From contig JAFTWI010000083.1 in assembly GCA_017465345.1 (NCBI GenBank), forward strand, positions 1 to 61,711: DNA of 61,711 nt. The letters are read 5' to 3'. A program made the position numbers and the translations under genes. The notes under the pieces are model-generated. The model did not search any database, was not told where the DNA came from, and saw nothing but the letters and a program-made list of their open reading frames with translations. How positions within the stretch are numbered: the stretch's first letter is position 1; the number at the start of each line of letters is the position of its first letter. Source of the DNA: Oscillospiraceae bacterium. GTDB taxonomy: Bacteria; Bacillota; Clostridia; Oscillospirales; Ruminococcaceae. Shown here in pieces: positions 1 to 61,711 of the stretch.

Positions 1-25
1 AATAGTTGCTGTAACTAAATTTTAA

Positions 26-54
26 TTGACATTCTGTGCAATAAGAGGTATAAT
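26..54 (+). promoter_or_regulatory. sigma-A type promoter of the terY-like operon
   Basis: TTGACA at 26-31, 17-nt spacer, TATAAT at 49-54. First ORF starts at 113. Confidence 0.7.
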
Positions 55-112
55 TTTATTATGTTAAAATGAGCAAATTATATCTTTTTAAATAGAAAGG
101 CAGGGCAATATT

Positions 113-754
113 ATGTCAGAATTTTCAAGACGACTTCCCGTATATCTCCTCCTTGACGTTTCAGGTTCAATGGCAGGCGACCCTATCGAAGCAGTAAAGC
201 ACGGTGTACGTGCGCTTATCTCCGAGCTCAGAGGTGACCCTCAGGCTCTTGAAACAGCGTACCTCTCCGTTATCACATTCAACTCCAGCGCAAGACAGGT
301 TACTCCGCTTACCGAGCTTATGCTCTTCAAGGAGCCAACTCTCACAGCAGGCGGTGCAACAGCTCTCGGTGCAGCTTTACAGCTTCTCAACGAGTGCATC
401 CGCTCCGAAGTAAGAAAGTCAACTGAAACTCAGAAGGGTGACTGGCGTCCTCTCGTGTTTATTCTTACAGACGGTGCACCAACTGACGAATGGCGTGAAG
501 CGGCTGCAATGCTTAAGAGCACAAAGCCTGCAAATATCATCGCTTGTGCCGCAGGTGCATACGCTGATACAAAGGTGCTGAAGGAAATCACAGACTGTGT
601 GCTTATGATGAACACACTTTCAGCAGGTGACCTTGCACAGTTCTTTGCGTGGGTTTCCAGCTCTGTAAAAATGTCTTCCAAGAGCCTTGACTCCAAGCCA
701 GGTGCAAATATTGAGCTTCCACCACCACCACAAGGCTTCGTAATTGTTCCGTAA
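113..754 (+). CDS. TerY-like von Willebrand factor A (vWA) domain protein
   Basis: 213 aa. MIDAS DxSxS motif (DVSGSM) near the N-terminus, then ITFNS and LTDGAPTD. First gene of a vWA-PP2C-kinase triad. Confidence 0.85.
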   Translation: MSEFSRRLPVYLLLDVSGSMAGDPIEAVKHGVRALISELRGDPQALETAYLSVITFNSSARQVTPLTELMLFKEPTLTAGGATALGAALQLLNECIRSEVRKSTETQKGDWRPLVFILTDGAPTDEWREAAAMLKSTKPANIIACAAGAYADTKVLKEITDCVLMMNTLSAGDLAQFFAWVSSSVKMSSKSLDSKPGANIELPPPPQGFVIVP

Positions 755-766
755 TCGGAGGTAACA

Positions 767-1966
767 ATGGAAAATAACATTAACAAGCTTTCGGATAATG
801 ACGTTACTGCCCATACAGCTGCAATGTGGAAATACAATCCTGTGCCCGAAAGTCCCGAGCCGTATCCCGAAGCAAGCTGCTCATCAGCAGATGAAAACGG
901 ATTTGAGGTTTTGGCTGCAGCAGTGCGTGGTAAAAAGCACAAGCACGATGGTACAAACTGCGATGACAACTACGCTTTTGAAATCCTTGATGATACGGTT
1001 GTTGCAGCCGTTTCCGACGGAGCAGGTTCAAAGCTGTTTTCGAGAATCGGCGCCAAAGCAGCTTGTGAGGCAGTTGTGAAATACTTCAAGGCACGTCTTT
1101 CAGCTATAAAGCGTGACAATCCGAACTATCTTGAAATATTGAGTCTGCCCCTTGACAATGCTGATTTCGGTGCACTCTGTTCTCAGATTGCGGCAATGCT
1201 CCGTGACAGCTATGCGGAGGCTTTTGCTGCAGTTGAGGCAGCATACGAAAAGAGGAAGGACTACCCCGAATTCGAGGAAGCCGCAGGCAGAAAGCCTGAG
1301 CTTAAAGACTTTTCCTGCACGCTTCTTGCGTCAGTTGTTATCCCTGTTGAAACAGCAAATGGCAGGGAATACCTTACCGCTTCCATTCAGCTTGGTGACG
1401 GTATGATTGCGGCAGTTGATGAAAAGGCTGAAAATCCGCTTATACTCCTCGGCACAGCTGACGGAGGAAGCTTTGCAGGGGAAACGGAATTCCTCACCTC
1501 CGAAGCCTTCAGAAGCACGGAAAGTCTTATGAGCCGTACAAAAATCCGCAGGGGGAAGCTGTCCTTCCTTATGCTTATGACGGACGGCGTTGCGGATGAT
1601 TATTATCCTAACAATCCTCAGCTTCTTCGCCTTGCGCTTGATTTAAAGCTGAACAACATACTTGATATAGCTGAGCCAGAGCTTATTACGGACGTTACTG
1701 TACCTCAGCCTGTGGAGTATCCTTGGGTAAATGACGGTGACGTGAAATACTCTTTGCAGTACGCAAAAAATGTCCTTGCCGAAGCAGATATGACTCTTGA
1801 GCAGCTGTGGGCTGACAAGCACGCACAGAAAAAGGCTTCCCTTGCTTCCTTTGATATTGTTTATGATAAGGACAAGGCTGAAATGCTGAAAATTTGGCTT
1901 GACAATTATGTTGAAAGAGGTTCTTTCGATGACAGAACATTGCTGATTATAAATACTAACACATAA
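767..1966 (+). CDS. PP2C-family Ser/Thr protein phosphatase
   Basis: 399 aa. PP2C metal-binding motifs AVSDGAGS, LMLMTDGVADD and C-terminal GSFDDRTLLII. GGAGG RBS 12 nt after the previous stop. Confidence 0.85.
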   Translation: MENNINKLSDNDVTAHTAAMWKYNPVPESPEPYPEASCSSADENGFEVLAAAVRGKKHKHDGTNCDDNYAFEILDDTVVAAVSDGAGSKLFSRIGAKAACEAVVKYFKARLSAIKRDNPNYLEILSLPLDNADFGALCSQIAAMLRDSYAEAFAAVEAAYEKRKDYPEFEEAAGRKPELKDFSCTLLASVVIPVETANGREYLTASIQLGDGMIAAVDEKAENPLILLGTADGGSFAGETEFLTSEAFRSTESLMSRTKIRRGKLSFLMLMTDGVADDYYPNNPQLLRLALDLKLNNILDIAEPELITDVTVPQPVEYPWVNDGDVKYSLQYAKNVLAEADMTLEQLWADKHAQKKASLASFDIVYDKDKAEMLKIWLDNYVERGSFDDRTLLIINTNT

Positions 1967-1982
1967 ATTTCGGAGGTTTCCT

Positions 1983-3452
1983 ATGAGCAGAATGGGTGAA
2001 GCGACCCTTGCCGACGGAAGAAAAATCCCGTATGTAATTACTGACAATCCTCCCCGCGGAGGAATGAAATACACATATTTTGCACCCGATAAATCCTACG
2101 TTGTGCAGTTCTTCAACGAGCCGAATAAAATCGACCGTAATATGGCTGCACGCCTTGAGGCTATAATCGGACGCTATAATCCGACTATTCCCGAGTCAAA
2201 GGGAGGAGCAATCGGTAACGATGAGAAGCTGGCAAGCTATTTTGCAGGACGCTTCTGTTGGCCTACCGACCTTGTTGTTGCACCTGAATTCGGTATAGTT
2301 TCACCAGCTTACCCGAAAAGCTTTTTCTTTGAGGAGGGCGCTTCTCAGTTCCTTGAATTGAAAGGCAAGGACAAGAAAAGCAACTGGTTTACGTCCAGTA
2401 ACCGCCGCTTTCTCAATAAAAATGAGCTTGGTGACTTCCGTTCGATGATACAGATGTCACTTTTGCTGGCACGTTCAATACGCAGACTCCATCAGGCAGG
2501 TCTTGCACATTCAGATTTATCCAACAACAACGTTCTTATCGACCCGAAAACAGGAAACTGCGTTGTTATTGATATTGACACGCTGGTTGTGCCCGGACTT
2601 TTTCCGCCTGAGGTAGCAGGAACAAGAGGCTATATTGCTCCTGAGGTTCTATCAACAATGGAGCTTGACAGAAGTGACCCAAGAAGAATGATACCAAGCT
2701 CTGTAACGGATTTGCACGCTCTTTCAGTGTTGATTTACGAGTATCTTTTCTGTCGTCACCCTCTTATGGGTCCTAAAATTTACTCTACTGAATCTGCTGA
2801 GCGTGATGATTATCTCGGATTGGGACCTATGGCTACATTCATAGAAAATCCCGACGATACTTCCAATCGTCCATCAGCATTGAAAACAACCATAAAGGAC
2901 TTGGGACCCGTAATGGAAAACCTGTTCCTGCGTGCGTTTGTGGACGGTCTGCACAACCCTGCGCTCCGTCCTTCGGCAATGGAATGGGAGCGTGGTCTTG
3001 TTAAGACATGGGATTTGCTTCATAAGTGTTCAAACCCCGCTTGTGATAAGAAGTGGTTTGTGCTTTATGATGTGAATAATCCAGTTTGTCCGTTCTGCGG
3101 AACACAGATTGCAGATAAAAATATCGTACGTTTTGAGTTAAACTCAGAGGTAAGAGGTCATGACGGCGAGTGGAGAAGCTTTTCCGAGCTTGATGTGGTA
3201 AACAACACACCGCTGTTCAAATGGCATTTCTACAGCAATGTTTTTGCAGACGAAAAGGCTGATAAAACCTTGCAGGCTTATGTGTGCTGTCATAACGGCG
3301 AATGGTTCCTTATAAATCGAAATGCAGAAGGGTTGCTTTCACCGCAGGGAAATCCTGTTCCTGCAGGTCAGGCAATACGCCTTACAGACGGAACAATCTT
3401 CCGAGGTTCACGAAATGAACGAGGATTGTTAATCAAAGTTAGAATTATATAA
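1983..3452 (+). CDS. Hanks-type Ser/Thr protein kinase with C-terminal zinc ribbon and FHA-like domain
   Basis: 489 aa. Catalytic loop HSDLSNNNVLID, DID in place of DFG, GYIAPEV (APE motif). CxxC...CxxC ribbon (CSNPACDKK...CPFCGTQ). The C-terminal ~120 aa follow an FHA-like pattern (GEWFLINRNAEGLLSPQGNPVPAGQAIRLTDGTIF). Confidence 0.8.
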   Translation: MSRMGEATLADGRKIPYVITDNPPRGGMKYTYFAPDKSYVVQFFNEPNKIDRNMAARLEAIIGRYNPTIPESKGGAIGNDEKLASYFAGRFCWPTDLVVAPEFGIVSPAYPKSFFFEEGASQFLELKGKDKKSNWFTSSNRRFLNKNELGDFRSMIQMSLLLARSIRRLHQAGLAHSDLSNNNVLIDPKTGNCVVIDIDTLVVPGLFPPEVAGTRGYIAPEVLSTMELDRSDPRRMIPSSVTDLHALSVLIYEYLFCRHPLMGPKIYSTESAERDDYLGLGPMATFIENPDDTSNRPSALKTTIKDLGPVMENLFLRAFVDGLHNPALRPSAMEWERGLVKTWDLLHKCSNPACDKKWFVLYDVNNPVCPFCGTQIADKNIVRFELNSEVRGHDGEWRSFSELDVVNNTPLFKWHFYSNVFADEKADKTLQAYVCCHNGEWFLINRNAEGLLSPQGNPVPAGQAIRLTDGTIFRGSRNERGLLIKVRII

Positions 3453-3479
3453 TTTCCTGAAAAGAGAGGAATATGGTTT

Positions 3480-5507
3480 ATGTCTTTATCCGGTCTTTCT
3501 GAGCGTGAAGCGGAGGCTTCAAGACAGAAATACGGCTTTAATGAGCGAAAAAGCAATATAAAATTCGGTGACAGCCTTATTATGGGAATAATGTCACTAA
3601 GCTGCAAGCTTTTTGTTATTGCAGGAATGCTGAAAATTGTTCTGCTGCTTCTCGGATTGCTTGAAGCGGTTGAACCTGTCACTGATGTGTGGAGCATAGT
3701 GATACCTTTCTGTCTTGCAGTGTTGTGTGCTTTTCTTGAAGCAATGCTCCGATTTGCTTCCGAAAAGAAAACGGAGCAAGTGTGCAAGAACGCACATCAA
3801 AGCGAGTATATTGTGCTCAGAGGGGTGAAATCTGAACGTATTAACGAGAGAATGCTTACCGTGGGAGATGTTGTGTATCTTTCCGAGGGCGACATTGTTC
3901 CTGCCGACGGAATTGTTGCGGACGGGCAGTTTACAGTTGACCAGTCTGAATTTGGCATGCTTGAAAAAATCGAAAAAACAACTCCGCCTTCAACCTTCAG
4001 AAGCAGTAAGTCTGTCGGATTGAAAAGTGCTTATAGCCTGTACAAAGGATCTGTCATTGTGAAAGGCAGCGGTGCAATGAGAATTACTGCAGTGGGGAAT
4101 TCGGTTTTCAATGCTGAAAATGAACAGGCTGCAGAAAAGGTACATTGCGAAAAATTCAGCGGCTTGATTCAGACAGGCTATGTAACGGGAGTAGTGTGCG
4201 CTGTTGCAGTATTGACTGTATGTGTAGTGTTCGCTGGAATTTCAAAGCAGCTTGTGAATGGTATATTTGAAGGACTTTCAGCTGCGGCGGCAGTGCTGGC
4301 TATAAGCTGTCTGTGTGTAAAGAATATTGAGGTTGAAGCTGTTGCAGCGAAAATATTGAAGAAGCTTGAGTCAATTGGAGTCGTGGCTTCAAAGCCTGAT
4401 ATCCTCAACGATATGCAGAATACGGATATTCTGTTTGCAGACAAAACAGGAGTGCTGACGGAAGGAAAGTACATTGTAAATGGGTTTATCGACGGTACAG
4501 GAAATCAGATTGATAAGCTTGATGATGTGGACGAGAAAATTATCGGAATTATAAAAGCGGCGGCAGTAAATACTTCTTCTGCTCAGCTTGAAAATGACGG
4601 CACAGTTTATGGCGGAACTGCTTCTGACAGGGCAATTCTGAATTTTGTAAAAAAAGCTTCAGGTAAGGTGAAAGTGAAAAAACAGACTGAGGTTGAAAAA
4701 GGTGGAATACACGGTGCTACAGTCAACCTTGACAGCAAGCTTGTAACTTTTTTCAGCGGAAGTGCAGAGGTTATTCTGAACAGATGCTCTGACAGCTTTT
4801 CAGCCGACGGTAAAAAACGTAAAATTACCAATAAGGACGCATTGATAAAGCTTGCGGCAACTATTTCCCTTACAGGAAATGATGTGGTAGCTTTTGCGGT
4901 GTGTGACAATGTAATAAAAAATGAGAAGCTTCCTATAGGTGCATATACGCTTATAGGAATGGTAGTGCTTCACGATAAGGTCTGCGACGAAGCGGCAAAT
5001 GCGCTGCAGGAACTGGAGAAAAATAAAATAAAAACAGTTTTTATGACTTCTGCAAGCCGTGAGACAATGATTTATACTTTGAAGAAAACAGCAAAACGAA
5101 ATAAAGGTGTAATTCTCAGTTCGGAGCAGCTGGCGAAAATGGATGATAGCGAGCTGAAAAAAAGATTTTCTGAAATTAAGGCTATCGTCAATGCAGACAG
5201 CACCGATAAGCTTCGTATGCTCAGAGCAGCTTCCGAACAGGGCATGAAAACCTGTATGATGAGTGCAGATTATGCTGATATCCACGTGCTTGATGAAACA
5301 GATTCGGTTGTTGCTTCGTGTGGATGTTCATCAGCGGTAAAAGCAGTTTCAGACGCTTCCGCAGAAGTATGCGGAATAAGTGCGGCAGCAGCATTGCGAT
5401 CATATTCGCTGAAATTTACAGCTTTATGCAAGGCTGTTGTTGCGGCAAGAATTTTCTTCACTGTATGTATAGCGATAATGGCAGTTATTTCAGTTTTAGG
5501 GTGGTGA
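3480..5507 (+). CDS. Degenerate P-type ATPase homologue (type II-like scaffold, probably not a pump)
   Basis: 675 aa. Has a Cation_ATPase_N-like start (GLSEREAEASRQKYGFNE), an actuator-domain pattern (GDVVYLSEGDIVPADG) and the phospho-Asp motif ADKTGVLTEGKY. TGES is FGML, PEGLP is SCLCV, KGAPE is SGSAE, TGD is TSA, GDGxND is SADYAD. Only one hydrophobic segment follows the P domain. Confidence 0.8.
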   Translation: MSLSGLSEREAEASRQKYGFNERKSNIKFGDSLIMGIMSLSCKLFVIAGMLKIVLLLLGLLEAVEPVTDVWSIVIPFCLAVLCAFLEAMLRFASEKKTEQVCKNAHQSEYIVLRGVKSERINERMLTVGDVVYLSEGDIVPADGIVADGQFTVDQSEFGMLEKIEKTTPPSTFRSSKSVGLKSAYSLYKGSVIVKGSGAMRITAVGNSVFNAENEQAAEKVHCEKFSGLIQTGYVTGVVCAVAVLTVCVVFAGISKQLVNGIFEGLSAAAAVLAISCLCVKNIEVEAVAAKILKKLESIGVVASKPDILNDMQNTDILFADKTGVLTEGKYIVNGFIDGTGNQIDKLDDVDEKIIGIIKAAAVNTSSAQLENDGTVYGGTASDRAILNFVKKASGKVKVKKQTEVEKGGIHGATVNLDSKLVTFFSGSAEVILNRCSDSFSADGKKRKITNKDALIKLAATISLTGNDVVAFAVCDNVIKNEKLPIGAYTLIGMVVLHDKVCDEAANALQELEKNKIKTVFMTSASRETMIYTLKKTAKRNKGVILSSEQLAKMDDSELKKRFSEIKAIVNADSTDKLRMLRAASEQGMKTCMMSADYADIHVLDETDSVVASCGCSSAVKAVSDASAEVCGISAAAALRSYSLKFTALCKAVVAARIFFTVCIAIMAVISVLGW

Positions 5508-5511
5508 TTTT

Positions 5512-6804
5512 TTGAACAGCAAGGATATCATGCATATGCTTGATAATCCCGATGACTCAGGCAGAGTTAATCTTCCGAAGGGTGAGTATGAAGGAAAATT
5601 TATCGTGCGTAAAAGCTGTAAGATAAACGGAAACGGAGCACTTTTGTGGAACAATTCAGGCCCTGTGTTGGTTGTCGATGCAGAGAATGTAGAGCTGGAT
5701 AATCTTAAAATTGAACTGACAAACAGTAATCTCTCTCCTGAGCAATATATTTCTGTGTATTGCCGTTATGGAGATACGAAATTTACAGATGTTGAAGTAA
5801 ACGGCACTGTTCTTGGAATAAAGGACGAGGAACAGTTCTGGGGTGTTCCGAGGGTAGTGGATATAGGTACTTTTGAGGCTGAAAAGACCCATGCTTATAT
5901 TATAGAGATTTATTCTCCTGTTGAAGCTGAAATAAGCTGTAATTTCCACGATGTTACACTTTCTGTCGATACGCTTGTTCAAGGCTACAATACGATTACC
6001 GTTAATATTGGAAAAATCAGAAGCGGTTCAATGCTTTACGGAAATATTATAATCAAATCGTTGGTTGAAAGACGAATTATTCTCTGCGGTACAGCAGGTG
6101 ATAAAAACACACTTGATGAGGGTACAGTTCTTTTTGCAGTGAACAGAGAAGCTCCTGTGCAATATTCGGAAATGCTGAAAAATCTTGACCTTGTCCAGCT
6201 TGCTACTATGCCTGAGCCTGAACCAGAAACAATTGAAATTCAGCAGGAAGAGCCTGAGGAAACATCGGAGGAGCTTGACGAAGAAAATGTGCTTATAGCT
6301 CCGGGGAAAAGGCTGCCTATTGCACCCAAACAGTATAAAATTGAGTTGGTGGGTGAGCCTGACATCAAAATGGATATCGATGCATATCTTTTTATGCTTG
6401 ACAACAGAGGAAGGGTCAGCGCTGATAAACGTATGATATTCTTCGGAAATGACCATTCCGAGTGCGGAAGTGTAACCTATCTGAATGCACCCGATAAAAG
6501 AGTTATGTATATAGATTTCCGCAGAATACCAGGCGACGTAAATATGATGACATTGCTGTTCTCAATTTACGGAAAAAATCCTACCCATTTGTTTGACAAG
6601 CTCAGAAACGGAGATGTAAGCATACTTTGTGAAAACGGAGTGCATATGCATTTGCCGCTGCCCGGAAATATTCATTGCAAAACTCTCCTTGCAGTTGCAT
6701 TTGAGTGTACCGATGGAATATGGGAGATGATACCATCGGGAAAGGGTATCACAATGCCGCTTGAAGATATCTGTAAAAGCTACGGCGTAACAATCGTGTC
6801 ATAA
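5512..6804 (+). CDS. TerD-fold domain protein with N-terminal beta-rich module and acidic linker
   Basis: 430 aa, TTG start (alternative ATG at 5530). The C-terminal ~170 aa match the TerD pattern (DIDAYLFMLDNRGRV..MIFFGN..CGSV...MTLLFSIYG...CKSYG). The central linker is PEPEPETIEIQQEEPEETSEELDEEN. Confidence 0.7.
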   Translation: MNSKDIMHMLDNPDDSGRVNLPKGEYEGKFIVRKSCKINGNGALLWNNSGPVLVVDAENVELDNLKIELTNSNLSPEQYISVYCRYGDTKFTDVEVNGTVLGIKDEEQFWGVPRVVDIGTFEAEKTHAYIIEIYSPVEAEISCNFHDVTLSVDTLVQGYNTITVNIGKIRSGSMLYGNIIIKSLVERRIILCGTAGDKNTLDEGTVLFAVNREAPVQYSEMLKNLDLVQLATMPEPEPETIEIQQEEPEETSEELDEENVLIAPGKRLPIAPKQYKIELVGEPDIKMDIDAYLFMLDNRGRVSADKRMIFFGNDHSECGSVTYLNAPDKRVMYIDFRRIPGDVNMMTLLFSIYGKNPTHLFDKLRNGDVSILCENGVHMHLPLPGNIHCKTLLAVAFECTDGIWEMIPSGKGITMPLEDICKSYGVTIVS

Positions 6805-6818
6805 GGAGAAAATGGTAA

Positions 6819-7442
6819 ATGAATTTTGATGAATTAATAGAAAAACGACGCAGTATAAGAAAATTTCTTAATGACAGCGTCGATGAAAATCAGATTGAAG
6901 AGCTTATCCGTGCGGCAGCAACAGCCCCAAGCGGCTGTAACAGTCAGTGCTGGAAATTTGTCGCAGTGAAAAGTCCAGATAAAATAAAGGCTTTGGCAGA
7001 AGCTGTGGAGAAGGGTGTGCATCGTTTTTACAACGGTTGCGAGGAAAACTTCGTTGCTTCAAGAGTTAAGCAGACAACATTCTTCCGAAATGCACCACTT
7101 GTTATTCTCGTGTATCTTACTGAAATGAAATACCACGACCCAAGGGTTACCGATTATTACTCCTCAAAGGGGTATGGTTCAGCTGAAATGCTTTCAGCAT
7201 TAGGAAATCCTGATATTCTTTCAATCGGGGCAGCTGTTGAAAATCTGCTGTTAAAGGCTGAAGAAATGGGACTCGGTGCTTGCTGGATGAATGACCCTGT
7301 GGTTGCAGAAAAGGAAATAAATGAACTTTTCGGAGCTGCGGAAAATCACAGACTGATGAGCGTTATTCCCGTGGGGAAGCCAGCTTATACACCAAGAGAA
7401 AAGAGTGTTAAGCCTTTGGCTGAGATAATGGAAATAGTATAA
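6819..7442 (+). CDS. Nitroreductase family protein
   Basis: 207 aa. RRSIRKF and APSGCNSQCWKFV signatures. AAGGAG RBS 14 nt after the previous stop. Confidence 0.85.
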   Translation: MNFDELIEKRRSIRKFLNDSVDENQIEELIRAAATAPSGCNSQCWKFVAVKSPDKIKALAEAVEKGVHRFYNGCEENFVASRVKQTTFFRNAPLVILVYLTEMKYHDPRVTDYYSSKGYGSAEMLSALGNPDILSIGAAVENLLLKAEEMGLGACWMNDPVVAEKEINELFGAAENHRLMSVIPVGKPAYTPREKSVKPLAEIMEIV

Positions 7443-7446
7443 AAAT

Positions 7447-7472
7447 ACGGCACTTCTTTAATGAAGTGCCGT
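7447..7472. terminator. Bidirectional hairpin terminator between the convergent nitroreductase and metA genes
   Basis: ACGGCACTTC / GAAGTGCCGT 10-bp stem with a 6-nt loop, flanked by A-run and T-rich sequence. Confidence 0.7.
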
Positions 7473-7478
7473 TGCTGT

Positions 7479-8405
7479 TTATATAATGGCTTCAAGCTCG
7501 TTGAGGTTGAATGGTGTTTTCTGATATACGCAGTAGTTGAGCCAGTTTGAGAAAAGCAGATTTGCGTGTGCACGCCAGTTGAAGTGAGGTGGCTGTGACG
7601 GGTCATCGTAAGGGAAGTAGTGCTTCGGTACATCAATCGGCAGCCCCTTATCCTTGTCACGAAAATACTCGTTTGCAAGGGTAAAGCGGTCGTATTCAAA
7701 ATGACCTAACACAAAAAACTGTCTTTCGGTTTCGTCAGCAATAATGTTTACACCTGACTCATGTGAAGCGGCAAGAATATGCAGCTGCTTAACCTTCTCC
7801 ACGTCCATGCGCTTGATTTCGGTGTGACGCGAATGAGGTACATTGAACTTTTCGTCAAAGCCTCTGAGAAGCGGGTGATTTGCAACCTCTGCCTTATGTG
7901 GGAATACGCCGAACATTTTGGCGGAAAGGTCATATTTCGGCACTCCGTAATGATAGTAAAGCCCAGCCTGTGCACCCCAGCAGATGTGGAGAGTGGAGCA
8001 GACATTTTTCTTTGACCATTCCATAATGCCGCAAAGCTCTTTCCAGTAGTCAACGTCCTCAAAAGGAATTTGCTCAACAGGTGCACCTGTTATAATCAAA
8101 CCGTCAAAACGCTGTTCCTTGACATCGTCAAAGGTTTTATAGAACTTTGTCAGGTGCTCAATCGGAGTGTTCTTTGTAACATGGCTTGCCATCTGGATAA
8201 GCTCAATATCAACCTGAAGCGGAGTATTTGAAAGCAGACGGAGAATTTGAGTTTCCGTTTCGATTTTCTTCGGCATCAGGTTGACTATTGCAATGCGAAG
8301 CGGACGTATATCCTGATGAGACGCCGCAGTATCGGTCATTACAAATATATTTTCGTTATTGAGCACTGCATAGGCAGGCAGATTATTGGGAATATTGATA
8401 GGCAT
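7479..8405 (-). CDS. metA: Homoserine O-acyltransferase (MetA family)
   Basis: 308 aa. Canonical MetA N-terminus [11 protein letters not shown]...ENIFVM and full-length family pattern. Confidence 0.9.
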
Positions 8406-8428
8406 TTTATGTAAACTCCTTTGATAGA

Positions 8429-8956
8429 TTATTCTGCTGATGAGGGTGAAGCCTCTGTTGTTGTTTCGGGGACGAATTTTGTGGGAGCAGTATCGGCAGG
8501 TGCAGTCTGAATATGAATTTTGTCCATTTCAGGCAGTTCCATCGTAAATGACGGCGTTGCCGTAACAGTTTCATCCGTGTCTGTTGTTTCTTCAGGAACA
8601 GCAGTAGTAACAGCTACAGGCGCAATATCAGGCCGTGAAGCCTTTTCTGGGAGCATTGCAGAATCAATCTGCAGCTTGTCCATAGGCGGAATGTCAATAT
8701 GCGCAGCACTGCCCATACCCCCGTGCACATTTCCGTCGGGAGGAAGATGATAATAATATACGTCAGTGCCGGTAGTTGTAAGCGGAGTGTAAGTCTCCAT
8801 ATATTCGCTGTAGGTGTCGATAGGAACTTCCGTAACAGTGGTTACAACAGTAAGCGGAGAGTCAACCATGTAAACATATTCCGCAACATTTTCCTTATCT
8901 TCACAACCGCTGAGAAAAAGCACTGAAAGAATAATAAATAAGAAATATTTTTTCAT
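8429..8956 (-). CDS. Lipoprotein, unknown function
   Basis: The likely start [18 protein letters not shown] has a lipobox. The mature part is T/P/E-rich. Confidence 0.6.
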
Positions 8957-9020
8957 AATATCAATATTGTACCACATATTCTTCCCATTTTCAAGTGCAT
9001 TTTTCTACAACAGGTTATCA

Positions 9021-9049
9021 TTGACAGTAAGGGGCATTTGTGGTATACT
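9021..9049 (+). promoter_or_regulatory. Promoter upstream of manA
   Basis: TTGACA 9021-9026, 17-nt spacer ending in TGG (extended -10), TATACT 9044-9049. Confidence 0.65.
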
Positions 9050-9087
9050 GTAAGTTGGATTTTAATGATTTTTTTGGAGGTATTATT

Positions 9088-10047
9088 ATGTATCCAATAA
9101 AGCTTACACCTGCATTCAAGGACTATCTCTGGGGCGGAACACGCCTTCGTGACGACTTCGGCAAGGACTGCGACTACGACAAGGTTGCTGAAAGCTGGGA
9201 GCTTTCCTGCCATAAGGACGGAGCTTCCGTTGTTGCAAACGGCGAGCACGCTGGCAAGACACTTGCACAGTATATCGAAACAGAGGGCAAGGCTGTTCTC
9301 GGCAAGAACTGCGAACGCTTTGAACAGTTCCCTATTCTTATAAAGCTTATCGACGCTAAGGATAACCTTTCTGTTCAGGTTCACCCTAACAATGAGTATG
9401 CTCAGCGTGTTGAGGGCGAGTACGGCAAGACAGAAATGTGGTACATCGTTGACTGCGACGAGGGCGCAGAGCTTCTTTACGGCTTCAAGAAGGAAGTCAG
9501 CAAGGACGAGTTTGCTTCAAGAATCAAGGACAACACTCTCCTCGAAATCACACAGTCCGTTCCTGTTAAGAAGGGCGACGTGTTCTTTATCGAGGCAGGT
9601 ACTCTTCACGCTATCGGTAAGGGTATTCTTATTGCTGAAATTCAGCAGAATTCCAACACTACATACCGCATTTATGATTACGGCAGAGTTGGCGCTGACG
9701 GCAAGCCGAGAGAGCTTCACATTGATAAGGCTGTTGAGGTTACCGACCTTTGTCCTGCAAAGCCTTATCCTGTGACAGAAGCTTTCGAGGAAAGCGGTGC
9801 AGTAAAGCGTCTGCTTTCAAAGTGCGAGTATTTCACAGTTTACTCCGTTGACGTGGCTGAAAAGGCTTGCTTCAACGCTGACGAAACTTCCTTCCATAAC
9901 GTGCTTATCCTTGAGGGTAACGCTGAACTCGTTTGCGGCGATACAACACTTGCTCTCAAGAAAGGCGACAGCGTGTTCGTACCTGCAAACTGCGGTGAAT
10001 ATACACTTACAGGTAACTTCAAATCTGTATTTACAAGAATAGACTAA
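9088..10047 (+). CDS. manA: Mannose-6-phosphate isomerase, class I
   Basis: Start chosen at MYPIKL (GGAGG RBS at 9076-9080). Motifs DYLWGG, LSVQVHP and GKTEMWYI are typical of the Firmicute type I PMI cupin. Confidence 0.85.
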   Translation: MYPIKLTPAFKDYLWGGTRLRDDFGKDCDYDKVAESWELSCHKDGASVVANGEHAGKTLAQYIETEGKAVLGKNCERFEQFPILIKLIDAKDNLSVQVHPNNEYAQRVEGEYGKTEMWYIVDCDEGAELLYGFKKEVSKDEFASRIKDNTLLEITQSVPVKKGDVFFIEAGTLHAIGKGILIAEIQQNSNTTYRIYDYGRVGADGKPRELHIDKAVEVTDLCPAKPYPVTEAFEESGAVKRLLSKCEYFTVYSVDVAEKACFNADETSFHNVLILEGNAELVCGDTTLALKKGDSVFVPANCGEYTLTGNFKSVFTRID

Positions 10048-10099
10048 TTGGCATTTCACCTTTTTGCAGGGTGTAATGTCTTGCAAAAGAGGTAAAACA

Positions 10100-11488
10100 A
10101 TGACTATCAAAAACTTATTCGGCGATAAAAAATTCTACAGAACTATTTTCTCGATAGCCGTTCCGATTATGATTCAGAACGGTATCACCAACTTTGTTGC
10201 GCTGCTTGACAACATTATGATTGGTCAGGTGGGCACGGAGCAGATGTCGGGCACGGCGATTGTCAATCAGCTGTTGTTCGTGTTTAATCTGTGTATCTTC
10301 GGCATACTTGCGGGTCCAGGCATTTTCGGTGCACAGTTTTTCGGCAAGGGCAGTACCGAGGGTGTAAAGCATACCTTCCGTTTCAAGGTTATCCTTGCGA
10401 CGATAATACTGCTGTTCGGTATGCTGATACTGAACTTTTTTGATGACCAGCTTATCACGATGTATCTGACTGGCGAGGGCACCGAGGGCAACAAGGCGCT
10501 GACCCTGCAATCGGGTAAGGAATATCTTTCGGTAATGATTATCGGGCTTATTCCATTTACGATTTCTCAGGTTTACGCTTCGACACTCCGTGAAACAAAC
10601 AAGACGCTTCCCCCTATGTTTGCGGGACTTGTGGCGGTGTTTACGAACCTTGCGTTCAACTGGGTGCTGATTTTCGGACACCTTGGTGCACCTGCAATGG
10701 GTGTAAAGGGCGCGGCGATTGCGACAGTTATCGCGAGATTTGTTGAGTGCATAATAGTTGTGGTGTGGACTCACGCGCACAAGCAGGAGAACGAGTTTAT
10801 TATCGGTGCGTTCAGGAATATGCGTATTCCGCCTGAATTGATGAAGAAAATCCTTATCAGCGGTCTGCCGCTGTTTGCCAACGAATTTCTCTGGTCGGCA
10901 GGTATGGCAGTGCTGAACAAGTGCTACTCAGAAAGGGGACTTGACGTTGTTGCGGCAACGAATATTTCATCAACAATTTTCAATCTGTTCTCGGTAATTT
11001 TTATTGCGCTGGGCAACTCGGTGGGCATTATCGTGGGACAGATTCTCGGCACGGGAGATATGAAAAAGGCAAGGGAAACCGACACGAAGCTTATCGTGTT
11101 CACAGTGCTTGCGGGTGCGCTTACGGGCGGACTTATGGCGGCTTTTTCGGGCATGTTCCCGAATTTCTACAACACAACCGACAGCGTAAAGAGTATGGCG
11201 GGAAGTCTGATTATGATTTCGGGTCTGTTTATGCCATTTGCGGCATTTATGCACGCGACTTACTTTACTCTGCGTTCAGGGGGAAGAACCCTTGTCACAT
11301 TCTTATTCGACAGCGCTTACGTCTGGGGCATCACGATACCTACGGCGCTGCTGCTTGTCAACTTCACGGATTTCGGAATACTGAACATCTATTTCAGCTG
11401 TCAGTTCGTGGACATCATCAAGGTTACAATAGGTCTTATTCTCGTTATAAAGGGAGTATGGCTGCGGAATATTGTTAAAAACGATTAA
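10100..11488 (+). CDS. MATE family efflux transporter
   Basis: About 462 aa and about 12 TM segments. The N-terminal pattern (FSIAVPIMIQNGITNFVALLDNIMIGQ) is typical of MATE/NorM. Confidence 0.9.
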   Translation: MTIKNLFGDKKFYRTIFSIAVPIMIQNGITNFVALLDNIMIGQVGTEQMSGTAIVNQLLFVFNLCIFGILAGPGIFGAQFFGKGSTEGVKHTFRFKVILATIILLFGMLILNFFDDQLITMYLTGEGTEGNKALTLQSGKEYLSVMIIGLIPFTISQVYASTLRETNKTLPPMFAGLVAVFTNLAFNWVLIFGHLGAPAMGVKGAAIATVIARFVECIIVVVWTHAHKQENEFIIGAFRNMRIPPELMKKILISGLPLFANEFLWSAGMAVLNKCYSERGLDVVAATNISSTIFNLFSVIFIALGNSVGIIVGQILGTGDMKKARETDTKLIVFTVLAGALTGGLMAAFSGMFPNFYNTTDSVKSMAGSLIMISGLFMPFAAFMHATYFTLRSGGRTLVTFLFDSAYVWGITIPTALLLVNFTDFGILNIYFSCQFVDIIKVTIGLILVIKGVWLRNIVKND

Positions 11489-11508
11489 ATTAAAAGGAGA
11501 AGAAGATT

Positions 11509-12459
11509 ATGAAGTATTACATTGGTATTGACCTGGGCGGAACAAACATCAAGGCTGGTGTGGTAAACGAAAACTACGAGATTATTGCAAAGGCTTCCAC
11601 AAAGACAAAGTGTCCTCGTCCTGCAAAGGAAATTGCTGACGATATGGCTGCTGTAAGTATCGAAGCTGCAAAGAATGCAGGCATTTCAATTGATGACATT
11701 GAGTGGATTGGTATCGGTACTCCCGGTATTGCTGACAACATCAACGGTACAATTCCTTACTCCAACAACCTCGGCTTCAGCAATGTTCCTATCCGTGAAT
11801 ACATTCAGGAACACATCAACAAGCCTGTTTACGTTGCTAACGACGCTAATGCTGCTGCTTACGGCGAATTTGTTGCAGGTGCAGCAAAGGGTGCAACAGA
11901 CGCTGTTTGTATCACACTTGGTACAGGCGTTGGTGCAGGCGTAATCATCGACGGCAAAATCTTCACAGGACGCAATCTTGCTGGTACAGAAATCGGTCAC
12001 ATGGTTATCGAAGTTGACGGTCCACAGTGTACTTGCGGCAGAAAGGGCTGTTTCGAAACGTTCTCCTCTGCAACAGGTCTTATCAATATGACAAAGCAGG
12101 CAATTGCTGAAAATCCAGGCACAGTTATGGCTGAATACGCTGAGAGAGACGGTCACTCCTCCGCACGTCACGCTTTCGACGCTATGCGTGCAGGCGATGC
12201 GGCAGGTAAGGCTGTTGTTGACAAGTACATCAAGTACCTTGCAAGCGGTATCACAAGTGTAATCAACATCTTCCAGCCTGACATCCTCTGCATCGGCGGC
12301 GGTGTCTGCAACGAGGGCGACCCGCTTATGGTTCCTCTCAAGGATCTGGTTGCTAAGGAAGTTTACACAAGAATGATTGAGAAGAATACAAAGATTACTG
12401 TTGCTGAGCTTGGCAACGATGCTGGCATTATCGGTGCGGCTTTCCTCGGTAATTCCTGA
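11509..12459 (+). CDS. ROK family glucokinase
   Basis: 316 aa. IGIDLGGTNIKAG ATP-binding start and the ROK zinc motif GHMVIEVDGPQCTCGRKGC. Confidence 0.85.
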   Translation: MKYYIGIDLGGTNIKAGVVNENYEIIAKASTKTKCPRPAKEIADDMAAVSIEAAKNAGISIDDIEWIGIGTPGIADNINGTIPYSNNLGFSNVPIREYIQEHINKPVYVANDANAAAYGEFVAGAAKGATDAVCITLGTGVGAGVIIDGKIFTGRNLAGTEIGHMVIEVDGPQCTCGRKGCFETFSSATGLINMTKQAIAENPGTVMAEYAERDGHSSARHAFDAMRAGDAAGKAVVDKYIKYLASGITSVINIFQPDILCIGGGVCNEGDPLMVPLKDLVAKEVYTRMIEKNTKITVAELGNDAGIIGAAFLGNS

Positions 12460-12462
12460 TGA

Positions 12463-12490
12463 AAAGCAAAAATTAATTTTTGCTTTACGA
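12463..12490 (+). terminator. Hairpin terminator after the glucokinase gene
   Basis: Perfect palindrome AAAGCAAAAATT/AATTTTTGCTTT directly after the stop. The T-tract is weak. Confidence 0.5.
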
Positions 12491-12534
12491 GTTTTGGCGT
12501 ACCGCCAAAACATCGTAGAAACGTGTAAACAGAG

Positions 12535-13089
12535 GTGTTTATGAGTACATTTGATTTTCTGTCGGGCAGCACCGACATTGACAGCTTTATCGAAAAGCAG
12601 AATAAATACAAATCGCTTAAACGCTCTGAGCTGGACAGCGTGCCGAAGGAAGAAATCGTCCTTGCGGTTACATGCTGGATTGAGGGAAAATTCAAGGAGG
12701 ACTGGTCCGATATGGCAGCTGTCATAAATGGGCTTCCTACTCCTTGCCTTAACCTATATTGCGCCGACTATGTCACAAAGGAAATTATGAACGGCGGCTT
12801 CTCACAGGCTTTTTTCAACACCTCCCGTGACTTTATCGGAGCAGGTGCAGAGGGTTTCCGTGCGCTTGGCTACGAAAAAGCTGACGAGGTTATCGAGTGT
12901 GCGCTGAAAATCAATTTTGACAGCGGCAAAACCTCGGGACGTTCAATTGAGGATTTCTTTGCGCTCAGTGAAAACGACGATTATGACGAGCTGAACAAGG
13001 AATTCTACGGCTTGTTTGATGATGAGAAATTTACGGCGCTGGCTTATGATTATATTATGAAGTATAAGAAATATTTCGGCGATGAATGA
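12535..13089 (+). CDS. Hypothetical protein, possibly DUF4375 (DMP19-like)
   Basis: 184 aa. The [10 protein letters not shown] motif resembles the DUF4375 signature. The assignment is from memory only. Confidence 0.4.
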
Positions 13090-13103
13090 AAGGATTGATA
13101 AAA

Positions 13104-14786
13104 ATGTCTTGTAAGGACTGCAACGAAAACTGCGGAAACTTTTTCTGCGACGGTGCTGAAATGGCACCTCAGCGTTCACTTTTCAACGCACTTGGTATGA
13201 CAAAGGAGGAAATGAAGAAGCCACTGGTTGGTATTGTTTCTTCCTATAACGAAATTGTTCCCGGACATATGAACATTGACAAGATTGTTGACGCTGTAAA
13301 GATGGGCGTTGCTATGGCGGGCGGTACACCTGTTGTGTTCCCTGCAATTGCTGTCTGTGACGGTATTGCAATGGGCCACGAGGGTATGAAGTACTCCCTC
13401 GTAACACGCGACCTCATTGCTGACTCCACTGAATGTATGGCGCTTGCTCACCACTTTGACGCGCTCGTTATGGTACCTAACTGTGACAAGAACGTACCAG
13501 GTCTGCTTATGGCGGCTGCAAGAGTAAATGTTCCTACCGTTTTCGTTTCGGGCGGACCAATGCTTGCAGGTCACGTAAAGGGCAGCAAGACATCTCTTTC
13601 CAGTATGTTTGAAGCAGTTGGTGCTTACACATCAGGAAGAATCAACGAGGAAGAATTTGACGAGTACGAAAACAAGGCTTGTCCTACCTGCGGCTCCTGC
13701 TCTGGTATGTACACAGCTAACTCCATGAACTGCCTTACAGAAGTTCTCGGTATGGGTCTTAAGGGCAACGGTACAATCCCTGCTGTTTACTCCGACAGAA
13801 TCCGTCTTGCAAAGCACGCAGGCATGGCTGTTATGGAGCTTTACAGAAAGAATATCCGTCCCCTTGATATTATGACAGAAAAGGCATTTATGAACGCACT
13901 TGCTGTTGATATGGCACTGGGCTGTTCCACAAACAGTATGCTTCACCTTCCTGCAATTGCCCACGAATGCGGTATTGAAATCAACCTTGATATTGCTAAC
14001 GAAATCAGCGCAAGAACACCTAACCTTTGTCACCTTGCACCTGCAGGTCATACATATATGGAGGACCTGAACGAGGCAGGCGGTGTTTACGCTGTAATGA
14101 ACGAGCTTTCCAAGAAAAATCTGCTTAACCTTGATTGTATGACAGCAACGGGCAAGACAGTTGGCGAAAATATCGCAGACTGCGTAAACCGTGACCCTGA
14201 CGTAATCCGTCCTATCGACAATCCGTACAGCGAAACAGGCGGTATTGCCGTACTGAAGGGCAACCTTGCAAAGGACGGCTGCGTTGTAAAGAGAAGTGCA
14301 GTTGTTGCTGAAATGCTTACACACACTGGCCCTGCAAAGGTTTTCGACTGCGAGGAGGACGCTATGGCGGCAATTCTCGGCGGTAAAATCGTAAGCGGCG
14401 ACGTTGTTGTAATCCGCTACGAGGGTCCAAAGGGCGGCCCTGGTATGCGTGAAATGCTTAACCCTACATCTGCAATCCAGGGTATGGGTCTTGGCAGCGA
14501 GGTTGCGCTTATCACAGACGGACGTTTCTCAGGCGCTTCAAGAGGCGCTTCAATCGGACACGTTTCCCCTGAGGCTGCTGACGGCGGCGTAATCGGTGTT
14601 GTTGAAGACGGCGATATGATTACTATTGATATTCCTGCAAACACAATCACTCTCGATGTTCCGCAGGAAGAAATCGACCGCAGACTTGCAGATTTCACAC
14701 CAAAAACAAAGGAACTCAAGGGCTATCTGAAGCGTTACGCAAAGCTTGTAACATCGGGCGCACAGGGCGCAATTCTCAAGAATTAA
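13104..14786 (+). CDS. ilvD: Dihydroxy-acid dehydratase
   Basis: Full-length IlvD/Edd pattern: [43 protein letters not shown]. Start chosen at ATG 13104 after an AAAGGA RBS. Confidence 0.95.
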
Positions 14787-14797
14787 CGGTGATTTGA

Positions 14798-15226
14798 ATG
14801 GGTAAAAAACTTACGGTCGGAAAGCTTTTCGGCATAATTTTCTGCATTATCGGCACGGCGGTGGCTTGCGTACTGCTGGGGTACAATTTCTACCTCAGCG
14901 GTCAGATGAAGCTTGTTGACAAGTATCTGAAAGCGGTTGCACGTCAGGATTTCACGTCCTTTGTGCAGTGTTATGCGGCTGAATATTCGGAGAAAATCAG
15001 CGAGGAGGATATGGCGGCGGAGAAGTCCGTCGGGGATGTCCTTGTTGACCACGAGGAGTTCAAGGCTGCCGCTGAATTTCAGGGCAGAGAAAAGCTTGGC
15101 GACGGAAGATATATGGTTTACTTTGACCTGACAGTTTACAACGATGACGAGCATCACACCACAGAAAATGTTGCGTGGGTGGTTGTCCGTGACAATGGGA
15201 AATGGGTGCTTGAAGCGGAGGAGTAA
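14798..15226 (+). CDS. Membrane-anchored hypothetical protein
   Basis: 142 aa with an N-terminal TM segment (LFGIIFCIIGTAVACVLLG). No recognisable catalytic motif. Confidence 0.5.
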   Translation: MGKKLTVGKLFGIIFCIIGTAVACVLLGYNFYLSGQMKLVDKYLKAVARQDFTSFVQCYAAEYSEKISEEDMAAEKSVGDVLVDHEEFKAAAEFQGREKLGDGRYMVYFDLTVYNDDEHHTTENVAWVVVRDNGKWVLEAEE

Positions 15227-15246
15227 GGCTGATTTGAGGTGACGGG

Positions 15247-15969
15247 ATGAAAAAGGTGATAAAGGTAACTCTCATTACATTACTTTCGATTATAGCATTG
15301 ATAGTAATTGCGTTTATTGTTCTTATTTTAGTTAACAAACTAAATGAGGAACGTGATACAGATGTTTACCAAGAGAATGGCGTAGATGTGCTTTATATAA
15401 GTCGGGCGCACGGCAGTAATATCGGAACAGGAATGAGTATTGTTTATAATGATGGTGTAATAACACCTACTGAAGAAAGTTTTACATTCAAACCGCTAAA
15501 GGCTGGAAACGCTGTTATTGTAGTAAATTATAATTATGGACCCGAATATTGGTTCACGACTTTATATGATATAACTGTTGACGAAAATCTCAATATAAAT
15601 TATGAACAACGTCGTGTTACTTATCTTTTAGGCTATTGGGATGACTTCTACGGGAATGATATTATAACTGTTGAAAAGGTTGAAAATGTTATAACGTTGT
15701 CAGAAAAAAACATTGAGCAACTTGCTTATGAATTTGAAAATGTATATGGTATTTTAAATAAATGTGATGAGCCTGATACAACAGATATGATAAAGCTAAG
15801 CATAGATTATAGTGCCAGAAAAGAAGAATACTACATTTCAGAGGATAGGATAACTTATCTTGGAGTAAATCACGATGATGACTCAAGTCAATGGTACGAA
15901 TTCACCCCAGACAAATGCTGTAATCTTGATAAGATAAACGAATTGCTTAACGATTTTTTAACCAACTGA
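15247..15969 (+). CDS. Membrane-anchored hypothetical protein (AT-rich)
   Basis: 240 aa with an N-terminal TM segment (VTLITLLSIIALIVIAFIVLILV). Visibly more AT-rich than its neighbours. Confidence 0.5.
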   Translation: MKKVIKVTLITLLSIIALIVIAFIVLILVNKLNEERDTDVYQENGVDVLYISRAHGSNIGTGMSIVYNDGVITPTEESFTFKPLKAGNAVIVVNYNYGPEYWFTTLYDITVDENLNINYEQRRVTYLLGYWDDFYGNDIITVEKVENVITLSEKNIEQLAYEFENVYGILNKCDEPDTTDMIKLSIDYSARKEEYYISEDRITYLGVNHDDDSSQWYEFTPDKCCNLDKINELLNDFLTN

Positions 15970-15971
15970 AA

Positions 15972-16014
15972 AAATCCTGATAAGAACGCAAATTCTTATC
16001 AGGATTTCTTTTTA
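15972..16014. terminator. Bidirectional terminator
   Basis: AAATCCTGATAAGAA...TTCTTATCAGGATTT stem, flanked by A-run and T-run, between convergent genes. Confidence 0.75.
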
Positions 16015-17082
16015 CATCTCGCTTTTCAACTTCAAATTCAGTGTACTCCCCACAAGATAGCTTCTCTCTGCGTTGCAGTAATCGTTGTACCTTTCGGGGC
16101 AGTACCGCCGCACAAGCTTCTTTACTCCGAAAATGTCGCAGAGGTTTTCGTGCACCGCCGCCGAATATGCCGCCATACAGCTTTCGCTGATTTGCTGACG
16201 TGCCGCCTTTTCGATAAGGGCGGGCTTTATTCCGTAGGGGTTTTCGGCAACGGTCATTTTCAGCTTGATTTCGGCATTTACGGTAAGCACGTCCGCCATT
16301 TCAGCGTCAAGCTTCGTGCAGGCGCTTGTGATAAAAACTGTAGCACGGTTCCCGTCAACTTCCACGGGAACCGTTATTTTGTCCCCCGTTTCAAACTGGT
16401 TCAGGAGCAACTTTGCCCCGAGGGTTTCCTTTTCGTCAAGTTTACCACGCACACCGTTTTTCTGCGCAAGGGTAACACCCTCAAAGGTCACGCTTTTCTC
16501 CTCAGCGGCAATAATCGGCAGAGCCGCCGCTGTGTCAAGTTCACCTGTGCTTGCGGCAAGCTCGGCAACGGAAGTGAACAGAGTTTTGCCCTGTGCGGCA
16601 GAGGAGTCAGCAAGGGCGAGAATTTGCTCCGCGGAAAAGGAGCCTTCCTCGGGTAGCGTTTCTATGACGGCGGCGGGGTCGTCGGAGTAGGCGACTGGAC
16701 AAGACGGCGACACGCTTCCGTCAAGGAAAAGGGATAACTCATCGGCGGGATTTTTTATGCCGCCCCCCACAACAAGCATCTTGATGTGTCCCAGAAAAGC
16801 TTTCTTTCCGAGAGTAAGTTCGGCGGTGGAAATTGCTTCGTGAATGGTTGCACCCTCACCTTTTGCGGTGATGGTGTTTGCCTTGCTGACGTCAGGCTCG
16901 GGAGTGCCGCTTTCCGACTTGTACACCTGCATCGAAACAAAGTAAATGTTGTCCTCACGTTCAATTCCCATAAGCTGAACAAAGGCACGGTCGTTGACCT
17001 CGATACCCATTGAACAGCCTGTCAGAAACAGTGTGGCAAGGGTCGCCATGGCTAAAAATTTAAGCTTCATTTTTCTTTTCAC
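16012..17082 (-). CDS. Spore germination receptor subunit C (Ger(x)C lipoprotein)
   Basis: 356 aa. Lipobox LFLTGC followed by the IEVNDRAFVQLMGIE pattern of the GerAC family. Last gene of an A-B-C operon. Confidence 0.8.
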   Translation of the reverse strand: MKRKMKLKFLAMATLATLFLTGCSMGIEVNDRAFVQLMGIEREDNIYFVSMQVYKSESGTPEPDVSKANTITAKGEGATIHEAISTAELTLGKKAFLGHIKMLVVGGGIKNPADELSLFLDGSVSPSCPVAYSDDPAAVIETLPEEGSFSAEQILALADSSAAQGKTLFTSVAELAASTGELDTAAALPIIAAEEKSVTFEGVTLAQKNGVRGKLDEKETLGAKLLLNQFETGDKITVPVEVDGNRATVFITSACTKLDAEMADVLTVNAEIKLKMTVAENPYGIKPALIEKAARQQISESCMAAYSAAVHENLCDIFGVKKLVRRYCPERYNDYCNAERSYLVGSTLNLKLKSEM

Positions 17083-18115
17083 CAGCCTTTCTTCTGGAAA
17101 TAATTAATGCAGTCAATGGAAGTGACCCTGTCAGGAAAATTACGGAGTAGCCCGAACAGAGTATTCTGTAAACTGGGTCAAAGTCAAGTCCCGTCAACGT
17201 GAAAATCATAACCGTTCCGAAAACGAGGACGGCTGCAACGGATGTTCGGAACTTCATTTTAGGGAACACCTCTTCCATAAGTCCTGCGGAAAGATGGAGG
17301 AAAAGGGCGATGTTAAGCACAGCGGTAATGGTCCACACGATAAGGTAAAGGGAGTCACTCCGCTGTAGAAAACGTGCGCCGCCGAATGTGCCGAGAGAAA
17401 GGAAAGGGTAGTCGGTAAGCTGTGCAAAATCACCAAGCACCATACAAATCAGAAGTATTACTCCCTCAACAAGAAACAGCTTTGATGCAAGTAGTCCGTA
17501 AGTGCCGCAGCGGTGCTTTTCCTTGACGTGTTTTGCAAGAAAAGCAAGTGCAACAATCTCACCGTTTCGCGACAAATCGTTCAGTACAGCTGAAAAAAGG
17601 CTTTTTGGGGTAATGGGTGAAAGGTACAGATTTGTAGTGTCAAAGCTTTGCACTGAGGAGAAAACCATAGCTGTAACCGCCGCTACAAACAGCCAGAATA
17701 CTATAACAGCGCTTCGTCCCAGTGCCTCAATTCCAAGGCAGCCGCAGTACACGCAGATGATGAGAAGTACTCCAATCCATAATGTGCTGTCAGCTGTTGG
17801 AAAAAAGCGTGCTGAAAGGAAATTCTGAAAATGAAGCAGCCCGTTTACCGTATATAACAAAAAGAAAAGCAGGTACAGAACTGCTGAAAGAATTCCAAGA
17901 GGACGGCATTTTTTCAGCAGTACGTCTGTAGCGCTGTCCTTGAGAATTACAACGGGAATGAGTATTACCGCCTGAATTGCCGTAGAAATTGCCGTGCCAA
18001 TCATCTGCACCGAAATATCACCCTCTGCAAAGGGTACAAAAGTCATAAGGGTGAAAACCCTGCACATAAAAAGCAGGAGAAGAAGCTGTCCCCAGCTGAT
18101 AATTCGTTTTTCCAT
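17060..18115 (-). CDS. Spore germination receptor subunit B (GerAB-like permease)
   Basis: 351 aa and about 10 TM segments. Positioned between GerAA-like and GerAC-like genes with overlapping stop and start. Confidence 0.8.
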   Translation of the reverse strand: MEKRIISWGQLLLLLFMCRVFTLMTFVPFAEGDISVQMIGTAISTAIQAVILIPVVILKDSATDVLLKKCRPLGILSAVLYLLFFLLYTVNGLLHFQNFLSARFFPTADSTLWIGVLLIICVYCGCLGIEALGRSAVIVFWLFVAAVTAMVFSSVQSFDTTNLYLSPITPKSLFSAVLNDLSRNGEIVALAFLAKHVKEKHRCGTYGLLASKLFLVEGVILLICMVLGDFAQLTDYPFLSLGTFGGARFLQRSDSLYLIVWTITAVLNIALFLHLSAGLMEEVFPKMKFRTSVAAVLVFGTVMIFTLTGLDFDPVYRILCSGYSVIFLTGSLPLTALIISRRKAGEKKNEA

Positions 18116-18116
18116 A

Positions 18117-19604
18117 TCAGTCCTCCATGTTCACGCCGTTGAGCTTTTCAATTGTTGCGTTGCCTGTTGCCATGCGTTTAAAACCCACCCTTGCCAGTAC
18201 ATCACGCATTGCTTTCGGTGTAAACGGAGAAAGCGGCGAAGTGGCAGGTGTACCATAATTTTCAAGTGAGCAAAGATTAATAAGTGTTACAGCCGCAAGC
18301 AGGGATATTCCGTAAAGTCCGCTTATTCCTCCTGTAACAACGGCAATGAAGCGAAGAGTTGTAATCTGCTGATTCAAGTTTGGTACAACAAAGGAAGCTG
18401 TTACCGAAATTGCGCAGACAAGTAGAAGCGGGTTTGAAATTATTCCTGCGGACACGGCAGCATCCCCGATGATAAGTCCTCCCACAATCGAAACCGTACC
18501 GCCCACGCTTTTCGGCAACCGCACTCCCGCTTCACGGATTATTTCGTAGAACAGCAGAACAATAAACGCCTCAACTGCAAGGGGCAATGGTGCAGTCTGC
18601 TCAGCAGAAGCAAGGGTTACGAGAAGCGTGTGGTTGAAAAGTTCGGGGTGAAAGGTTACCACTGCAACGTAAACCGCAGGCAGAAAAATTGCGAGGAAAA
18701 ATGCAAGATAGCGAATCCATCTTATCAGCACAGCATAAAATGGGCGGAAGTTGTAATCGTCAAGTGTCTGAAAATTCTCAATAAACAGTGACGGAATAAC
18801 GATTGCAAAGGGCGTGCCGTCAATAAGCAGACCGATTCGCCCCTCAATGATTTTTGCACAGAAAACGTCGGGACGCTCGGTCACAGAAACACCCGAGAAA
18901 AAACTTGTGTTGGTGTTATCGAGAAAGGGCTCAACATAGCCGCTTCCAAGCAGGCTTTCAAGTGGTAAATCCTCAAGCCTCTTACGGATTTTCTTCACCA
19001 GTCTCATAGGTACACGGTCAGCCATATAGGTCAGTATCACGTCCACGTTTGCAGTTGCTGTCACGGGAAAAAGTTCAAACCTAAGCAGGGGAGATTTGAT
19101 ACGGCGGCGGACCAGTGACATACTGATACGAACTGTTTCCACAAACCCTTCCTGTGCACCACGAATGTTACCCTCAGAGGACGGCTCTGAAATACTTCGG
19201 ATTGAATATCCCTGTACGCCGTAAGCAAAAGCCGTGTCTACGCCGTCGATAAACAGCACCGCAAATCCACTCATCAGCCTGCGGATAATGTCACCATACT
19301 GAGTGCAAAGTCCGCGGTCAATGGCTAAAAGCATACGGTCACGGATGTGCATGAAAATATCGTGTGGAGAAGCATTTTCGGCAACGTGCAGATTTGTAAG
19401 CGGACGTAAAATCAGATTTGTGATAAACTGAATGGAAATCATACCCTCAAAGCACACAAGACAGCAGGGTGTATCATCAATCAGAAATTCATTTATCAGC
19501 AGGTCGGAGCTTCCTCCGAGAATATTTTTTATGTTGGAAATATTCTGCCGCAGCGATTTTTCTATGTTGATTTCCTTAAAATCATAAGCGTCAGGCATAT
19601 TCAT
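18117..19604 (-). CDS. Spore germination receptor subunit A (GerAA/KA family)
   Basis: Start chosen at MNMPDAYDF (GGAG RBS). GerA family pattern: SSDLLINEF..., C-terminal TM bundle, IIGDAAVSAG. Confidence 0.9.
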   Translation of the reverse strand: MNMPDAYDFKEINIEKSLRQNISNIKNILGGSSDLLINEFLIDDTPCCLVCFEGMISIQFITNLILRPLTNLHVAENASPHDIFMHIRDRMLLAIDRGLCTQYGDIIRRLMSGFAVLFIDGVDTAFAYGVQGYSIRSISEPSSEGNIRGAQEGFVETVRISMSLVRRRIKSPLLRFELFPVTATANVDVILTYMADRVPMRLVKKIRKRLEDLPLESLLGSGYVEPFLDNTNTSFFSGVSVTERPDVFCAKIIEGRIGLLIDGTPFAIVIPSLFIENFQTLDDYNFRPFYAVLIRWIRYLAFFLAIFLPAVYVAVVTFHPELFNHTLLVTLASAEQTAPLPLAVEAFIVLLFYEIIREAGVRLPKSVGGTVSIVGGLIIGDAAVSAGIISNPLLLVCAISVTASFVVPNLNQQITTLRFIAVVTGGISGLYGISLLAAVTLINLCSLENYGTPATSPLSPFTPKAMRDVLARVGFKRMATGNATIEKLNGVNMED

Positions 19605-19706
19605 AAAATCACTCCAATCTTTTTGATTATTATTTCCGCAGCGTGTAAAAAAATACATGGATTTTTCCGCAGATTTCGGGAACAATATTGCCAAAGGAGA
19701 GGTTTT

Positions 19707-20378
19707 ATGTCAGTTGTTTTTATCCGTGCAATAATTCTTTATATGCTTCTTATTTTTTCAGTGCGTCTTATGGGCAAACGTCAGATAGGCGAGTTACAGC
19801 CTTCAGAATTAGCGGTTACAATCCTCATTTCCAACATCGCAACCCTTCCCGTAGAGGATACAGGAATACCGCTTCTTACAGGAATAATTCCGATTATTAC
19901 CCTCGCCAGCATTGATGTGATAATGTCATGGCTTGCAATTAAAAGCCGTGCTGTAAGACGTGTAATGAGTGGTACTCCCGCAATAATAATTCGCGACGGA
20001 AAGCTGGACCAAAAACAGATGCGGGCAATACGCTTCACTGTAGATGACCTTATGGAAAGTCTGCGCGGACAGGGGGTTTTTGATATCAGCGAGGTGCAGT
20101 TTGCAATGGTTGAAACAACGGGAAACTTGTCAATCTATCAGAAATATCCTTATCGCAACACCACAAATTCCGATATGGAGCTGAAAGGAAAAAGCATTAA
20201 TCCTCCCGAAGTGGTAATCGCTGACGGCGACCCTGACGGCGATGCAATGAATAGACTTGCACTTTCAATGGAGTGGATTGAACGCACTCTGAAAAAAGAA
20301 AAAACAGCCATAGGAGACGTTTTCCTGATGACTGTTGACAGCGACCGTAATTATTCACTTATCAGAAAGGAGCAATGA
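19707..20378 (+). CDS. DUF421 (YetF-like) membrane protein
   Basis: Start MSVVFIRAIILYMLLIFSVRLMGKRQIGELQPSELAV is the canonical DUF421 N-terminus. RBS GGAGAGG. Confidence 0.8.
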   Translation: MSVVFIRAIILYMLLIFSVRLMGKRQIGELQPSELAVTILISNIATLPVEDTGIPLLTGIIPIITLASIDVIMSWLAIKSRAVRRVMSGTPAIIIRDGKLDQKQMRAIRFTVDDLMESLRGQGVFDISEVQFAMVETTGNLSIYQKYPYRNTTNSDMELKGKSINPPEVVIADGDPDGDAMNRLALSMEWIERTLKKEKTAIGDVFLMTVDSDRNYSLIRKEQ

Positions 20379-20379
20379 T

Positions 20380-20757
20380 ATGAAGCGTGTGACAATGGCA
20401 TTTGCGCTTGTAGCAGCTATAGTTGTCTATTCAGCTGTTGCAGCAGGCTGCCTTGGAAAATGGAAAAATGATGTGATTGACATCATCGACAGAATTATAA
20501 TGTACAACGAAAACGGCGACAGCGGAAAAGCCTCCGCAGCCGCCGATGAACTTACAGATGAGTGGATATCGCTGGAAAAGAAGATGAGCCTTTTTGTCCG
20601 TGACGAAAAGCTGGACAGCATAAGCTCTTCTGTAGCAAAAGTTCCTCATTTCATTGCCGAGGCAAATGACGAGCTTGATGCTGAACTTGAAAGCATACGC
20701 CGACAGCTGAAACTGCTGTACCGAGGAGAACTGCCGCTTTGGTACAATCTTCTTTAG
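20380..20757 (+). CDS. Small membrane-anchored protein, DUF4363-like
   Basis: 125 aa from MKRVTMAF, translationally coupled to the DUF421 gene as is commonly seen. Confidence 0.5.
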   Translation: MKRVTMAFALVAAIVVYSAVAAGCLGKWKNDVIDIIDRIIMYNENGDSGKASAAADELTDEWISLEKKMSLFVRDEKLDSISSSVAKVPHFIAEANDELDAELESIRRQLKLLYRGELPLWYNLL

Positions 20758-21959
20758 CGTTTCTTCAAGTCAATGCAGACAACAATCATCTTACCGTCAT
20801 TATAGAAATGAGAAGAGATTGTCTTGCAGTTTTTTCCTGTTGCAGCCGATATGTACCAGCCTGAAATAAACGGGTCTTCAATCTGCTCCTTGACAGCATA
20901 GAAATAATTCTTGATGTCATGGTTTACGCCCTTCAGTTCAGGCTTGAATCCTGGCTGAATTTCCGTATCGGATGTCATAATTGTTTCCGTAATCTGAAAA
21001 CCCTTTTCATCAATAAGGAATGCACATTCAATTTCCTTGTGTTCATGAACATATTTTTTCAGAACCGATTCATAATCATTTGGATTTGTACCGATAAGGT
21101 TGCTTACAAGGTCATAAATAATACGCTTGTAGCTTTCAATCTGCACATTTACAACCGTAGGGTTTTTCTTTATGCTGAGATTGAGTCTGAGTGCAGCGTC
21201 TTCAAGCTTGAGACGAGCCTCGTTTGTGAACAGGAAATTGAATTGTTCAGGACGTGAAAAATAGTAACCCTGAAAGTAGTCAACACCCATAAGCATACAG
21301 GTAATAACCTCGTCAACAGTTTCAACACCCTGTGCAATAGTCATCGCACCAATCTGCTTGGCAGTATTGATAATCGATTTGAAAACTTCCTGATTGTAGG
21401 TATTTGATTCAATGTTGCTTACAATAAAACGGTCAATCTTGATAATGTCAGGGTTAATCATTTTTATTCTTTCCATAGTATCTTCCCCTGCACTTACATT
21501 GTCCAGCGCAATAAGGAAACCTTTTGAGCGATAAAAATTGACAAACATCATCAAGTCATAATTATCTCTTACATTTGAACTGTTCAGCTCAATAACAACG
21601 CTTTCGGGCGAAAGATTGTGGTTTTCGGTTGTGCGAAGAAGCTCACCATTGCCGGCATCCACGTCATTAAGAACCGAGGTTTCGAAATTGACAAAAAGAG
21701 CAGGCGCAGTCTTTTCCTCAGCAACAAAAGCAGCCATTGATTTTTCACGGCATATTCTGTCAAGCTCAAGAGCATTTCCGTTTTGCTTGGCATAGTTAAA
21801 AAGAAAATAAGGCGAAACAATTTCACCCTTGTAATCGCCTCTGGCAAGCGCTTCAAGACCGATAACTTTTTTTGTGTTGATGGAATAAATAGGCTGAAAT
21901 TCAACAAAGATGTCCTTGTTGTCAATGACTTCCTGAACTATTTCGGGAGTAATTTTCAT
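20754..21959 (-). CDS. EAL domain protein with C-terminal PAS/Cache-like sensor domain (EAL probably degenerate)
   Basis: 401 aa. FQPIYS...GLEALAR, IKIDRF and QGYYFSRP are present. DDFG is DNVS, ELTE is ELNS, and EGVE is QGVE. Confidence 0.85.
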   Translation of the reverse strand: MKITPEIVQEVIDNKDIFVEFQPIYSINTKKVIGLEALARGDYKGEIVSPYFLFNYAKQNGNALELDRICREKSMAAFVAEEKTAPALFVNFETSVLNDVDAGNGELLRTTENHNLSPESVVIELNSSNVRDNYDLMMFVNFYRSKGFLIALDNVSAGEDTMERIKMINPDIIKIDRFIVSNIESNTYNQEVFKSIINTAKQIGAMTIAQGVETVDEVITCMLMGVDYFQGYYFSRPEQFNFLFTNEARLKLEDAALRLNLSIKKNPTVVNVQIESYKRIIYDLVSNLIGTNPNDYESVLKKYVHEHKEIECAFLIDEKGFQITETIMTSDTEIQPGFKPELKGVNHDIKNYFYAVKEQIEDPFISGWYISAATGKNCKTISSHFYNDGKMIVVCIDLKKR

Positions 21960-22010
21960 AGCGTCCTCCGAATTAAGAGAGTGATAAAAATTTAGAGAAG
22001 GGAATATCCC

Positions 22011-22361
22011 TTAATCGGTGCTTTTTTCGCAGACTCTGTCATAAATGGAGTAAAGCATCTGAACACCGTTTTCTAAAAAGTAGTAGTGAGCAATATATGG
22101 AACGAGCAGCACAAGCATAAGTACAGCCGCAGCAAGAATACCAATATTTTCTGACACGAAAAAACCGATAAGGCATAGAAACATAAGTACAGCAAAAAGG
22201 ATTGTCACCAGCAGATGAATAAGTCTTTCGTGCTGCATAAAAGCAATTTTAGTCAGCATTTCTTTTTTCAGTGCCCGAAAATCAGTATTTTCATTTTCAA
22301 GTGCGGCAATTACCGAAGCAATATACTCGCTGAAATATTTTTTCAAGGCAATCGCCCCCAT
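22011..22361 (-). CDS. Small membrane protein, unknown function
   Basis: Start moved to MGAIALKKYF. The longer ORF (to 22493) would run through the upstream gene's terminator and its own promoter. Two TM segments. Confidence 0.4.
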   Translation of the reverse strand: MGAIALKKYFSEYIASVIAALENENTDFRALKKEMLTKIAFMQHERLIHLLVTILFAVLMFLCLIGFFVSENIGILAAAVLMLVLLVPYIAHYYFLENGVQMLYSIYDRVCEKSTD

Positions 22362-22397
22362 TCTGTACAGAAAAACTGCACAAATTTTATTAACATC

Positions 22398-22426
22398 ATT
22401 ATACCATATCTGTATATTTTTTTCAA
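22398..22426 (-). promoter_or_regulatory. Promoter for the small membrane protein gene
   Basis: On the minus strand: TTGAAA, 17 nt (ending in TGG), TATAAT. Confidence 0.55.
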
Positions 22427-22481
22427 TAGCTTTTACGGAATTTAATAATTTCGCAATCAAAACTTCAATCTGAATTATAAG

Positions 22482-22514
22482 AAAAAAAGTCACGCTGTAA
22501 AATTTCAGCGTGAC
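22482..22514 (-). terminator. Rho-independent terminator of the MoxR-DUF58-transglutaminase operon
   Basis: GTCACGCTG/CAGCGTGAC stem, followed on the minus strand by a 7-T run. Confidence 0.75.
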
Positions 22515-22517
22515 TTT

Positions 22518-25112
22518 TTATATCAGGCAGTAAACAAATTTAAGCTTGAATTTTCCGAACGAAGAAAGAGATGCATAATGTCGCTTTATAAGACTTGTAA
22601 CAGCAAGCCGCATCTCATGAGCCTCATCACGTGTAATAGAGACACCGCCGAATGAAGCTTTCAGTGCCAGCGAAATAATCTGAGAAGCACACCCGTCAGC
22701 GAGAAGCGGTGAGCGCTGAGAAAGAGCCTCTCCGTATTCAGAGTAACTCATTCCGCCTTGCTCGGGCATATCCATAAGTCTGATAAGCTTGCAGAACCGT
22801 TTGTAATCCTTGCTGACTTGAACCGTTGGAACAGCAGCCGCCTTATATCGTGAAACAATAATTGTCCTGCGGATAATAACTGCCAACGGAATTACAGCAA
22901 TAACCAAAACAACAATTAAAACCCACGTCAGGTCGTAAACTATGTCAACCTTCTTTTCTCCTTCAATTCCAAAAATTCCGAAACCTACAGACGGAGGCTT
23001 GTTTATTTTGTCATCACCAGCCTGAGTTGTATTTCCTGTTTCGGAAGGTATTGTTGTAACCTCTGTAACATCACTTTTATCGTTCTGTGTAATAGTTGTT
23101 CCGGTAGTTATTTCCTGCGGCTGTGGGGCAGAGTGTTCACTTCCTGTTATTGTCACATCGGTTTCAGCCGCCGATAGCGTTTCGCTTTCGTCAGATGACG
23201 CTGATGATTCTGCTTCAGTTTCTGTAACAGTAGTTTCTGTCGGAAAAGCTGTTCTTATGTTTGCGTAACCCGACGTAAATTCCATAGGATACCAGCCGTA
23301 GCCGTCAATATAAACCTCAACCCAAGCGTGACCGTGGGAGTCTTCAACATCAACCGTGATTACAGTACCCTCAGGAATATCCATATCACTGTCATGAGGA
23401 GCGATTATATATCCCTCTACATATCTTGCAGGGATACCCGCATATCTGCACATAAGTACAGCCGTTGTAGCAAAGTGTGAGCAGCTTCCCTCCTTGTATT
23501 TGAGAAAGTGATTTACAAAATCTTCACCCCTCGGAAGCGGCTCGGTAGTAAGACTGTAGTTGCAGTTGTCACGGAGCCATTCCTTGATATAGTAAAGTTT
23601 CCTTGTGAATACAGTCATTTCGTCAAGAGTGCTTTTTCCCGTCTGAATTTCTTCAGCAGTAATGTACTCATAATAGTTCTGATTGAACATTTCCTCAGGT
23701 GAAAAGGTGTCAGGAATATCAAGATAGTTTTCATACACAAAATTTCTGTACGCAGCCTCATCATCAACAAGAGAAGCAGGAATTGACCAGCGTTTTCTGA
23801 AAAGATTCTGATATCCGTAATAGCTGTCAGGGTCATAAATCTGTCCGAAGTAAGTCTCTGAAGAGCCTGTAAAATGGCTGTTGTCGGTAATAGTGTATCT
23901 TGATACGCTTTCTGGCACAAGATTATAGGGCAGATAAAGATAGTCCGTACTTGCAGCAATGTTTTTCACCGTAAAGCTGTAGTTAGGAAGTACTCCGGGA
24001 GCATTTTTCAGATTGTAGCTGTCAAAAAGAAGCGGGGAAAGTCCATCTGTTGTAAATCCGTCAGTTATTTCCTCCAGCTCACGAAGTTTCCCCGAAGAAA
24101 GCTCCTCCCAGCTTCTTCCCGTGTAAACAGAGCCTACAAACCCTCTCAGATAAATCGTATCAAGAGAACGTGGCATTGTAACCTGTAATACGGTTTTGAA
24201 ATCAAACCTGATATTTCCGAATTCATCAAGCTTGCCATGGTTGATAGCCCCGTAAATATATGGGTCACCCATAATCTGCGAAAAGGTTTCTCTGATACTG
24301 TGCTGAATCTCACCGCTTTCCAAATAATTATCAGCCTTGTAAAAAAGCTCATTAAGCTTCTGTGGACGTTCAAAACCTGAAGCCCTTGTTATTCCGATAA
24401 TAAGCCAAAGGCATAATATGGATATAACAGCAGCAATTCCTGCACATTGAATACCGTATCGTATAAATTGCTGTCTGTACGATGAATTTGAAACAGAGTA
24501 TTCAACAACAGCAAGTGCAACAACCGCTGTTATGAGAGCAGTAAACGCTAAAGGGTCAGGCTCAAATCCGTAAGCAAGTACAGCAATCGCAGGTGCAAAA
24601 AGTACAAATGCCGCATACAGCCCTGAATCAAGCCGCACAAACAAATATCCGACAAAAAGGCAGATAAGGATTACAGACATTATGATAAAAATCGTTATGT
24701 GTTCATTGACAAGCTCAGGCTCAAGTATGTGAATAAACGGCTCAGTGCGGTATTTTTCACGTGCCGCAGCAGTATATACATTTAAAACTCCTGCAAGACC
24801 TGCACAGATTTTGTCTTTCAGAATTGCAGTGCCTATAATGTAAGCACCGGTAGAAGCAAAAAGCGTGCATAAAGCAATTTCCTTTCTGAGACGAAAAGTG
24901 TTTGTAAGAATACACATTCCGATAATCAGAAAGAAAATCATCGTCTTGTCTACAGTTATATCAAGACAGCTTAGTGTCGTGAATACCGAGCCGCAGCAAC
25001 CGAGTACGGCAATAATAAATCTGATTATCTGTATCTGAAACGTAGGTTTTTCACTTGTTTTGCGTACAGTTGCTGTAATCTGTACAGACGGTGAATAGTC
25101 ATTCCTTGACAT
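22518..25112 (-). CDS. Membrane transglutaminase-like protein
   Basis: 864 aa. Multi-TM N-terminus. Transglutaminase core GSCSHFATTAVLMCRYAGIPARYVEGY...HAWVEVY (Cys-His-Asp type). T/E/S-rich linker and a C-terminal TM segment. Confidence 0.85.
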   Translation of the reverse strand: MSRNDYSPSVQITATVRKTSEKPTFQIQIIRFIIAVLGCCGSVFTTLSCLDITVDKTMIFFLIIGMCILTNTFRLRKEIALCTLFASTGAYIIGTAILKDKICAGLAGVLNVYTAAAREKYRTEPFIHILEPELVNEHITIFIIMSVILICLFVGYLFVRLDSGLYAAFVLFAPAIAVLAYGFEPDPLAFTALITAVVALAVVEYSVSNSSYRQQFIRYGIQCAGIAAVISILCLWLIIGITRASGFERPQKLNELFYKADNYLESGEIQHSIRETFSQIMGDPYIYGAINHGKLDEFGNIRFDFKTVLQVTMPRSLDTIYLRGFVGSVYTGRSWEELSSGKLRELEEITDGFTTDGLSPLLFDSYNLKNAPGVLPNYSFTVKNIAASTDYLYLPYNLVPESVSRYTITDNSHFTGSSETYFGQIYDPDSYYGYQNLFRKRWSIPASLVDDEAAYRNFVYENYLDIPDTFSPEEMFNQNYYEYITAEEIQTGKSTLDEMTVFTRKLYYIKEWLRDNCNYSLTTEPLPRGEDFVNHFLKYKEGSCSHFATTAVLMCRYAGIPARYVEGYIIAPHDSDMDIPEGTVITVDVEDSHGHAWVEVYIDGYGWYPMEFTSGYANIRTAFPTETTVTETEAESSASSDESETLSAAETDVTITGSEHSAPQPQEITTGTTITQNDKSDVTEVTTIPSETGNTTQAGDDKINKPPSVGFGIFGIEGEKKVDIVYDLTWVLIVVLVIAVIPLAVIIRRTIIVSRYKAAAVPTVQVSKDYKRFCKLIRLMDMPEQGGMSYSEYGEALSQRSPLLADGCASQIISLALKASFGGVSITRDEAHEMRLAVTSLIKRHYASLSSFGKFKLKFVYCLI

Positions 25113-25131
25113 ATTGCCGTACCTCCCTTCA

Positions 25132-26310
25132 TTATATTATCAGTAATTCACGATTACTTAGCGTTTCAGCGTCAGCATATATTATTTCAACACGGTTGTC
25201 ATCGTAATCCTGTGTTGTGTCAAGGTTTCCGGTGCAAATTATCGTAAGCCGAGCATCACCGCAGAAATCCTCAAGCATTTCAGCTCTAACTGCATCAACA
25301 TAGTCAGCAATTGCAATAACCCTCGAGAAAGTCCCTTTTACTGCAAAGGAATTATCTGAAGCTGCCGCTTGAACAAAAGGAATTCCCGATGCAATTTCCT
25401 TAATACTTGAGCATAAAGCTGACTCTGCAACGTAAAATTCGTCTGAGTTTGAAATTTTGTACTTTTTAATCCCGAAGCTTGTGTCAGCATAAGCAATTGA
25501 ATGTGCAGTGCCATACTCTGCAAGAAAGTTCGAAACAGAGAAAACAGCATCAAGAATTCTATCAGCTTCCGAAGCATTTTTACAGCCGTAAAAATCAGCG
25601 GCAATGAGTGTATTGCAACCTACAGGAAGCGAAAGCTCCTTGACAATAAACGTGTCGCTTCTGCTGCTGAGCTTCCAGTGAATACGATTGTTGCTGTCTC
25701 CTTCACGGTATTCGCGCAGTGCAAAAATTTCCGAAGGGTCATCTCCCGCCTTCACCTGAGAAAACGTATTGCTTTCAGCAGAAAAAACAGGATTGTTTTC
25801 AACAGACGCCTGTACAGGAAAAATAACGGGTAGAGAAAGAATTTTTTCACCGAAACCAGCTTTTACAGGGATAGAGCATAAACCAAGAATGTCGCGTATG
25901 CGTATTTTTGAAACCTTAACATCAATTGTTCCGCAGTGAGCAGGAGTGATGTTGACTGCAAAGTTTTCCGTTGTTTTCGCTCCGACAGCAGCACTGAACT
26001 TGAATTTGCGTTTTACGGGAGCGTCAAAAAGAACCGACGGAGTGTACATAACCTCGACAATACAGCTTGTAATCGGAATAAGCGAACGATTTTGGATTGT
26101 TACTTTAAGCACTGCCGAACTCTCTCTTGAGGTTGTCATCTGCTCAAAATGCGCATTTACCCTTACAAATAACGATGTGATGCAAAGCAAAATAAACGTT
26201 ACTATCGGAAGAACAGCCATAAAGACCAGCAGAATAAATGACAAATCGCCCTTGTACATCACAAAGAAGCATACCGAAAAAAACAGCATCGGAAAATATA
26301 AATACTTCAT
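25132..26310 (-). CDS. DUF58 domain protein
   Basis: 392 aa. Two N-terminal TM segments. DUF58 signature LREYREGDSNNRIHWKLSSR. Confidence 0.85.
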   Translation of the reverse strand: MKYLYFPMLFFSVCFFVMYKGDLSFILLVFMAVLPIVTFILLCITSLFVRVNAHFEQMTTSRESSAVLKVTIQNRSLIPITSCIVEVMYTPSVLFDAPVKRKFKFSAAVGAKTTENFAVNITPAHCGTIDVKVSKIRIRDILGLCSIPVKAGFGEKILSLPVIFPVQASVENNPVFSAESNTFSQVKAGDDPSEIFALREYREGDSNNRIHWKLSSRSDTFIVKELSLPVGCNTLIAADFYGCKNASEADRILDAVFSVSNFLAEYGTAHSIAYADTSFGIKKYKISNSDEFYVAESALCSSIKEIASGIPFVQAAASDNSFAVKGTFSRVIAIADYVDAVRAEMLEDFCGDARLTIICTGNLDTTQDYDDNRVEIIYADAETLSNRELLII

Positions 26311-26330
26311 AAGGCTTGTCCCTTCGAATT

Positions 26331-27293
26331 TCAGATTTTCGGAGCAGGTGTGCGTGCACTTATATCACGGAGTACATCGGCAGCGGTTACGCCTGCCGCC
26401 TTTGCCTTCGGAGAAATTATAATACGGTGTTCCGAAACGTCATTGAGAATAAATTTAACATCATCGGGAATAACGTAGCTTCGTCCGCTGAGAAGAGCAG
26501 TAGCCTTTGCCATTGCCGCAAGAGCAACCGAGCCTCTCGGACTGAGTCCCAGCTTAATCTGAGGGTGAGTACGTGTCGCAGCAGCAATCGAAGCGATGTA
26601 TTTGTAAACACGGTCATCAACAAAAATCTGTTCAGCTGCCGCACGAAGCATAAGCACATCATCAGCACTTGCAACAGGAACAATTGCATCAGCAGGCTTT
26701 TCCGTGCCCTTTGATTTGAGAATAGCAATCTCGCTGTTCAGGTCAGGGTATCCCATAGTCAGACGAACAATGAAACGGTCAAGCTGAGATTCGGGGAGCA
26801 TCTGCGTGCCGACAGAGCCGATAGGGTTTTGTGTTGCAATAACAATAAATGGCTTCGGAAGCTCGTGTGTGACACCGTCAACCGTTACCGCACCTTCCTC
26901 CATAGCTTCAAGAAGCGCACTCTGAGTCTTGCTTGAGGTACGGTTTATTTCGTCAGCAAGAAAAAGACTGCAAAGCGCTGCACCTGGCTTGTACTCAAAA
27001 CTCTCGGTCTGCTTGTTGTATACAGTAAAGCCTGTCACGTCAGCAGGTAGTACGTCAGGGGTGAACTGCATACGCTTGTAATCAAGGGACATTGCCTTGG
27101 AAAATGCAAGGGCAAGAGTGGTTTTTCCCACTCCGGGAATATCATCAAGAAGAATGTGTCCTCCCGCAATTATAGCAAGCTGAGTCTTTACAATAATATC
27201 ATTTTTGCCTATAACAGCCTTTTTAACTTCCTCATTTATTTTCTTTGCAACCGGAAGCACCTGTCGGCGGATAATTTCATCAGTCATATCCAA
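26331..27293 (-). CDS. MoxR-family AAA+ ATPase
   Basis: 320 aa. Walker A PGVGKT, Walker B LADEINR, and the QNPIGSVGTQMLPESQLDRF pattern. Confidence 0.95.
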   Translation of the reverse strand: MDMTDEIIRRQVLPVAKKINEEVKKAVIGKNDIIVKTQLAIIAGGHILLDDIPGVGKTTLALAFSKAMSLDYKRMQFTPDVLPADVTGFTVYNKQTESFEYKPGAALCSLFLADEINRTSSKTQSALLEAMEEGAVTVDGVTHELPKPFIVIATQNPIGSVGTQMLPESQLDRFIVRLTMGYPDLNSEIAILKSKGTEKPADAIVPVASADDVLMLRAAAEQIFVDDRVYKYIASIAAATRTHPQIKLGLSPRGSVALAAMAKATALLSGRSYVIPDDVKFILNDVSEHRIIISPKAKAAGVTAADVLRDISARTPAPKI

Positions 27294-27442
27294 AACTCCT
27301 TAAAGTGGATTTATGTAGCATATAAAATAATTATAGCATACTTTAAAGAGCAATACAAATTACAATTTGGTTAATGATGTTTACATATTGTAACTGAAAT
27401 GGAATAAAATTACGTTTAAAGACATTTTTTTCACAAAAAACC

Positions 27443-27471
27443 TTGACAAGGACAGCCAATGGGTATATAAT
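27443..27471 (+). promoter_or_regulatory. Consensus promoter upstream of a 38-codon small ORF
   Basis: TTGACA 27443-27448, 17-nt spacer, TATAAT 27466-27471. Confidence 0.65.
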
Positions 27472-27505
27472 AAATCGTGTAAATTTTAAAATTGGAGTTA
27501 AAAGT

Positions 27506-27622
27506 ATGAAGGCTGTAAATTCTGTTCTTGGCTTTTTTAACTTTATATTTTTTGCAGGCGCAGGCTTTTACTTTAGCTATGGGTTTTATTTTCCATGCCG
27601 TAAAAAAATATATTGCCGATAA
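27506..27622 (+). CDS. Candidate small hydrophobic peptide (38 aa), below the ORF-track cutoff
   Basis: GGAG RBS about 8 nt upstream of the ATG. Translation is MKAVNSVLGFFNFIFFAGAGFYFSYGFYFPCRKKIYCR: one aromatic-rich TM-like segment and a basic tail. Confidence 0.35.
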   Translation: MKAVNSVLGFFNFIFFAGAGFYFSYGFYFPCRKKIYCR

Positions 27623-27678
27623 CAGGATTGTAAAGCTGATGTTGTAATACATATTGTTTGTAACGGTCTGCGGCAAAA

Positions 27679-27707
27679 TTGTCACAGGCTTTTATTTTTG
27701 CTATAGT
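27679..27707 (+). promoter_or_regulatory. Promoter of the LRR lipoprotein gene
   Basis: TTGTCA, 17 nt, TATAGT. Confidence 0.5.
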
Positions 27708-27729
27708 ACAGCGAAAGGAAATGAATTTG

Positions 27730-28755
27730 ATGAAACGGAAATTTAAAAGTGCGGCTTGTGTGCTTATGGCAGCAATTCTCGCAGTTTCAATGACAGGTTG
27801 TAAAAAAGATGATACCGCTTCCGTTGAAGGTGAAACTACTTTCGATTCAGCAGGTTACGAGTCAAGGATTGCTGAGCTTGAGTCACAGGTTGAATCACTC
27901 AAAGCGGAAACCTCCCCTAATATCGGCTTCAAGGATAAGTCCGATTTTATTCTGGGTAAGGATAACCCTGCAGTAAGTGAAGCTGCTGCAGTAAAGGAGG
28001 AGGTTATGGCTGACCTGCCTCAGTTTATTACAATCAAGGGCGTGGAGTACAGCACCGACCTTACAGCACTCACCCTGAATAATATGGGGCTTACCGACGC
28101 GGATATCAAGGATTTGAAGTATATGGTAAACCTTACCGAGCTTCATATCTACCAGAATCAGATAAGCGATATTACTCCGCTTAAAGGTCTCACTAACCTT
28201 AAAACGCTTTCGTTGTTTAAAAATAACATCAGCGACCTCACTCCGCTCGCGGGGCTTGTTTCTCTGAAGGACTTGTATCTGCGCTCCAACAATATCACAG
28301 ATATTTCACCGCTTGACGGTTTGTTGGGACTTGAAACTCTCGACCTTTCCGAGAATACAATTTCCGATGTCACTCCTCTTGCGGGAATGACTGAGCTTAC
28401 TTTGCTTCGTCTTAATGATAATGCCATAACTGATATTTCAGCACTGAGCAGTATGAAGTATATGGACAGACTCCATCTTCAGAATAATCAGATTTCAGAT
28501 ATCACACCTGTAATGAATATGGTTGATGTAACCGAAATCTATCTGGAAAACAACCTCGTTTCCGATGTTGAGCCGCTTATGTCGCTGACAAGTCTCGGCT
28601 GGATTAAGCTTGGCGGAAACCCTGTTGCAAACCTTAATCCGCTGACAAATATCACAGGACTCAAAAAGCTTTACATAGAAGGAATTGATATTTCGGAAGA
28701 GGATATGACAGTGCTGACAGATAAACTTCCTGATACAACCATTGTTACAAAGTAA
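27730..28755 (+). CDS. Leucine-rich-repeat (internalin-like) lipoprotein
   Basis: Start MKRKFKSAAC..., lipobox SMTGC. About 9 tandem 22-residue LRRs (e.g. LTNLKTLSLFKNNISDLTPLAG). Confidence 0.85.
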   Translation: MKRKFKSAACVLMAAILAVSMTGCKKDDTASVEGETTFDSAGYESRIAELESQVESLKAETSPNIGFKDKSDFILGKDNPAVSEAAAVKEEVMADLPQFITIKGVEYSTDLTALTLNNMGLTDADIKDLKYMVNLTELHIYQNQISDITPLKGLTNLKTLSLFKNNISDLTPLAGLVSLKDLYLRSNNITDISPLDGLLGLETLDLSENTISDVTPLAGMTELTLLRLNDNAITDISALSSMKYMDRLHLQNNQISDITPVMNMVDVTEIYLENNLVSDVEPLMSLTSLGWIKLGGNPVANLNPLTNITGLKKLYIEGIDISEEDMTVLTDKLPDTTIVTK

Positions 28756-28823
28756 ATAAAAACGTTTCGTGTACGAATGTACCTACGCTTTTAAAATAAT
28801 TTTTTATTTTGGAGGAAAAGCAA

Positions 28824-29840
28824 ATGATTATTATTCTTAAAAAAGGTGCACAGTCCGAGGCTGTTGCAAGACTTGAAGAAATCCTTAAAGCGAAAGGCGT
28901 AACCGCTAACCATATCGAAGGTGCAAACCAGAATATTATCGGTCTTGTAGGTGATACATCAAGAATTGATGTTGACTCACTTATGGCGCAGGACTGCGTT
29001 GAAAATATCCGCCGTGTTCAGGAACCTTACAAGCAGGCTAACCGTAAGTTCCACCCCGATGATACAGCTATCCCTGTAAGAGATTGCGTTATCGGCAACG
29101 GTTCTCTCCAGGTTATTGCAGGTCCTTGCTCTGTTGAAACAGAAGACCAGATTATGAAGACAGCTATCGCGTGTAAAAAGGCTGGCGCTACAATGCTCAG
29201 AGGCGGTGCATTCAAGCCAAGAACTTCTCCATATTCCTTCCAGGGTCTCGGTAAGGAAGGTCTCGACCTTCTTATTCAGGCTCGTAAGGAAACAGGCCTC
29301 CCAATTGTAACAGAAATCATGAACGGTGCAGACCTTGACCTCTTTGCCGATATCGACGTAATTCAGGTAGGCGCAAGAAATATGCAGAACTTCGAGCTTC
29401 TCAAGGCACTCGGTAAGTCCGATAAGCCTGTCCTTCTCAAGAGAGGTCTTGCTAATACTATGGAGGAACTCCTCATGTCTGCTGAATATATTATGGCAGG
29501 CGGCAACCAGAATATTATCCTCTGCGAAAGAGGTATCCGTACATTTGAAACATGGACAAGAAATACTCTTGATATTTCCGCTGTACCTCTCCTCAAGCAG
29601 AAGACTCACCTCCCGATTTGTATCGACCCATCTCATGCAGCAGGTATCGCTTCACTTGTTGAGCCTCTTTCACTCTCTGCAATCGTTGCAGGTGCTGACG
29701 CGCTCGAAATTGAAGTTCACTGCGACCCTAAGAGCGCTCTTTCTGACGCAAGCCAGCAGCTTACACCTGAAAAGTTTGAGTCTGTAATGACAAATATCAA
29801 GAATATGGCAGGCTTCCTCGGCAGAACGCTCGGCAAATAA
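28824..29840 (+). CDS. aroF: 3-deoxy-7-phosphoheptulonate (DAHP) synthase, type I-beta with N-terminal regulatory domain
   Basis: ATG at 28824 after a GGAGG RBS. Motifs IAGPCSVE, GAFKPRTSPYSFQG and DPSHA. First gene of the aro cluster. Confidence 0.9.
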   Translation: MIIILKKGAQSEAVARLEEILKAKGVTANHIEGANQNIIGLVGDTSRIDVDSLMAQDCVENIRRVQEPYKQANRKFHPDDTAIPVRDCVIGNGSLQVIAGPCSVETEDQIMKTAIACKKAGATMLRGGAFKPRTSPYSFQGLGKEGLDLLIQARKETGLPIVTEIMNGADLDLFADIDVIQVGARNMQNFELLKALGKSDKPVLLKRGLANTMEELLMSAEYIMAGGNQNIILCERGIRTFETWTRNTLDISAVPLLKQKTHLPICIDPSHAAGIASLVEPLSLSAIVAGADALEIEVHCDPKSALSDASQQLTPEKFESVMTNIKNMAGFLGRTLGK

Positions 29841-29929
29841 GATTATTACGGGACTATGCGGCAGCAGTTGTTGCCGCTTGTCCCTGTGCTTGTTTATAAA
29901 GAAATTTTTTCAGATAGGACGGAGATATT

Positions 29930-31012
29930 ATGTCGCTTAAAAAAATTACCGTTACCGCATCAGGAATATACGACGTGCTTATCGGCGGAGGGCTGCTCCG
30001 TCATTGCGGAGGCTATATTCAGAACGTAACAGAAGCTCAGAAGCTGGCTGTAATAACAGATGATACCGTTGACTCACTTTATGGAAAAATTGTTATTGAC
30101 GCCTTGGAAAACGAAGGATATGACGTTTGCAAATTTGTTTTTCCTCACGGTGAACAGTCCAAATCTACCGAAACTCTTGCGAAAATATGGAACTTCCTCT
30201 GCGAAAACGGAATAAGCCGAAGTGACTGCCTCGTTGCACTTGGCGGCGGAGTAGTAGGCGACATTACAGGCTTTGCGGCAGCAACCTATCTCCGTGGAGT
30301 TGATTTTGTACAGCTCCCGACAACACTCCTTGCACAGGTTGATTCCTCTGTTGGCGGCAAAACAGCCGTTGACCTTGACGGAGGAAAAAACCTTGTAGGC
30401 GCATTTAAGCAACCTAAGCTTGTGCTGTGTGACACCGATACGCTGGATACACTTGACGAGGAAATATTTGTTGATGGTATGGGCGAGGTTGTAAAATACG
30501 GTATGATTAAATCTGCTTCGCTTTTCTCTGAGCTGGAGCAGTACACAACAGAAACTCTCCGTAAAAACAAGGACGTCCTCGATGATATTATCGCTCAGTG
30601 CGTAACCATCAAGCGCGACGTTGTTGAGGCTGATGAATTTGATACAGGCGAAAGAATGCTGCTGAATTTTGGTCATACAATCGGACACTCTATTGAGCAG
30701 TATTATAACTATACAGGAATTACTCATGGTAAGGCTGTAGGCGTTGGTATGAAGCTTATTACAGCGGTTGCCGAGGATAACGGTATGGCTGAACCCGGTA
30801 CATATGGAAGACTTAAAAATTGTCTCAGCTATTACGGGCTTGATAATGATGTAGAGCCTACTCCCGCACAGCTTGCAGGCGGCTGTATAAACGATAAGAA
30901 GCGTTTCGGCGGTAACATAAATATTATCATCTGCTGTGATATAGGTGCTTCAATGATAAAGAAAATGCCTGTAGAGGCTTTCTTTGCAATGCTTGCTGAA
31001 TATACTGAGTAA
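29930..31012 (+). CDS. aroB: 3-dehydroquinate synthase
   Basis: 360 aa. GGGVVGDITGFAAATYLRGV, DSSVGGKTAVD and HTIGHSIE motifs. Confidence 0.95.
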   Translation: MSLKKITVTASGIYDVLIGGGLLRHCGGYIQNVTEAQKLAVITDDTVDSLYGKIVIDALENEGYDVCKFVFPHGEQSKSTETLAKIWNFLCENGISRSDCLVALGGGVVGDITGFAAATYLRGVDFVQLPTTLLAQVDSSVGGKTAVDLDGGKNLVGAFKQPKLVLCDTDTLDTLDEEIFVDGMGEVVKYGMIKSASLFSELEQYTTETLRKNKDVLDDIIAQCVTIKRDVVEADEFDTGERMLLNFGHTIGHSIEQYYNYTGITHGKAVGVGMKLITAVAEDNGMAEPGTYGRLKNCLSYYGLDNDVEPTPAQLAGGCINDKKRFGGNINIIICCDIGASMIKKMPVEAFFAMLAEYTE

Positions 31013-31028
31013 TCAAGAGGATTAACCG

Positions 31029-32294
31029 ATGAAAGTAAAAATTACCCCAACAAAGCTTATCGGCAGAGTGAAAGCTCCGTCATCAAAAAGCTTTTCACAC
31101 CGTATGCTTATTGCCGCTGCTCTTGCAGGCGGAGTATCCGAGGTTTCAAATATAAGCGTGTCAAAGGATATCGACGCAACCGTCGGAGCAATGAACGCTC
31201 TCGGTGCAAATATTCTCAGCGACGGAAGCACCTATACCGTTATGGGTATAAAGAAGCCTGCCGAAAAGGCTGTTATAGATTGCTGCGAAAGCGGTTCAAC
31301 ACTTCGTTTTATAATTCCTGTTGCAGCAGCACTCGGCTGTGAATGTGAATTTCACGGCAGGGGCAAGCTTCCCGAAAGACCTATAACACCCTACATTCGT
31401 GAGATGAGCAAATACGGCGTAACCATTACCCGTGAGGAAGGTGTCATGCCATTTACAATGAGCGGCAAGCTCAAAGGCGGTGAATACTTGCTCGAAGGGG
31501 ATATTTCCTCTCAGTTTATTACAGGTCTGCTGTTTGCACTCCCTCTATGTGAGGAGGACTCGGTTATCCGTCTCACCTCACGACTTGAGTCAAAGCCTTA
31601 CGCTGATATGACAGTCAGTGCACTTAACTGCTTCGGTATCGAAATTGACGAAACAACCGACGAAAATGGCTATCCAATATACAACATAAGGGGCGGACAG
31701 AAATATAAGTCAGAAGATTGCACCGTTGAAGGTGACTACTCTCAGGCGGCTTTCTACTACGTCGCAAATGCACTCGGCTCCGAAATTGTAATTGACAACC
31801 TTAATAAGGATTCTGTGCAGGGTGATAAAAAAATCCTTGAAATTATCAAGGAAATGGGTTATAATAATATAAATACCCTCTGCGAAACAGCGCTGAAGCC
31901 TTTCGAGGCCGATGTTTCCGATATTCCTGACCTTGTGCCGATTATGACAGTGCTTGGCTGCTTCGGCAGCGGAATAAGCCGCATAACAGGTGCAAAGCGT
32001 CTGAAAATCAAAGAAAGCGACCGTCTTGCGGCTATAGCAAACGCACTCAATGCTGTAGGCGGAAAGGTAACAGTGTTTGACGATTCGCTGGAAATTGAGA
32101 CCATTGAACGTTTCCACGCAGGAACAATCGAAGGCTGTAATGACCATAGAATTGTTATGGCAGCAGCAATCGCCTCCACAATGTCGGACGGCGAGTTTAT
32201 AATTACTGACGCAGAGGCAGTGACAAAAAGCTATCCCGATTTCTGGAAGGATTTTGCCGCATTGGGCGGAATTTACGAAGAAATCGCTGATTAA
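31029..32294 (+). CDS. aroA: 3-phosphoshikimate 1-carboxyvinyltransferase (EPSP synthase)
   Basis: 421 aa. APSSKSFSHRMLIAAAL start and RLKIKESDRL motif. Confidence 0.95.
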   Translation: MKVKITPTKLIGRVKAPSSKSFSHRMLIAAALAGGVSEVSNISVSKDIDATVGAMNALGANILSDGSTYTVMGIKKPAEKAVIDCCESGSTLRFIIPVAAALGCECEFHGRGKLPERPITPYIREMSKYGVTITREEGVMPFTMSGKLKGGEYLLEGDISSQFITGLLFALPLCEEDSVIRLTSRLESKPYADMTVSALNCFGIEIDETTDENGYPIYNIRGGQKYKSEDCTVEGDYSQAAFYYVANALGSEIVIDNLNKDSVQGDKKILEIIKEMGYNNINTLCETALKPFEADVSDIPDLVPIMTVLGCFGSGISRITGAKRLKIKESDRLAAIANALNAVGGKVTVFDDSLEIETIERFHAGTIEGCNDHRIVMAAAIASTMSDGEFIITDAEAVTKSYPDFWKDFAALGGIYEEIAD

Positions 32295-32320
32295 CCCGTG
32301 CTGAAAGGATTGAAAAATTA

Positions 32321-33412
32321 ATGTCATCATTCTGGAATCATAACTTAACAGTATCAATTTTCGGCGAGTCCCACGGACCTGCAATAGGCGTTGTTCTCGA
32401 TAAGCTTCCTTCCGGAGAATATATCGACCCGGAAGAAATCCGTAACTTTATGGCAAGACGTGCTCCTAAAAAGGACGCAACATCTACCCCTCGCCGTGAA
32501 AGCGATATGCCGAATATCCTTTCGGGTATACACAATAATTATACAACAGGCACACCACTTGCCGCATTTATCAATAATACCGACACCCATTCCCAGGACT
32601 ACGGCAACATTTCCAAGCTTGCACGTCCCGGTCACGCTGACTATACAGGTGCGCTCCGCTATAAGGGCTTCAACGACGTAAGAGGCGGAGGTCACTTCTC
32701 AGGCAGACTTACTGCACCTCTTTGCTTTGCAGGCTCAATCTGCGGTCAGATTCTTGAGCGCAGAGGTATCTATACAGGTGCACATATCATTCAGGTGCAC
32801 AACATCAAGGAAGAAAAGTTCAATCCCTGCGAGGTTACAAAGGAGCAGATTATTGCCCTCCGTCATAAGAAATTCCCTACACTCAACGATAAGAAGGGTG
32901 CTGCTATGGTTGCGGATATCGCAAAGGCAAGAGAAGCAGGCGACAGCGTAGGCGGAATTATCGAGTGCGTAATCACAAATGTTCCCGCAGGTATCGGCTC
33001 TCCTATTTTTGAGGGACTCGAAAACAGCATTGCTCAGCTTGTTTTCGGTATTCCTGCCGTAAAGGGTATCGAATTCGGCGCAGGCTTTCAGGTTGCTGAA
33101 ATGCTTGGCAGCCAGAACAATGACGAGTTCTATGTAAACGAGCACGGCCACGTCGTGACAAAAACAAATAATCACGGCGGTATCCTCGGCGGTATTTCCT
33201 CAGGTATGCCAATCGTGTTCAGAGTTGCATTCAAGCCTACGCCATCCATCTCCAAGCCGCAAGAAACTGTAGACATAAGTGCACTTACAAACGAAACTCT
33301 TGAAATCAAGGGCAGACACGACCCATGCGTTGTTCCGAGAGCAGTGCCATGTGTTGAAGCTGCTGCAAATCTTGCTATTCTTTCCCATATGCTTAACTAT
33401 CCGAATTTCTGA
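32321..33412 (+). CDS. aroC: Chorismate synthase
   Basis: 363 aa. FGESHGPAIG, RPGHADYT, GGGHFSGR and GRHDPCVVPRAVP motifs. Confidence 0.95.
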   Translation: MSSFWNHNLTVSIFGESHGPAIGVVLDKLPSGEYIDPEEIRNFMARRAPKKDATSTPRRESDMPNILSGIHNNYTTGTPLAAFINNTDTHSQDYGNISKLARPGHADYTGALRYKGFNDVRGGGHFSGRLTAPLCFAGSICGQILERRGIYTGAHIIQVHNIKEEKFNPCEVTKEQIIALRHKKFPTLNDKKGAAMVADIAKAREAGDSVGGIIECVITNVPAGIGSPIFEGLENSIAQLVFGIPAVKGIEFGAGFQVAEMLGSQNNDEFYVNEHGHVVTKTNNHGGILGGISSGMPIVFRVAFKPTPSISKPQETVDISALTNETLEIKGRHDPCVVPRAVPCVEAAANLAILSHMLNYPNF

Positions 33413-33436
33413 TTTATGACAATCTGAGGTGATAAT

Positions 33437-34156
33437 ATGCCTTCATTGAAGCGTGAAGAAGAATACCAAATTAACCACCAGCGTTACAGCGATATGAAAA
33501 AAGGGTTCAAGACATCGCTGCTTATGGCGTTAATCCCATCAGCAGGTGTGTGGCTTGCGCTGACTTTGTACTATTTTATCCGTACCCTTGCTATGCTTGC
33601 TGGCGGAAGTGCTTTTTTCGGGCAGATGATTTTGAATTACGCTAATGGTACGAACGAAAAATCTGACCTTGCTGTTGAAATTCCGTATTTGTATATGGCA
33701 TTTCTGATTGTAATTGCTATACTTACCTTTATTTCAATTTTCTTCAAAAAGAAGCAGCCTATTTATCCTACCTTTGCCCTTTACGGAGCAGGTGCGCTGT
33801 ACGGGCTTATTTCACTTATTATGGGCAGCTGCGGAATATTGACAGGTCTGTATTTTATCGCATACGGCGGTTACGGAATATGGATAAGCGACTATATCCT
33901 TCGTCTGTTCAAGGAAAAGGACTACCTTTCCAAACAGGAAGGCTACCCCGACTTTATTGTAGCAATTGACGAGCCAAGACCAATGGCAAACACCAGCGGT
34001 CTGCACTACAATAAAAGTGAATATATCAAGCGTCAGCAGAAAGAGAAAAAGGAAAAGGGCGAAACTTCCTCCGAGGAGCAAAGTTGGGAAATGGAGGATT
34101 TGCCTCTTGATGCGGAGCTCCCAAAGGGAACACGCAAGATAGACAATATGATGTAA
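33437..34156 (+). CDS. Multi-pass membrane protein, unknown function
   Basis: 239 aa, about 4 TM segments, charged C-terminal tail. Confidence 0.5.
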   Translation: MPSLKREEEYQINHQRYSDMKKGFKTSLLMALIPSAGVWLALTLYYFIRTLAMLAGGSAFFGQMILNYANGTNEKSDLAVEIPYLYMAFLIVIAILTFISIFFKKKQPIYPTFALYGAGALYGLISLIMGSCGILTGLYFIAYGGYGIWISDYILRLFKEKDYLSKQEGYPDFIVAIDEPRPMANTSGLHYNKSEYIKRQQKEKKEKGETSSEEQSWEMEDLPLDAELPKGTRKIDNMM

Positions 34157-34175
34157 AAACATATCGGAGATATCT

Positions 34176-34742
34176 ATGAACGAATTTAACAATGTGGAGC
34201 TTAATTCTGCTCATGATGTAAAGGTAATGATTTGTTACCTTCTTGATAAGCTGAAACGTCCCGTTACCGAGGACCAGCTTTACGAAATTGCGCAGGACAG
34301 CGAAATTATAAACTATTTTTACTATACGGAAGCAATGGGCGACCTGCTGAAAAACAAGTCGGTTGTTCGTGTGGAACGTGACGGAGAAGTATTTATCGAA
34401 GCTACCGAAAAAGGAAGATTCGGTGCGGAGTATTTCAACGAGTCCATACCATATTATTTCCGTAAACAGCTGCTGAAAACAGCAATGTACTATTTCTCAC
34501 GAATTGAGCGTGAAAGCGAAGCCGACATCGAAATAACAGATGTTCCAAACGGCTGCGAGGTGAACTGTACAATCAAGGATACAAGCTTTGATTTGATGAG
34601 AATTTCACTTTATGCACCAGACTATGACCAGGCTAAGCTTATCAAGGATAAAATCCTGCTTAATCCTACCGATTTTTACAGCAAGGTAATCAGCTTTGCG
34701 CTTGAAAATGAAGAGGAAAAATTGAAAATTGATGTTGATTAA
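34176..34742 (+). CDS. DUF4364-like protein
   Basis: 188 aa. The N-terminal pattern (KVMICYLLDKL..PVTEDQLYEIA) resembles the Clostridial DUF4364 family. Assignment from memory only. Confidence 0.5.
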   Translation: MNEFNNVELNSAHDVKVMICYLLDKLKRPVTEDQLYEIAQDSEIINYFYYTEAMGDLLKNKSVVRVERDGEVFIEATEKGRFGAEYFNESIPYYFRKQLLKTAMYYFSRIERESEADIEITDVPNGCEVNCTIKDTSFDLMRISLYAPDYDQAKLIKDKILLNPTDFYSKVISFALENEEEKLKIDVD

Positions 34743-34767
34743 GAGCACCTCAGGGTGCTCTTTTTTG
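34742..34767 (+). terminator. Rho-independent terminator
   Basis: AGAGCACC/GGTGCTCT stem followed by TTTTTT. Confidence 0.8.
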
Positions 34768-34771
34768 TCAG

Positions 34772-34800
34772 TTGACAATTACAGGGAAAACAGCTATACT
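34772..34800 (+). promoter_or_regulatory. Promoter of the ABC-2 / MoxR / DUF58 operon
   Basis: TTGACA 34772-34777, 17 nt, TATACT 34795-34800. Confidence 0.65.
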
Positions 34801-34831
34801 TATTAATAGAAAAAATGAAAGGACTTTTCAT

Positions 34832-35491
34832 ATGAGCTATATCCGTTTTCAGGACGTCAGCAAAAGCTTCGGCGGTGTGCCAGTGGTAAAAAACGTAAGC
34901 TTTTCAATAGAAAAAGGAGAAATATGCGGTTTCATAGGCAGAAACGGAAGCGGTAAAACTGTCGTTTTCAAGCTTATGACAGGGCTTCTCGTGCCAGATA
35001 AAGGCACAGTAACCTTTGATGGCGTGAATCTTACAAAGCAAAGCCGATTTTTCGAGTCACTGGGTGTAATGATTGAAACACCTGGCTTTATTCCTCACTA
35101 CAGCGGTCTGAAAAATCTGAAAATTCTGAATTCAATGAGCGTAAATCCCGTTCCTGTAGAGGAAATCTGTGCCTTAATGACAAGGCTTGGACTTGACCCT
35201 AAGAACAAGCGTGGAGTCCGTACATATTCCCTCGGTATGCGCCAGAAGCTTGGTATAATTCAGGCAGTAATGAACAAGGCTGAGCTGCTTGTCCTTGACG
35301 AGCCTATGAACAGCCTTGATACTGAGTCTGTTGCCGAAATCAGAAAGCTTTTCACCGAGCTTAATGAGCAGGGTGCAACAATTGTCCTCGCCAGCCATAT
35401 CGCTGATGATATCGACTCCCTTTGTACAAGAAAATTCCGTATTGAAAATGCAACCATTGTTGAGGTAGAAAATGAAATTCTTGTCAACTGA
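34832..35491 (+). CDS. ABC transporter ATP-binding protein (ABC-2/BcrA-like)
   Basis: Start MSYIRF. Walker A GRNGSGKT, signature YSLGMRQKL, Walker B LLVLDEP. Confidence 0.9.
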   Translation: MSYIRFQDVSKSFGGVPVVKNVSFSIEKGEICGFIGRNGSGKTVVFKLMTGLLVPDKGTVTFDGVNLTKQSRFFESLGVMIETPGFIPHYSGLKNLKILNSMSVNPVPVEEICALMTRLGLDPKNKRGVRTYSLGMRQKLGIIQAVMNKAELLVLDEPMNSLDTESVAEIRKLFTELNEQGATIVLASHIADDIDSLCTRKFRIENATIVEVENEILVN

Positions 35492-36152
35492 CTTAAAGCG
35501 TGTAATAACCGAACCTGCCTTTTTTATAAGCATCGCTCTGAACTTAATTCTTCTTTTCGGAGCAATGTTGTATTATTTAACAGCAGGCGAAAATGAAACT
35601 CTCTACACAAGCGCACAGGCTCTCGCCTTGCCTTTTGCCGCACCCGTGCTTGCAGCAATGCCTTACTCTGTAATGATTATGCAGGAAAATGAAACACGCT
35701 TCGGAACCCTTATGACAATCAAACTCCGCACAAGCGGATACCAGCTTGCACGTCTGCTTACAAGCGGACTTTCAGGAGCACTTGCATTGTTTATTCCGCA
35801 GCTTACACTGTTTGTGGTGTGTCTTTGCATAGGTGGAATTCCCGATTTGGGTTTTGCAGCAGCCTGCCTCATTCTGCCAATCACTTTCGGCTTCGGATAT
35901 GCAGCAATTTCCTACGGTCTTACCTTCGTTAACCGTCACCGCTACGTACCCCTCATAATGCCGCAGGTTCTGTATCTGCTGTGCATTTACGCTTTTCCGC
36001 ACCTTAAACTGGAACGCTTCTATCCGCCCCTTGATATTGCACCCTCAATCTACGGCGGAGAAATCACACTTCAGCGTTTCGCCGTGCCTCTTATCCTTAC
36101 AGTAAGCGCAATTCTGCTTACCCTCTACGGAAAGGCAGGTGACCGCAGATGA
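35472..36152 (+). CDS. ABC-2 type permease-like membrane protein
   Basis: 226 aa, about 6 TM segments. Overlaps the ATPase stop by 20 nt. Confidence 0.6.
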   Translation: MKFLSTDLKRVITEPAFFISIALNLILLFGAMLYYLTAGENETLYTSAQALALPFAAPVLAAMPYSVMIMQENETRFGTLMTIKLRTSGYQLARLLTSGLSGALALFIPQLTLFVVCLCIGGIPDLGFAAACLILPITFGFGYAAISYGLTFVNRHRYVPLIMPQVLYLLCIYAFPHLKLERFYPPLDIAPSIYGGEITLQRFAVPLILTVSAILLTLYGKAGDRR

Positions 36153-36901
36153 AACTGAGAGGACTCCGTTTCAGCCTTTCCGAGCATATTCCTGCGGCGA
36201 GATGGTGCCTTGCCCTCGCAGTAATCGCATTCGTGGCAGTCGTAAGCGTCTATAAATACGTCGATATGGCAGGAATGGTAACTTTTTCCGCAATGGAAGT
36301 GCTTTTCCTCATACTTACCGACCCGATGAATATCGTGTTTATATACCTGCCGCTGTACCTGTTTGTGGTCTGCGGAATAATGTTTGACAGCGGTTTCGGC
36401 GGAATAGAAATTCTCCGTTGCGGCAGCCGTACAAACTGGCTCGCAGGCAAGCTTGTGACCTACCTTGTGAACAGCACTGTCTTTTTTGGAGTAATGTTCG
36501 TAATCAACCTTATCATCTGTTCAAGAGCGTTCAATTTCAGCAACGTTTGGTCGGGCGACTTCGTGGGATTCCGTGTAATGTCGGGTCAGCCCGCAACGGA
36601 CTTCACAACCGCACCCGTCCCCACAATAATCGCCGCATCAGCCGCAGTGCTTCTTTTCTATGTCCTCTGTGGTACGGTAAATATGCTCGTTTCCCTCGCA
36701 ACCAACAGAGAGTCAGCCGCATTGTTCGTGTCCCTCTTTGCAGGAATAGCATTGGGACTTGGCAATATGCTGGTGCTGTCCAACAGCGCAGGAAGCCAGC
36801 TTCTCCGCAGTCTTGTCCTCGCCGCCGCATCAGCCGCAATGTACGTTTTCTGCATAGCCGCCGTGCGTAAAAAGGATTTTGGTGGGAAGAAGCTTTATTG
36901 A
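36149..36901 (+). CDS. Second permease-like membrane protein
   Basis: 250 aa, about 6 TM segments. ATGA stop/start overlap with the previous gene. Confidence 0.55.
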   Translation: MKLRGLRFSLSEHIPAARWCLALAVIAFVAVVSVYKYVDMAGMVTFSAMEVLFLILTDPMNIVFIYLPLYLFVVCGIMFDSGFGGIEILRCGSRTNWLAGKLVTYLVNSTVFFGVMFVINLIICSRAFNFSNVWSGDFVGFRVMSGQPATDFTTAPVPTIIAASAAVLLFYVLCGTVNMLVSLATNRESAALFVSLFAGIALGLGNMLVLSNSAGSQLLRSLVLAAASAAMYVFCIAAVRKKDFGGKKLY

Positions 36902-36935
36902 TATTTCACTCAAAAAGAAAGGAGTCGTGCTAACG

Positions 36936-37985
36936 ATGAAAACAATAAAAATAATAGCAATCCTAATCGTCGGCACGATAAGCGTGCTGCTTGCGTCACA
37001 CTTCACCGAGAAGTATGTTGCAGAAGCCGCCGTAAAGGATAAAACCCTTGCCGAAGCAATCGTTCAGGGACAGCTTCAGGCGGAAATTGAAAAAGCCGAG
37101 GAGCAAGCCAAGGAACAGCTTGGTGATAAGCTTGCCGTTACCGACGTGGAACTGAAAGGGCAGGAAACCGCTGTCACAACAGCACCTTCTGTTCCCGAAA
37201 CCGAGCCTATTGTGCTGACAACAATCCCAACAGTAACCTTTCCGACAGAACCTCCCGAAACTGAGTCGGAAACAGCAGCTGTAACAGAAGAAATTCCCGA
37301 GGAAATAATCACTGACTTTACAAGGGGAGGACTTCTCCCAACTGACAGAAGCGGTGTTCCGATAAAAACAATGTTCACCCTTTCTGCAGACGAACAGCAG
37401 CGTGTTACAAAATTCCTTATTGACCACTACTTCCTGAACGGAAATGTATACATCAAGCAGGAAACCCGTCCCGAACTAAAGGAGAAGAAACAGCTTGCGA
37501 ATGATATGGAAAGCAGCGTAATAAAGTCGCTGAATATGGTGCTCGACAGCGTGAATATGTCCGACATTACCAGCCTTATGACAGCCGATTACGGAAAGCT
37601 CCGTGATGATATAACAGCAATCCGTGATGACTTCAAAAAGAAATATAAAAGCGCAGATAAGTACGGCGAGGAGTTCGGAGCAATGTACGAGGACAGCCTG
37701 TCATATTTCAACCGACTTATTGAAGCTCTCGGAAAGCTTGATGAAGCTGCCGATGAATACGCAAAAACTACTAACCCGATACTTGCCGTTGGTCTGCTGG
37801 CAAGTACCCTCGACGATGTGGTAATCCCCGAGATTATGGCAGTTCTGGAGCAGTCCTTTGACCTTGTTGAAACCTCACAGGAAATTTTCCTCGAAGGCAC
37901 TCAGGGAACAAAGCTGCTGACCCGTGAAGAGGTTAAGGATATAATAATCAACCCTGCCCTTGTGCTTGACACAGGACTCGCTTAA
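36936..37985 (+). CDS. Signal-anchored extracytoplasmic protein, unknown function
   Basis: Start MKTIKIIAILIVGTISVLLA after an AAAGGAG RBS. Coiled-coil segment, a T/P/E-rich linker, then a helical C-terminal domain. Confidence 0.5.
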   Translation: MKTIKIIAILIVGTISVLLASHFTEKYVAEAAVKDKTLAEAIVQGQLQAEIEKAEEQAKEQLGDKLAVTDVELKGQETAVTTAPSVPETEPIVLTTIPTVTFPTEPPETESETAAVTEEIPEEIITDFTRGGLLPTDRSGVPIKTMFTLSADEQQRVTKFLIDHYFLNGNVYIKQETRPELKEKKQLANDMESSVIKSLNMVLDSVNMSDITSLMTADYGKLRDDITAIRDDFKKKYKSADKYGEEFGAMYEDSLSYFNRLIEALGKLDEAADEYAKTTNPILAVGLLASTLDDVVIPEIMAVLEQSFDLVETSQEIFLEGTQGTKLLTREEVKDIIINPALVLDTGLA

Positions 37986-38001
37986 AGAAAGGAATAAAAC
38001 T

Positions 38002-38931
38002 ATGGACGCAAAAATTCAGCTTCTTATTGAAAATATCGAAAAGGTAATCGTAGGCAAGCGTATTCCGATTATGCAGACGGTCTGCGCACTTCTTACCGAG
38101 GGACACGTTCTTGTTGAGGACGTCCCCGGTGTAGGTAAAACACAGCTTGCAGCAGCACTGTCAAAGTCTGTTGACGGCGTGTTCAGCCGTGTGCAGATGA
38201 CACCCGACATTATGCCTTCTGACATCACGGGCTTCTCAATGCTTAACCGTGAAACAGGCGAGTTTGAATACCGCAAGGGAGCGGCTTTCTGTAACTTTCT
38301 CCTTGCCGATGAAATCAACCGTGCTTCACCTAAGGCACAGTCCTCTCTCCTTGAAGTAATGGAAGAGCATCAGGTCAGCATCGACGGTGCAACCTATATT
38401 CTGCCGAAGCCGTTTATGGTGCTTGCAACACAGAATCCCGTTGAAACCTACGGTACATACCATCTCCCCGAAGCACAGATGGACAGATTTGCAATGAAAA
38501 TCAGTATGGGCTACCCTACAGCAGGCGAGGAACTGTCAATTCTCGACAGAAACGAGTTTGAGAACCCTGTTACAAAAATTTCACCCGTGCTGAAAATTGA
38601 TGATATCGTTGAATTGCAGGATAAGGTAAAGCAGGTTCGTGCTGATGAAAAGGTGAAGAATTATATTATTGATATCGTCAGCGCAACTCGTAACGACGAG
38701 GGTATCAAGCTTGGTGTAAGTCCACGAGGAAGCATTGCACTCTACAAATCAGCAAAAGCATGGGCGTTCATGGATGGACGTGATTTCATCACTCCTCAGG
38801 ACGTAAAGGATTGTTGCATCTGCACCCTTGCCCACAGAATAATGCTTTCACCAAAGGGTAAATCAATGTATGAAACTGCCGAAAAGGCTTTTGAGAAAAT
38901 ACTTGAAAGCGTTACCGTGCCTACAAAATAA
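38002..38931 (+). CDS. MoxR-family AAA+ ATPase (second copy)
   Basis: Start MDAKIQ. PGVGKT, LADEINR and QNPVETYGTYHLPEAQMDRF motifs. Clear paralogue of 26331..27293. Confidence 0.95.
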   Translation: MDAKIQLLIENIEKVIVGKRIPIMQTVCALLTEGHVLVEDVPGVGKTQLAAALSKSVDGVFSRVQMTPDIMPSDITGFSMLNRETGEFEYRKGAAFCNFLLADEINRASPKAQSSLLEVMEEHQVSIDGATYILPKPFMVLATQNPVETYGTYHLPEAQMDRFAMKISMGYPTAGEELSILDRNEFENPVTKISPVLKIDDIVELQDKVKQVRADEKVKNYIIDIVSATRNDEGIKLGVSPRGSIALYKSAKAWAFMDGRDFITPQDVKDCCICTLAHRIMLSPKGKSMYETAEKAFEKILESVTVPTK

Positions 38932-38942
38932 AAGGATTAGCT

Positions 38943-40136
38943 ATGAAAGTAATTATAAACGTTCTGTTGTATCTCATGGCAATAGGTATCGGAGTAGCCT
39001 TTGCGCTTGTCTTGTCAGCCTCGGTAGGCTGGACTTTTGTTTATATGCTTGTCTGTGCACCGATTTTCTCTTTCTTTATCACGCTGTTTCTGACACGGAA
39101 AAACAGAGTAACAGTAATTTCCGATATTGACCGAACAATGCTCTATAAAGGTGAGCAGGCTACGCTGAAAATTACCGTGCGCAATAAAAGTATATTTCCT
39201 GTGCCTGCGGTGAAGCTTAACCTGTCAATGACAGGGGGACTTATTCCCGAGGATACTTGCAGCAGCTTCGTTGTAAGCGTGCCGCCGAGAAGCGAAAGCA
39301 CTGTAGAAATAAAATATCGTGCAAAGGTATGGGGCAGATTTGCAGTTGGTGCGGAAAGTGTGTTTATGCACGATTTTATGAGTTTTTTCAAGTTCCGTCT
39401 TCCCTGTGTAAATTCTGTCAGCGAAGTAAAGGTTTTCCCCGATATTCCCGAAATACAGGGTGACTCTCCATTTCTGCGTTCAGCCGCTGAAATGGCACGC
39501 TTTGCCGACGATACAGAGGAAACAACCGAAAGCGAAAGCGTAACAGGCTTTTCGGGAATGCCAGGATACACCCATAGAGAATATGTGGAGGGAGACCCTG
39601 TCCGACGTATCAATTGGAAGCTTTCATCAAAGCGTGATAAGTATATGGTGCGCCTTGACGACGAAATAGAGTCGGTAAGGCAGAATATCGTCCTCGACAG
39701 CGTCGGAGGAATAGACATCTATGAAAATGAGCGAGCTGTTGAGGGTATGCTTGCCGCCGCACTGGGATTGCTGAAATGCGGCTTTGAGTCAACGGTTTAC
39801 TGCCGATTTAATAGCGTTTGTACCAAATTTGAAATTACCGAACCAGCCGATGTTTCAGCATTGCAGGTAAGACTTGCGGATTTTAGCTTTGAACACCCGT
39901 TTACAGGTCAGAAAATCCGTAATCGTGTCCCTGTTGATAATGTTCTTTCGGGAGGAAATTCTGGAGCGTTAATGTTGTATACTTCGATGCTTGACAAAGG
40001 ACTCAGCTCCGAAATTTCTGCAGCCGAGGGTCAAGGAATTACCTGTGCAGTTGTAACTTCAGAGAAAATGATAAAGAGCAGTGCCGAACACCTATGGAAA
40101 ATCAATGAGGATTATTCCGCCGAATTGATTACATGA
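38943..40136 (+). CDS. DUF58 domain protein (second copy)
   Basis: 397 aa. Two N-terminal TM segments. Signature HREYVEGDPVRRINWKLSSKRDKYMV. Confidence 0.85.
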   Translation: MKVIINVLLYLMAIGIGVAFALVLSASVGWTFVYMLVCAPIFSFFITLFLTRKNRVTVISDIDRTMLYKGEQATLKITVRNKSIFPVPAVKLNLSMTGGLIPEDTCSSFVVSVPPRSESTVEIKYRAKVWGRFAVGAESVFMHDFMSFFKFRLPCVNSVSEVKVFPDIPEIQGDSPFLRSAAEMARFADDTEETTESESVTGFSGMPGYTHREYVEGDPVRRINWKLSSKRDKYMVRLDDEIESVRQNIVLDSVGGIDIYENERAVEGMLAAALGLLKCGFESTVYCRFNSVCTKFEITEPADVSALQVRLADFSFEHPFTGQKIRNRVPVDNVLSGGNSGALMLYTSMLDKGLSSEISAAEGQGITCAVVTSEKMIKSSAEHLWKINEDYSAELIT

Positions 40137-40250
40137 TTTTTTGTGGGTAAGTTTAGGTACACCAATCGTTGGACTTTGCCTCCGAAAACTGATATAATAC
40201 AATTGTAACGAACACAAATCGTTGTTCTCCTTTCTTCCTTTATACAAATG

Positions 40251-40295
40251 GCAAAGCTGTCTGTACCGTTAAGGGTACGGACAGCTTTGCTTTTT
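40251..40295 (+). terminator. Strong Rho-independent terminator
   Basis: 17-bp stem GCAAAGCTGTCTGTACC / GGTACGGACAGCTTTGC, followed by TTTTT. Confidence 0.85.
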
Positions 40296-40327
40296 GGTGA
40301 AAATTATGTGAAATAATATGGATATTG

Positions 40328-40356
40328 TTGACAATATTAATCTTCAAGAGTATAAT
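40328..40356 (+). promoter_or_regulatory. Consensus promoter of the MacB-like ABC gene
   Basis: TTGACA 40328-40333, 17 nt, TATAAT 40351-40356. Confidence 0.7.
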
Positions 40357-40431
40357 AATATAGCTAGGCACTTTTGCATTAAACAAGGTTACTAAGCGGT
40401 TTTATATAATAAAATTGGAGGCAGTATAATA

Positions 40432-43400
40432 ATGCTGGAACTGAAACAAATAAAAAAGGATTATCCCGCAGGTGACGGGGTTGTTCACGCTCTTAAAGGG
40501 ATTGACCTGCAATTCCGCAAGTCAGAATTCGTGTCCATTCTCGGACCGTCAGGCTGCGGTAAAACAACTATGCTTAATATCATCGGCGGTCTTGACGGAT
40601 ATTCCGAGGGTGACCTCGTTATTAACGGCACTTCTACAAAAAAATTCAAGGACAGAGATTGGGACGCTTACAGAAATCACTCCATCGGTTTCGTTTTCCA
40701 GAGCTATAACCTTATTCCACACCAGTCCGTGCTCCAGAATGTTGAGCTTGCACTTACACTTTCGGGTGTTTCCAAAGCTGAACGCCGTGAAAGAGCAAAG
40801 AAAGCTCTCGAAGATGTTGGGCTCGGTGACCAGCTGAAGAAAAAGCCAAGCGAAATGTCAGGCGGACAGATGCAGCGTGTTGCAATTGCACGTGCCCTCG
40901 TAAATAATCCTGATATTATCCTTGTGGACGAGCCTACAGGTGCCCTTGATACCGAAACCAGTGTTCAGGTAATGGAAATCCTCAAGAATATCTCTAAGGA
41001 CAGACTTATCGTTATGGTAACCCATAACCCTGAGCTCGCCGAGCAGTATTCCTCAAGAATAATCAGAATGCTTGACGGCGTAATTACCAATGACTCAATG
41101 CCACTTACCGAGGAAGAAATTGAAGCTGAAAATAAGGCTGTCGAGGAAGCAAATAAGAGTGCAAAGAAAACAAAGAAGCCTTCTATGTCATTCGGCACAT
41201 CATTTATGCTTTCACTGAAAAACCTGTTTACAAAGAAGGGTAGAACAATACTTACTTCCTTTGCAGGTTCAATCGGTATCATCGGTATCGCTCTTATCCT
41301 CGCAATTTCAACAGGTATGACAGCATACATCAACGATGTTCAGGAAAGCACACTCTCCGCTTATCCTCTTACTCTCGAAGCAACAACCGTTGAAATGTCT
41401 GCACTTATGGAAGCATTCATGAATGTTGATTCCGAGGAAACAGCCCACGAAAATGACGCTGTATATAAGAAAACCGCTCTTTACGATATGATCAACGCAA
41501 TGAACAATATCGAAACCAGCGAAAACGACCTCAAGGCATTCAGCGAATATCTTACATCAAGAATTACTGATGAAACCGATCCGCTCAAGGAAGCTGTTAA
41601 CGGTGTTCAGTACGGCTACGGTCTTGATCTTCAGCTTTATACTGAAACCGTAGACGATAAGATTATGTATACCAATCTGGAAGAAATCATCATTGACCTT
41701 ATGTTCCAGTATGTCGGCATGGATATGTCATCAATGGTGCAGATGTCCAACGCAAATATGGCAAGTATGTCCTCTATGAGCGGTATGGGCGGAGTAAAGC
41801 TTTGGCAGGAGCTTCTCCCCGGTGAAAACGGTGCACCAATAAATGACCTTATCCTTGACCAGTATGAAGTTGTGTACGGCGCATGGCCTAATAGCTATGA
41901 CGAGGTTGTACTTGTTGTAGACAAGAATAACGAGCTTGATGATATCGTACTTTACGCACTTGGTCTTGTTTCCGAAGGAGAAATTGAAGACCTTGCTTCT
42001 GCTGCAATCGACAAGGTTGAACTCAATGACCGTGGAACAACAAGATGGTCTTATGAGGATATCTGCAATACCGAATATAAGACAATCCTCAACGCAGATT
42101 GCTATCACTATGACGAAGCAACAGGACTTTACACAGATATGCGTGAAACAGAAGCTGGCCTTCGTTACCTCTATGACAACGCATTGTCTATGAAGGTGTC
42201 AGGTATTATCCGTCCTAAGGAAGATACCGATACAGCTATGATTACAGGTTATATTGCATACACAAGCGACCTTACAAAGTATCTTATCGAGAAGGCTGAT
42301 GAAACAGATGTAGTCAAGGCGCAGCTTGAAAATCCCGATAGTGATGTAATTACTGGACTTCCATTCGACTCCACAACAGGAAGTCTTTCCGACGAGGATA
42401 AAAAGACAGCTCTTATTGAGTATCTCGAAGGACTTGATATGGCTGGTAAAGCAGCAGCTTACGTTGCAATCAGCTGTGTACCTGCTGATGATTTTGTTCA
42501 GCAGCAGATTGACGCAACTCTCGGCGCAATGACCCGTGAGGATATTGAAGCAACACTCTCCGAAGCTCTCGGTGCACAGGTAGGCGTATCTGTTGATGAA
42601 ATTACAGAGTACTTTGCATCAATGTCTGATGAGGAAATGAATGACTTCTTTGCTCAGATGATGAAAGAGCAGATTAAGGCTCAGTATGCAACAGAAGTAG
42701 CAATGCAGATGGCAGCAATGACTCCCGACCAGCTTGCAGCTGCCCTTGATATGGCAATTCCAACTTATACTGAGGAGCAGGCTGCCCTCTATTATGATGA
42801 GATTATGGTTTTCTCCGATTCCACATATGAGGACAACCTCAAGAAGATGGGATACGTTGATATGGATTACCCCGCAACAATCAACATCTATGCTTCTTCC
42901 TTTGAAAACAAGGATGTAATCGTTGAAGCGATTGACGAGTATAATTCCTCCGTTGAAGAACTTAAGCAGATTAAGTATACTGACTACCTTGGTATTATGA
43001 TGTCCTCAATCACAACAATTATCAACGCTATAACTTATGTTCTCATCGCATTTGTTGCAATTTCCCTCATCGTTTCCTCCATTATGATTGGTGTTATCAC
43101 ACTTATCTCCGTACAGGAAAGAACAAAGGAAATCGGTATCCTCCGTGCAATCGGTGCTTCAAAGAAGGACGTTTCAGGAATGTTCAATGCGGAAACAGTT
43201 ATCGTAGGCTTTACGGCAGGTCTCCTCGGCGTAGTTGTAACATATATTCTCTGTATCCCAATCAATATCATTATGTATAAGCTTACCGATATCAGCAACC
43301 TTAAAGCGATACTTCCTGTCCCTGCAGCAGCAATCCTCGTCCTTATCAGCGTGCTTCTTACACTTATTTCCGGTATTATCCCATCAAGAAGCGCAGCAAA

Positions 43401-43434
43401 GAAAGACCCTGTTGTTGCACTCCGTACAGAATAA
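40432..43434 (+). CDS. Fused ABC ATPase / FtsX-type permease (MacB-like) with a large extracytoplasmic domain
   Basis: 1000 aa. N-terminal ATPase ([35 protein letters not shown]). First TM near residue 270. About 600 aa extracytoplasmic. C-terminal FtsX 3-TM bundle. Confidence 0.9.
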
Positions 43435-43441
43435 TAATCCA

Positions 43442-43472
43442 AACGGCAAGGCTCAGTCCTTGCCGTTTTTGT
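43442..43472 (+). terminator. Rho-independent terminator
   Basis: AAACGGCAAGG/CCTTGCCGTTT stem followed by a T-run. Confidence 0.8.
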
Positions 43473-43480
43473 TGTCAAAA

Positions 43481-43513
43481 GTTGTTGACAAATCAACAAC
43501 CTGGTTGTATAAT
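43481..43513 (+). promoter_or_regulatory. marR promoter with overlapping palindromic operator
   Basis: Perfect inverted repeat GTTGTTGA-caaa-TCAACAAC (43481-43500) covers the -35 TTGACA (43485-43490). TATAAT lies at 43508-43513 after a 17-nt spacer. Confidence 0.7.
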
Positions 43514-43555
43514 ATAAATGTTGATTTGCTGAAAATTTACTACGGAGGAAAATAT

Positions 43556-43993
43556 ATGATAGACCGTTTTGAAAAATTCTCATATTTTATTTCTGAAATA
43601 TCCCATCATTGGCATAAAATCTCTGCTGACGTTATGAATGAGTATGGACTGAAAGGTCCGTATTCGGTGTACTTTACAGCTTTGTATCAGTACCCCGACG
43701 GAATAACAGCCACAAAGCTGTGCGAGCTTTGTTCAAGAGATAAAGCAGATGTGTCACGTGCAGCAACTCTTATGGAGCAGAAAAATCTGCTTGTAAAAGA
43801 AGGCTCCAACTACAGAGCACTCCTCAAGCTTACCCAAGAGGGAAAAGTAGTTGCCGAGCAGATAAAGAAACGTGCAGAAGCTGCTGTCGGATACGGCGGA
43901 AGAGGTCTGACCGATGAACAGAGAACTGTTTTTTATATTGCTCTTGAAATCGTGTGCAGCAATTTGCAGGAATTGAGTGAGAAAGGATTGTAA
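43556..43993 (+). CDS. MarR family transcriptional regulator
   Basis: Start MIDRFEKF after a GGAGG RBS. Winged-helix pattern ITATKLCELCSRDKADVSRAATLMEQKNLLVKE. Confidence 0.85.
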   Translation: MIDRFEKFSYFISEISHHWHKISADVMNEYGLKGPYSVYFTALYQYPDGITATKLCELCSRDKADVSRAATLMEQKNLLVKEGSNYRALLKLTQEGKVVAEQIKKRAEAAVGYGGRGLTDEQRTVFYIALEIVCSNLQELSEKGL

Positions 43994-43995
43994 CA

Positions 43996-45206
43996 GTGAA
44001 TATTGCAAAAAAAGTTTACTGCCGAATTTTTCAGGGAGCATTCCATCTTGCACTTCCTGTAATGCCATACAGAGAGCCTGTCTGTCTCGACAGCCTTGCA
44101 AAGCTTCCCAACCTTATGACCGAGAAAGGTATCAAATCCGTGCTCCTCGTAACTGATGAATTTCTCAGCAGTACCGATGGATTTAAGACACTTGAAAAAT
44201 CACTGAAAGAAAAGGGAATTAACTGTGCTGTCTACAGCAAGACCTGTCCAAACCCTATCGTACATAACGTTGAGGACGCAAGAGAAATATATGTCAAGGA
44301 AAAATGTGAAGCACTCATAGCTTACGGCGGCGGTTCACCTATGGACTGCGCAAAGGGCGTAGGTGCAAGAATTGCCTATCCAAACAAACCTATGAGCAAG
44401 CTTAAAGGACTGCTCAAGGTGCTGAAAAAATACCTCTCCTCATTGCTGTCCCCACAACAGCAGGAACAGGAAGCGAGGTAACCTTGACAGCTGTTATTAC
44501 CGACAGTGAAAAGAAGCATAAGTATACAATGAATGACTTTACACTTATCCCGAGCTATGCAGTCCTCGACCCTACCGTTACATACTCCCTGCCTCCGTCA
44601 CTTACCGCAACAACAGGTATGGATGCACTGACCCACGCAGTTGAAGCCTACATAGGCGGCTCTACAACAAAGGAAACACGCCGTTGTGCACTTGAAGCAA
44701 CAGAGCTTATCTTCAAAAATATCGAAACCGCATATAGCGACGGTGCAAACCATACTGCAAGAAAAAATATGCTTGAAGCCGCATACAAAGCAGGCATCGC
44801 CTTTTCAAAGTCTTATGTAGGTTACGTCCACGCTGTTGCACATTCCCTCGGCGGTCAGTATAACGTCCCCCACGGCTTTGCAAACTCCGTGCTTATGCCG
44901 ATTGTTCTTGAGGAGTATGGTGAAACCGCACATAAAAAGCTTCACCAGCTTGCTGTGGCAGCAGGTGTTGCAGCCGAAAGGGACTCTGATGCAGAAGGCG
45001 CAAAGAAGTTCATCGCCGCAATCAAGGAACTCAACAGCAGAATGGGTATTCCCGAAACAATCAGCGGCATAAAAAAAGAGGACATCCCTCTTATGGCTTC
45101 TCATGCAGATAAAGAAGCAAATCCTCTTTATCCAGTGCCGAAGCTTATGAATGCTAAGGAACTGGAGAAATTTTATTACGCCGTAGCAGATTGGAGCAAG
45201 GATTGA
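43996..45206 (+). pseudogene. Iron-containing alcohol dehydrogenase, split by a 1-nt frameshift in an A-run
   Basis: ORFs 43996..44481 and 44484..45206 are the N and C halves of one Fe-ADH. After the A6 run at 44425-44430, the other frame reads IPLLIAVPTTAGTGSEVT, the conserved Fe-ADH motif. One extra A would restore a single ~400-aa ORF. Confidence 0.85.
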
Positions 45207-46579
45207 TGAATATAGACAACATCTTACGGAGCCAGAAAAAATACTTTGCAAGCGGAGCAACATTACCCGTAAAGTTCCGCATTGAAATGCTGAAAAAGCT
45301 CTACAGCACTGTTAAAAAGTACGAAAAGGAAATCGGTGAAGCTCTGAAAGCCGATTTGGGTAAAAGTGACTTTGAAGCCTTTATGTGTGAAACAGGAATG
45401 GTGCTCAGTGAAATCAGCTACATGATTAAGCATACAAGAAAATTTGCCTCCAATCATTATGTCTGGTCACCACTTGCACAGTTTGCTTCAACCAGCTATA
45501 AAAAGCCTACTCCGTACGGAAATGTGCTCGTGATGAGCCCTTGGAATTATCCGTTTCTGCTTACAATCGACCCACTCGCAGATGCTATCGCAGCAGGCAA
45601 TACCGTTGTTGTCAAGCCAAGCGCATACTCACCTGCAACAAGCGAGATGGTGAAGAAAATCATTGAAGAATGTTTTCCTACCGAATATGTCGCAGTAGTA
45701 ACAGGGGGACGCAAGGAAAACGCCGAGCTTCTGAACAAGAAGTTTGATTTTGTCTTTTTTACAGGCAGTCAGAATGTAGGCAGAGAGGTGCTCCGTCATA
45801 CAGCTGAAAATCTCACTCCTGCTGTGCTTGAACTTGGAGGAAAAAGTCCCTGCATCGTGGATAGTTCAGCCAAAATCAAGCTTGCCGCAAAAAGAATTGT
45901 TTTTGGCAAGTACCTCAACTGCGGTCAGACTTGCGTTGCACCTGACTATATTCTTTGCGAAAAATCCATCAAGGACGAGCTTATTGCGGAAATCAAAAAT
46001 CAGATTAATAAGCAGTACAGTGAAACTCCGCTGAGTAACCCCGATTACGGAAAAATTATCAACAGCAAGCATTTCGAGCGTCTTTGCGGACTTATCAATA
46101 GCAGTAAGGTTGTCCACGGCGGAGAAACCAATCCCGATACATTGCAGATTGCTCCAACCGTTATGGATAACGTAAGCTGGGATGATGCTGTAATGCAGGA
46201 GGAAATCTTCGGACCTATTATGCCTGTTCTCACTTACGATAAGTTCGACGATATCTTTGAAATTCTTCGTGATAAGCAGAAACCGCTTGCACTCTATATC
46301 TTTTCCGAAAACAAGTCTCATATCAAAGCAGTTACTGCATGTATTCAGTATGGCGGAGGCTGTGTGAATGACACTATTATCCACTTGGCAACAAGTGAAA
46401 TGGGATTCGGCGGAGTAGGCGAAAGCGGTATGGGCAGCTATCACGGCAAGGAAGGTTTCGATGTGTTCTCCCACACAAAGAGCATCGTTGACAAAAAAAC
46501 ATGGATGGATTTGCCAATGCGTTACCAGCCTTATAACAGAGGTATATACGCAAAGCTTCTTCATATCTTCCTTAAATAA
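45206..46579 (+). CDS. NAD(P)-dependent aldehyde dehydrogenase (ALDH3-like)
   Basis: Start MNIDNIL, with an ATGA overlap onto the ADH stop. Motifs PWNYPF, FTGS, ELGGKSP, GQTCVAPDY and EEIFGP. Confidence 0.9.
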   Translation: MNIDNILRSQKKYFASGATLPVKFRIEMLKKLYSTVKKYEKEIGEALKADLGKSDFEAFMCETGMVLSEISYMIKHTRKFASNHYVWSPLAQFASTSYKKPTPYGNVLVMSPWNYPFLLTIDPLADAIAAGNTVVVKPSAYSPATSEMVKKIIEECFPTEYVAVVTGGRKENAELLNKKFDFVFFTGSQNVGREVLRHTAENLTPAVLELGGKSPCIVDSSAKIKLAAKRIVFGKYLNCGQTCVAPDYILCEKSIKDELIAEIKNQINKQYSETPLSNPDYGKIINSKHFERLCGLINSSKVVHGGETNPDTLQIAPTVMDNVSWDDAVMQEEIFGPIMPVLTYDKFDDIFEILRDKQKPLALYIFSENKSHIKAVTACIQYGGGCVNDTIIHLATSEMGFGGVGESGMGSYHGKEGFDVFSHTKSIVDKKTWMDLPMRYQPYNRGIYAKLLHIFLK

Positions 46580-46614
46580 AAAATGCATTATCATATGAGA
46601 AGTATTGCTTTAGA

Positions 46615-46656
46615 AAATGCTGCATCTTCATTTTAAAGATGCAGCATTTCTTTTTG
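46615..46656 (+). terminator. Rho-independent terminator
   Basis: AAATGCTGCATCTT/AAGATGCAGCATTT stem followed by a T-run. Confidence 0.8.
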
Positions 46657-46802
46657 TCAGAGCTAAATTTAATAAAAATCACATAACAAAGCTCTGTATA
46701 TTATTTGTACATAAAAAACGAGAATAATATACATATTCTGAAGCTATACTATAATCATGTAAAAGCGGTATGACAAAATGTTAATATAAACGGAGGGTTT
46801 TG

Positions 46803-48128
46803 ATGGAACATATAAAATTGCAGTTAGGTGCATTGATAGTTCTGATTTACATAGCATTTATTTATCTTAGGGAGTGTAAAAAATATCACAGAGAGCTGAC
46901 CGAAACACTCTTTGATGAACTTCTGTTGCTGGGAGTTATCAGTGTAATTCTTGACGGTGCAACAGCATTTACAGTAAACAACCTCGATATAGTTCACCCC
47001 GTTGTAAATACAATTCTGCATGCCCTTTTTCTTGTAAGCCTTGACGCTGTAATTTTTGTGCTTTTTCTGTATATGCTGCATATTACTGAAACGTACCCTA
47101 AAGGCAGAAAGTATCAGATTTTGCTGTTTCTACCGTTTGTGCTTAACGTAATTGTTGTAGTCTGCTTTATTGACGGACTTGAGTATGTCGAGGGAGCATA
47201 TACTAACTATTCAATGGGTGTTTCAGCGTATACCTGTTATATAATGTCAGCAATATATATTATTCTGACCGTGGCAACCTTTTTCAGAAGCTGGAAAAAA
47301 ATCGAAAGTCACCGACGAACAAGTATCTTTACATATCTTGTAATTCTTGTTTCTGTAACAACCATTCAGATGATTTTCCCCGAAATTCTTATCTCCAGCA
47401 TCGCTGTAACGATTTTCATTCTTGGTATATATATGAATCAGGAGGACCCTGCCCTGCGTGAGCTTTCAAAGTATCATAACGAAACCGTAATGAGCTTTGC
47501 AAACCTCATAGAAAACCGTGATAACAATACAGGCGGTCATATTAAGCGTACTGTGAGATATGTGCGACTGATAACGGACGAGCTTCGTGAAAGGGATTAC
47601 TACAGCGATATCCTTACAGATGAGTATGTTGCAAATCTCCTCAAATCAGCTCCAATGCACGATATCGGAAAAATTTCTGTCCCCGATGCAGTGCTCTGTA
47701 AACCCGGCAGACTTACCAATGAGGAGTTTGAACAGATGAAGCAGCATACTGAAAAAGGCGGAGATATTATCCGTGAAACTTTTCGTAATCTCGGCAATGA
47801 GGAGTACCGTAAAGTTGCTTTCGAAGTAGCTCGCTTTCACCATGAAAAATGGAATGGCAAAGGGTATCCTGACGGCTTGAAACGTAAGGAAATACCTTTG
47901 TGTGCAAGAATTATGGCAGTAGCCGACGTATTTGATGCAATCTCCGAGAATCGCTGTTACAGAGCTGCAATGCCAATGGATAAATGTTTTGAAATCATCG
48001 CACAGGGCAGCGGTCAGGACTTTGACCCATTGATTGCCGAGCTTTTTGTAGAAATTCGTGATAAAGTAGAAGCTGCCCACGCAGACCTTGCAGGCAGTAG
48101 TGACGATGACGTTCATAAGTTGTTCTGA
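46803..48128 (+). CDS. Membrane HD-GYP domain protein (putative c-di-GMP phosphodiesterase)
   Basis: ATG at 46803 after a GGAGGG RBS. About 6-7 N-terminal TM segments. HDIGKISVPD and HHEKWNGKGYPDG motifs. Confidence 0.9.
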   Translation: MEHIKLQLGALIVLIYIAFIYLRECKKYHRELTETLFDELLLLGVISVILDGATAFTVNNLDIVHPVVNTILHALFLVSLDAVIFVLFLYMLHITETYPKGRKYQILLFLPFVLNVIVVVCFIDGLEYVEGAYTNYSMGVSAYTCYIMSAIYIILTVATFFRSWKKIESHRRTSIFTYLVILVSVTTIQMIFPEILISSIAVTIFILGIYMNQEDPALRELSKYHNETVMSFANLIENRDNNTGGHIKRTVRYVRLITDELRERDYYSDILTDEYVANLLKSAPMHDIGKISVPDAVLCKPGRLTNEEFEQMKQHTEKGGDIIRETFRNLGNEEYRKVAFEVARFHHEKWNGKGYPDGLKRKEIPLCARIMAVADVFDAISENRCYRAAMPMDKCFEIIAQGSGQDFDPLIAELFVEIRDKVEAAHADLAGSSDDDVHKLF

Positions 48129-48156
48129 TATTTTGTTCATGTTAATAATTATTGGA

Positions 48157-48189
48157 TTAGCACTCTTTTGTTAAGAGTGCTAATTTTTG
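48157..48189 (+). terminator. Rho-independent terminator of the HD-GYP gene; last clearly core sequence before the AT-rich island
   Basis: TTAGCACTCTT/AAGAGTGCTAA stem followed by TTTTT. Confidence 0.8.
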
Positions 48190-48340
48190 CTATATATCCA
48201 TAAAAATATCACATTTTATACACAATACACAGTTATACTATAATTGCAGAGAAAAAAGAGCCTTGGAAAACCAAGACTCTTCACGTGACACTTGTATGTG
48301 AGCAAAATAGTTGAGTGCAGTATAAATTATGTTACCGAGC

Positions 48341-48507
48341 AAAAAAATATCCGTTCCCCACAAAGTGAGAAACGGATTGGCTGCGCGGGTGCCGCGCTGG
48401 TGGAGATGAAGCGAAGCGGGAAGAACCCACATACAATTCAAACTGAACAAACGCCGTATCTACGGCGTTTAAAGCCCTTTCGGAAACGAAAGGGTTATTT
48501 CTTTTTT
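48341..48507. other. Structured non-coding region of four consecutive hairpins, orientation ambiguous
   Basis: Hairpins ATCCGTT..AACGGAT, GCGCGG-GTG-CCGCGC, ACGCCGTA-TC-TACGGCGT and CCCTTTCG-GAAA-CGAAAGGG. Bounded by an A7 run on the left and a T-rich run on the right, so either strand ends in a terminator-like hairpin plus U-tract. Confidence 0.4.
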
Positions 48508-48761
48508 GCGGCATCAGCTAAATCTATCAGCGAAGATACTCCTTCAACAGCACTGCAGATGTCCTTGTGTGCTCGTCTGGTTTCTCGTTTTGATGAAGCG
48601 AAATTAAAGAAATCCCAAAGATTGCACAGAAGCATTTTTATTATAGAAACTATCATTTTGGATAGAATAATCGGAATAATTATAGGCATAGCAGGTGCAA
48701 GTGGGAAAATAATACCTTTAATAAAAGCTTCAAACGTAGTAACAGAATCTATTTCAATCAT
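48495..48761 (-). CDS. Small membrane protein, unknown function
   Basis: 88 aa. GGAGG RBS 7 nt upstream. One long hydrophobic segment (GIIFPLAPAMPIIIPIILSKMIVSIIKMLL) and a basic C-terminal tail. Confidence 0.5.
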   Translation of the reverse strand: MIEIDSVTTFEAFIKGIIFPLAPAMPIIIPIILSKMIVSIIKMLLCNLWDFFNFASSKRETRRAHKDICSAVEGVSSLIDLADAAKKK

Positions 48762-48978
48762 TTTTAGTCCTCCATTGTTCTCTGATTGTTATTTGCAAAA
48801 TTTTGATTAGATATATTATACCACTTGATTCCAAAAAATCAAGTGGTATTTTCATAAATATGGTGATTGAAATGTATTCGGTGAATTTAGTGTAATATTT
48901 CAAAAATTATTTGTGTAAAAATCGGTGTATTTTCTTTGAAAAATCACACTAAATTACACGAATAATTTTTATGTTGTT

Positions 48979-51111
48979 TTACAGCTTTAGATGCAACATT
49001 AGTCGTTCAAAGTTTATTACCAAAACTTCTACCTTAGACCCGTTTATTTTCCTTGTGCGGTCAAAGCGTTTTATTTTTCCAGCTGTGCGTAAAGTTGTAA
49101 GATGATTTCCAGCAAGGATCTTTCTGACAAATTCTGTTTTGCTGAGATTAACTTGTTCACCATTATTGTATGCATATAAAGTGAACTCCTGATAAAATGT
49201 TGCAGTATTTCTCAGTAACAGTTCATTTTTCTTATAATCAACCCATCCAAGTTTTGCTTCAATGCCTGAATTCTTATCGAGAATATGGTCATCAGCCATT
49301 TCTTCTTGGATAAATTCAGCAAATAATTTTAGCAATCCCTTTATGTCTCTGTATAGTGTAGTTTGGCAGTGGGTTAATAAGACTTTATATGCTTCATTGT
49401 AAAAATCATCAAAATGTTCTTTCTTTTCAGGCAAACGGTCACTGATATATTCATTCAACGATTCAAGTGTAGCAAGAAGATAAGCATATCTTTTTACCTT
49501 GCTTTTATCACTTTTAGATGATGAAAGTTTTTTTAATGAAAGAGCATAAAGTGTATCGAAATAATCATCATGATATTTGGGATTTTTCAAATATTCATTA
49601 ATTACACATTCATTATATTTTTCTTTTGCATAGTCAAATAATTCTTCTATGTCATTGTAAGCTCCAAAATAGAGAGCAGGGGATTCAGTTTCTACTCTGG
49701 CATAATAATCATTATCGATTTTTTTGAAAAATAAAAATTGATCATCATCAAATTGTTTTAGATATCGAGTATAGTCTTTTAATTTCATCGATTGAATAAA
49801 TTTAACGGTTCTATCTACACTTCTATCGGCGTGTTCAAGAAAAACATATTCTACATATTTTTCGATAATAAGAAGCATTTTAGTATAGGTTTCTTTATAT
49901 GTTTCTATAATATTTTTTTTGCGATTATGTTCCTTTTTCATTATTGACAGTGATATTTTTTCAGAAATGTAAATCAAATAATCTTTGACAAAATTGGGAA
50001 AAGATATCAGTGAAAAATCAAAATTCTTGTCATAAATCGCACAATTCGGAGTGTGTACGCAATTCAGAGTAATAGCTTCCTGCGGTGCATTGTTCAGGTT
50101 GAAAAACATATAAGCTATTTGTGAATTAAGAGCATTAGCAAAAGCATTAGGTGTAATAGTTCCCTTTTCATAAAAATTGGAATTATATTTCAGAACAGGA
50201 ATATCTCTGAGTATTATTGGTTTCTTGAAACGTGGAATTTTAAGATTAATATTTTTATTTATAGCAGTCAAAGATGATGTCAATTTTATATTTTTATTGG
50301 TGGTGTCAAAGAAGTTTTGGTTTAAATGTGATATGTATTCTACCATGTTCTGATTATTGTAATAGTTATTATTACTACTGATATGAAGCAGAAAATCATT
50401 TGGACCGGCAACCTTTTTTGAATGGCTGAAATGCTGGAATAAAGACTTATTCTTGCCGAAAAACATGTACAGAAGCAATGGGATACTGAAGTTATAATCA
50501 GCATACCTGATTGACTTCATCATATTGTCATATTCTGTTAAGATGGTATTTTTCTCAAATAGATATATATCATTAAGTATGTAAGGAACAGCTTCGGCAC
50601 TATCTATTTTAACTACACTTGCATCATTGATATCTCTGTAAATATATCCATCGATAAACTGTTGCCAACCTGTATAATTATGAGTTAAACACACCAACTC
50701 TGGACCTTGAGTGCAGATGTATGACTTCAAAGAACAGTATGCAAGATCTCTTTCAAAAGTATGACTTTCTTCAGATAATTCAATGATTGGTTCATATTTA
50801 TTTGGAATTAACAATTCTTCTAAAAATATTCCTTTTGATAATCCATTTTTCTTTTTTAATTTGTTAAGGGTAGATGGAAAACTTGGTGCACAAACATAGT
50901 TGTCCTTATCACATTCAAAAGGGTTAAGATATTTTATCGAGAACAACTCACATTCTTTTTTTGTTCTTCTAATGGAAATGACTTTTCCGTTGCAACCATT
51001 AAATTTTGTATGCATAGCATAAGTGCCCTTAAGAATACTACGTTTTCCAAGTAGCGATGTACTCTTTAATACTGAATCAGGTGTTTTTTCAATCTTTTTA
51101 GCTATGTACAT
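48979..51111 (-). CDS. Large orphan protein (~711 aa), unknown function
   Basis: Start moved to MYIAKKIEK (AGGGAGGA RBS about 7 nt upstream). Very AT-rich and rich in N/K/Y/I/F. No Walker A, nuclease or other catalytic motif recognised. Confidence 0.6.
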   Translation of the reverse strand: MYIAKKIEKTPDSVLKSTSLLGKRSILKGTYAMHTKFNGCNGKVISIRRTKKECELFSIKYLNPFECDKDNYVCAPSFPSTLNKLKKKNGLSKGIFLEELLIPNKYEPIIELSEESHTFERDLAYCSLKSYICTQGPELVCLTHNYTGWQQFIDGYIYRDINDASVVKIDSAEAVPYILNDIYLFEKNTILTEYDNMMKSIRYADYNFSIPLLLYMFFGKNKSLFQHFSHSKKVAGPNDFLLHISSNNNYYNNQNMVEYISHLNQNFFDTTNKNIKLTSSLTAINKNINLKIPRFKKPIILRDIPVLKYNSNFYEKGTITPNAFANALNSQIAYMFFNLNNAPQEAITLNCVHTPNCAIYDKNFDFSLISFPNFVKDYLIYISEKISLSIMKKEHNRKKNIIETYKETYTKMLLIIEKYVEYVFLEHADRSVDRTVKFIQSMKLKDYTRYLKQFDDDQFLFFKKIDNDYYARVETESPALYFGAYNDIEELFDYAKEKYNECVINEYLKNPKYHDDYFDTLYALSLKKLSSSKSDKSKVKRYAYLLATLESLNEYISDRLPEKKEHFDDFYNEAYKVLLTHCQTTLYRDIKGLLKLFAEFIQEEMADDHILDKNSGIEAKLGWVDYKKNELLLRNTATFYQEFTLYAYNNGEQVNLSKTEFVRKILAGNHLTTLRTAGKIKRFDRTRKINGSKVEVLVINFERLMLHLKL

Positions 51112-51421
51112 GACGATTCCTCCCTTTGCATTTATGATATCATAAATAGACAAAAAAGACAATATTTTTTTAAAAAACACTAATTCATTTTCATGAAAAA
51201 ACATACCATTTTCATATTAAAATTTTGCTTCATTTACCCCATTATTCATCTCATAATATTTTTTAAAACACATTAATTTAGTCTGAATTTGCTTTACAGA
51301 ATACCCTTACCTATAGCAGGGATTCCTTCCTAACAATTATGAAATTTGCCCGTGTGGAAAACATATATTATTTTTTAAAACAGACACAACTAATCTGTAA
51401 TCTAAAAAAGGAGGAATCCAA

Positions 51422-51580
51422 ATGGATTATACTATTACACGGGCAGACCTTAATAACTGCCAATTTGAAAATTGCACAGCTTATGTGCAGAACGAAAACC
51501 ACATCGAAGCTTTTGCTCCTGATGTGATGCTCACTGTTATTTATAACGTACTCCATAAGGAGGCGGTGAGCAATGACTAA
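51422..51580 (+). CDS. Candidate 52-aa ORF translationally coupled to the serine recombinase gene
   Basis: AAAGGAGG RBS 7 nt upstream of the ATG. Translation is MDYTITRADLNNCQFENCTAYVQNENHIEAFAPDVMLTVIYNVLHKEAVSND. Its stop overlaps the recombinase ATG at 51573. Confidence 0.35.
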   Translation: MDYTITRADLNNCQFENCTAYVQNENHIEAFAPDVMLTVIYNVLHKEAVSND

Positions 51581-53207
51581 GATTGACAGAATGCTTGCGG
51601 CAGGAAAGATACCAACAGCGGCTATATATGCACGCTTCTCCAGCGATAATCAGCGTGAAGAAAGTATCGATGCACAGCTCAGAGCCTGCCGCGAATTTGC
51701 AGAACGAAATCAGCTCAAAATCGTGAAGGAATATGTTGACCGTGCAAAGTCAGCTACATCTACCGATAAGCGTACTGAGTTCCTTGCTATGATAAGCGAG
51801 GCGGACAAGTTCGATTTTGTTCTCGTCCACAAGCTGGACAGATTTGCACGAAACCGTTCAGACAGTATAGGCTACAGAATGGAGCTAAAAAGGCACGGCA
51901 CATCATTGATAAGCGTGCTTGAAAATCTCGATGAAGAGAATCCGGAGAGCGTTATCCTTGAAAGCGTACTGGAAGGCATGAATGAGTATTATTCACGAAA
52001 TCTTGCCCGTGAGGTACGTAAGGGTCTGAACGAGAACGCACTTAAATGTATGCACAACGGAGGCTTGCCTCCGCTGGGCTACATCGTAAACCCCAATACA
52101 AAGAGGCTCGAAATAGATAAAGAAGAAGCCCTTGCTGTCAAGTTCATCTTTCAAAGTGTACTTGATGGCAAGGGCTATACTTATATAATCAAGGAGCTTA
52201 ATGAGCGTGGTATGAAAACAAAGCGGGGGAAAGCCTTTGGCAAGAACTCGCTTTATGATATACTGCGCAACGAAAAATACTGTGGTACTTACACATATAA
52301 TCGTGCCGAGTCAAAAATCGGAACAACCCGCAACAATCATAGGAGCAAATCTGACGAAGACATTATTCATATCGAGAACGGCGTACCTGCTATCATAAGC
52401 AAGGAAGCCTTTCAGAAGGTGCAGGAAATACTTAATAAGCGCTCCAATAAATCATCTACTGCAAAGGCAAAAGAAGTATACCTGCTCACAGGTAAGGTAT
52501 ATTGCGGAGAATGTGGTGCCGTATATTGCGGAAACCGTCACAGGTGCGGCAGAAGCAAAACTACTATGGTTACATATCGTTGCAATAATCGCACGGCTAA
52601 AACAACGGTAGTATGCAAAAACAAAGAGGTCAACAAGCACTATCTCGAACGCTTTGTCCTGAACGTGTTGTCTGACATTATATTCGACGAAAAGTATATC
52701 CCAAGCATAATAGAGGGATACAATGATTTCATTATCAGGAACTCTACAGATATGCTTGATGAGCAGCATCGCTTGAACAGAGAGGTTACCAAACTTACAA
52801 ACAGGATTGAAAACCTTACGAATGTTATTGCCGAAACAGGCAATGCAAGCCTTGTTACAGCTTTGGGTAAGGTAGAAAGCGAGCGTGCTAATCTTATAGA
52901 GCAGGTAGAAGAGCTGAAGGAAAAGATGCAAACGGTACATATTGCCGACAGTGAAATTGACAGTGCTTTCAGAAAAGCGAAGGTTATGTTCCAGTCGGGC
53001 AGACTTGCCGAAACACGTCAGCTTATCAATCTGTACGTTGAGCGAGTTACTGTATACATCGACCATATCGACCTTAAAATCAACCCAATGAATTTCGTGT
53101 CAAGCGTTGTTTCTGCGGGCAATAACGCAGAGCTTGGAAAGATACCAAAAGGTGATTTTTCAAGAGAAAAATCTATTGATAGAAAGATACTCAATAACAG
53201 TAAATGA
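51573..53207 (+). CDS. Large serine recombinase
   Basis: 544 aa. N-terminal resolvase catalytic domain (AAIYARFSSDNQREESIDAQ, LVHKLDRFARN), recombinase domain, Cys-rich zinc ribbon (CGECGAVYCG...CNN...C) and a coiled-coil C-terminus. Confidence 0.9.
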   Translation: MTKIDRMLAAGKIPTAAIYARFSSDNQREESIDAQLRACREFAERNQLKIVKEYVDRAKSATSTDKRTEFLAMISEADKFDFVLVHKLDRFARNRSDSIGYRMELKRHGTSLISVLENLDEENPESVILESVLEGMNEYYSRNLAREVRKGLNENALKCMHNGGLPPLGYIVNPNTKRLEIDKEEALAVKFIFQSVLDGKGYTYIIKELNERGMKTKRGKAFGKNSLYDILRNEKYCGTYTYNRAESKIGTTRNNHRSKSDEDIIHIENGVPAIISKEAFQKVQEILNKRSNKSSTAKAKEVYLLTGKVYCGECGAVYCGNRHRCGRSKTTMVTYRCNNRTAKTTVVCKNKEVNKHYLERFVLNVLSDIIFDEKYIPSIIEGYNDFIIRNSTDMLDEQHRLNREVTKLTNRIENLTNVIAETGNASLVTALGKVESERANLIEQVEELKEKMQTVHIADSEIDSAFRKAKVMFQSGRLAETRQLINLYVERVTVYIDHIDLKINPMNFVSSVVSAGNNAELGKIPKGDFSREKSIDRKILNNSK

Positions 53208-53261
53208 AAAATCGGGTATCGCTCAACACAGCGATACCCGAATTAAACAAGGAGGATTTTT

Positions 53262-54305
53262 ATGTTTTTTACACACAGCAATATTGGAATATCAAACATT
53301 GTTATTTCTGCAAAAATTTCTGAGGAAAAATATAGAATGATAAAATCAATTCTGATTAAATCTAAGATTCCACATCTATGCACAAATAACACGATAATAT
53401 CATCTTATTTCAGTAAAGAAGGGATATGCGGAATAACACCGATATTGAGCCGTGATAAGTACGGCTATTTTTTTAGAATTACAGTTTATCCGCAAAGCCT
53501 TATCAATAATGCACCAATCAATTATGAGCCATATATTTATAGCAATCAGAGTGCGGAACGGCTCATGAATCATATAAATAGCTGTGTTAAGCAGTTGAAA
53601 ATGAATATAAACTATTTTTATGTTACACGCATTGGACTGTGTGCGGATTATTGCTTTGAAAACGGCGAGATTACAGAGCAATATTTACAGCTTGCTCATA
53701 ATGCTGTTTACAGCCAAAAGAGCGTACATTATAGCTTGGTTAATGATAAGGATATCAGGCATTCGGTTGCGTGGATTAACGGTAAATCTGAGCTGGAATT
53801 CAGTGACAGAAATTACAGATATGCACGTAATAAAAAAGCATCAACTGATTTATGGGGCGATACATTGAGGATAGAAGCTGTTTTCCATAGAATGCATATC
53901 AATGAGTTTACGAAGAAATTCTATGGTGATCATAATATCAGCATAAATGAAGCAATAAAATGCTATGCAGAAAATGCTGGTGAACTAATGCTGAAAATTA
54001 TTGATAAGCTATATCCAAAAGGAGACTATTATTCTAAGGATATCGTCAATATCAACATCGAAGAAATGAAAATCAACGATGAGGATAAAATCAATTTATG
54101 CGATATGGTAAAAGCAACCGACTTTATGAGAAGAGCTGAAATTCTTATGCAAAGTCAGGTGCTAAAACGAGAACGCTTGAAAACCTTACTTAACTTGTTG
54201 AATAAAATGAATTTAAACCCAGTTGCAATTCCAAATCGGACAGGAATAAAATTTTTATATAGCTTCAGAAATCTGATTGAATTTGCATCAGGTAAATCTC
54301 AGTAA
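53262..54305 (+). CDS. Hypothetical protein, weak resemblance to rolling-circle replication initiators (Rep_trans / gene II-like)
   Basis: 347 aa with an AAGGAGG RBS. VTRIGLCADY and GDTLRIEAVFHRMH resemble the R.D..D and lR.E motifs of replication initiation factors. The similarity is low-confidence and by eye. Confidence 0.5.
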   Translation: MFFTHSNIGISNIVISAKISEEKYRMIKSILIKSKIPHLCTNNTIISSYFSKEGICGITPILSRDKYGYFFRITVYPQSLINNAPINYEPYIYSNQSAERLMNHINSCVKQLKMNINYFYVTRIGLCADYCFENGEITEQYLQLAHNAVYSQKSVHYSLVNDKDIRHSVAWINGKSELEFSDRNYRYARNKKASTDLWGDTLRIEAVFHRMHINEFTKKFYGDHNISINEAIKCYAENAGELMLKIIDKLYPKGDYYSKDIVNINIEEMKINDEDKINLCDMVKATDFMRRAEILMQSQVLKRERLKTLLNLLNKMNLNPVAIPNRTGIKFLYSFRNLIEFASGKSQ

Positions 54306-54567
54306 ATTTTCATTATATATTTTTTATTTTGTAGCCTGTAAGGTTAAAATTTTAAGTGGTGATTATGTCTGTGCAGCCGTGATTTATAGCTGTGCAGACA
54401 TAAAGCTGTGAGGACACCGACCATTCGGCAATGAGCGTTTTGAAGAAATGAGATTGATTAATTTAATGTTTCATATCTTCGGAACAAATCGATAAAGATG
54501 AGCAGAGATGAGAAAAATAAATTAAGATGATAACATATAGGTAAATCAATAATCGAGAGGTGAGTTT

Positions 54568-54876
54568 ATGTTATCTGAAAAACACAAAATAACTAAAGAT
54601 GGTTTTGGGATACATACATTTGAACTTATGTATTCCTGCATATACAAGAAGGAATATAAAAGATTAAGGAAAAGATTTTGCTATATAAATAATTACCTTG
54701 ACAGCAATGAAAAATATTATGTTGGGGATAATTATACTTATCTGAATTTATATGATGATGGAATACGGGTATACCTGAACTGCGATAAATCAAAATTTTA
54801 CAGCATAAGAGTTATTATTACTCCACGTACTCTTATTCTCACGTGTATGGTTTACCGAGTTATTGCAAAAGAATAG
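54568..54876 (+). CDS. Truncated paralogue of the N-terminal module of 53262..54305
   Basis: 102 aa. GIRVYLNCDKSKFYSIRVIITPRTLI aligns with GICGITPILSRDKYGYFFRITVYPQSLI of the 347-aa protein, then terminates. Confidence 0.35.
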   Translation: MLSEKHKITKDGFGIHTFELMYSCIYKKEYKRLRKRFCYINNYLDSNEKYYVGDNYTYLNLYDDGIRVYLNCDKSKFYSIRVIITPRTLILTCMVYRVIAKE

Positions 54877-55475
54877 CAACGGCAGATGTATTAGGTAAAA
54901 GCTATGCGGAAGTATTAACCAAAATAGCGGAGGCTTATTATGGCACATGGAGTTGTGAACGCGGAGAAACATTGGTATTTACGCCAACCGGTAACTATTC
55001 TGAACTTGTAGGTGTATCACAGCATACACATATAGATGCACCAATAATATTAAATAATGCAGCAAACTCAGAGAGTACAATACAAAAGAAAGAGTACGGT
55101 ACATACAATTACGAATGCCTATGTCTTACAAATTCCTTGTACTCCGATAATAGTGAATATATGGAGAATTTTGTGGACGACATATATAATAGGCTTACCT
55201 TAGATAAACATAATTTTGGCAGTCGTTTTAATATTAACAAGTCCTTCATGTATTGCCAGAAGGCTGTACTTGACGAAATACCATATACAGTCTGCGCTTT
55301 TGGTTTTGCAGAACATCCGAATAGATATTATGCAGCTAACAGCACTATATATAATATTACTTTTTATGGAATTTTTGCCTCTGTATCTAACAATAACGGT
55401 ATGGACGAAATACAAGCGATGTGCAGACAATCGAAAGTGATAAATGATAAGGTGCATTATTTGGAAATGAGGTAA
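54843..55475 (+). CDS. Hypothetical protein
   Basis: 210 aa with a GTG start assigned by the ORF track. No recognisable motif. Overlaps the previous ORF in another frame. Confidence 0.4.
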   Translation: MYGLPSYCKRIATADVLGKSYAEVLTKIAEAYYGTWSCERGETLVFTPTGNYSELVGVSQHTHIDAPIILNNAANSESTIQKKEYGTYNYECLCLTNSLYSDNSEYMENFVDDIYNRLTLDKHNFGSRFNINKSFMYCQKAVLDEIPYTVCAFGFAEHPNRYYAANSTIYNITFYGIFASVSNNNGMDEIQAMCRQSKVINDKVHYLEMR

Positions 55476-55616
55476 AACATATTAAAATGTAAAAATAGAC
55501 TCTTGACCCTGTTTACATAACGTAAAACAATTCAAAAAACAATTCTATTTTTGCATTATTCAGCGGAAGATTGATATTTAAAATAGGGTACACCCTATCT
55601 TTACGGAGATGATAAA

Positions 55617-56192
55617 ATGAAAATAGCTTATGTAAGAGTTTCAACAGTTGAGCAGAACGAAGCAAGACAGGTTGAGGCATTAGAGAAATATGATATAGAA
55701 AAGTGGTTTACTGAAAAGGTATCAGGCAAGGACATCAACAGACCACAGCTTCAGCAGATGCTTGAATTTGCTCGTGAGGGTGATACAATATATGTGCATG
55801 ATTTTTCGAGACTTGCGAGAAGTACAAAAGATTTATTAAGCATTGTTGAACTGCTGAAATCAAAAGGTATACATCTTGTAAGTAACAAAGAATGTGTTGA
55901 TACGTCTACACCAACAGGAACGCTTATGATAACTATGATAGGTGCAATTAACGAATTTGAACGTACCAATCTGCTTGAACGTCAGCGTGAGGGGATTGCT
56001 ATTGCAAAGAGGAATGGTGTGTACAAGGGACGCAAGCCGTTTACGTCGGACAAGTTTGAGGAGTTGTATCAGGCTTATCTGTCACGGAAAATCTGTAAGA
56101 GGGAGTTTGCTAATCTGTTAGGCGTATCACGACCGACACTGGATAAGCTTATAAAAAACAACGGTATGAACTACACAGACAACGAATCTTGA
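55617..56192 (+). CDS. Small serine recombinase (resolvase/invertase family)
   Basis: 191 aa. MKIAYVRVSTVEQNEARQ catalytic-Ser start, VHDFSRLARS, and a C-terminal HTH (FANLLGVSRPTLDKLIK). Confidence 0.9.
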   Translation: MKIAYVRVSTVEQNEARQVEALEKYDIEKWFTEKVSGKDINRPQLQQMLEFAREGDTIYVHDFSRLARSTKDLLSIVELLKSKGIHLVSNKECVDTSTPTGTLMITMIGAINEFERTNLLERQREGIAIAKRNGVYKGRKPFTSDKFEELYQAYLSRKICKREFANLLGVSRPTLDKLIKNNGMNYTDNES

Positions 56193-56208
56193 TATGTTAT
56201 ACAATAGT

Positions 56209-56250
56209 AATAAGGGTACGAGACTTAAAATCCTCGTACCCTTATTTTAT
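56209..56250 (+). terminator. Rho-independent terminator after the small recombinase gene
   Basis: AATAAGGGTACGAG/CTCGTACCCTTATT stem followed by T-rich sequence. Confidence 0.75.
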
Positions 56251-56368
56251 TACAACTAATAAAATGGACTAAAAATTGCTTTAAAAATGCGCGTATAAAT
56301 ATAGTATATTATTCAATATTTTACGGAAACTTGCATATATAACTAAATTACCATATTCATATCGTGAC

Positions 56369-56839
56369 TTATCCTTTAAACTTCGAAAAAACATCAAATA
56401 TATCATAATTGGAGTAAACAGCTCTGTGGTCAACGTTTTTTGCAACGGCACATGCTACAGAGAGAGCTAAAGCAGTATCATTATCAATATCATTGTCATT
56501 AGTAGAGGGTACCGGTAACTCAAAGTGGAAACTGGCAGTTGTATTAGATTTTATGCCGATGGTCCACGCAATATTACGCGAGCAATGGTATTTGGCCGAA
56601 GTAGTAATAAAAGCATAAACGTCATAGCCATCAATGTAGACATATTTATTTGGGTCATTTATGCCTACAAAAAACAAGGGTGTCATTTGTTTTACAAACT
56701 TGACGAGTTTGCGATTTGATTTACCAATAATACCTATGGCATTATTCAATTTTGAATTTATGTCATAACCAGCCAATTCAAAACCGTCCTCAATACTGTT
56801 GCTACAAGGAAATAGGGATAATACGCTCACAGTAGTCAC
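56369..56839 (-). CDS. Hypothetical protein
   Basis: 156 aa. Divergent from the excisionase gene. No recognisable motif. Confidence 0.45.
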   Translation of the reverse strand: MTTVSVLSLFPCSNSIEDGFELAGYDINSKLNNAIGIIGKSNRKLVKFVKQMTPLFFVGINDPNKYVYIDGYDVYAFITTSAKYHCSRNIAWTIGIKSNTTASFHFELPVPSTNDNDIDNDTALALSVACAVAKNVDHRAVYSNYDIFDVFSKFKG

Positions 56840-57085
56840 TCCTTACTTTTATTTAATTAAATTATAAACTAATATAAAGGTTATATTAGTTTATATCACC
56901 TCAAAATATAGTAATAAGTGTATTGTAGCGCGATAATACGTGGAAAAACAGGTAAAAATGCGGACAATGTGTAAATAAATGCTTTGACAGGCTAAAAATA
57001 AAATTGATGTGCTAACCTGATGTGTTGATTGGGTAGTGAGCAGCACATTATTTGTGCTGTATCATTATATAAAGGAGGATGAATT

Positions 57086-57379
57086 ATGAATAATTCATTC
57101 ATGGGTACAAATAAACCACTATTTGCAGATTATCCTGACGTTGTAACAATCAAGCAAATGATGGAAATGCTACATATTGGTCGAAGCACAGCCGACAAAC
57201 TGCTTAATACTGGTGTAATACCATATTTCAAACTTGGAGAATCTTGTAGGGTACGTTATATCTTAAAATCAGAGATAATCCGTATGGTAGTCAATAAGGC
57301 CTTTACAACTATAGGCAACAATGATATAATTAATAACATTCACAATGGGTGTTATAATGAAAGGAGTAACACCGAATGA
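57086..57379 (+). CDS. Excisionase-family / MerR-like HTH DNA-binding protein
   Basis: 97 aa. VVTIKQMMEMLHIGRSTADKLLNTGVIPYFKLG is the HTH_17/excisionase pattern. Overlaps the integrase start (ATGA). Confidence 0.75.
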   Translation: MNNSFMGTNKPLFADYPDVVTIKQMMEMLHIGRSTADKLLNTGVIPYFKLGESCRVRYILKSEIIRMVVNKAFTTIGNNDIINNIHNGCYNERSNTE

Positions 57380-58509
57380 TTAGCTACAGTATTAACGAGT
57401 GTCATGGCATTTATCGTATTTATTATCGGATTCCAGACAAGAACGGCAAATTAAAGCAACACAGCAAATCCACAGGGTATAAGGCTCAAAAGGGCAACAA
57501 GCGTAAAGCAGAGGCATTTGCAAGGGAGTATATTGCAGGACTTGAAGGTTTATCATTGGATAATGGTAATATGTTGCTGTGTGACTATGTAGCAGATTGG
57601 GTAGAGCGTGACAAGGCAAGAGTACAGATTACAACATATGACGGTTACAAGCATATGTTGAACAAGTACATATTCCCATACTTTAAAAGTACACGTCTGA
57701 ATATACGGGACGTTAAGCCGATGCATCTTGAAAAGTATTGTGCTGATAAGATAGCGGACGGTTTAAGCCCTAACACAGTCATAAAGCACCTTGCTGTAAT
57801 AAGAACCGCTTTGCAGGATGCTGTCAAGAACGGTATTATTCGTAGTAATCCTGCTGATTTAGTTGAAAAGCCTAAGAGAGTCAAGCCTAAACACGATTTC
57901 TATAATAAGGCTGAATTGCAGAAACTATTAGCTGTATCTAAGGGTACCAGCATTGAGTTGCCTGTATTTTTGGCTATTGTATTTGGACTTCGCAGAAGCG
58001 AAGTGTTAGGGTTGAGGTGGAGTGCTATTGATTTTGAGAATGATACATTGACTGTGTGTAACAAAATTGTAAGAGGAGTAGTTGACGGTAAAGTAACAGA
58101 TGTTGCAAGCGATACGCTAAAAAGTGATACAAGTAACAGAACATTTTTAATGAATGAATATGTAAGGAATTATCTAAAAGATGTCAGAAAGCAGCAGTTG
58201 GAGAGAGCAAGAATTACAAATGACTACATTGATTATGTTTGTGTTAATATGATAGGTGAGCGTATAAAGGCTGACTATGTAACACACAAATTTAGAGACT
58301 TGCTTGATGCACACGATATGCGACAGATACGTTTTCACGATTTAAGACACAGTTGTATATCTTTATTAGTAAACAGTAATTTTAATATGAAACAGGTGCA
58401 GGAATACGCAGGGCACGCCGATTTCGCAATTACAGCCAACACCTATGCACATATAGACCTGACTGTAAAAAAGGCTGAGATTGACGCTATAACAAGTCAA
58501 TTAGTATAG
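57376..58509 (+). CDS. Tyrosine-type site-specific integrase
   Basis: 377 aa. N-terminal SAM-like domain. Catalytic pattern GLRRSEVLGLRW ... RFHDLRHS ... GHADFAITANTYAH (R-H-R-Y). Confidence 0.9.
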   Translation: MISYSINECHGIYRIYYRIPDKNGKLKQHSKSTGYKAQKGNKRKAEAFAREYIAGLEGLSLDNGNMLLCDYVADWVERDKARVQITTYDGYKHMLNKYIFPYFKSTRLNIRDVKPMHLEKYCADKIADGLSPNTVIKHLAVIRTALQDAVKNGIIRSNPADLVEKPKRVKPKHDFYNKAELQKLLAVSKGTSIELPVFLAIVFGLRRSEVLGLRWSAIDFENDTLTVCNKIVRGVVDGKVTDVASDTLKSDTSNRTFLMNEYVRNYLKDVRKQQLERARITNDYIDYVCVNMIGERIKADYVTHKFRDLLDAHDMRQIRFHDLRHSCISLLVNSNFNMKQVQEYAGHADFAITANTYAHIDLTVKKAEIDAITSQLV

Positions 58510-58527
58510 CCGTTTAAAAAGCATAAG

Positions 58528-58549
58528 TGTTATGCATATGTTATGCATA
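58528..58549 (+). repeat. Perfect tandem 11-mer (TGTTATGCATA x2) between integrase and tRNA
   Basis: 58528-58538 and 58539-58549 are identical. Each unit contains the ATGCAT palindrome. Confidence 0.8.
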
Positions 58550-58551
58550 AC

Positions 58552-58588
58552 AAAAAAATAAGCCGCTTAACTTACGTTAAACGGCTTA
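58552..58588 (-). terminator. Rho-independent terminator downstream of tRNA-fMet
   Basis: On the minus strand: TAAGCCGTTTAAC/GTTAAGCGGCTTA stem (one mismatch) followed by a 7-T run. Confidence 0.7.
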
Positions 58589-58593
58589 CCTAC

Positions 58594-58670
<77 letters not shown>

Positions 58671-58857
58671 GATATTTTATTTTGCCCTCATCAAGAGTGC
58701 TTTTATATTATATCACAGTCAAAATGCTTTGTCAAGCGTTTTTGAAAATTTTTTTGAAAAATATTTTTTGGTATTCTGAAAATATATGTCAAGGTAGCAC
58801 TCGTGTTGACTTTGGAATAAAATGGTGATATAATCATTAAAAATCAGGAGGTACGTT

Positions 58858-59544
58858 ATGGATAACAAATATTTTGACGAATTTGTTGTATATAAGGGCA
58901 GTACATACCGTGCCAAATCGTATACCAATGATTATGAACTTTTTGATACAGATGATATTGCTAAAATTACTCCGCTTATGCGTATTCCAAAGGGCGACAA
59001 GGACGATTATTATTTTCAGTCGGCAGCTTGTGACATAAACGGCATACGATATTCAGTTGTGGACTTCAAAGACGGAATTTGTTATTATAAGCGCTATATA
59101 AGCAGTGAGATAATTTTAGAAAAATCTGTTGATGAAGTCAATGAAATATGGCTTCGGCGAAATCATTCCCAAAAAGGAATAGTTATCGAAACTCTTTGGC
59201 TTAATCCTAATTGCAGTGAAAAACCGAGTTGTAACAAATATTATGTTGAAGAAATGGCACGCGAGGGTAGTGTTATGGTAAGCTATGCAGAAACCGAGAG
59301 GTTCAATTATGATACAACTCTTGAATTACTGAAAGAAATTTTTGATAAGCGTATGATAATTATCTGCAAATACATTGATTTTTTAGATGGCACACCTTGT
59401 TGTGAGCTAAAAATTGATGAGGAGAAGTTCGACTTGACCACGGATATATATGATATTCTTTGTATAAGTCCCAAAAACAAGCTCGGCAATAAATACATAT
59501 ACATAATAGTTGAAGCTTTGAACAAAGCTGAAAACAGCCCGTGA
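58858..59544 (+). CDS. Hypothetical protein (AT-rich)
   Basis: 228 aa. GGAGG RBS. No recognisable motif. Confidence 0.5.
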   Translation: MDNKYFDEFVVYKGSTYRAKSYTNDYELFDTDDIAKITPLMRIPKGDKDDYYFQSAACDINGIRYSVVDFKDGICYYKRYISSEIILEKSVDEVNEIWLRRNHSQKGIVIETLWLNPNCSEKPSCNKYYVEEMAREGSVMVSYAETERFNYDTTLELLKEIFDKRMIIICKYIDFLDGTPCCELKIDEEKFDLTTDIYDILCISPKNKLGNKYIYIIVEALNKAENSP

Positions 59545-59561
59545 TTTTCACGGGCTGTTTT
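59531..59561. terminator. Bidirectional terminator
   Basis: AAAACAGCCCGTGA/TCACGGGCTGTTTT stem between convergent genes. Confidence 0.8.
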
Positions 59562-59576
59562 CTATATTAGTTGTAA

Positions 59577-60935
59577 TTATTCATCTGCTGCCTCGTTAGG
59601 CGTTTCGTCAAGAACAATTTCAACATCAATATTTCCGTCGCTTCTTGCAAGGGTAACTGTCATTGTTTCACCCGGCTTGTGCTTGTTCTTTGCAGCAACA
59701 AGTCCGTTCATATCACTGATTTCCTTGCCGTCAGCCGCTACGATAACATCGCCTTCTGCAATGCCTGCAACATCTGCGCAGGAGCCTGCTTCAACGGATA
59801 CAACAAGCACGCCTGCATCAACAGGGAGATTGTAATAACGTTTTACAGCAGGAGTAATATCGCTGCCTGTAATACCGATTTTGGGTGTTGAAACGTAACC
59901 CTTGTTCATAAGGTCTTCAAGGATAGGCATAGCGTCTGTAATCGGAATAGCAAAGCCGATGCCCTCAACAGTGCTGTCAACAAGCTTGGAAGATGTAATA
60001 CCAATTACTTCGCCTCTTTTGTTAAGAAGCGGACCGCCCGAGTTACCAGGGTTAATGGAAGCGTCTGTCTGGATAAGTGTCATTGTAGCAGTACCGCCGC
60101 TGGAAAGCTCAGTGGTAAGCTCCTTTTCAAGTCCCGAAACGATACCCTCTGAGGCAGAAAGTCCAAGACCAAGCGGATATCCGAGAGTTACAGCTGTTTC
60201 ACCGAGATTAAGGTCATCGCTGTTTCCAAGAACAGCAGGAATAAGTCCATCAACATCAATTTTCAGCAGTGCAAGGTCTGTGCTTTCGTCGCTGCCGATG
60301 ATTTCAGCCTCATGCTCAGAGCCGTCAGACATTGTGACAGTAACCTTGTCAGCCTGAGCAGTCTGTGTTACAGCTTCATAACCTCCACCGAAAAAGCTGA
60401 ACGGATTTTCAAATGGGTTCATATCACCTGTGCTCTGATATGTCTGATAAGAAGTCTCGATTACGTGACAGTTTGTGATAATGTATCCGTCAGCGGAAAG
60501 AACAATACCTGTGCCTGTACCGCTGCCCTGAGCGTCCTTGAATTCAGAAGTAATTAGGGCGACGGAAGGTGTTGCATTGTGAATAATCTGTTCAGTGGTA
60601 AGTGCGTCACCGTTTGCGGGAGCAACATTAAGCAGATTACCAAGAGTTGCATCATCGTTTGTGGAATTCTGAGGAGCAGCAGTAACCGTGCTGATGGTTT
60701 CCTTTTTTTCATTATCCTCGTCAGCGTCATCTGAAACAGAAACTTTGTCGGAATTCATTGAGTCAGCAAGAAGTGCACCTCCAAAACCTGAAGCACCGCC
60801 TATAAGAGTTACCGCAAGTATCAGCGCAAAAATTTTGCCTGCCTTTTTGCCGCCGCTGTTCTTTGGCTTTTCAGGTTCAGTGGGAGTATAATTTGCTTCA
60901 TAAGTATAATTATTGTTATTGTTTTCATCGTACAT
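59577..60935 (-). CDS. HtrA/DegP-family serine protease with PDZ domain
   Basis: 452 aa. N-terminal TM anchor. Catalytic triad context ITNCHVI / DLALLKI / GNSGGPL. C-terminal PDZ domain. Confidence 0.9.
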   Translation of the reverse strand: MYDENNNNNYTYEANYTPTEPEKPKNSGGKKAGKIFALILAVTLIGGASGFGGALLADSMNSDKVSVSDDADEDNEKKETISTVTAAPQNSTNDDATLGNLLNVAPANGDALTTEQIIHNATPSVALITSEFKDAQGSGTGTGIVLSADGYIITNCHVIETSYQTYQSTGDMNPFENPFSFFGGGYEAVTQTAQADKVTVTMSDGSEHEAEIIGSDESTDLALLKIDVDGLIPAVLGNSDDLNLGETAVTLGYPLGLGLSASEGIVSGLEKELTTELSSGGTATMTLIQTDASINPGNSGGPLLNKRGEVIGITSSKLVDSTVEGIGFAIPITDAMPILEDLMNKGYVSTPKIGITGSDITPAVKRYYNLPVDAGVLVVSVEAGSCADVAGIAEGDVIVAADGKEISDMNGLVAAKNKHKPGETMTVTLARSDGNIDVEIVLDETPNEAADE

Positions 60936-61041
60936 AACAATACCGCCTTTCTATGTTAAGCAATCAGTTTTGTGATTACGGCTATATTGTAAAGCTGTAA
61001 TGTGTAAATTGCGTGAAATGATAACGAAAGATGTGTATAAT

Positions 61042-61711
61042 TTAAACGTTGAATACGGAATAGTCACATTCCCAGCCTGTTATTTCGAAAATCTTTTCCG
61101 AAAGCTTTATCGCAGCCTTGTTGTGGGTGACATAATTCGGGTGATTTTCACAGCCGATTCCGTCCTCTTCACGCTGAACATCGAATTCAAGTGCGTAAAT
61201 CTTACTGTCGCCCAGATTCTGTACCACTTTCTCAATTGCAGGGTACAACTCCGCGCCCATCATTCCCAGTGCACAGATTATTTGGGAATTCGGATTTGCA
61301 GCACGGATTTTCTTTACGAATTCACCGTAAGCAGCCTTAAAGCCTTCAATACGCTCGTGGATATCCTTTGTGTAGCTTTTATCATTTGTACCGAGATTTA
61401 CAACAATGACCTCGGGAACAAAGCTGCCGAAATCCCACTTGATATGTTCGGTAATACCGATATGTTCTTCGATGCCAATGTCGGTGTAATCGTACAGCAT
61501 AGGCATAACCCAGCTGTTATTTATTTCATCGGTTTTTGTGTCGCTGGAGTAAACACCGATACTGGTCCAGGAAATAAGATTATATTCCGCACCAAAGCTT
61601 CGTGCCGCCTTGGAAGCGTAGTTTATGTACGGATTTTCTGTAGCTGTCTGAAAATGCTCGTCAGCAGACTTACCTTCAATACCAAAGCCACAGGTTATGC
61701 TGTCGCCGATA
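61042..61711 (-). CDS. SGNH/GDSL-family hydrolase (5' end outside the window)
   Basis: The reading frame stays open upstream of the first Met to the window edge and reads IGDSITCGFG (GDS block I). GTND and NHPNYVTH (block V) follow downstream. Confidence 0.8.
   Translation of the reverse strand, partial: IGDSITCGFGIEGKSADEHFQTATENPYINYASKAARSFGAEYNLISWTSIGVYSSDTKTDEINNSWVMPMLYDYTDIGIEEHIGITEHIKWDFGSFVPEVIVVNLGTNDKSYTKDIHERIEGFKAAYGEFVKKIRAANPNSQIICALGMMGAELYPAIEKVVQNLGDSKIYALEFDVQREEDGIGCENHPNYVTHNKAAIKLSEKIFEITGWECDYSVFNV

Follow-up and report, generated by a model that had tools for sequence, protein, structure and literature searches.

A TerY-P operon with a degenerate P-type ATPase in an Oscillospiraceae genome appears to be a reduced ter cluster

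The window analyzed here covers positions 1-61,711 of contig JAFTWI010000083.1 (assembly GCA_017465345.1) from an Oscillospiraceae bacterium, and it starts with a six-gene operon. All six genes lie on the forward strand: a vWA gene (gene 1, 113-754, 213 aa), a PP2C phosphatase gene (gene 2, 767-1966, 399 aa), a kinase gene (gene 3, 1983-3452, 489 aa), a pseudo-P-type ATPase gene (gene 4, 3480-5507, 675 aa), a gene for a long TerD protein (gene 5, 5512-6804, 430 aa, TTG start) and a nitroreductase gene (gene 6, 6819-7442, 207 aa). Intergenic gaps are 12, 16, 27, 4 and 14 nt, in this order, and a purine-rich Shine-Dalgarno-like motif precedes each start. Upstream, on the same strand, we observe a sigma-70-type promoter (26-54, TTGACA-17 nt-TATAAT, 12/12 consensus), the sole perfect consensus match within 9 kb. 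In 12 of 22 aligned related sequences, TTGACA combined with TATAAT or TATACT stands 5' of the vWA gene where this promoter aligns, and 3 further sequences have CTTGAAAT...GATATACT as the -35/-10 pair there; since the pair is kept in most related loci, this promoter appears to be more than a chance match. At the other end, a bidirectional hairpin terminator (7447-7472, 10-bp stem including 6 GC pairs, with calls on both strands) separates gene 6 from the convergent metA gene (7479-8405, reverse strand; Pfam HTS, 1e-143) and is common to both. The six genes, their ribosome-binding sites, the promoter and the terminator were all found where an initial annotation of this DNA had placed them, and Pfam upheld its domain calls (vWA, PP2C_2, Pkinase, E1-E2_ATPase/HAD, C-terminal TerD and Nitroreductase). 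Judging from this layout, genes 1-6 are likely carried on a single transcript, which is likely rather than proven because a possible internal promoter (3426-3453, forward strand, TTGTTA-16-TATAAT, 10/12 consensus) stands just 5' of gene 4.

Gene 1 encodes a TerY-type vWA protein (Pfam VWA, 4e-13). Its MIDAS residues (DxSGS...T...D), previously described as intact, are invariant in 24 homologues and belong to the 62% of positions that do not vary; identity over 28 loci is 86-100% and dN/dS is 0.004-0.08. Gene 2 encodes a PP2C-family phosphatase (Pfam PP2C_2, 1.6e-35; dN/dS 0.04-0.13) with largely invariant metal-binding Asp motifs (HDG.N.DD, VSDGAGS, TDG..DD, FDDRT). Gene 3 encodes a Hanks-type Ser/Thr kinase (Pfam Pkinase; dN/dS 0.017-0.033) followed by a Cys4 zinc ribbon and a C-terminal beta-rich domain: motifs HSDLSNNN, DID and APE are invariant, and the ribbon motif C..P.C...CPFCG does not vary at its first Cys or in its CPFC pair.

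The ter cluster is the setting in which TerY-P was first described, and the triad of the ter locus was reportedly treated by Anantharaman, Iyer and Aravind in 2012. In the classical ter plasmids (K. pneumoniae/IncHI2), the same MIDAS vWA protein, PP2C and Ser/Thr kinase with zinc ribbon and beta-rich domain are found. Gene 1 is 58% identical to TerY of the K. pneumoniae ter plasmid, gene 3 is 41.6% identical to the plasmid kinase across 100% of its length, and gene 2 is 30% identical to the plasmid PP2C. These alignments identify genes 1-3 as genuine orthologues of the classical enterobacterial TerY-P triad; the initial annotation had already matched them to TerY-P. The surroundings differ: the plasmid triad comes after several TerY/TerX/TerY-C genes and sits beside terZABCDEF and biosynthetic genes, whereas in the window a single vWA gene opens the operon and the triad is followed by a pseudo-P-type ATPase and a single long TerD.

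We compared 28 species-representative loci, reading gene content as far as contigs allow. The order vWA-PP2C-kinase-gene 4-gene 5 is observed in 28/28 loci, as far as their contigs extend. The proposal that genes 4-6 recur downstream of the triad thus holds for genes 4 and 5 in all sufficiently long loci and fails for gene 6: a nitroreductase (Pfam Nitroreductase, 7e-35) fills this position solely in the window and in L005-L010, the six loci most closely related to it; in other clades the place is taken by a metallo-beta-lactamase-fold gene or unrelated ORFs, or is empty. Gene 6 is probably co-transcribed with genes 1-5; it is a clade-specific, recently acquired passenger rather than a conserved component.

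Gene 4 matches E1-E2_ATPase/HAD in Pfam, and its best sequence match in the PDB is the Listeria Ca-ATPase LMCA1 (6zhh, 1e-21). It shares with P2A Ca2+-ATPases (LMCA1, B. subtilis YloB class) an N-terminal GLSxxEAxxRxxxYGxN motif, GDxVPADG in the A domain, the A, N and P domains and helices M1-M5. Unlike these pumps, however, it is cut off after M5 and lacks M6-M10, and thus lacks the Ca2+ sites; in its family, TGES and PEGL are lost and the TGD and GDGxND positions are degenerate. The earlier description of nearly all pump motifs as destroyed proved apt: DKTG is the sole survivor in the window's gene 4, and even its phosphorylated Asp is unconserved in the family (D in 16 members, G in 6 and E in 6; n=28). 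As far as sequence can tell, gene 4 is unable to act as a pump. Its AlphaFold2 model (pLDDT 83) aligns with P2 pumps in Foldseek (TMq 0.70-0.75), which predicts that the P-type ATPase fold is kept, and a dN/dS of 0.07-0.23 indicates purifying selection, as is observed for all five of genes 1-5. Loss of ion transport, loss of the phospho-aspartate in many lineages and continued selection for a five-helix membrane protein are therefore well supported.

Gene 5 carries a Pfam TerD domain at residues 285-424, preceded by an all-beta N-terminal domain of about 200 aa that has no Pfam model and by a disordered, acidic linker (234-258); the initial annotation had left the N-terminal domain undescribed. 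Its AlphaFold2 model (pLDDT 80) is matched by the TerD structures 3ibz and 2kxt (TMt 0.74-0.78), and its dN/dS is 0.07-0.17. The N-terminal domain is fused to a vWA domain in two proteins (P0403 and P0484), a Rosetta-stone hint that the gene 5 and vWA proteins interact.

The origin of genes 4 and 5 becomes clearer from four full ter clusters of Oscillospirales (L033, L034, L035/L036 and L038). These clusters share the 5' order of the window (vWA, PP2C and kinase genes, the P-type ATPase position and, further on, a long TerD), but their ATPase is intact and is followed by 2-5 short TerDs, AIM24 (in 3/4) and a long TerD of 407-428 aa. A C-C lyase gene is found further along in 3/4 clusters, which thus include at least the beginning of the ter biosynthetic genes, and PRTase and StiP/PELOTA genes in 1. 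Full-cluster kinases are 64-78% identical to gene 3, and the vWA proteins are 77-87% identical in the loci compared. The pump is Ca-type (867-923 aa, Cation_ATPase_N/_C) and retains DKTGT, PEGL, TGD and GDGxND. A large score gap divides the gene 4 family from genuine pumps, and its nearest relatives are the triad-linked intact pumps, which score 283-350 bits against the gene 4 family HMM, whereas all other genuine pumps tested reach at most 264 bits; the best of the latter, P0149, itself lies within a YceG-TelA-TerD-TerD cluster. Descent of gene 4, in place, from the Ca2+-type (P2) ATPase of the ter cluster is thus well supported. So is the identification of gene 5 as the cluster's long TerD paralogue without the Ca2+ motif: it aligns end to end with the full clusters' long TerDs (28-34% identity), and the Ca2+-binding motif GDNxTGxGxGDDE is deleted from every long TerD, gene 5 included, whereas short TerDs, those of the full clusters too, mostly carry it as GDN(L/R)TGxGxGDDE.

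Compared with the full clusters, the window's operon has no short TerDs, AIM24, C-C lyase, PRTase or StiP, and its pump is dead and truncated. No other TerD gene and no TerY-C gene is present within the 61.7-kb window, and no TerC, TerB or TelA was detected among the approximately 26 window ORFs scanned with Pfam. The locus is not the extended architecture that had been suggested: it derives by reduction from a clostridial ter cluster that is larger and far more widespread. Sequence comparison gives good support to an operon inherited vertically and streamlined from this tellurite-resistance-type (ter) stress-response cluster, with short Ca-binding TerDs, AIM24 and nucleoside-like-metabolite genes dropped. 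The pump-containing ter cluster may already feature in the 2012 comparative-genomics study of ter systems. The genome may elsewhere encode Ca-binding TerDs, TerC or an intact paralogous pump that still work with the operon.

We consider it fairly probable, taking the explanation as a whole, that this is a reduced ter operon with a dead pump in which the triad works as a switch. In such a switch, the pseudo-pump would serve as a membrane anchor, sensor or scaffold, and the long TerD would use its N-terminal beta domain to dock on the vWA protein. One of these partners would be reversibly phosphorylated by the kinase and PP2C, and metal-dependent MIDAS binding would thereby build or dissolve a complex at the membrane when the cell meets envelope, ion or infection stress. 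With the Ca-handling parts gone, the window's lineage probably no longer responds to Ca2+ flux itself as the signal. A ter cluster cut down to this extent, with a pump that no longer pumps, is a simpler setting in which to study the poorly understood workings of ter.

We may also hypothesize, with the initial annotation, an extended and previously undescribed anti-phage system of six genes, with the triad as its switch and genes 4-6 as its dedicated output components or effectors. Genes 4-5 are indeed strictly syntenic with the triad and outpace it in evolution, as defense sensors and effectors often do; in one relative (L001), a restriction-modification cluster is found about 6 kb away and the sixth gene is Apyc1-like, and phage inhibition is reported for ter clusters and TerY-P-like modules. 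The same triad logic is found in stand-alone anti-phage and CoCoNuT-associated TerY-P systems, and the kinase zinc ribbon is common to the window and CoCoNuT-linked triads. However, CoCoNuT triads sit beside McrBC-type nucleases, and the tested stand-alone TerY-P (Gao et al. 2020, as summarized in PMC11090510) has a kinase with an OB-fold and lacks ter genes, whereas the window's triad is partnered by a membrane pseudo-pump and a TerD protein. The defense-system search returned no PADLOC model for genes 1, 2, 4, 5 and 6, even at E<=10, the vWA and PP2C genes included. Neighbors are housekeeping genes rather than defense islands (metA, ilvD and a GerA operon in the window; rplJ/rplL, rpsF-ssb-rpsR and purA in L033), so that an anti-phage role stays hypothetical. 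Furthermore, gene 6 is unconserved, genes 4-5 have no recognizable toxic or effector activity, the vWA and kinase genes are extremely conserved, inheritance looks vertical with no relatives found on viral contigs, and the operon represents part of a known cluster type rather than an addition to it. We regard this explanation as unlikely.

A core Ca2+/metal role in sporulation or germination, instead of one in stress or defense, seems to us similarly doubtful; here the ancestral cluster would handle Ca2+ while spores form, and the reduced operon would keep developmental signaling only. The ancestral pump is of the Listeria LMCA1/Ca-type class, short TerDs carry a Ca-binding motif, the surroundings are chromosomal and core-like, the vWA and kinase genes are very strongly conserved, and a GerA germinant-receptor operon occurs nearby both in the window (16.0-19.7 kb) and in L033. 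Yet GerA is loosely placed, about 9 kb away in the window with unrelated genes between, the Ca-handling parts are exactly what the reduced operon lost, and the promoter is of the consensus sigma-70/sigma-A type, with no sporulation-specific promoter seen.

Finally, genes 4 and 5 could be functionless relics, left beside a triad that alone stays active after loss of the pump and Ca-binding TerDs. Gene 4 has lost catalytic and transport motifs that differ among species, and genes 4-5 fall to 33-45% identity where the vWA protein keeps at least 86%. Against such decay, neither ORF is disrupted or changes in length among complete loci down to a kinase identity of 82%, their dN/dS ratios are low and their structure models confident (values above), and blocks such as GLSEREAEASRxKYGxNE, GDxVPADG, FIDGxG and DGKKxKITNK are conserved; we find this scenario very improbable. 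As a caution on the reduced-cluster reading itself, genes 4 and 5 evolve about 2-20 times faster at non-synonymous sites than the vWA and kinase genes, gene 4 being the faster of the two, which could reflect relaxed constraint instead of a new role. One pseudo-pump, that of L037, is equally close to intact pumps and to gene 4: degeneration may have happened repeatedly, or this may just be a fast-evolving family. L037 is a further reduced locus, with a kinase identity of 77%.

Six genes are read from the forward strand at the start of the window: a vWA gene of the TerY type (gene 1, 113-754; Pfam VWA), a PP2C phosphatase (gene 2, 767-1966; PP2C_2), a Ser/Thr kinase (gene 3, 1983-3452; Pkinase), a gene with E1-E2_ATPase and HAD matches (gene 4, 3480-5507), a gene with a TTG start and a C-terminal TerD domain (gene 5, 5512-6804) and a nitroreductase (gene 6, 6819-7442; Nitroreductase). 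The gaps between them measure 12, 16, 27, 4 and 14 nt, and a purine-rich, Shine-Dalgarno-like motif lies ahead of all six starts. Frames, gaps and ribosome-binding sites lie exactly where the initial annotation had placed them, and Pfam agrees with its domain assignments for all six genes. Its promoter and two-strand terminator were confirmed as well. The promoter (26-54, TTGACA-17-TATAAT) matches the consensus at 12/12 positions and is the sole perfect match within the first 9 kb; a 10-bp hairpin (7447-7472), called on both strands, lies between gene 6 and metA, which converge on it. The promoter is more than a chance match, since most related loci have a -35/-10 pair at the same aligned position 5' of their vWA gene; of the 22 sequences aligned, 12 read TTGACA with TATAAT or TATACT. 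A further promoter-like site (3426-3453, forward strand, TTGTTA-16-TATAAT, 10/12) lies over the 3' end of gene 3, 27 nt from the start of gene 4, and could drive partly independent expression of genes 4-6. Because this site directly precedes gene 4, we rate a single transcript for genes 1-6 as likely and no higher. Rfam (E ≤ 1) revealed no structured RNA in the leader and intergenic regions, the lone match being a chance astrovirus frameshift element inside gene 4.

Genes 1-3, adjacent and co-directional, have the vWA, PP2C and Ser/Thr kinase content of TerY-P, a triad already known within ter clusters. Because the vWA and the kinase match the triad of a classical ter plasmid, Klebsiella pneumoniae pTMTA63631 (58% identity to its first TerY; 41.6% over 489 aa, E 5e-117, for the kinase), genes 1-3 are, as judged from sequence, bona fide TerY-P. 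The window PP2C is 30% identical to that of the plasmid. The proposal of a TerY-P triad thus stands, on this orthology and on the intact motifs of the three proteins. Among 24-30 homologues, the vWA MIDAS (DxSGS/T/D) is intact and invariant, as are the kinase motifs HSDLSNNN, DID and APE; the metal-binding Asp motifs of the PP2C are present and largely invariant, and so are the cysteines of a Cys4 zinc-ribbon motif C-terminal to the kinase domain. dN/dS is 0.004-0.08 for the vWA and about 0.02 for the kinase, full-length homologues of which occur on 2348 enterobacterial plasmids. The classical locus is arranged differently: in pTMTA63631 the order is ATP-grasp, PRTase, StiP, HpcH lyase, DUF4236, CopG, vWA, TerD, vWA, TerY-C, PP2C and kinase, the kinase homologue being last in the ter locus and adjoining terZ/terA.

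The gene 4 family stands well apart from genuine Ca-type pumps in score: its members share 39-99% identity and score at least 464 bits, against at most 146 bits and about 26% identity for the pumps. Among PDB entries, the best match to the sequence of gene 4 is LMCA1, a Ca2+-ATPase of Listeria (1e-21). An AF2 model (pLDDT 83, pTM 0.77) predicts the A, N and P domains and transmembrane helices of the P-ATPase fold, and Foldseek aligns it with P2 pumps (E ~1e-33, TMq 0.70-0.75; E1 states of Na,K-ATPase, SERCA and SPCA). The chain stops after M5, with five transmembrane helices and without M6-M10. The phospho-aspartate motif DKTGT is not invariant in the 28 family members aligned, 16 of which have D at the phospho-Asp position, 6 G and 6 E; the window protein reads DKTGV. 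Its other pump motifs are replaced as well: TGES by FGML, PEGL by CVKN, TGD by TSAS and GDGxND by SADYAD. Across the family, TGES has become FG(M/V)(L/I) and PEGL C(G/V)KN; TGD has become T(S/E)(A/E)S in most sequences and TG- in a few relatives, is kept in none, and the GDGxND positions are variable. The N-terminal, A-domain and N-domain blocks are conserved. Since the fold model is confident, these blocks are conserved and dN/dS is 0.07-0.23, we do not regard gene 4 as a pseudogene: sequence and model describe a dead pump that is nevertheless maintained, a predicted membrane-anchored pseudoenzyme. This makes gene 4 a rare bacterial case of a conserved P-type-ATPase pseudoenzyme.

Gene 5 supplies the TerD-fold protein expected of a ter cluster. 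Residues 285-424 match Pfam TerD (4e-14), and in the AF2 model (pLDDT 80) an all-beta N-terminal region (about 18-208) is joined through an acidic, disordered linker (234-258) to a TerD fold that superimposes on 3ibz and 2kxt (TMt 0.74-0.78). The Ca2+-binding motif GDN(R/L)TG(E/A)GDGDDE is missing from gene 5 and from every long TerD, owing to a seven-residue deletion, and neither a second TerD nor another pump was found inside the 61.7-kb window. The N-terminal domain (residues 1-235, window 5512-6216) is an all-beta unit of about 190 aa without a Pfam model. A NosD-like beta-helix was considered and rejected, the NCBIfam match being weak (2.9e-5, far below the cut-off); Foldseek returned only low-TM matches of Ig, PapD or ASH type. 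An exhaustive search for the domain gave 481 cluster representatives (50% identity level), mostly long TerD proteins of about 400-440 aa. Ten proteins of other architectures were scanned with Pfam; they include two fusions to vWA (P0403, P0484), two to WD40 and two to PKD/Big, the WD40 propellers or PKD/Big repeats being those of P0442, P0453, P0451 and P0457. The two vWA fusions hint, in the Rosetta-stone sense, that gene 5 may act directly with the vWA protein. The N-terminal domain has the look of a mobile interaction domain that has yet to be described.

A search with gene 5 returned 97 protein clusters (45-100% identity), nearly all from metagenome bins of Oscillospiraceae and other Clostridia. 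A locus scan with gene 5, in which each GTDB species was represented by a single genome, gave 28 loci, and the order vWA-PP2C-kinase-gene 4-gene 5 is found in every one whose contig is long enough. Identity to the window is 86-100% for the vWA, 82-97% for the kinase, 62-95% for the PP2C, 44-81% for gene 5 and 33-75% for gene 4. The nitroreductase is present in only 6 of the 28 loci, all of the nearest clade (gene 5 identity at least 74%). Because it is confined to these six closest loci, the conserved unit, judged by synteny, is a set of five genes, and gene 6 is a clade-specific passenger; the same synteny rules it out as a component of the system. The expectation that genes 4-6 recur downstream of the triad therefore held for genes 4 and 5 and failed for gene 6. 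In other clades gene 5 is followed by a metallo-beta-lactamase (MBL)-fold gene (8 entries), by unrelated ORFs (454, 560 and 366 aa) or by nothing. The MBL-fold gene, encoding 258 aa, lies directly after gene 5 in a rabbit-gut clade (L001, L025-L030 and L032, the eight entries including L030, which covers the same part of the contig as L001); its product matches the Anti-Pycsar Apyc1 and Lactamase_B families, and the L001 copy spans 11351-12127. A HinfI-type restriction-modification cluster lies about 6 kb further downstream in L001. In one clade with the reduced operon (L003/L004, 4293-5066) a 257-aa radical-SAM gene stands between vWA and PP2C, and a wider vWA-to-PP2C spacing suggests the same insertion in L022 and L023.

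Relatives of the kinase far outnumber those of genes 4 and 5: a search gave 2691 matches, the best 120 of the 2691 all being at least 62% identical and about 490 aa long. Four loci found among kinase relatives, L033 (78% kinase identity), L034 (69%), L035/L036 (66%) and L038 (64%), carry a fuller cluster. In each, vWA, PP2C and kinase are followed by an intact pump of 867-923 aa with Cation_ATPase_N and _C domains and with DKTGT, PEGL, TGD and GDGxND retained, then by two to five short TerDs (192-215 aa), most of which carry the Ca2+ motif GDN(L/R)TGxGxGDDE. An AIM24 gene is present in L034, L035/L036 and L038 and not in L033. A TerD of 407-428 aa follows the short TerDs or AIM24, and aligns end to end with gene 5 at 28-30% identity. 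Beyond this long TerD lies a C-C_Bond_Lyase gene in L034, L035/L036 and L038, continued in L035/L036 by PRTase_2/TRSP and StiP/PELOTA_1, a block that constitutes the ter-associated biosynthetic module; in L033, purA follows directly. Linked genes of the biosynthetic, TerC, TerB or TelA type are present in L034-L036, L038 and the plasmid locus L041; no PRTase, ATP-grasp, C-C lyase, StiP/Pelota, TerC, TerB or TelA was found in the operon or among the scanned ORFs of the window.

With an HMM of the gene 4 family, the full-cluster pumps score highest among genuine pumps (283-350 bits), all others tested reaching at most 264 bits. The best pump outside the full clusters, P0149, is itself encoded in a cluster of the order YceG-TelA-TerD-TerD-pump; by gene order, Ca-type pumps are thus recurrent members of ter clusters, also outside the TerY-P context. 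An independent cluster of ter type, YceG_bac-TelA-TerD-TerD followed by an intact Ca-type P-ATPase, occupies 2946-10658 of L039. L037 (kinase 77% identical) has a further reduced operon, which encodes a pseudo-pump of 678 aa and a TerD of 428 aa; an 80-aa Lys/Glu-rich ORF, probably a coiled coil, lies there between kinase and pseudo-pump (6305-6547).

The operon had been read initially as an undescribed extension of the triad; comparison with the full clusters points the other way, and we consider it very probable that the window operon is a reduced derivative of a larger ter cluster. Across a large group of Clostridia from gut and rumen, the TerY-P phospho-switch is hard-wired to a Ca-type P-ATPase and TerD paralogues, one lineage having been pared to five genes, with a dead, truncated pump under selection and every Ca-binding part dropped. 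In the open literature we found no description of an operon combining TerY-P, P-ATPase and TerD, of a pump-containing clostridial cluster or of its reduced form, while a 2012 ter paper (DOI 10.1039/c2mb25239b, PMC4104200), outside that coverage, may already describe a pump-containing cluster. A paper on a jumbo phage names both TerD and a Ca-ATPase, but as genes with no link between them. Details that appear to be new are the conserved P-type-ATPase pseudoenzyme, the disappearance of every Ca-binding part and the fusions of the N-domain to vWA.

The retained parts may be assembled into a mechanism. The vWA would be a metal-dependent adhesion module, kinase and PP2C a reversible phosphorylation pair, gene 4 a protein anchored in the membrane and bearing large folded domains in the cytoplasm, and gene 5 a two-part adaptor. 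The most economical model would be an assembly formed at the membrane through the MIDAS and gated by phosphorylation, with the pseudo-pump as anchor or sensor and the long TerD as bridge. The targets of this switch in the ancestral clusters would be a functional Ca2+ pump and the Ca-binding TerDs; the window lineage has discarded the Ca2+ limb. We put this mechanism forward tentatively, as a possibility that falls short of being probable. Slightly less likely again is a more specific proposal, that the gene 4 family is a true pseudoenzyme, a Ca2+ pump turned in situ into a non-transporting membrane receptor or scaffold whose A, N and P domains are read or written by the TerY-P kinase and phosphatase, with the long TerD bridging to the vWA, in a minimal Ca2+-independent ter signalling core of five proteins. 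If so, the intact pump of the ancestral clusters would also be a direct TerY-P target, and the long-enigmatic ter system would gain a concrete membrane output.

The same genes might instead be a decaying remnant of the larger cluster, but dN/dS and the integrity of the reading frames of genes 4 and 5 speak against this and rule out pseudogenes. They might also form a dedicated anti-phage system. A search of PADLOC-DB 2.0.0 at E ≤ 0.01 and E ≤ 10 gave no match for genes 1, 2, 4, 5 and 6, a weak negative given that TerY-P models are unconfirmed in this copy; the kinase matched generic kinase models only (MkoA, PD-T4-6). The defence-finder check suggested for the locus thus returned nothing for the vWA or the PP2C, and no relatives of gene 5 were found on IMG/VR viral contigs; the defence reading was set aside on these results. 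The neighbours in the window are metA, a mannose-6-phosphate isomerase, MatE, a ROK kinase, ilvD, a GerA germinant-receptor operon and an EAL protein, and L001, L035 and L037 each have a Cys/Met-metabolism gene close to the locus. The window locus looks vertically inherited and chromosomal, and not like a defence island. A sporulation-linked Ca2+ role is the remaining rival; the GerAC/GerAB/GerA spore-germinant-receptor operon and the EAL-domain gene lie on the reverse strand at 16012-19694 and 20754-21959. In L033 the cluster is flanked by rplJ/rplL and purA/rpsF-ssb-rpsR, and EAL and GerA genes lie upstream of it.

Ter clusters are widespread and are linked to tellurite, colicin and phage resistance and to virulence plasmids, and their mechanism is still obscure; the classical locus has 15-20 genes. 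The window locus and its relatives, far simpler than that locus, point to specific and testable protein-protein and kinase-substrate relationships.

The presence of EAL and GerA genes near both the window operon and the L033 full cluster (directly upstream in the latter) suggests an old common chromosomal neighbourhood. Elsewhere in the window, positions 48000-60000 are low in GC (33-39%, against 41-49% elsewhere), hold several ORFs without a Pfam match and encode, on the forward strand, a large serine recombinase (51573-53207) and a phage-type tyrosine integrase (57376-58509); this region is probably an integrated mobile element. A 1000-aa polypeptide encoded at 40432-43434, also on the forward strand, joins an ABC ATPase to a C-terminal FtsX-like permease domain, in a MacB-like fusion.
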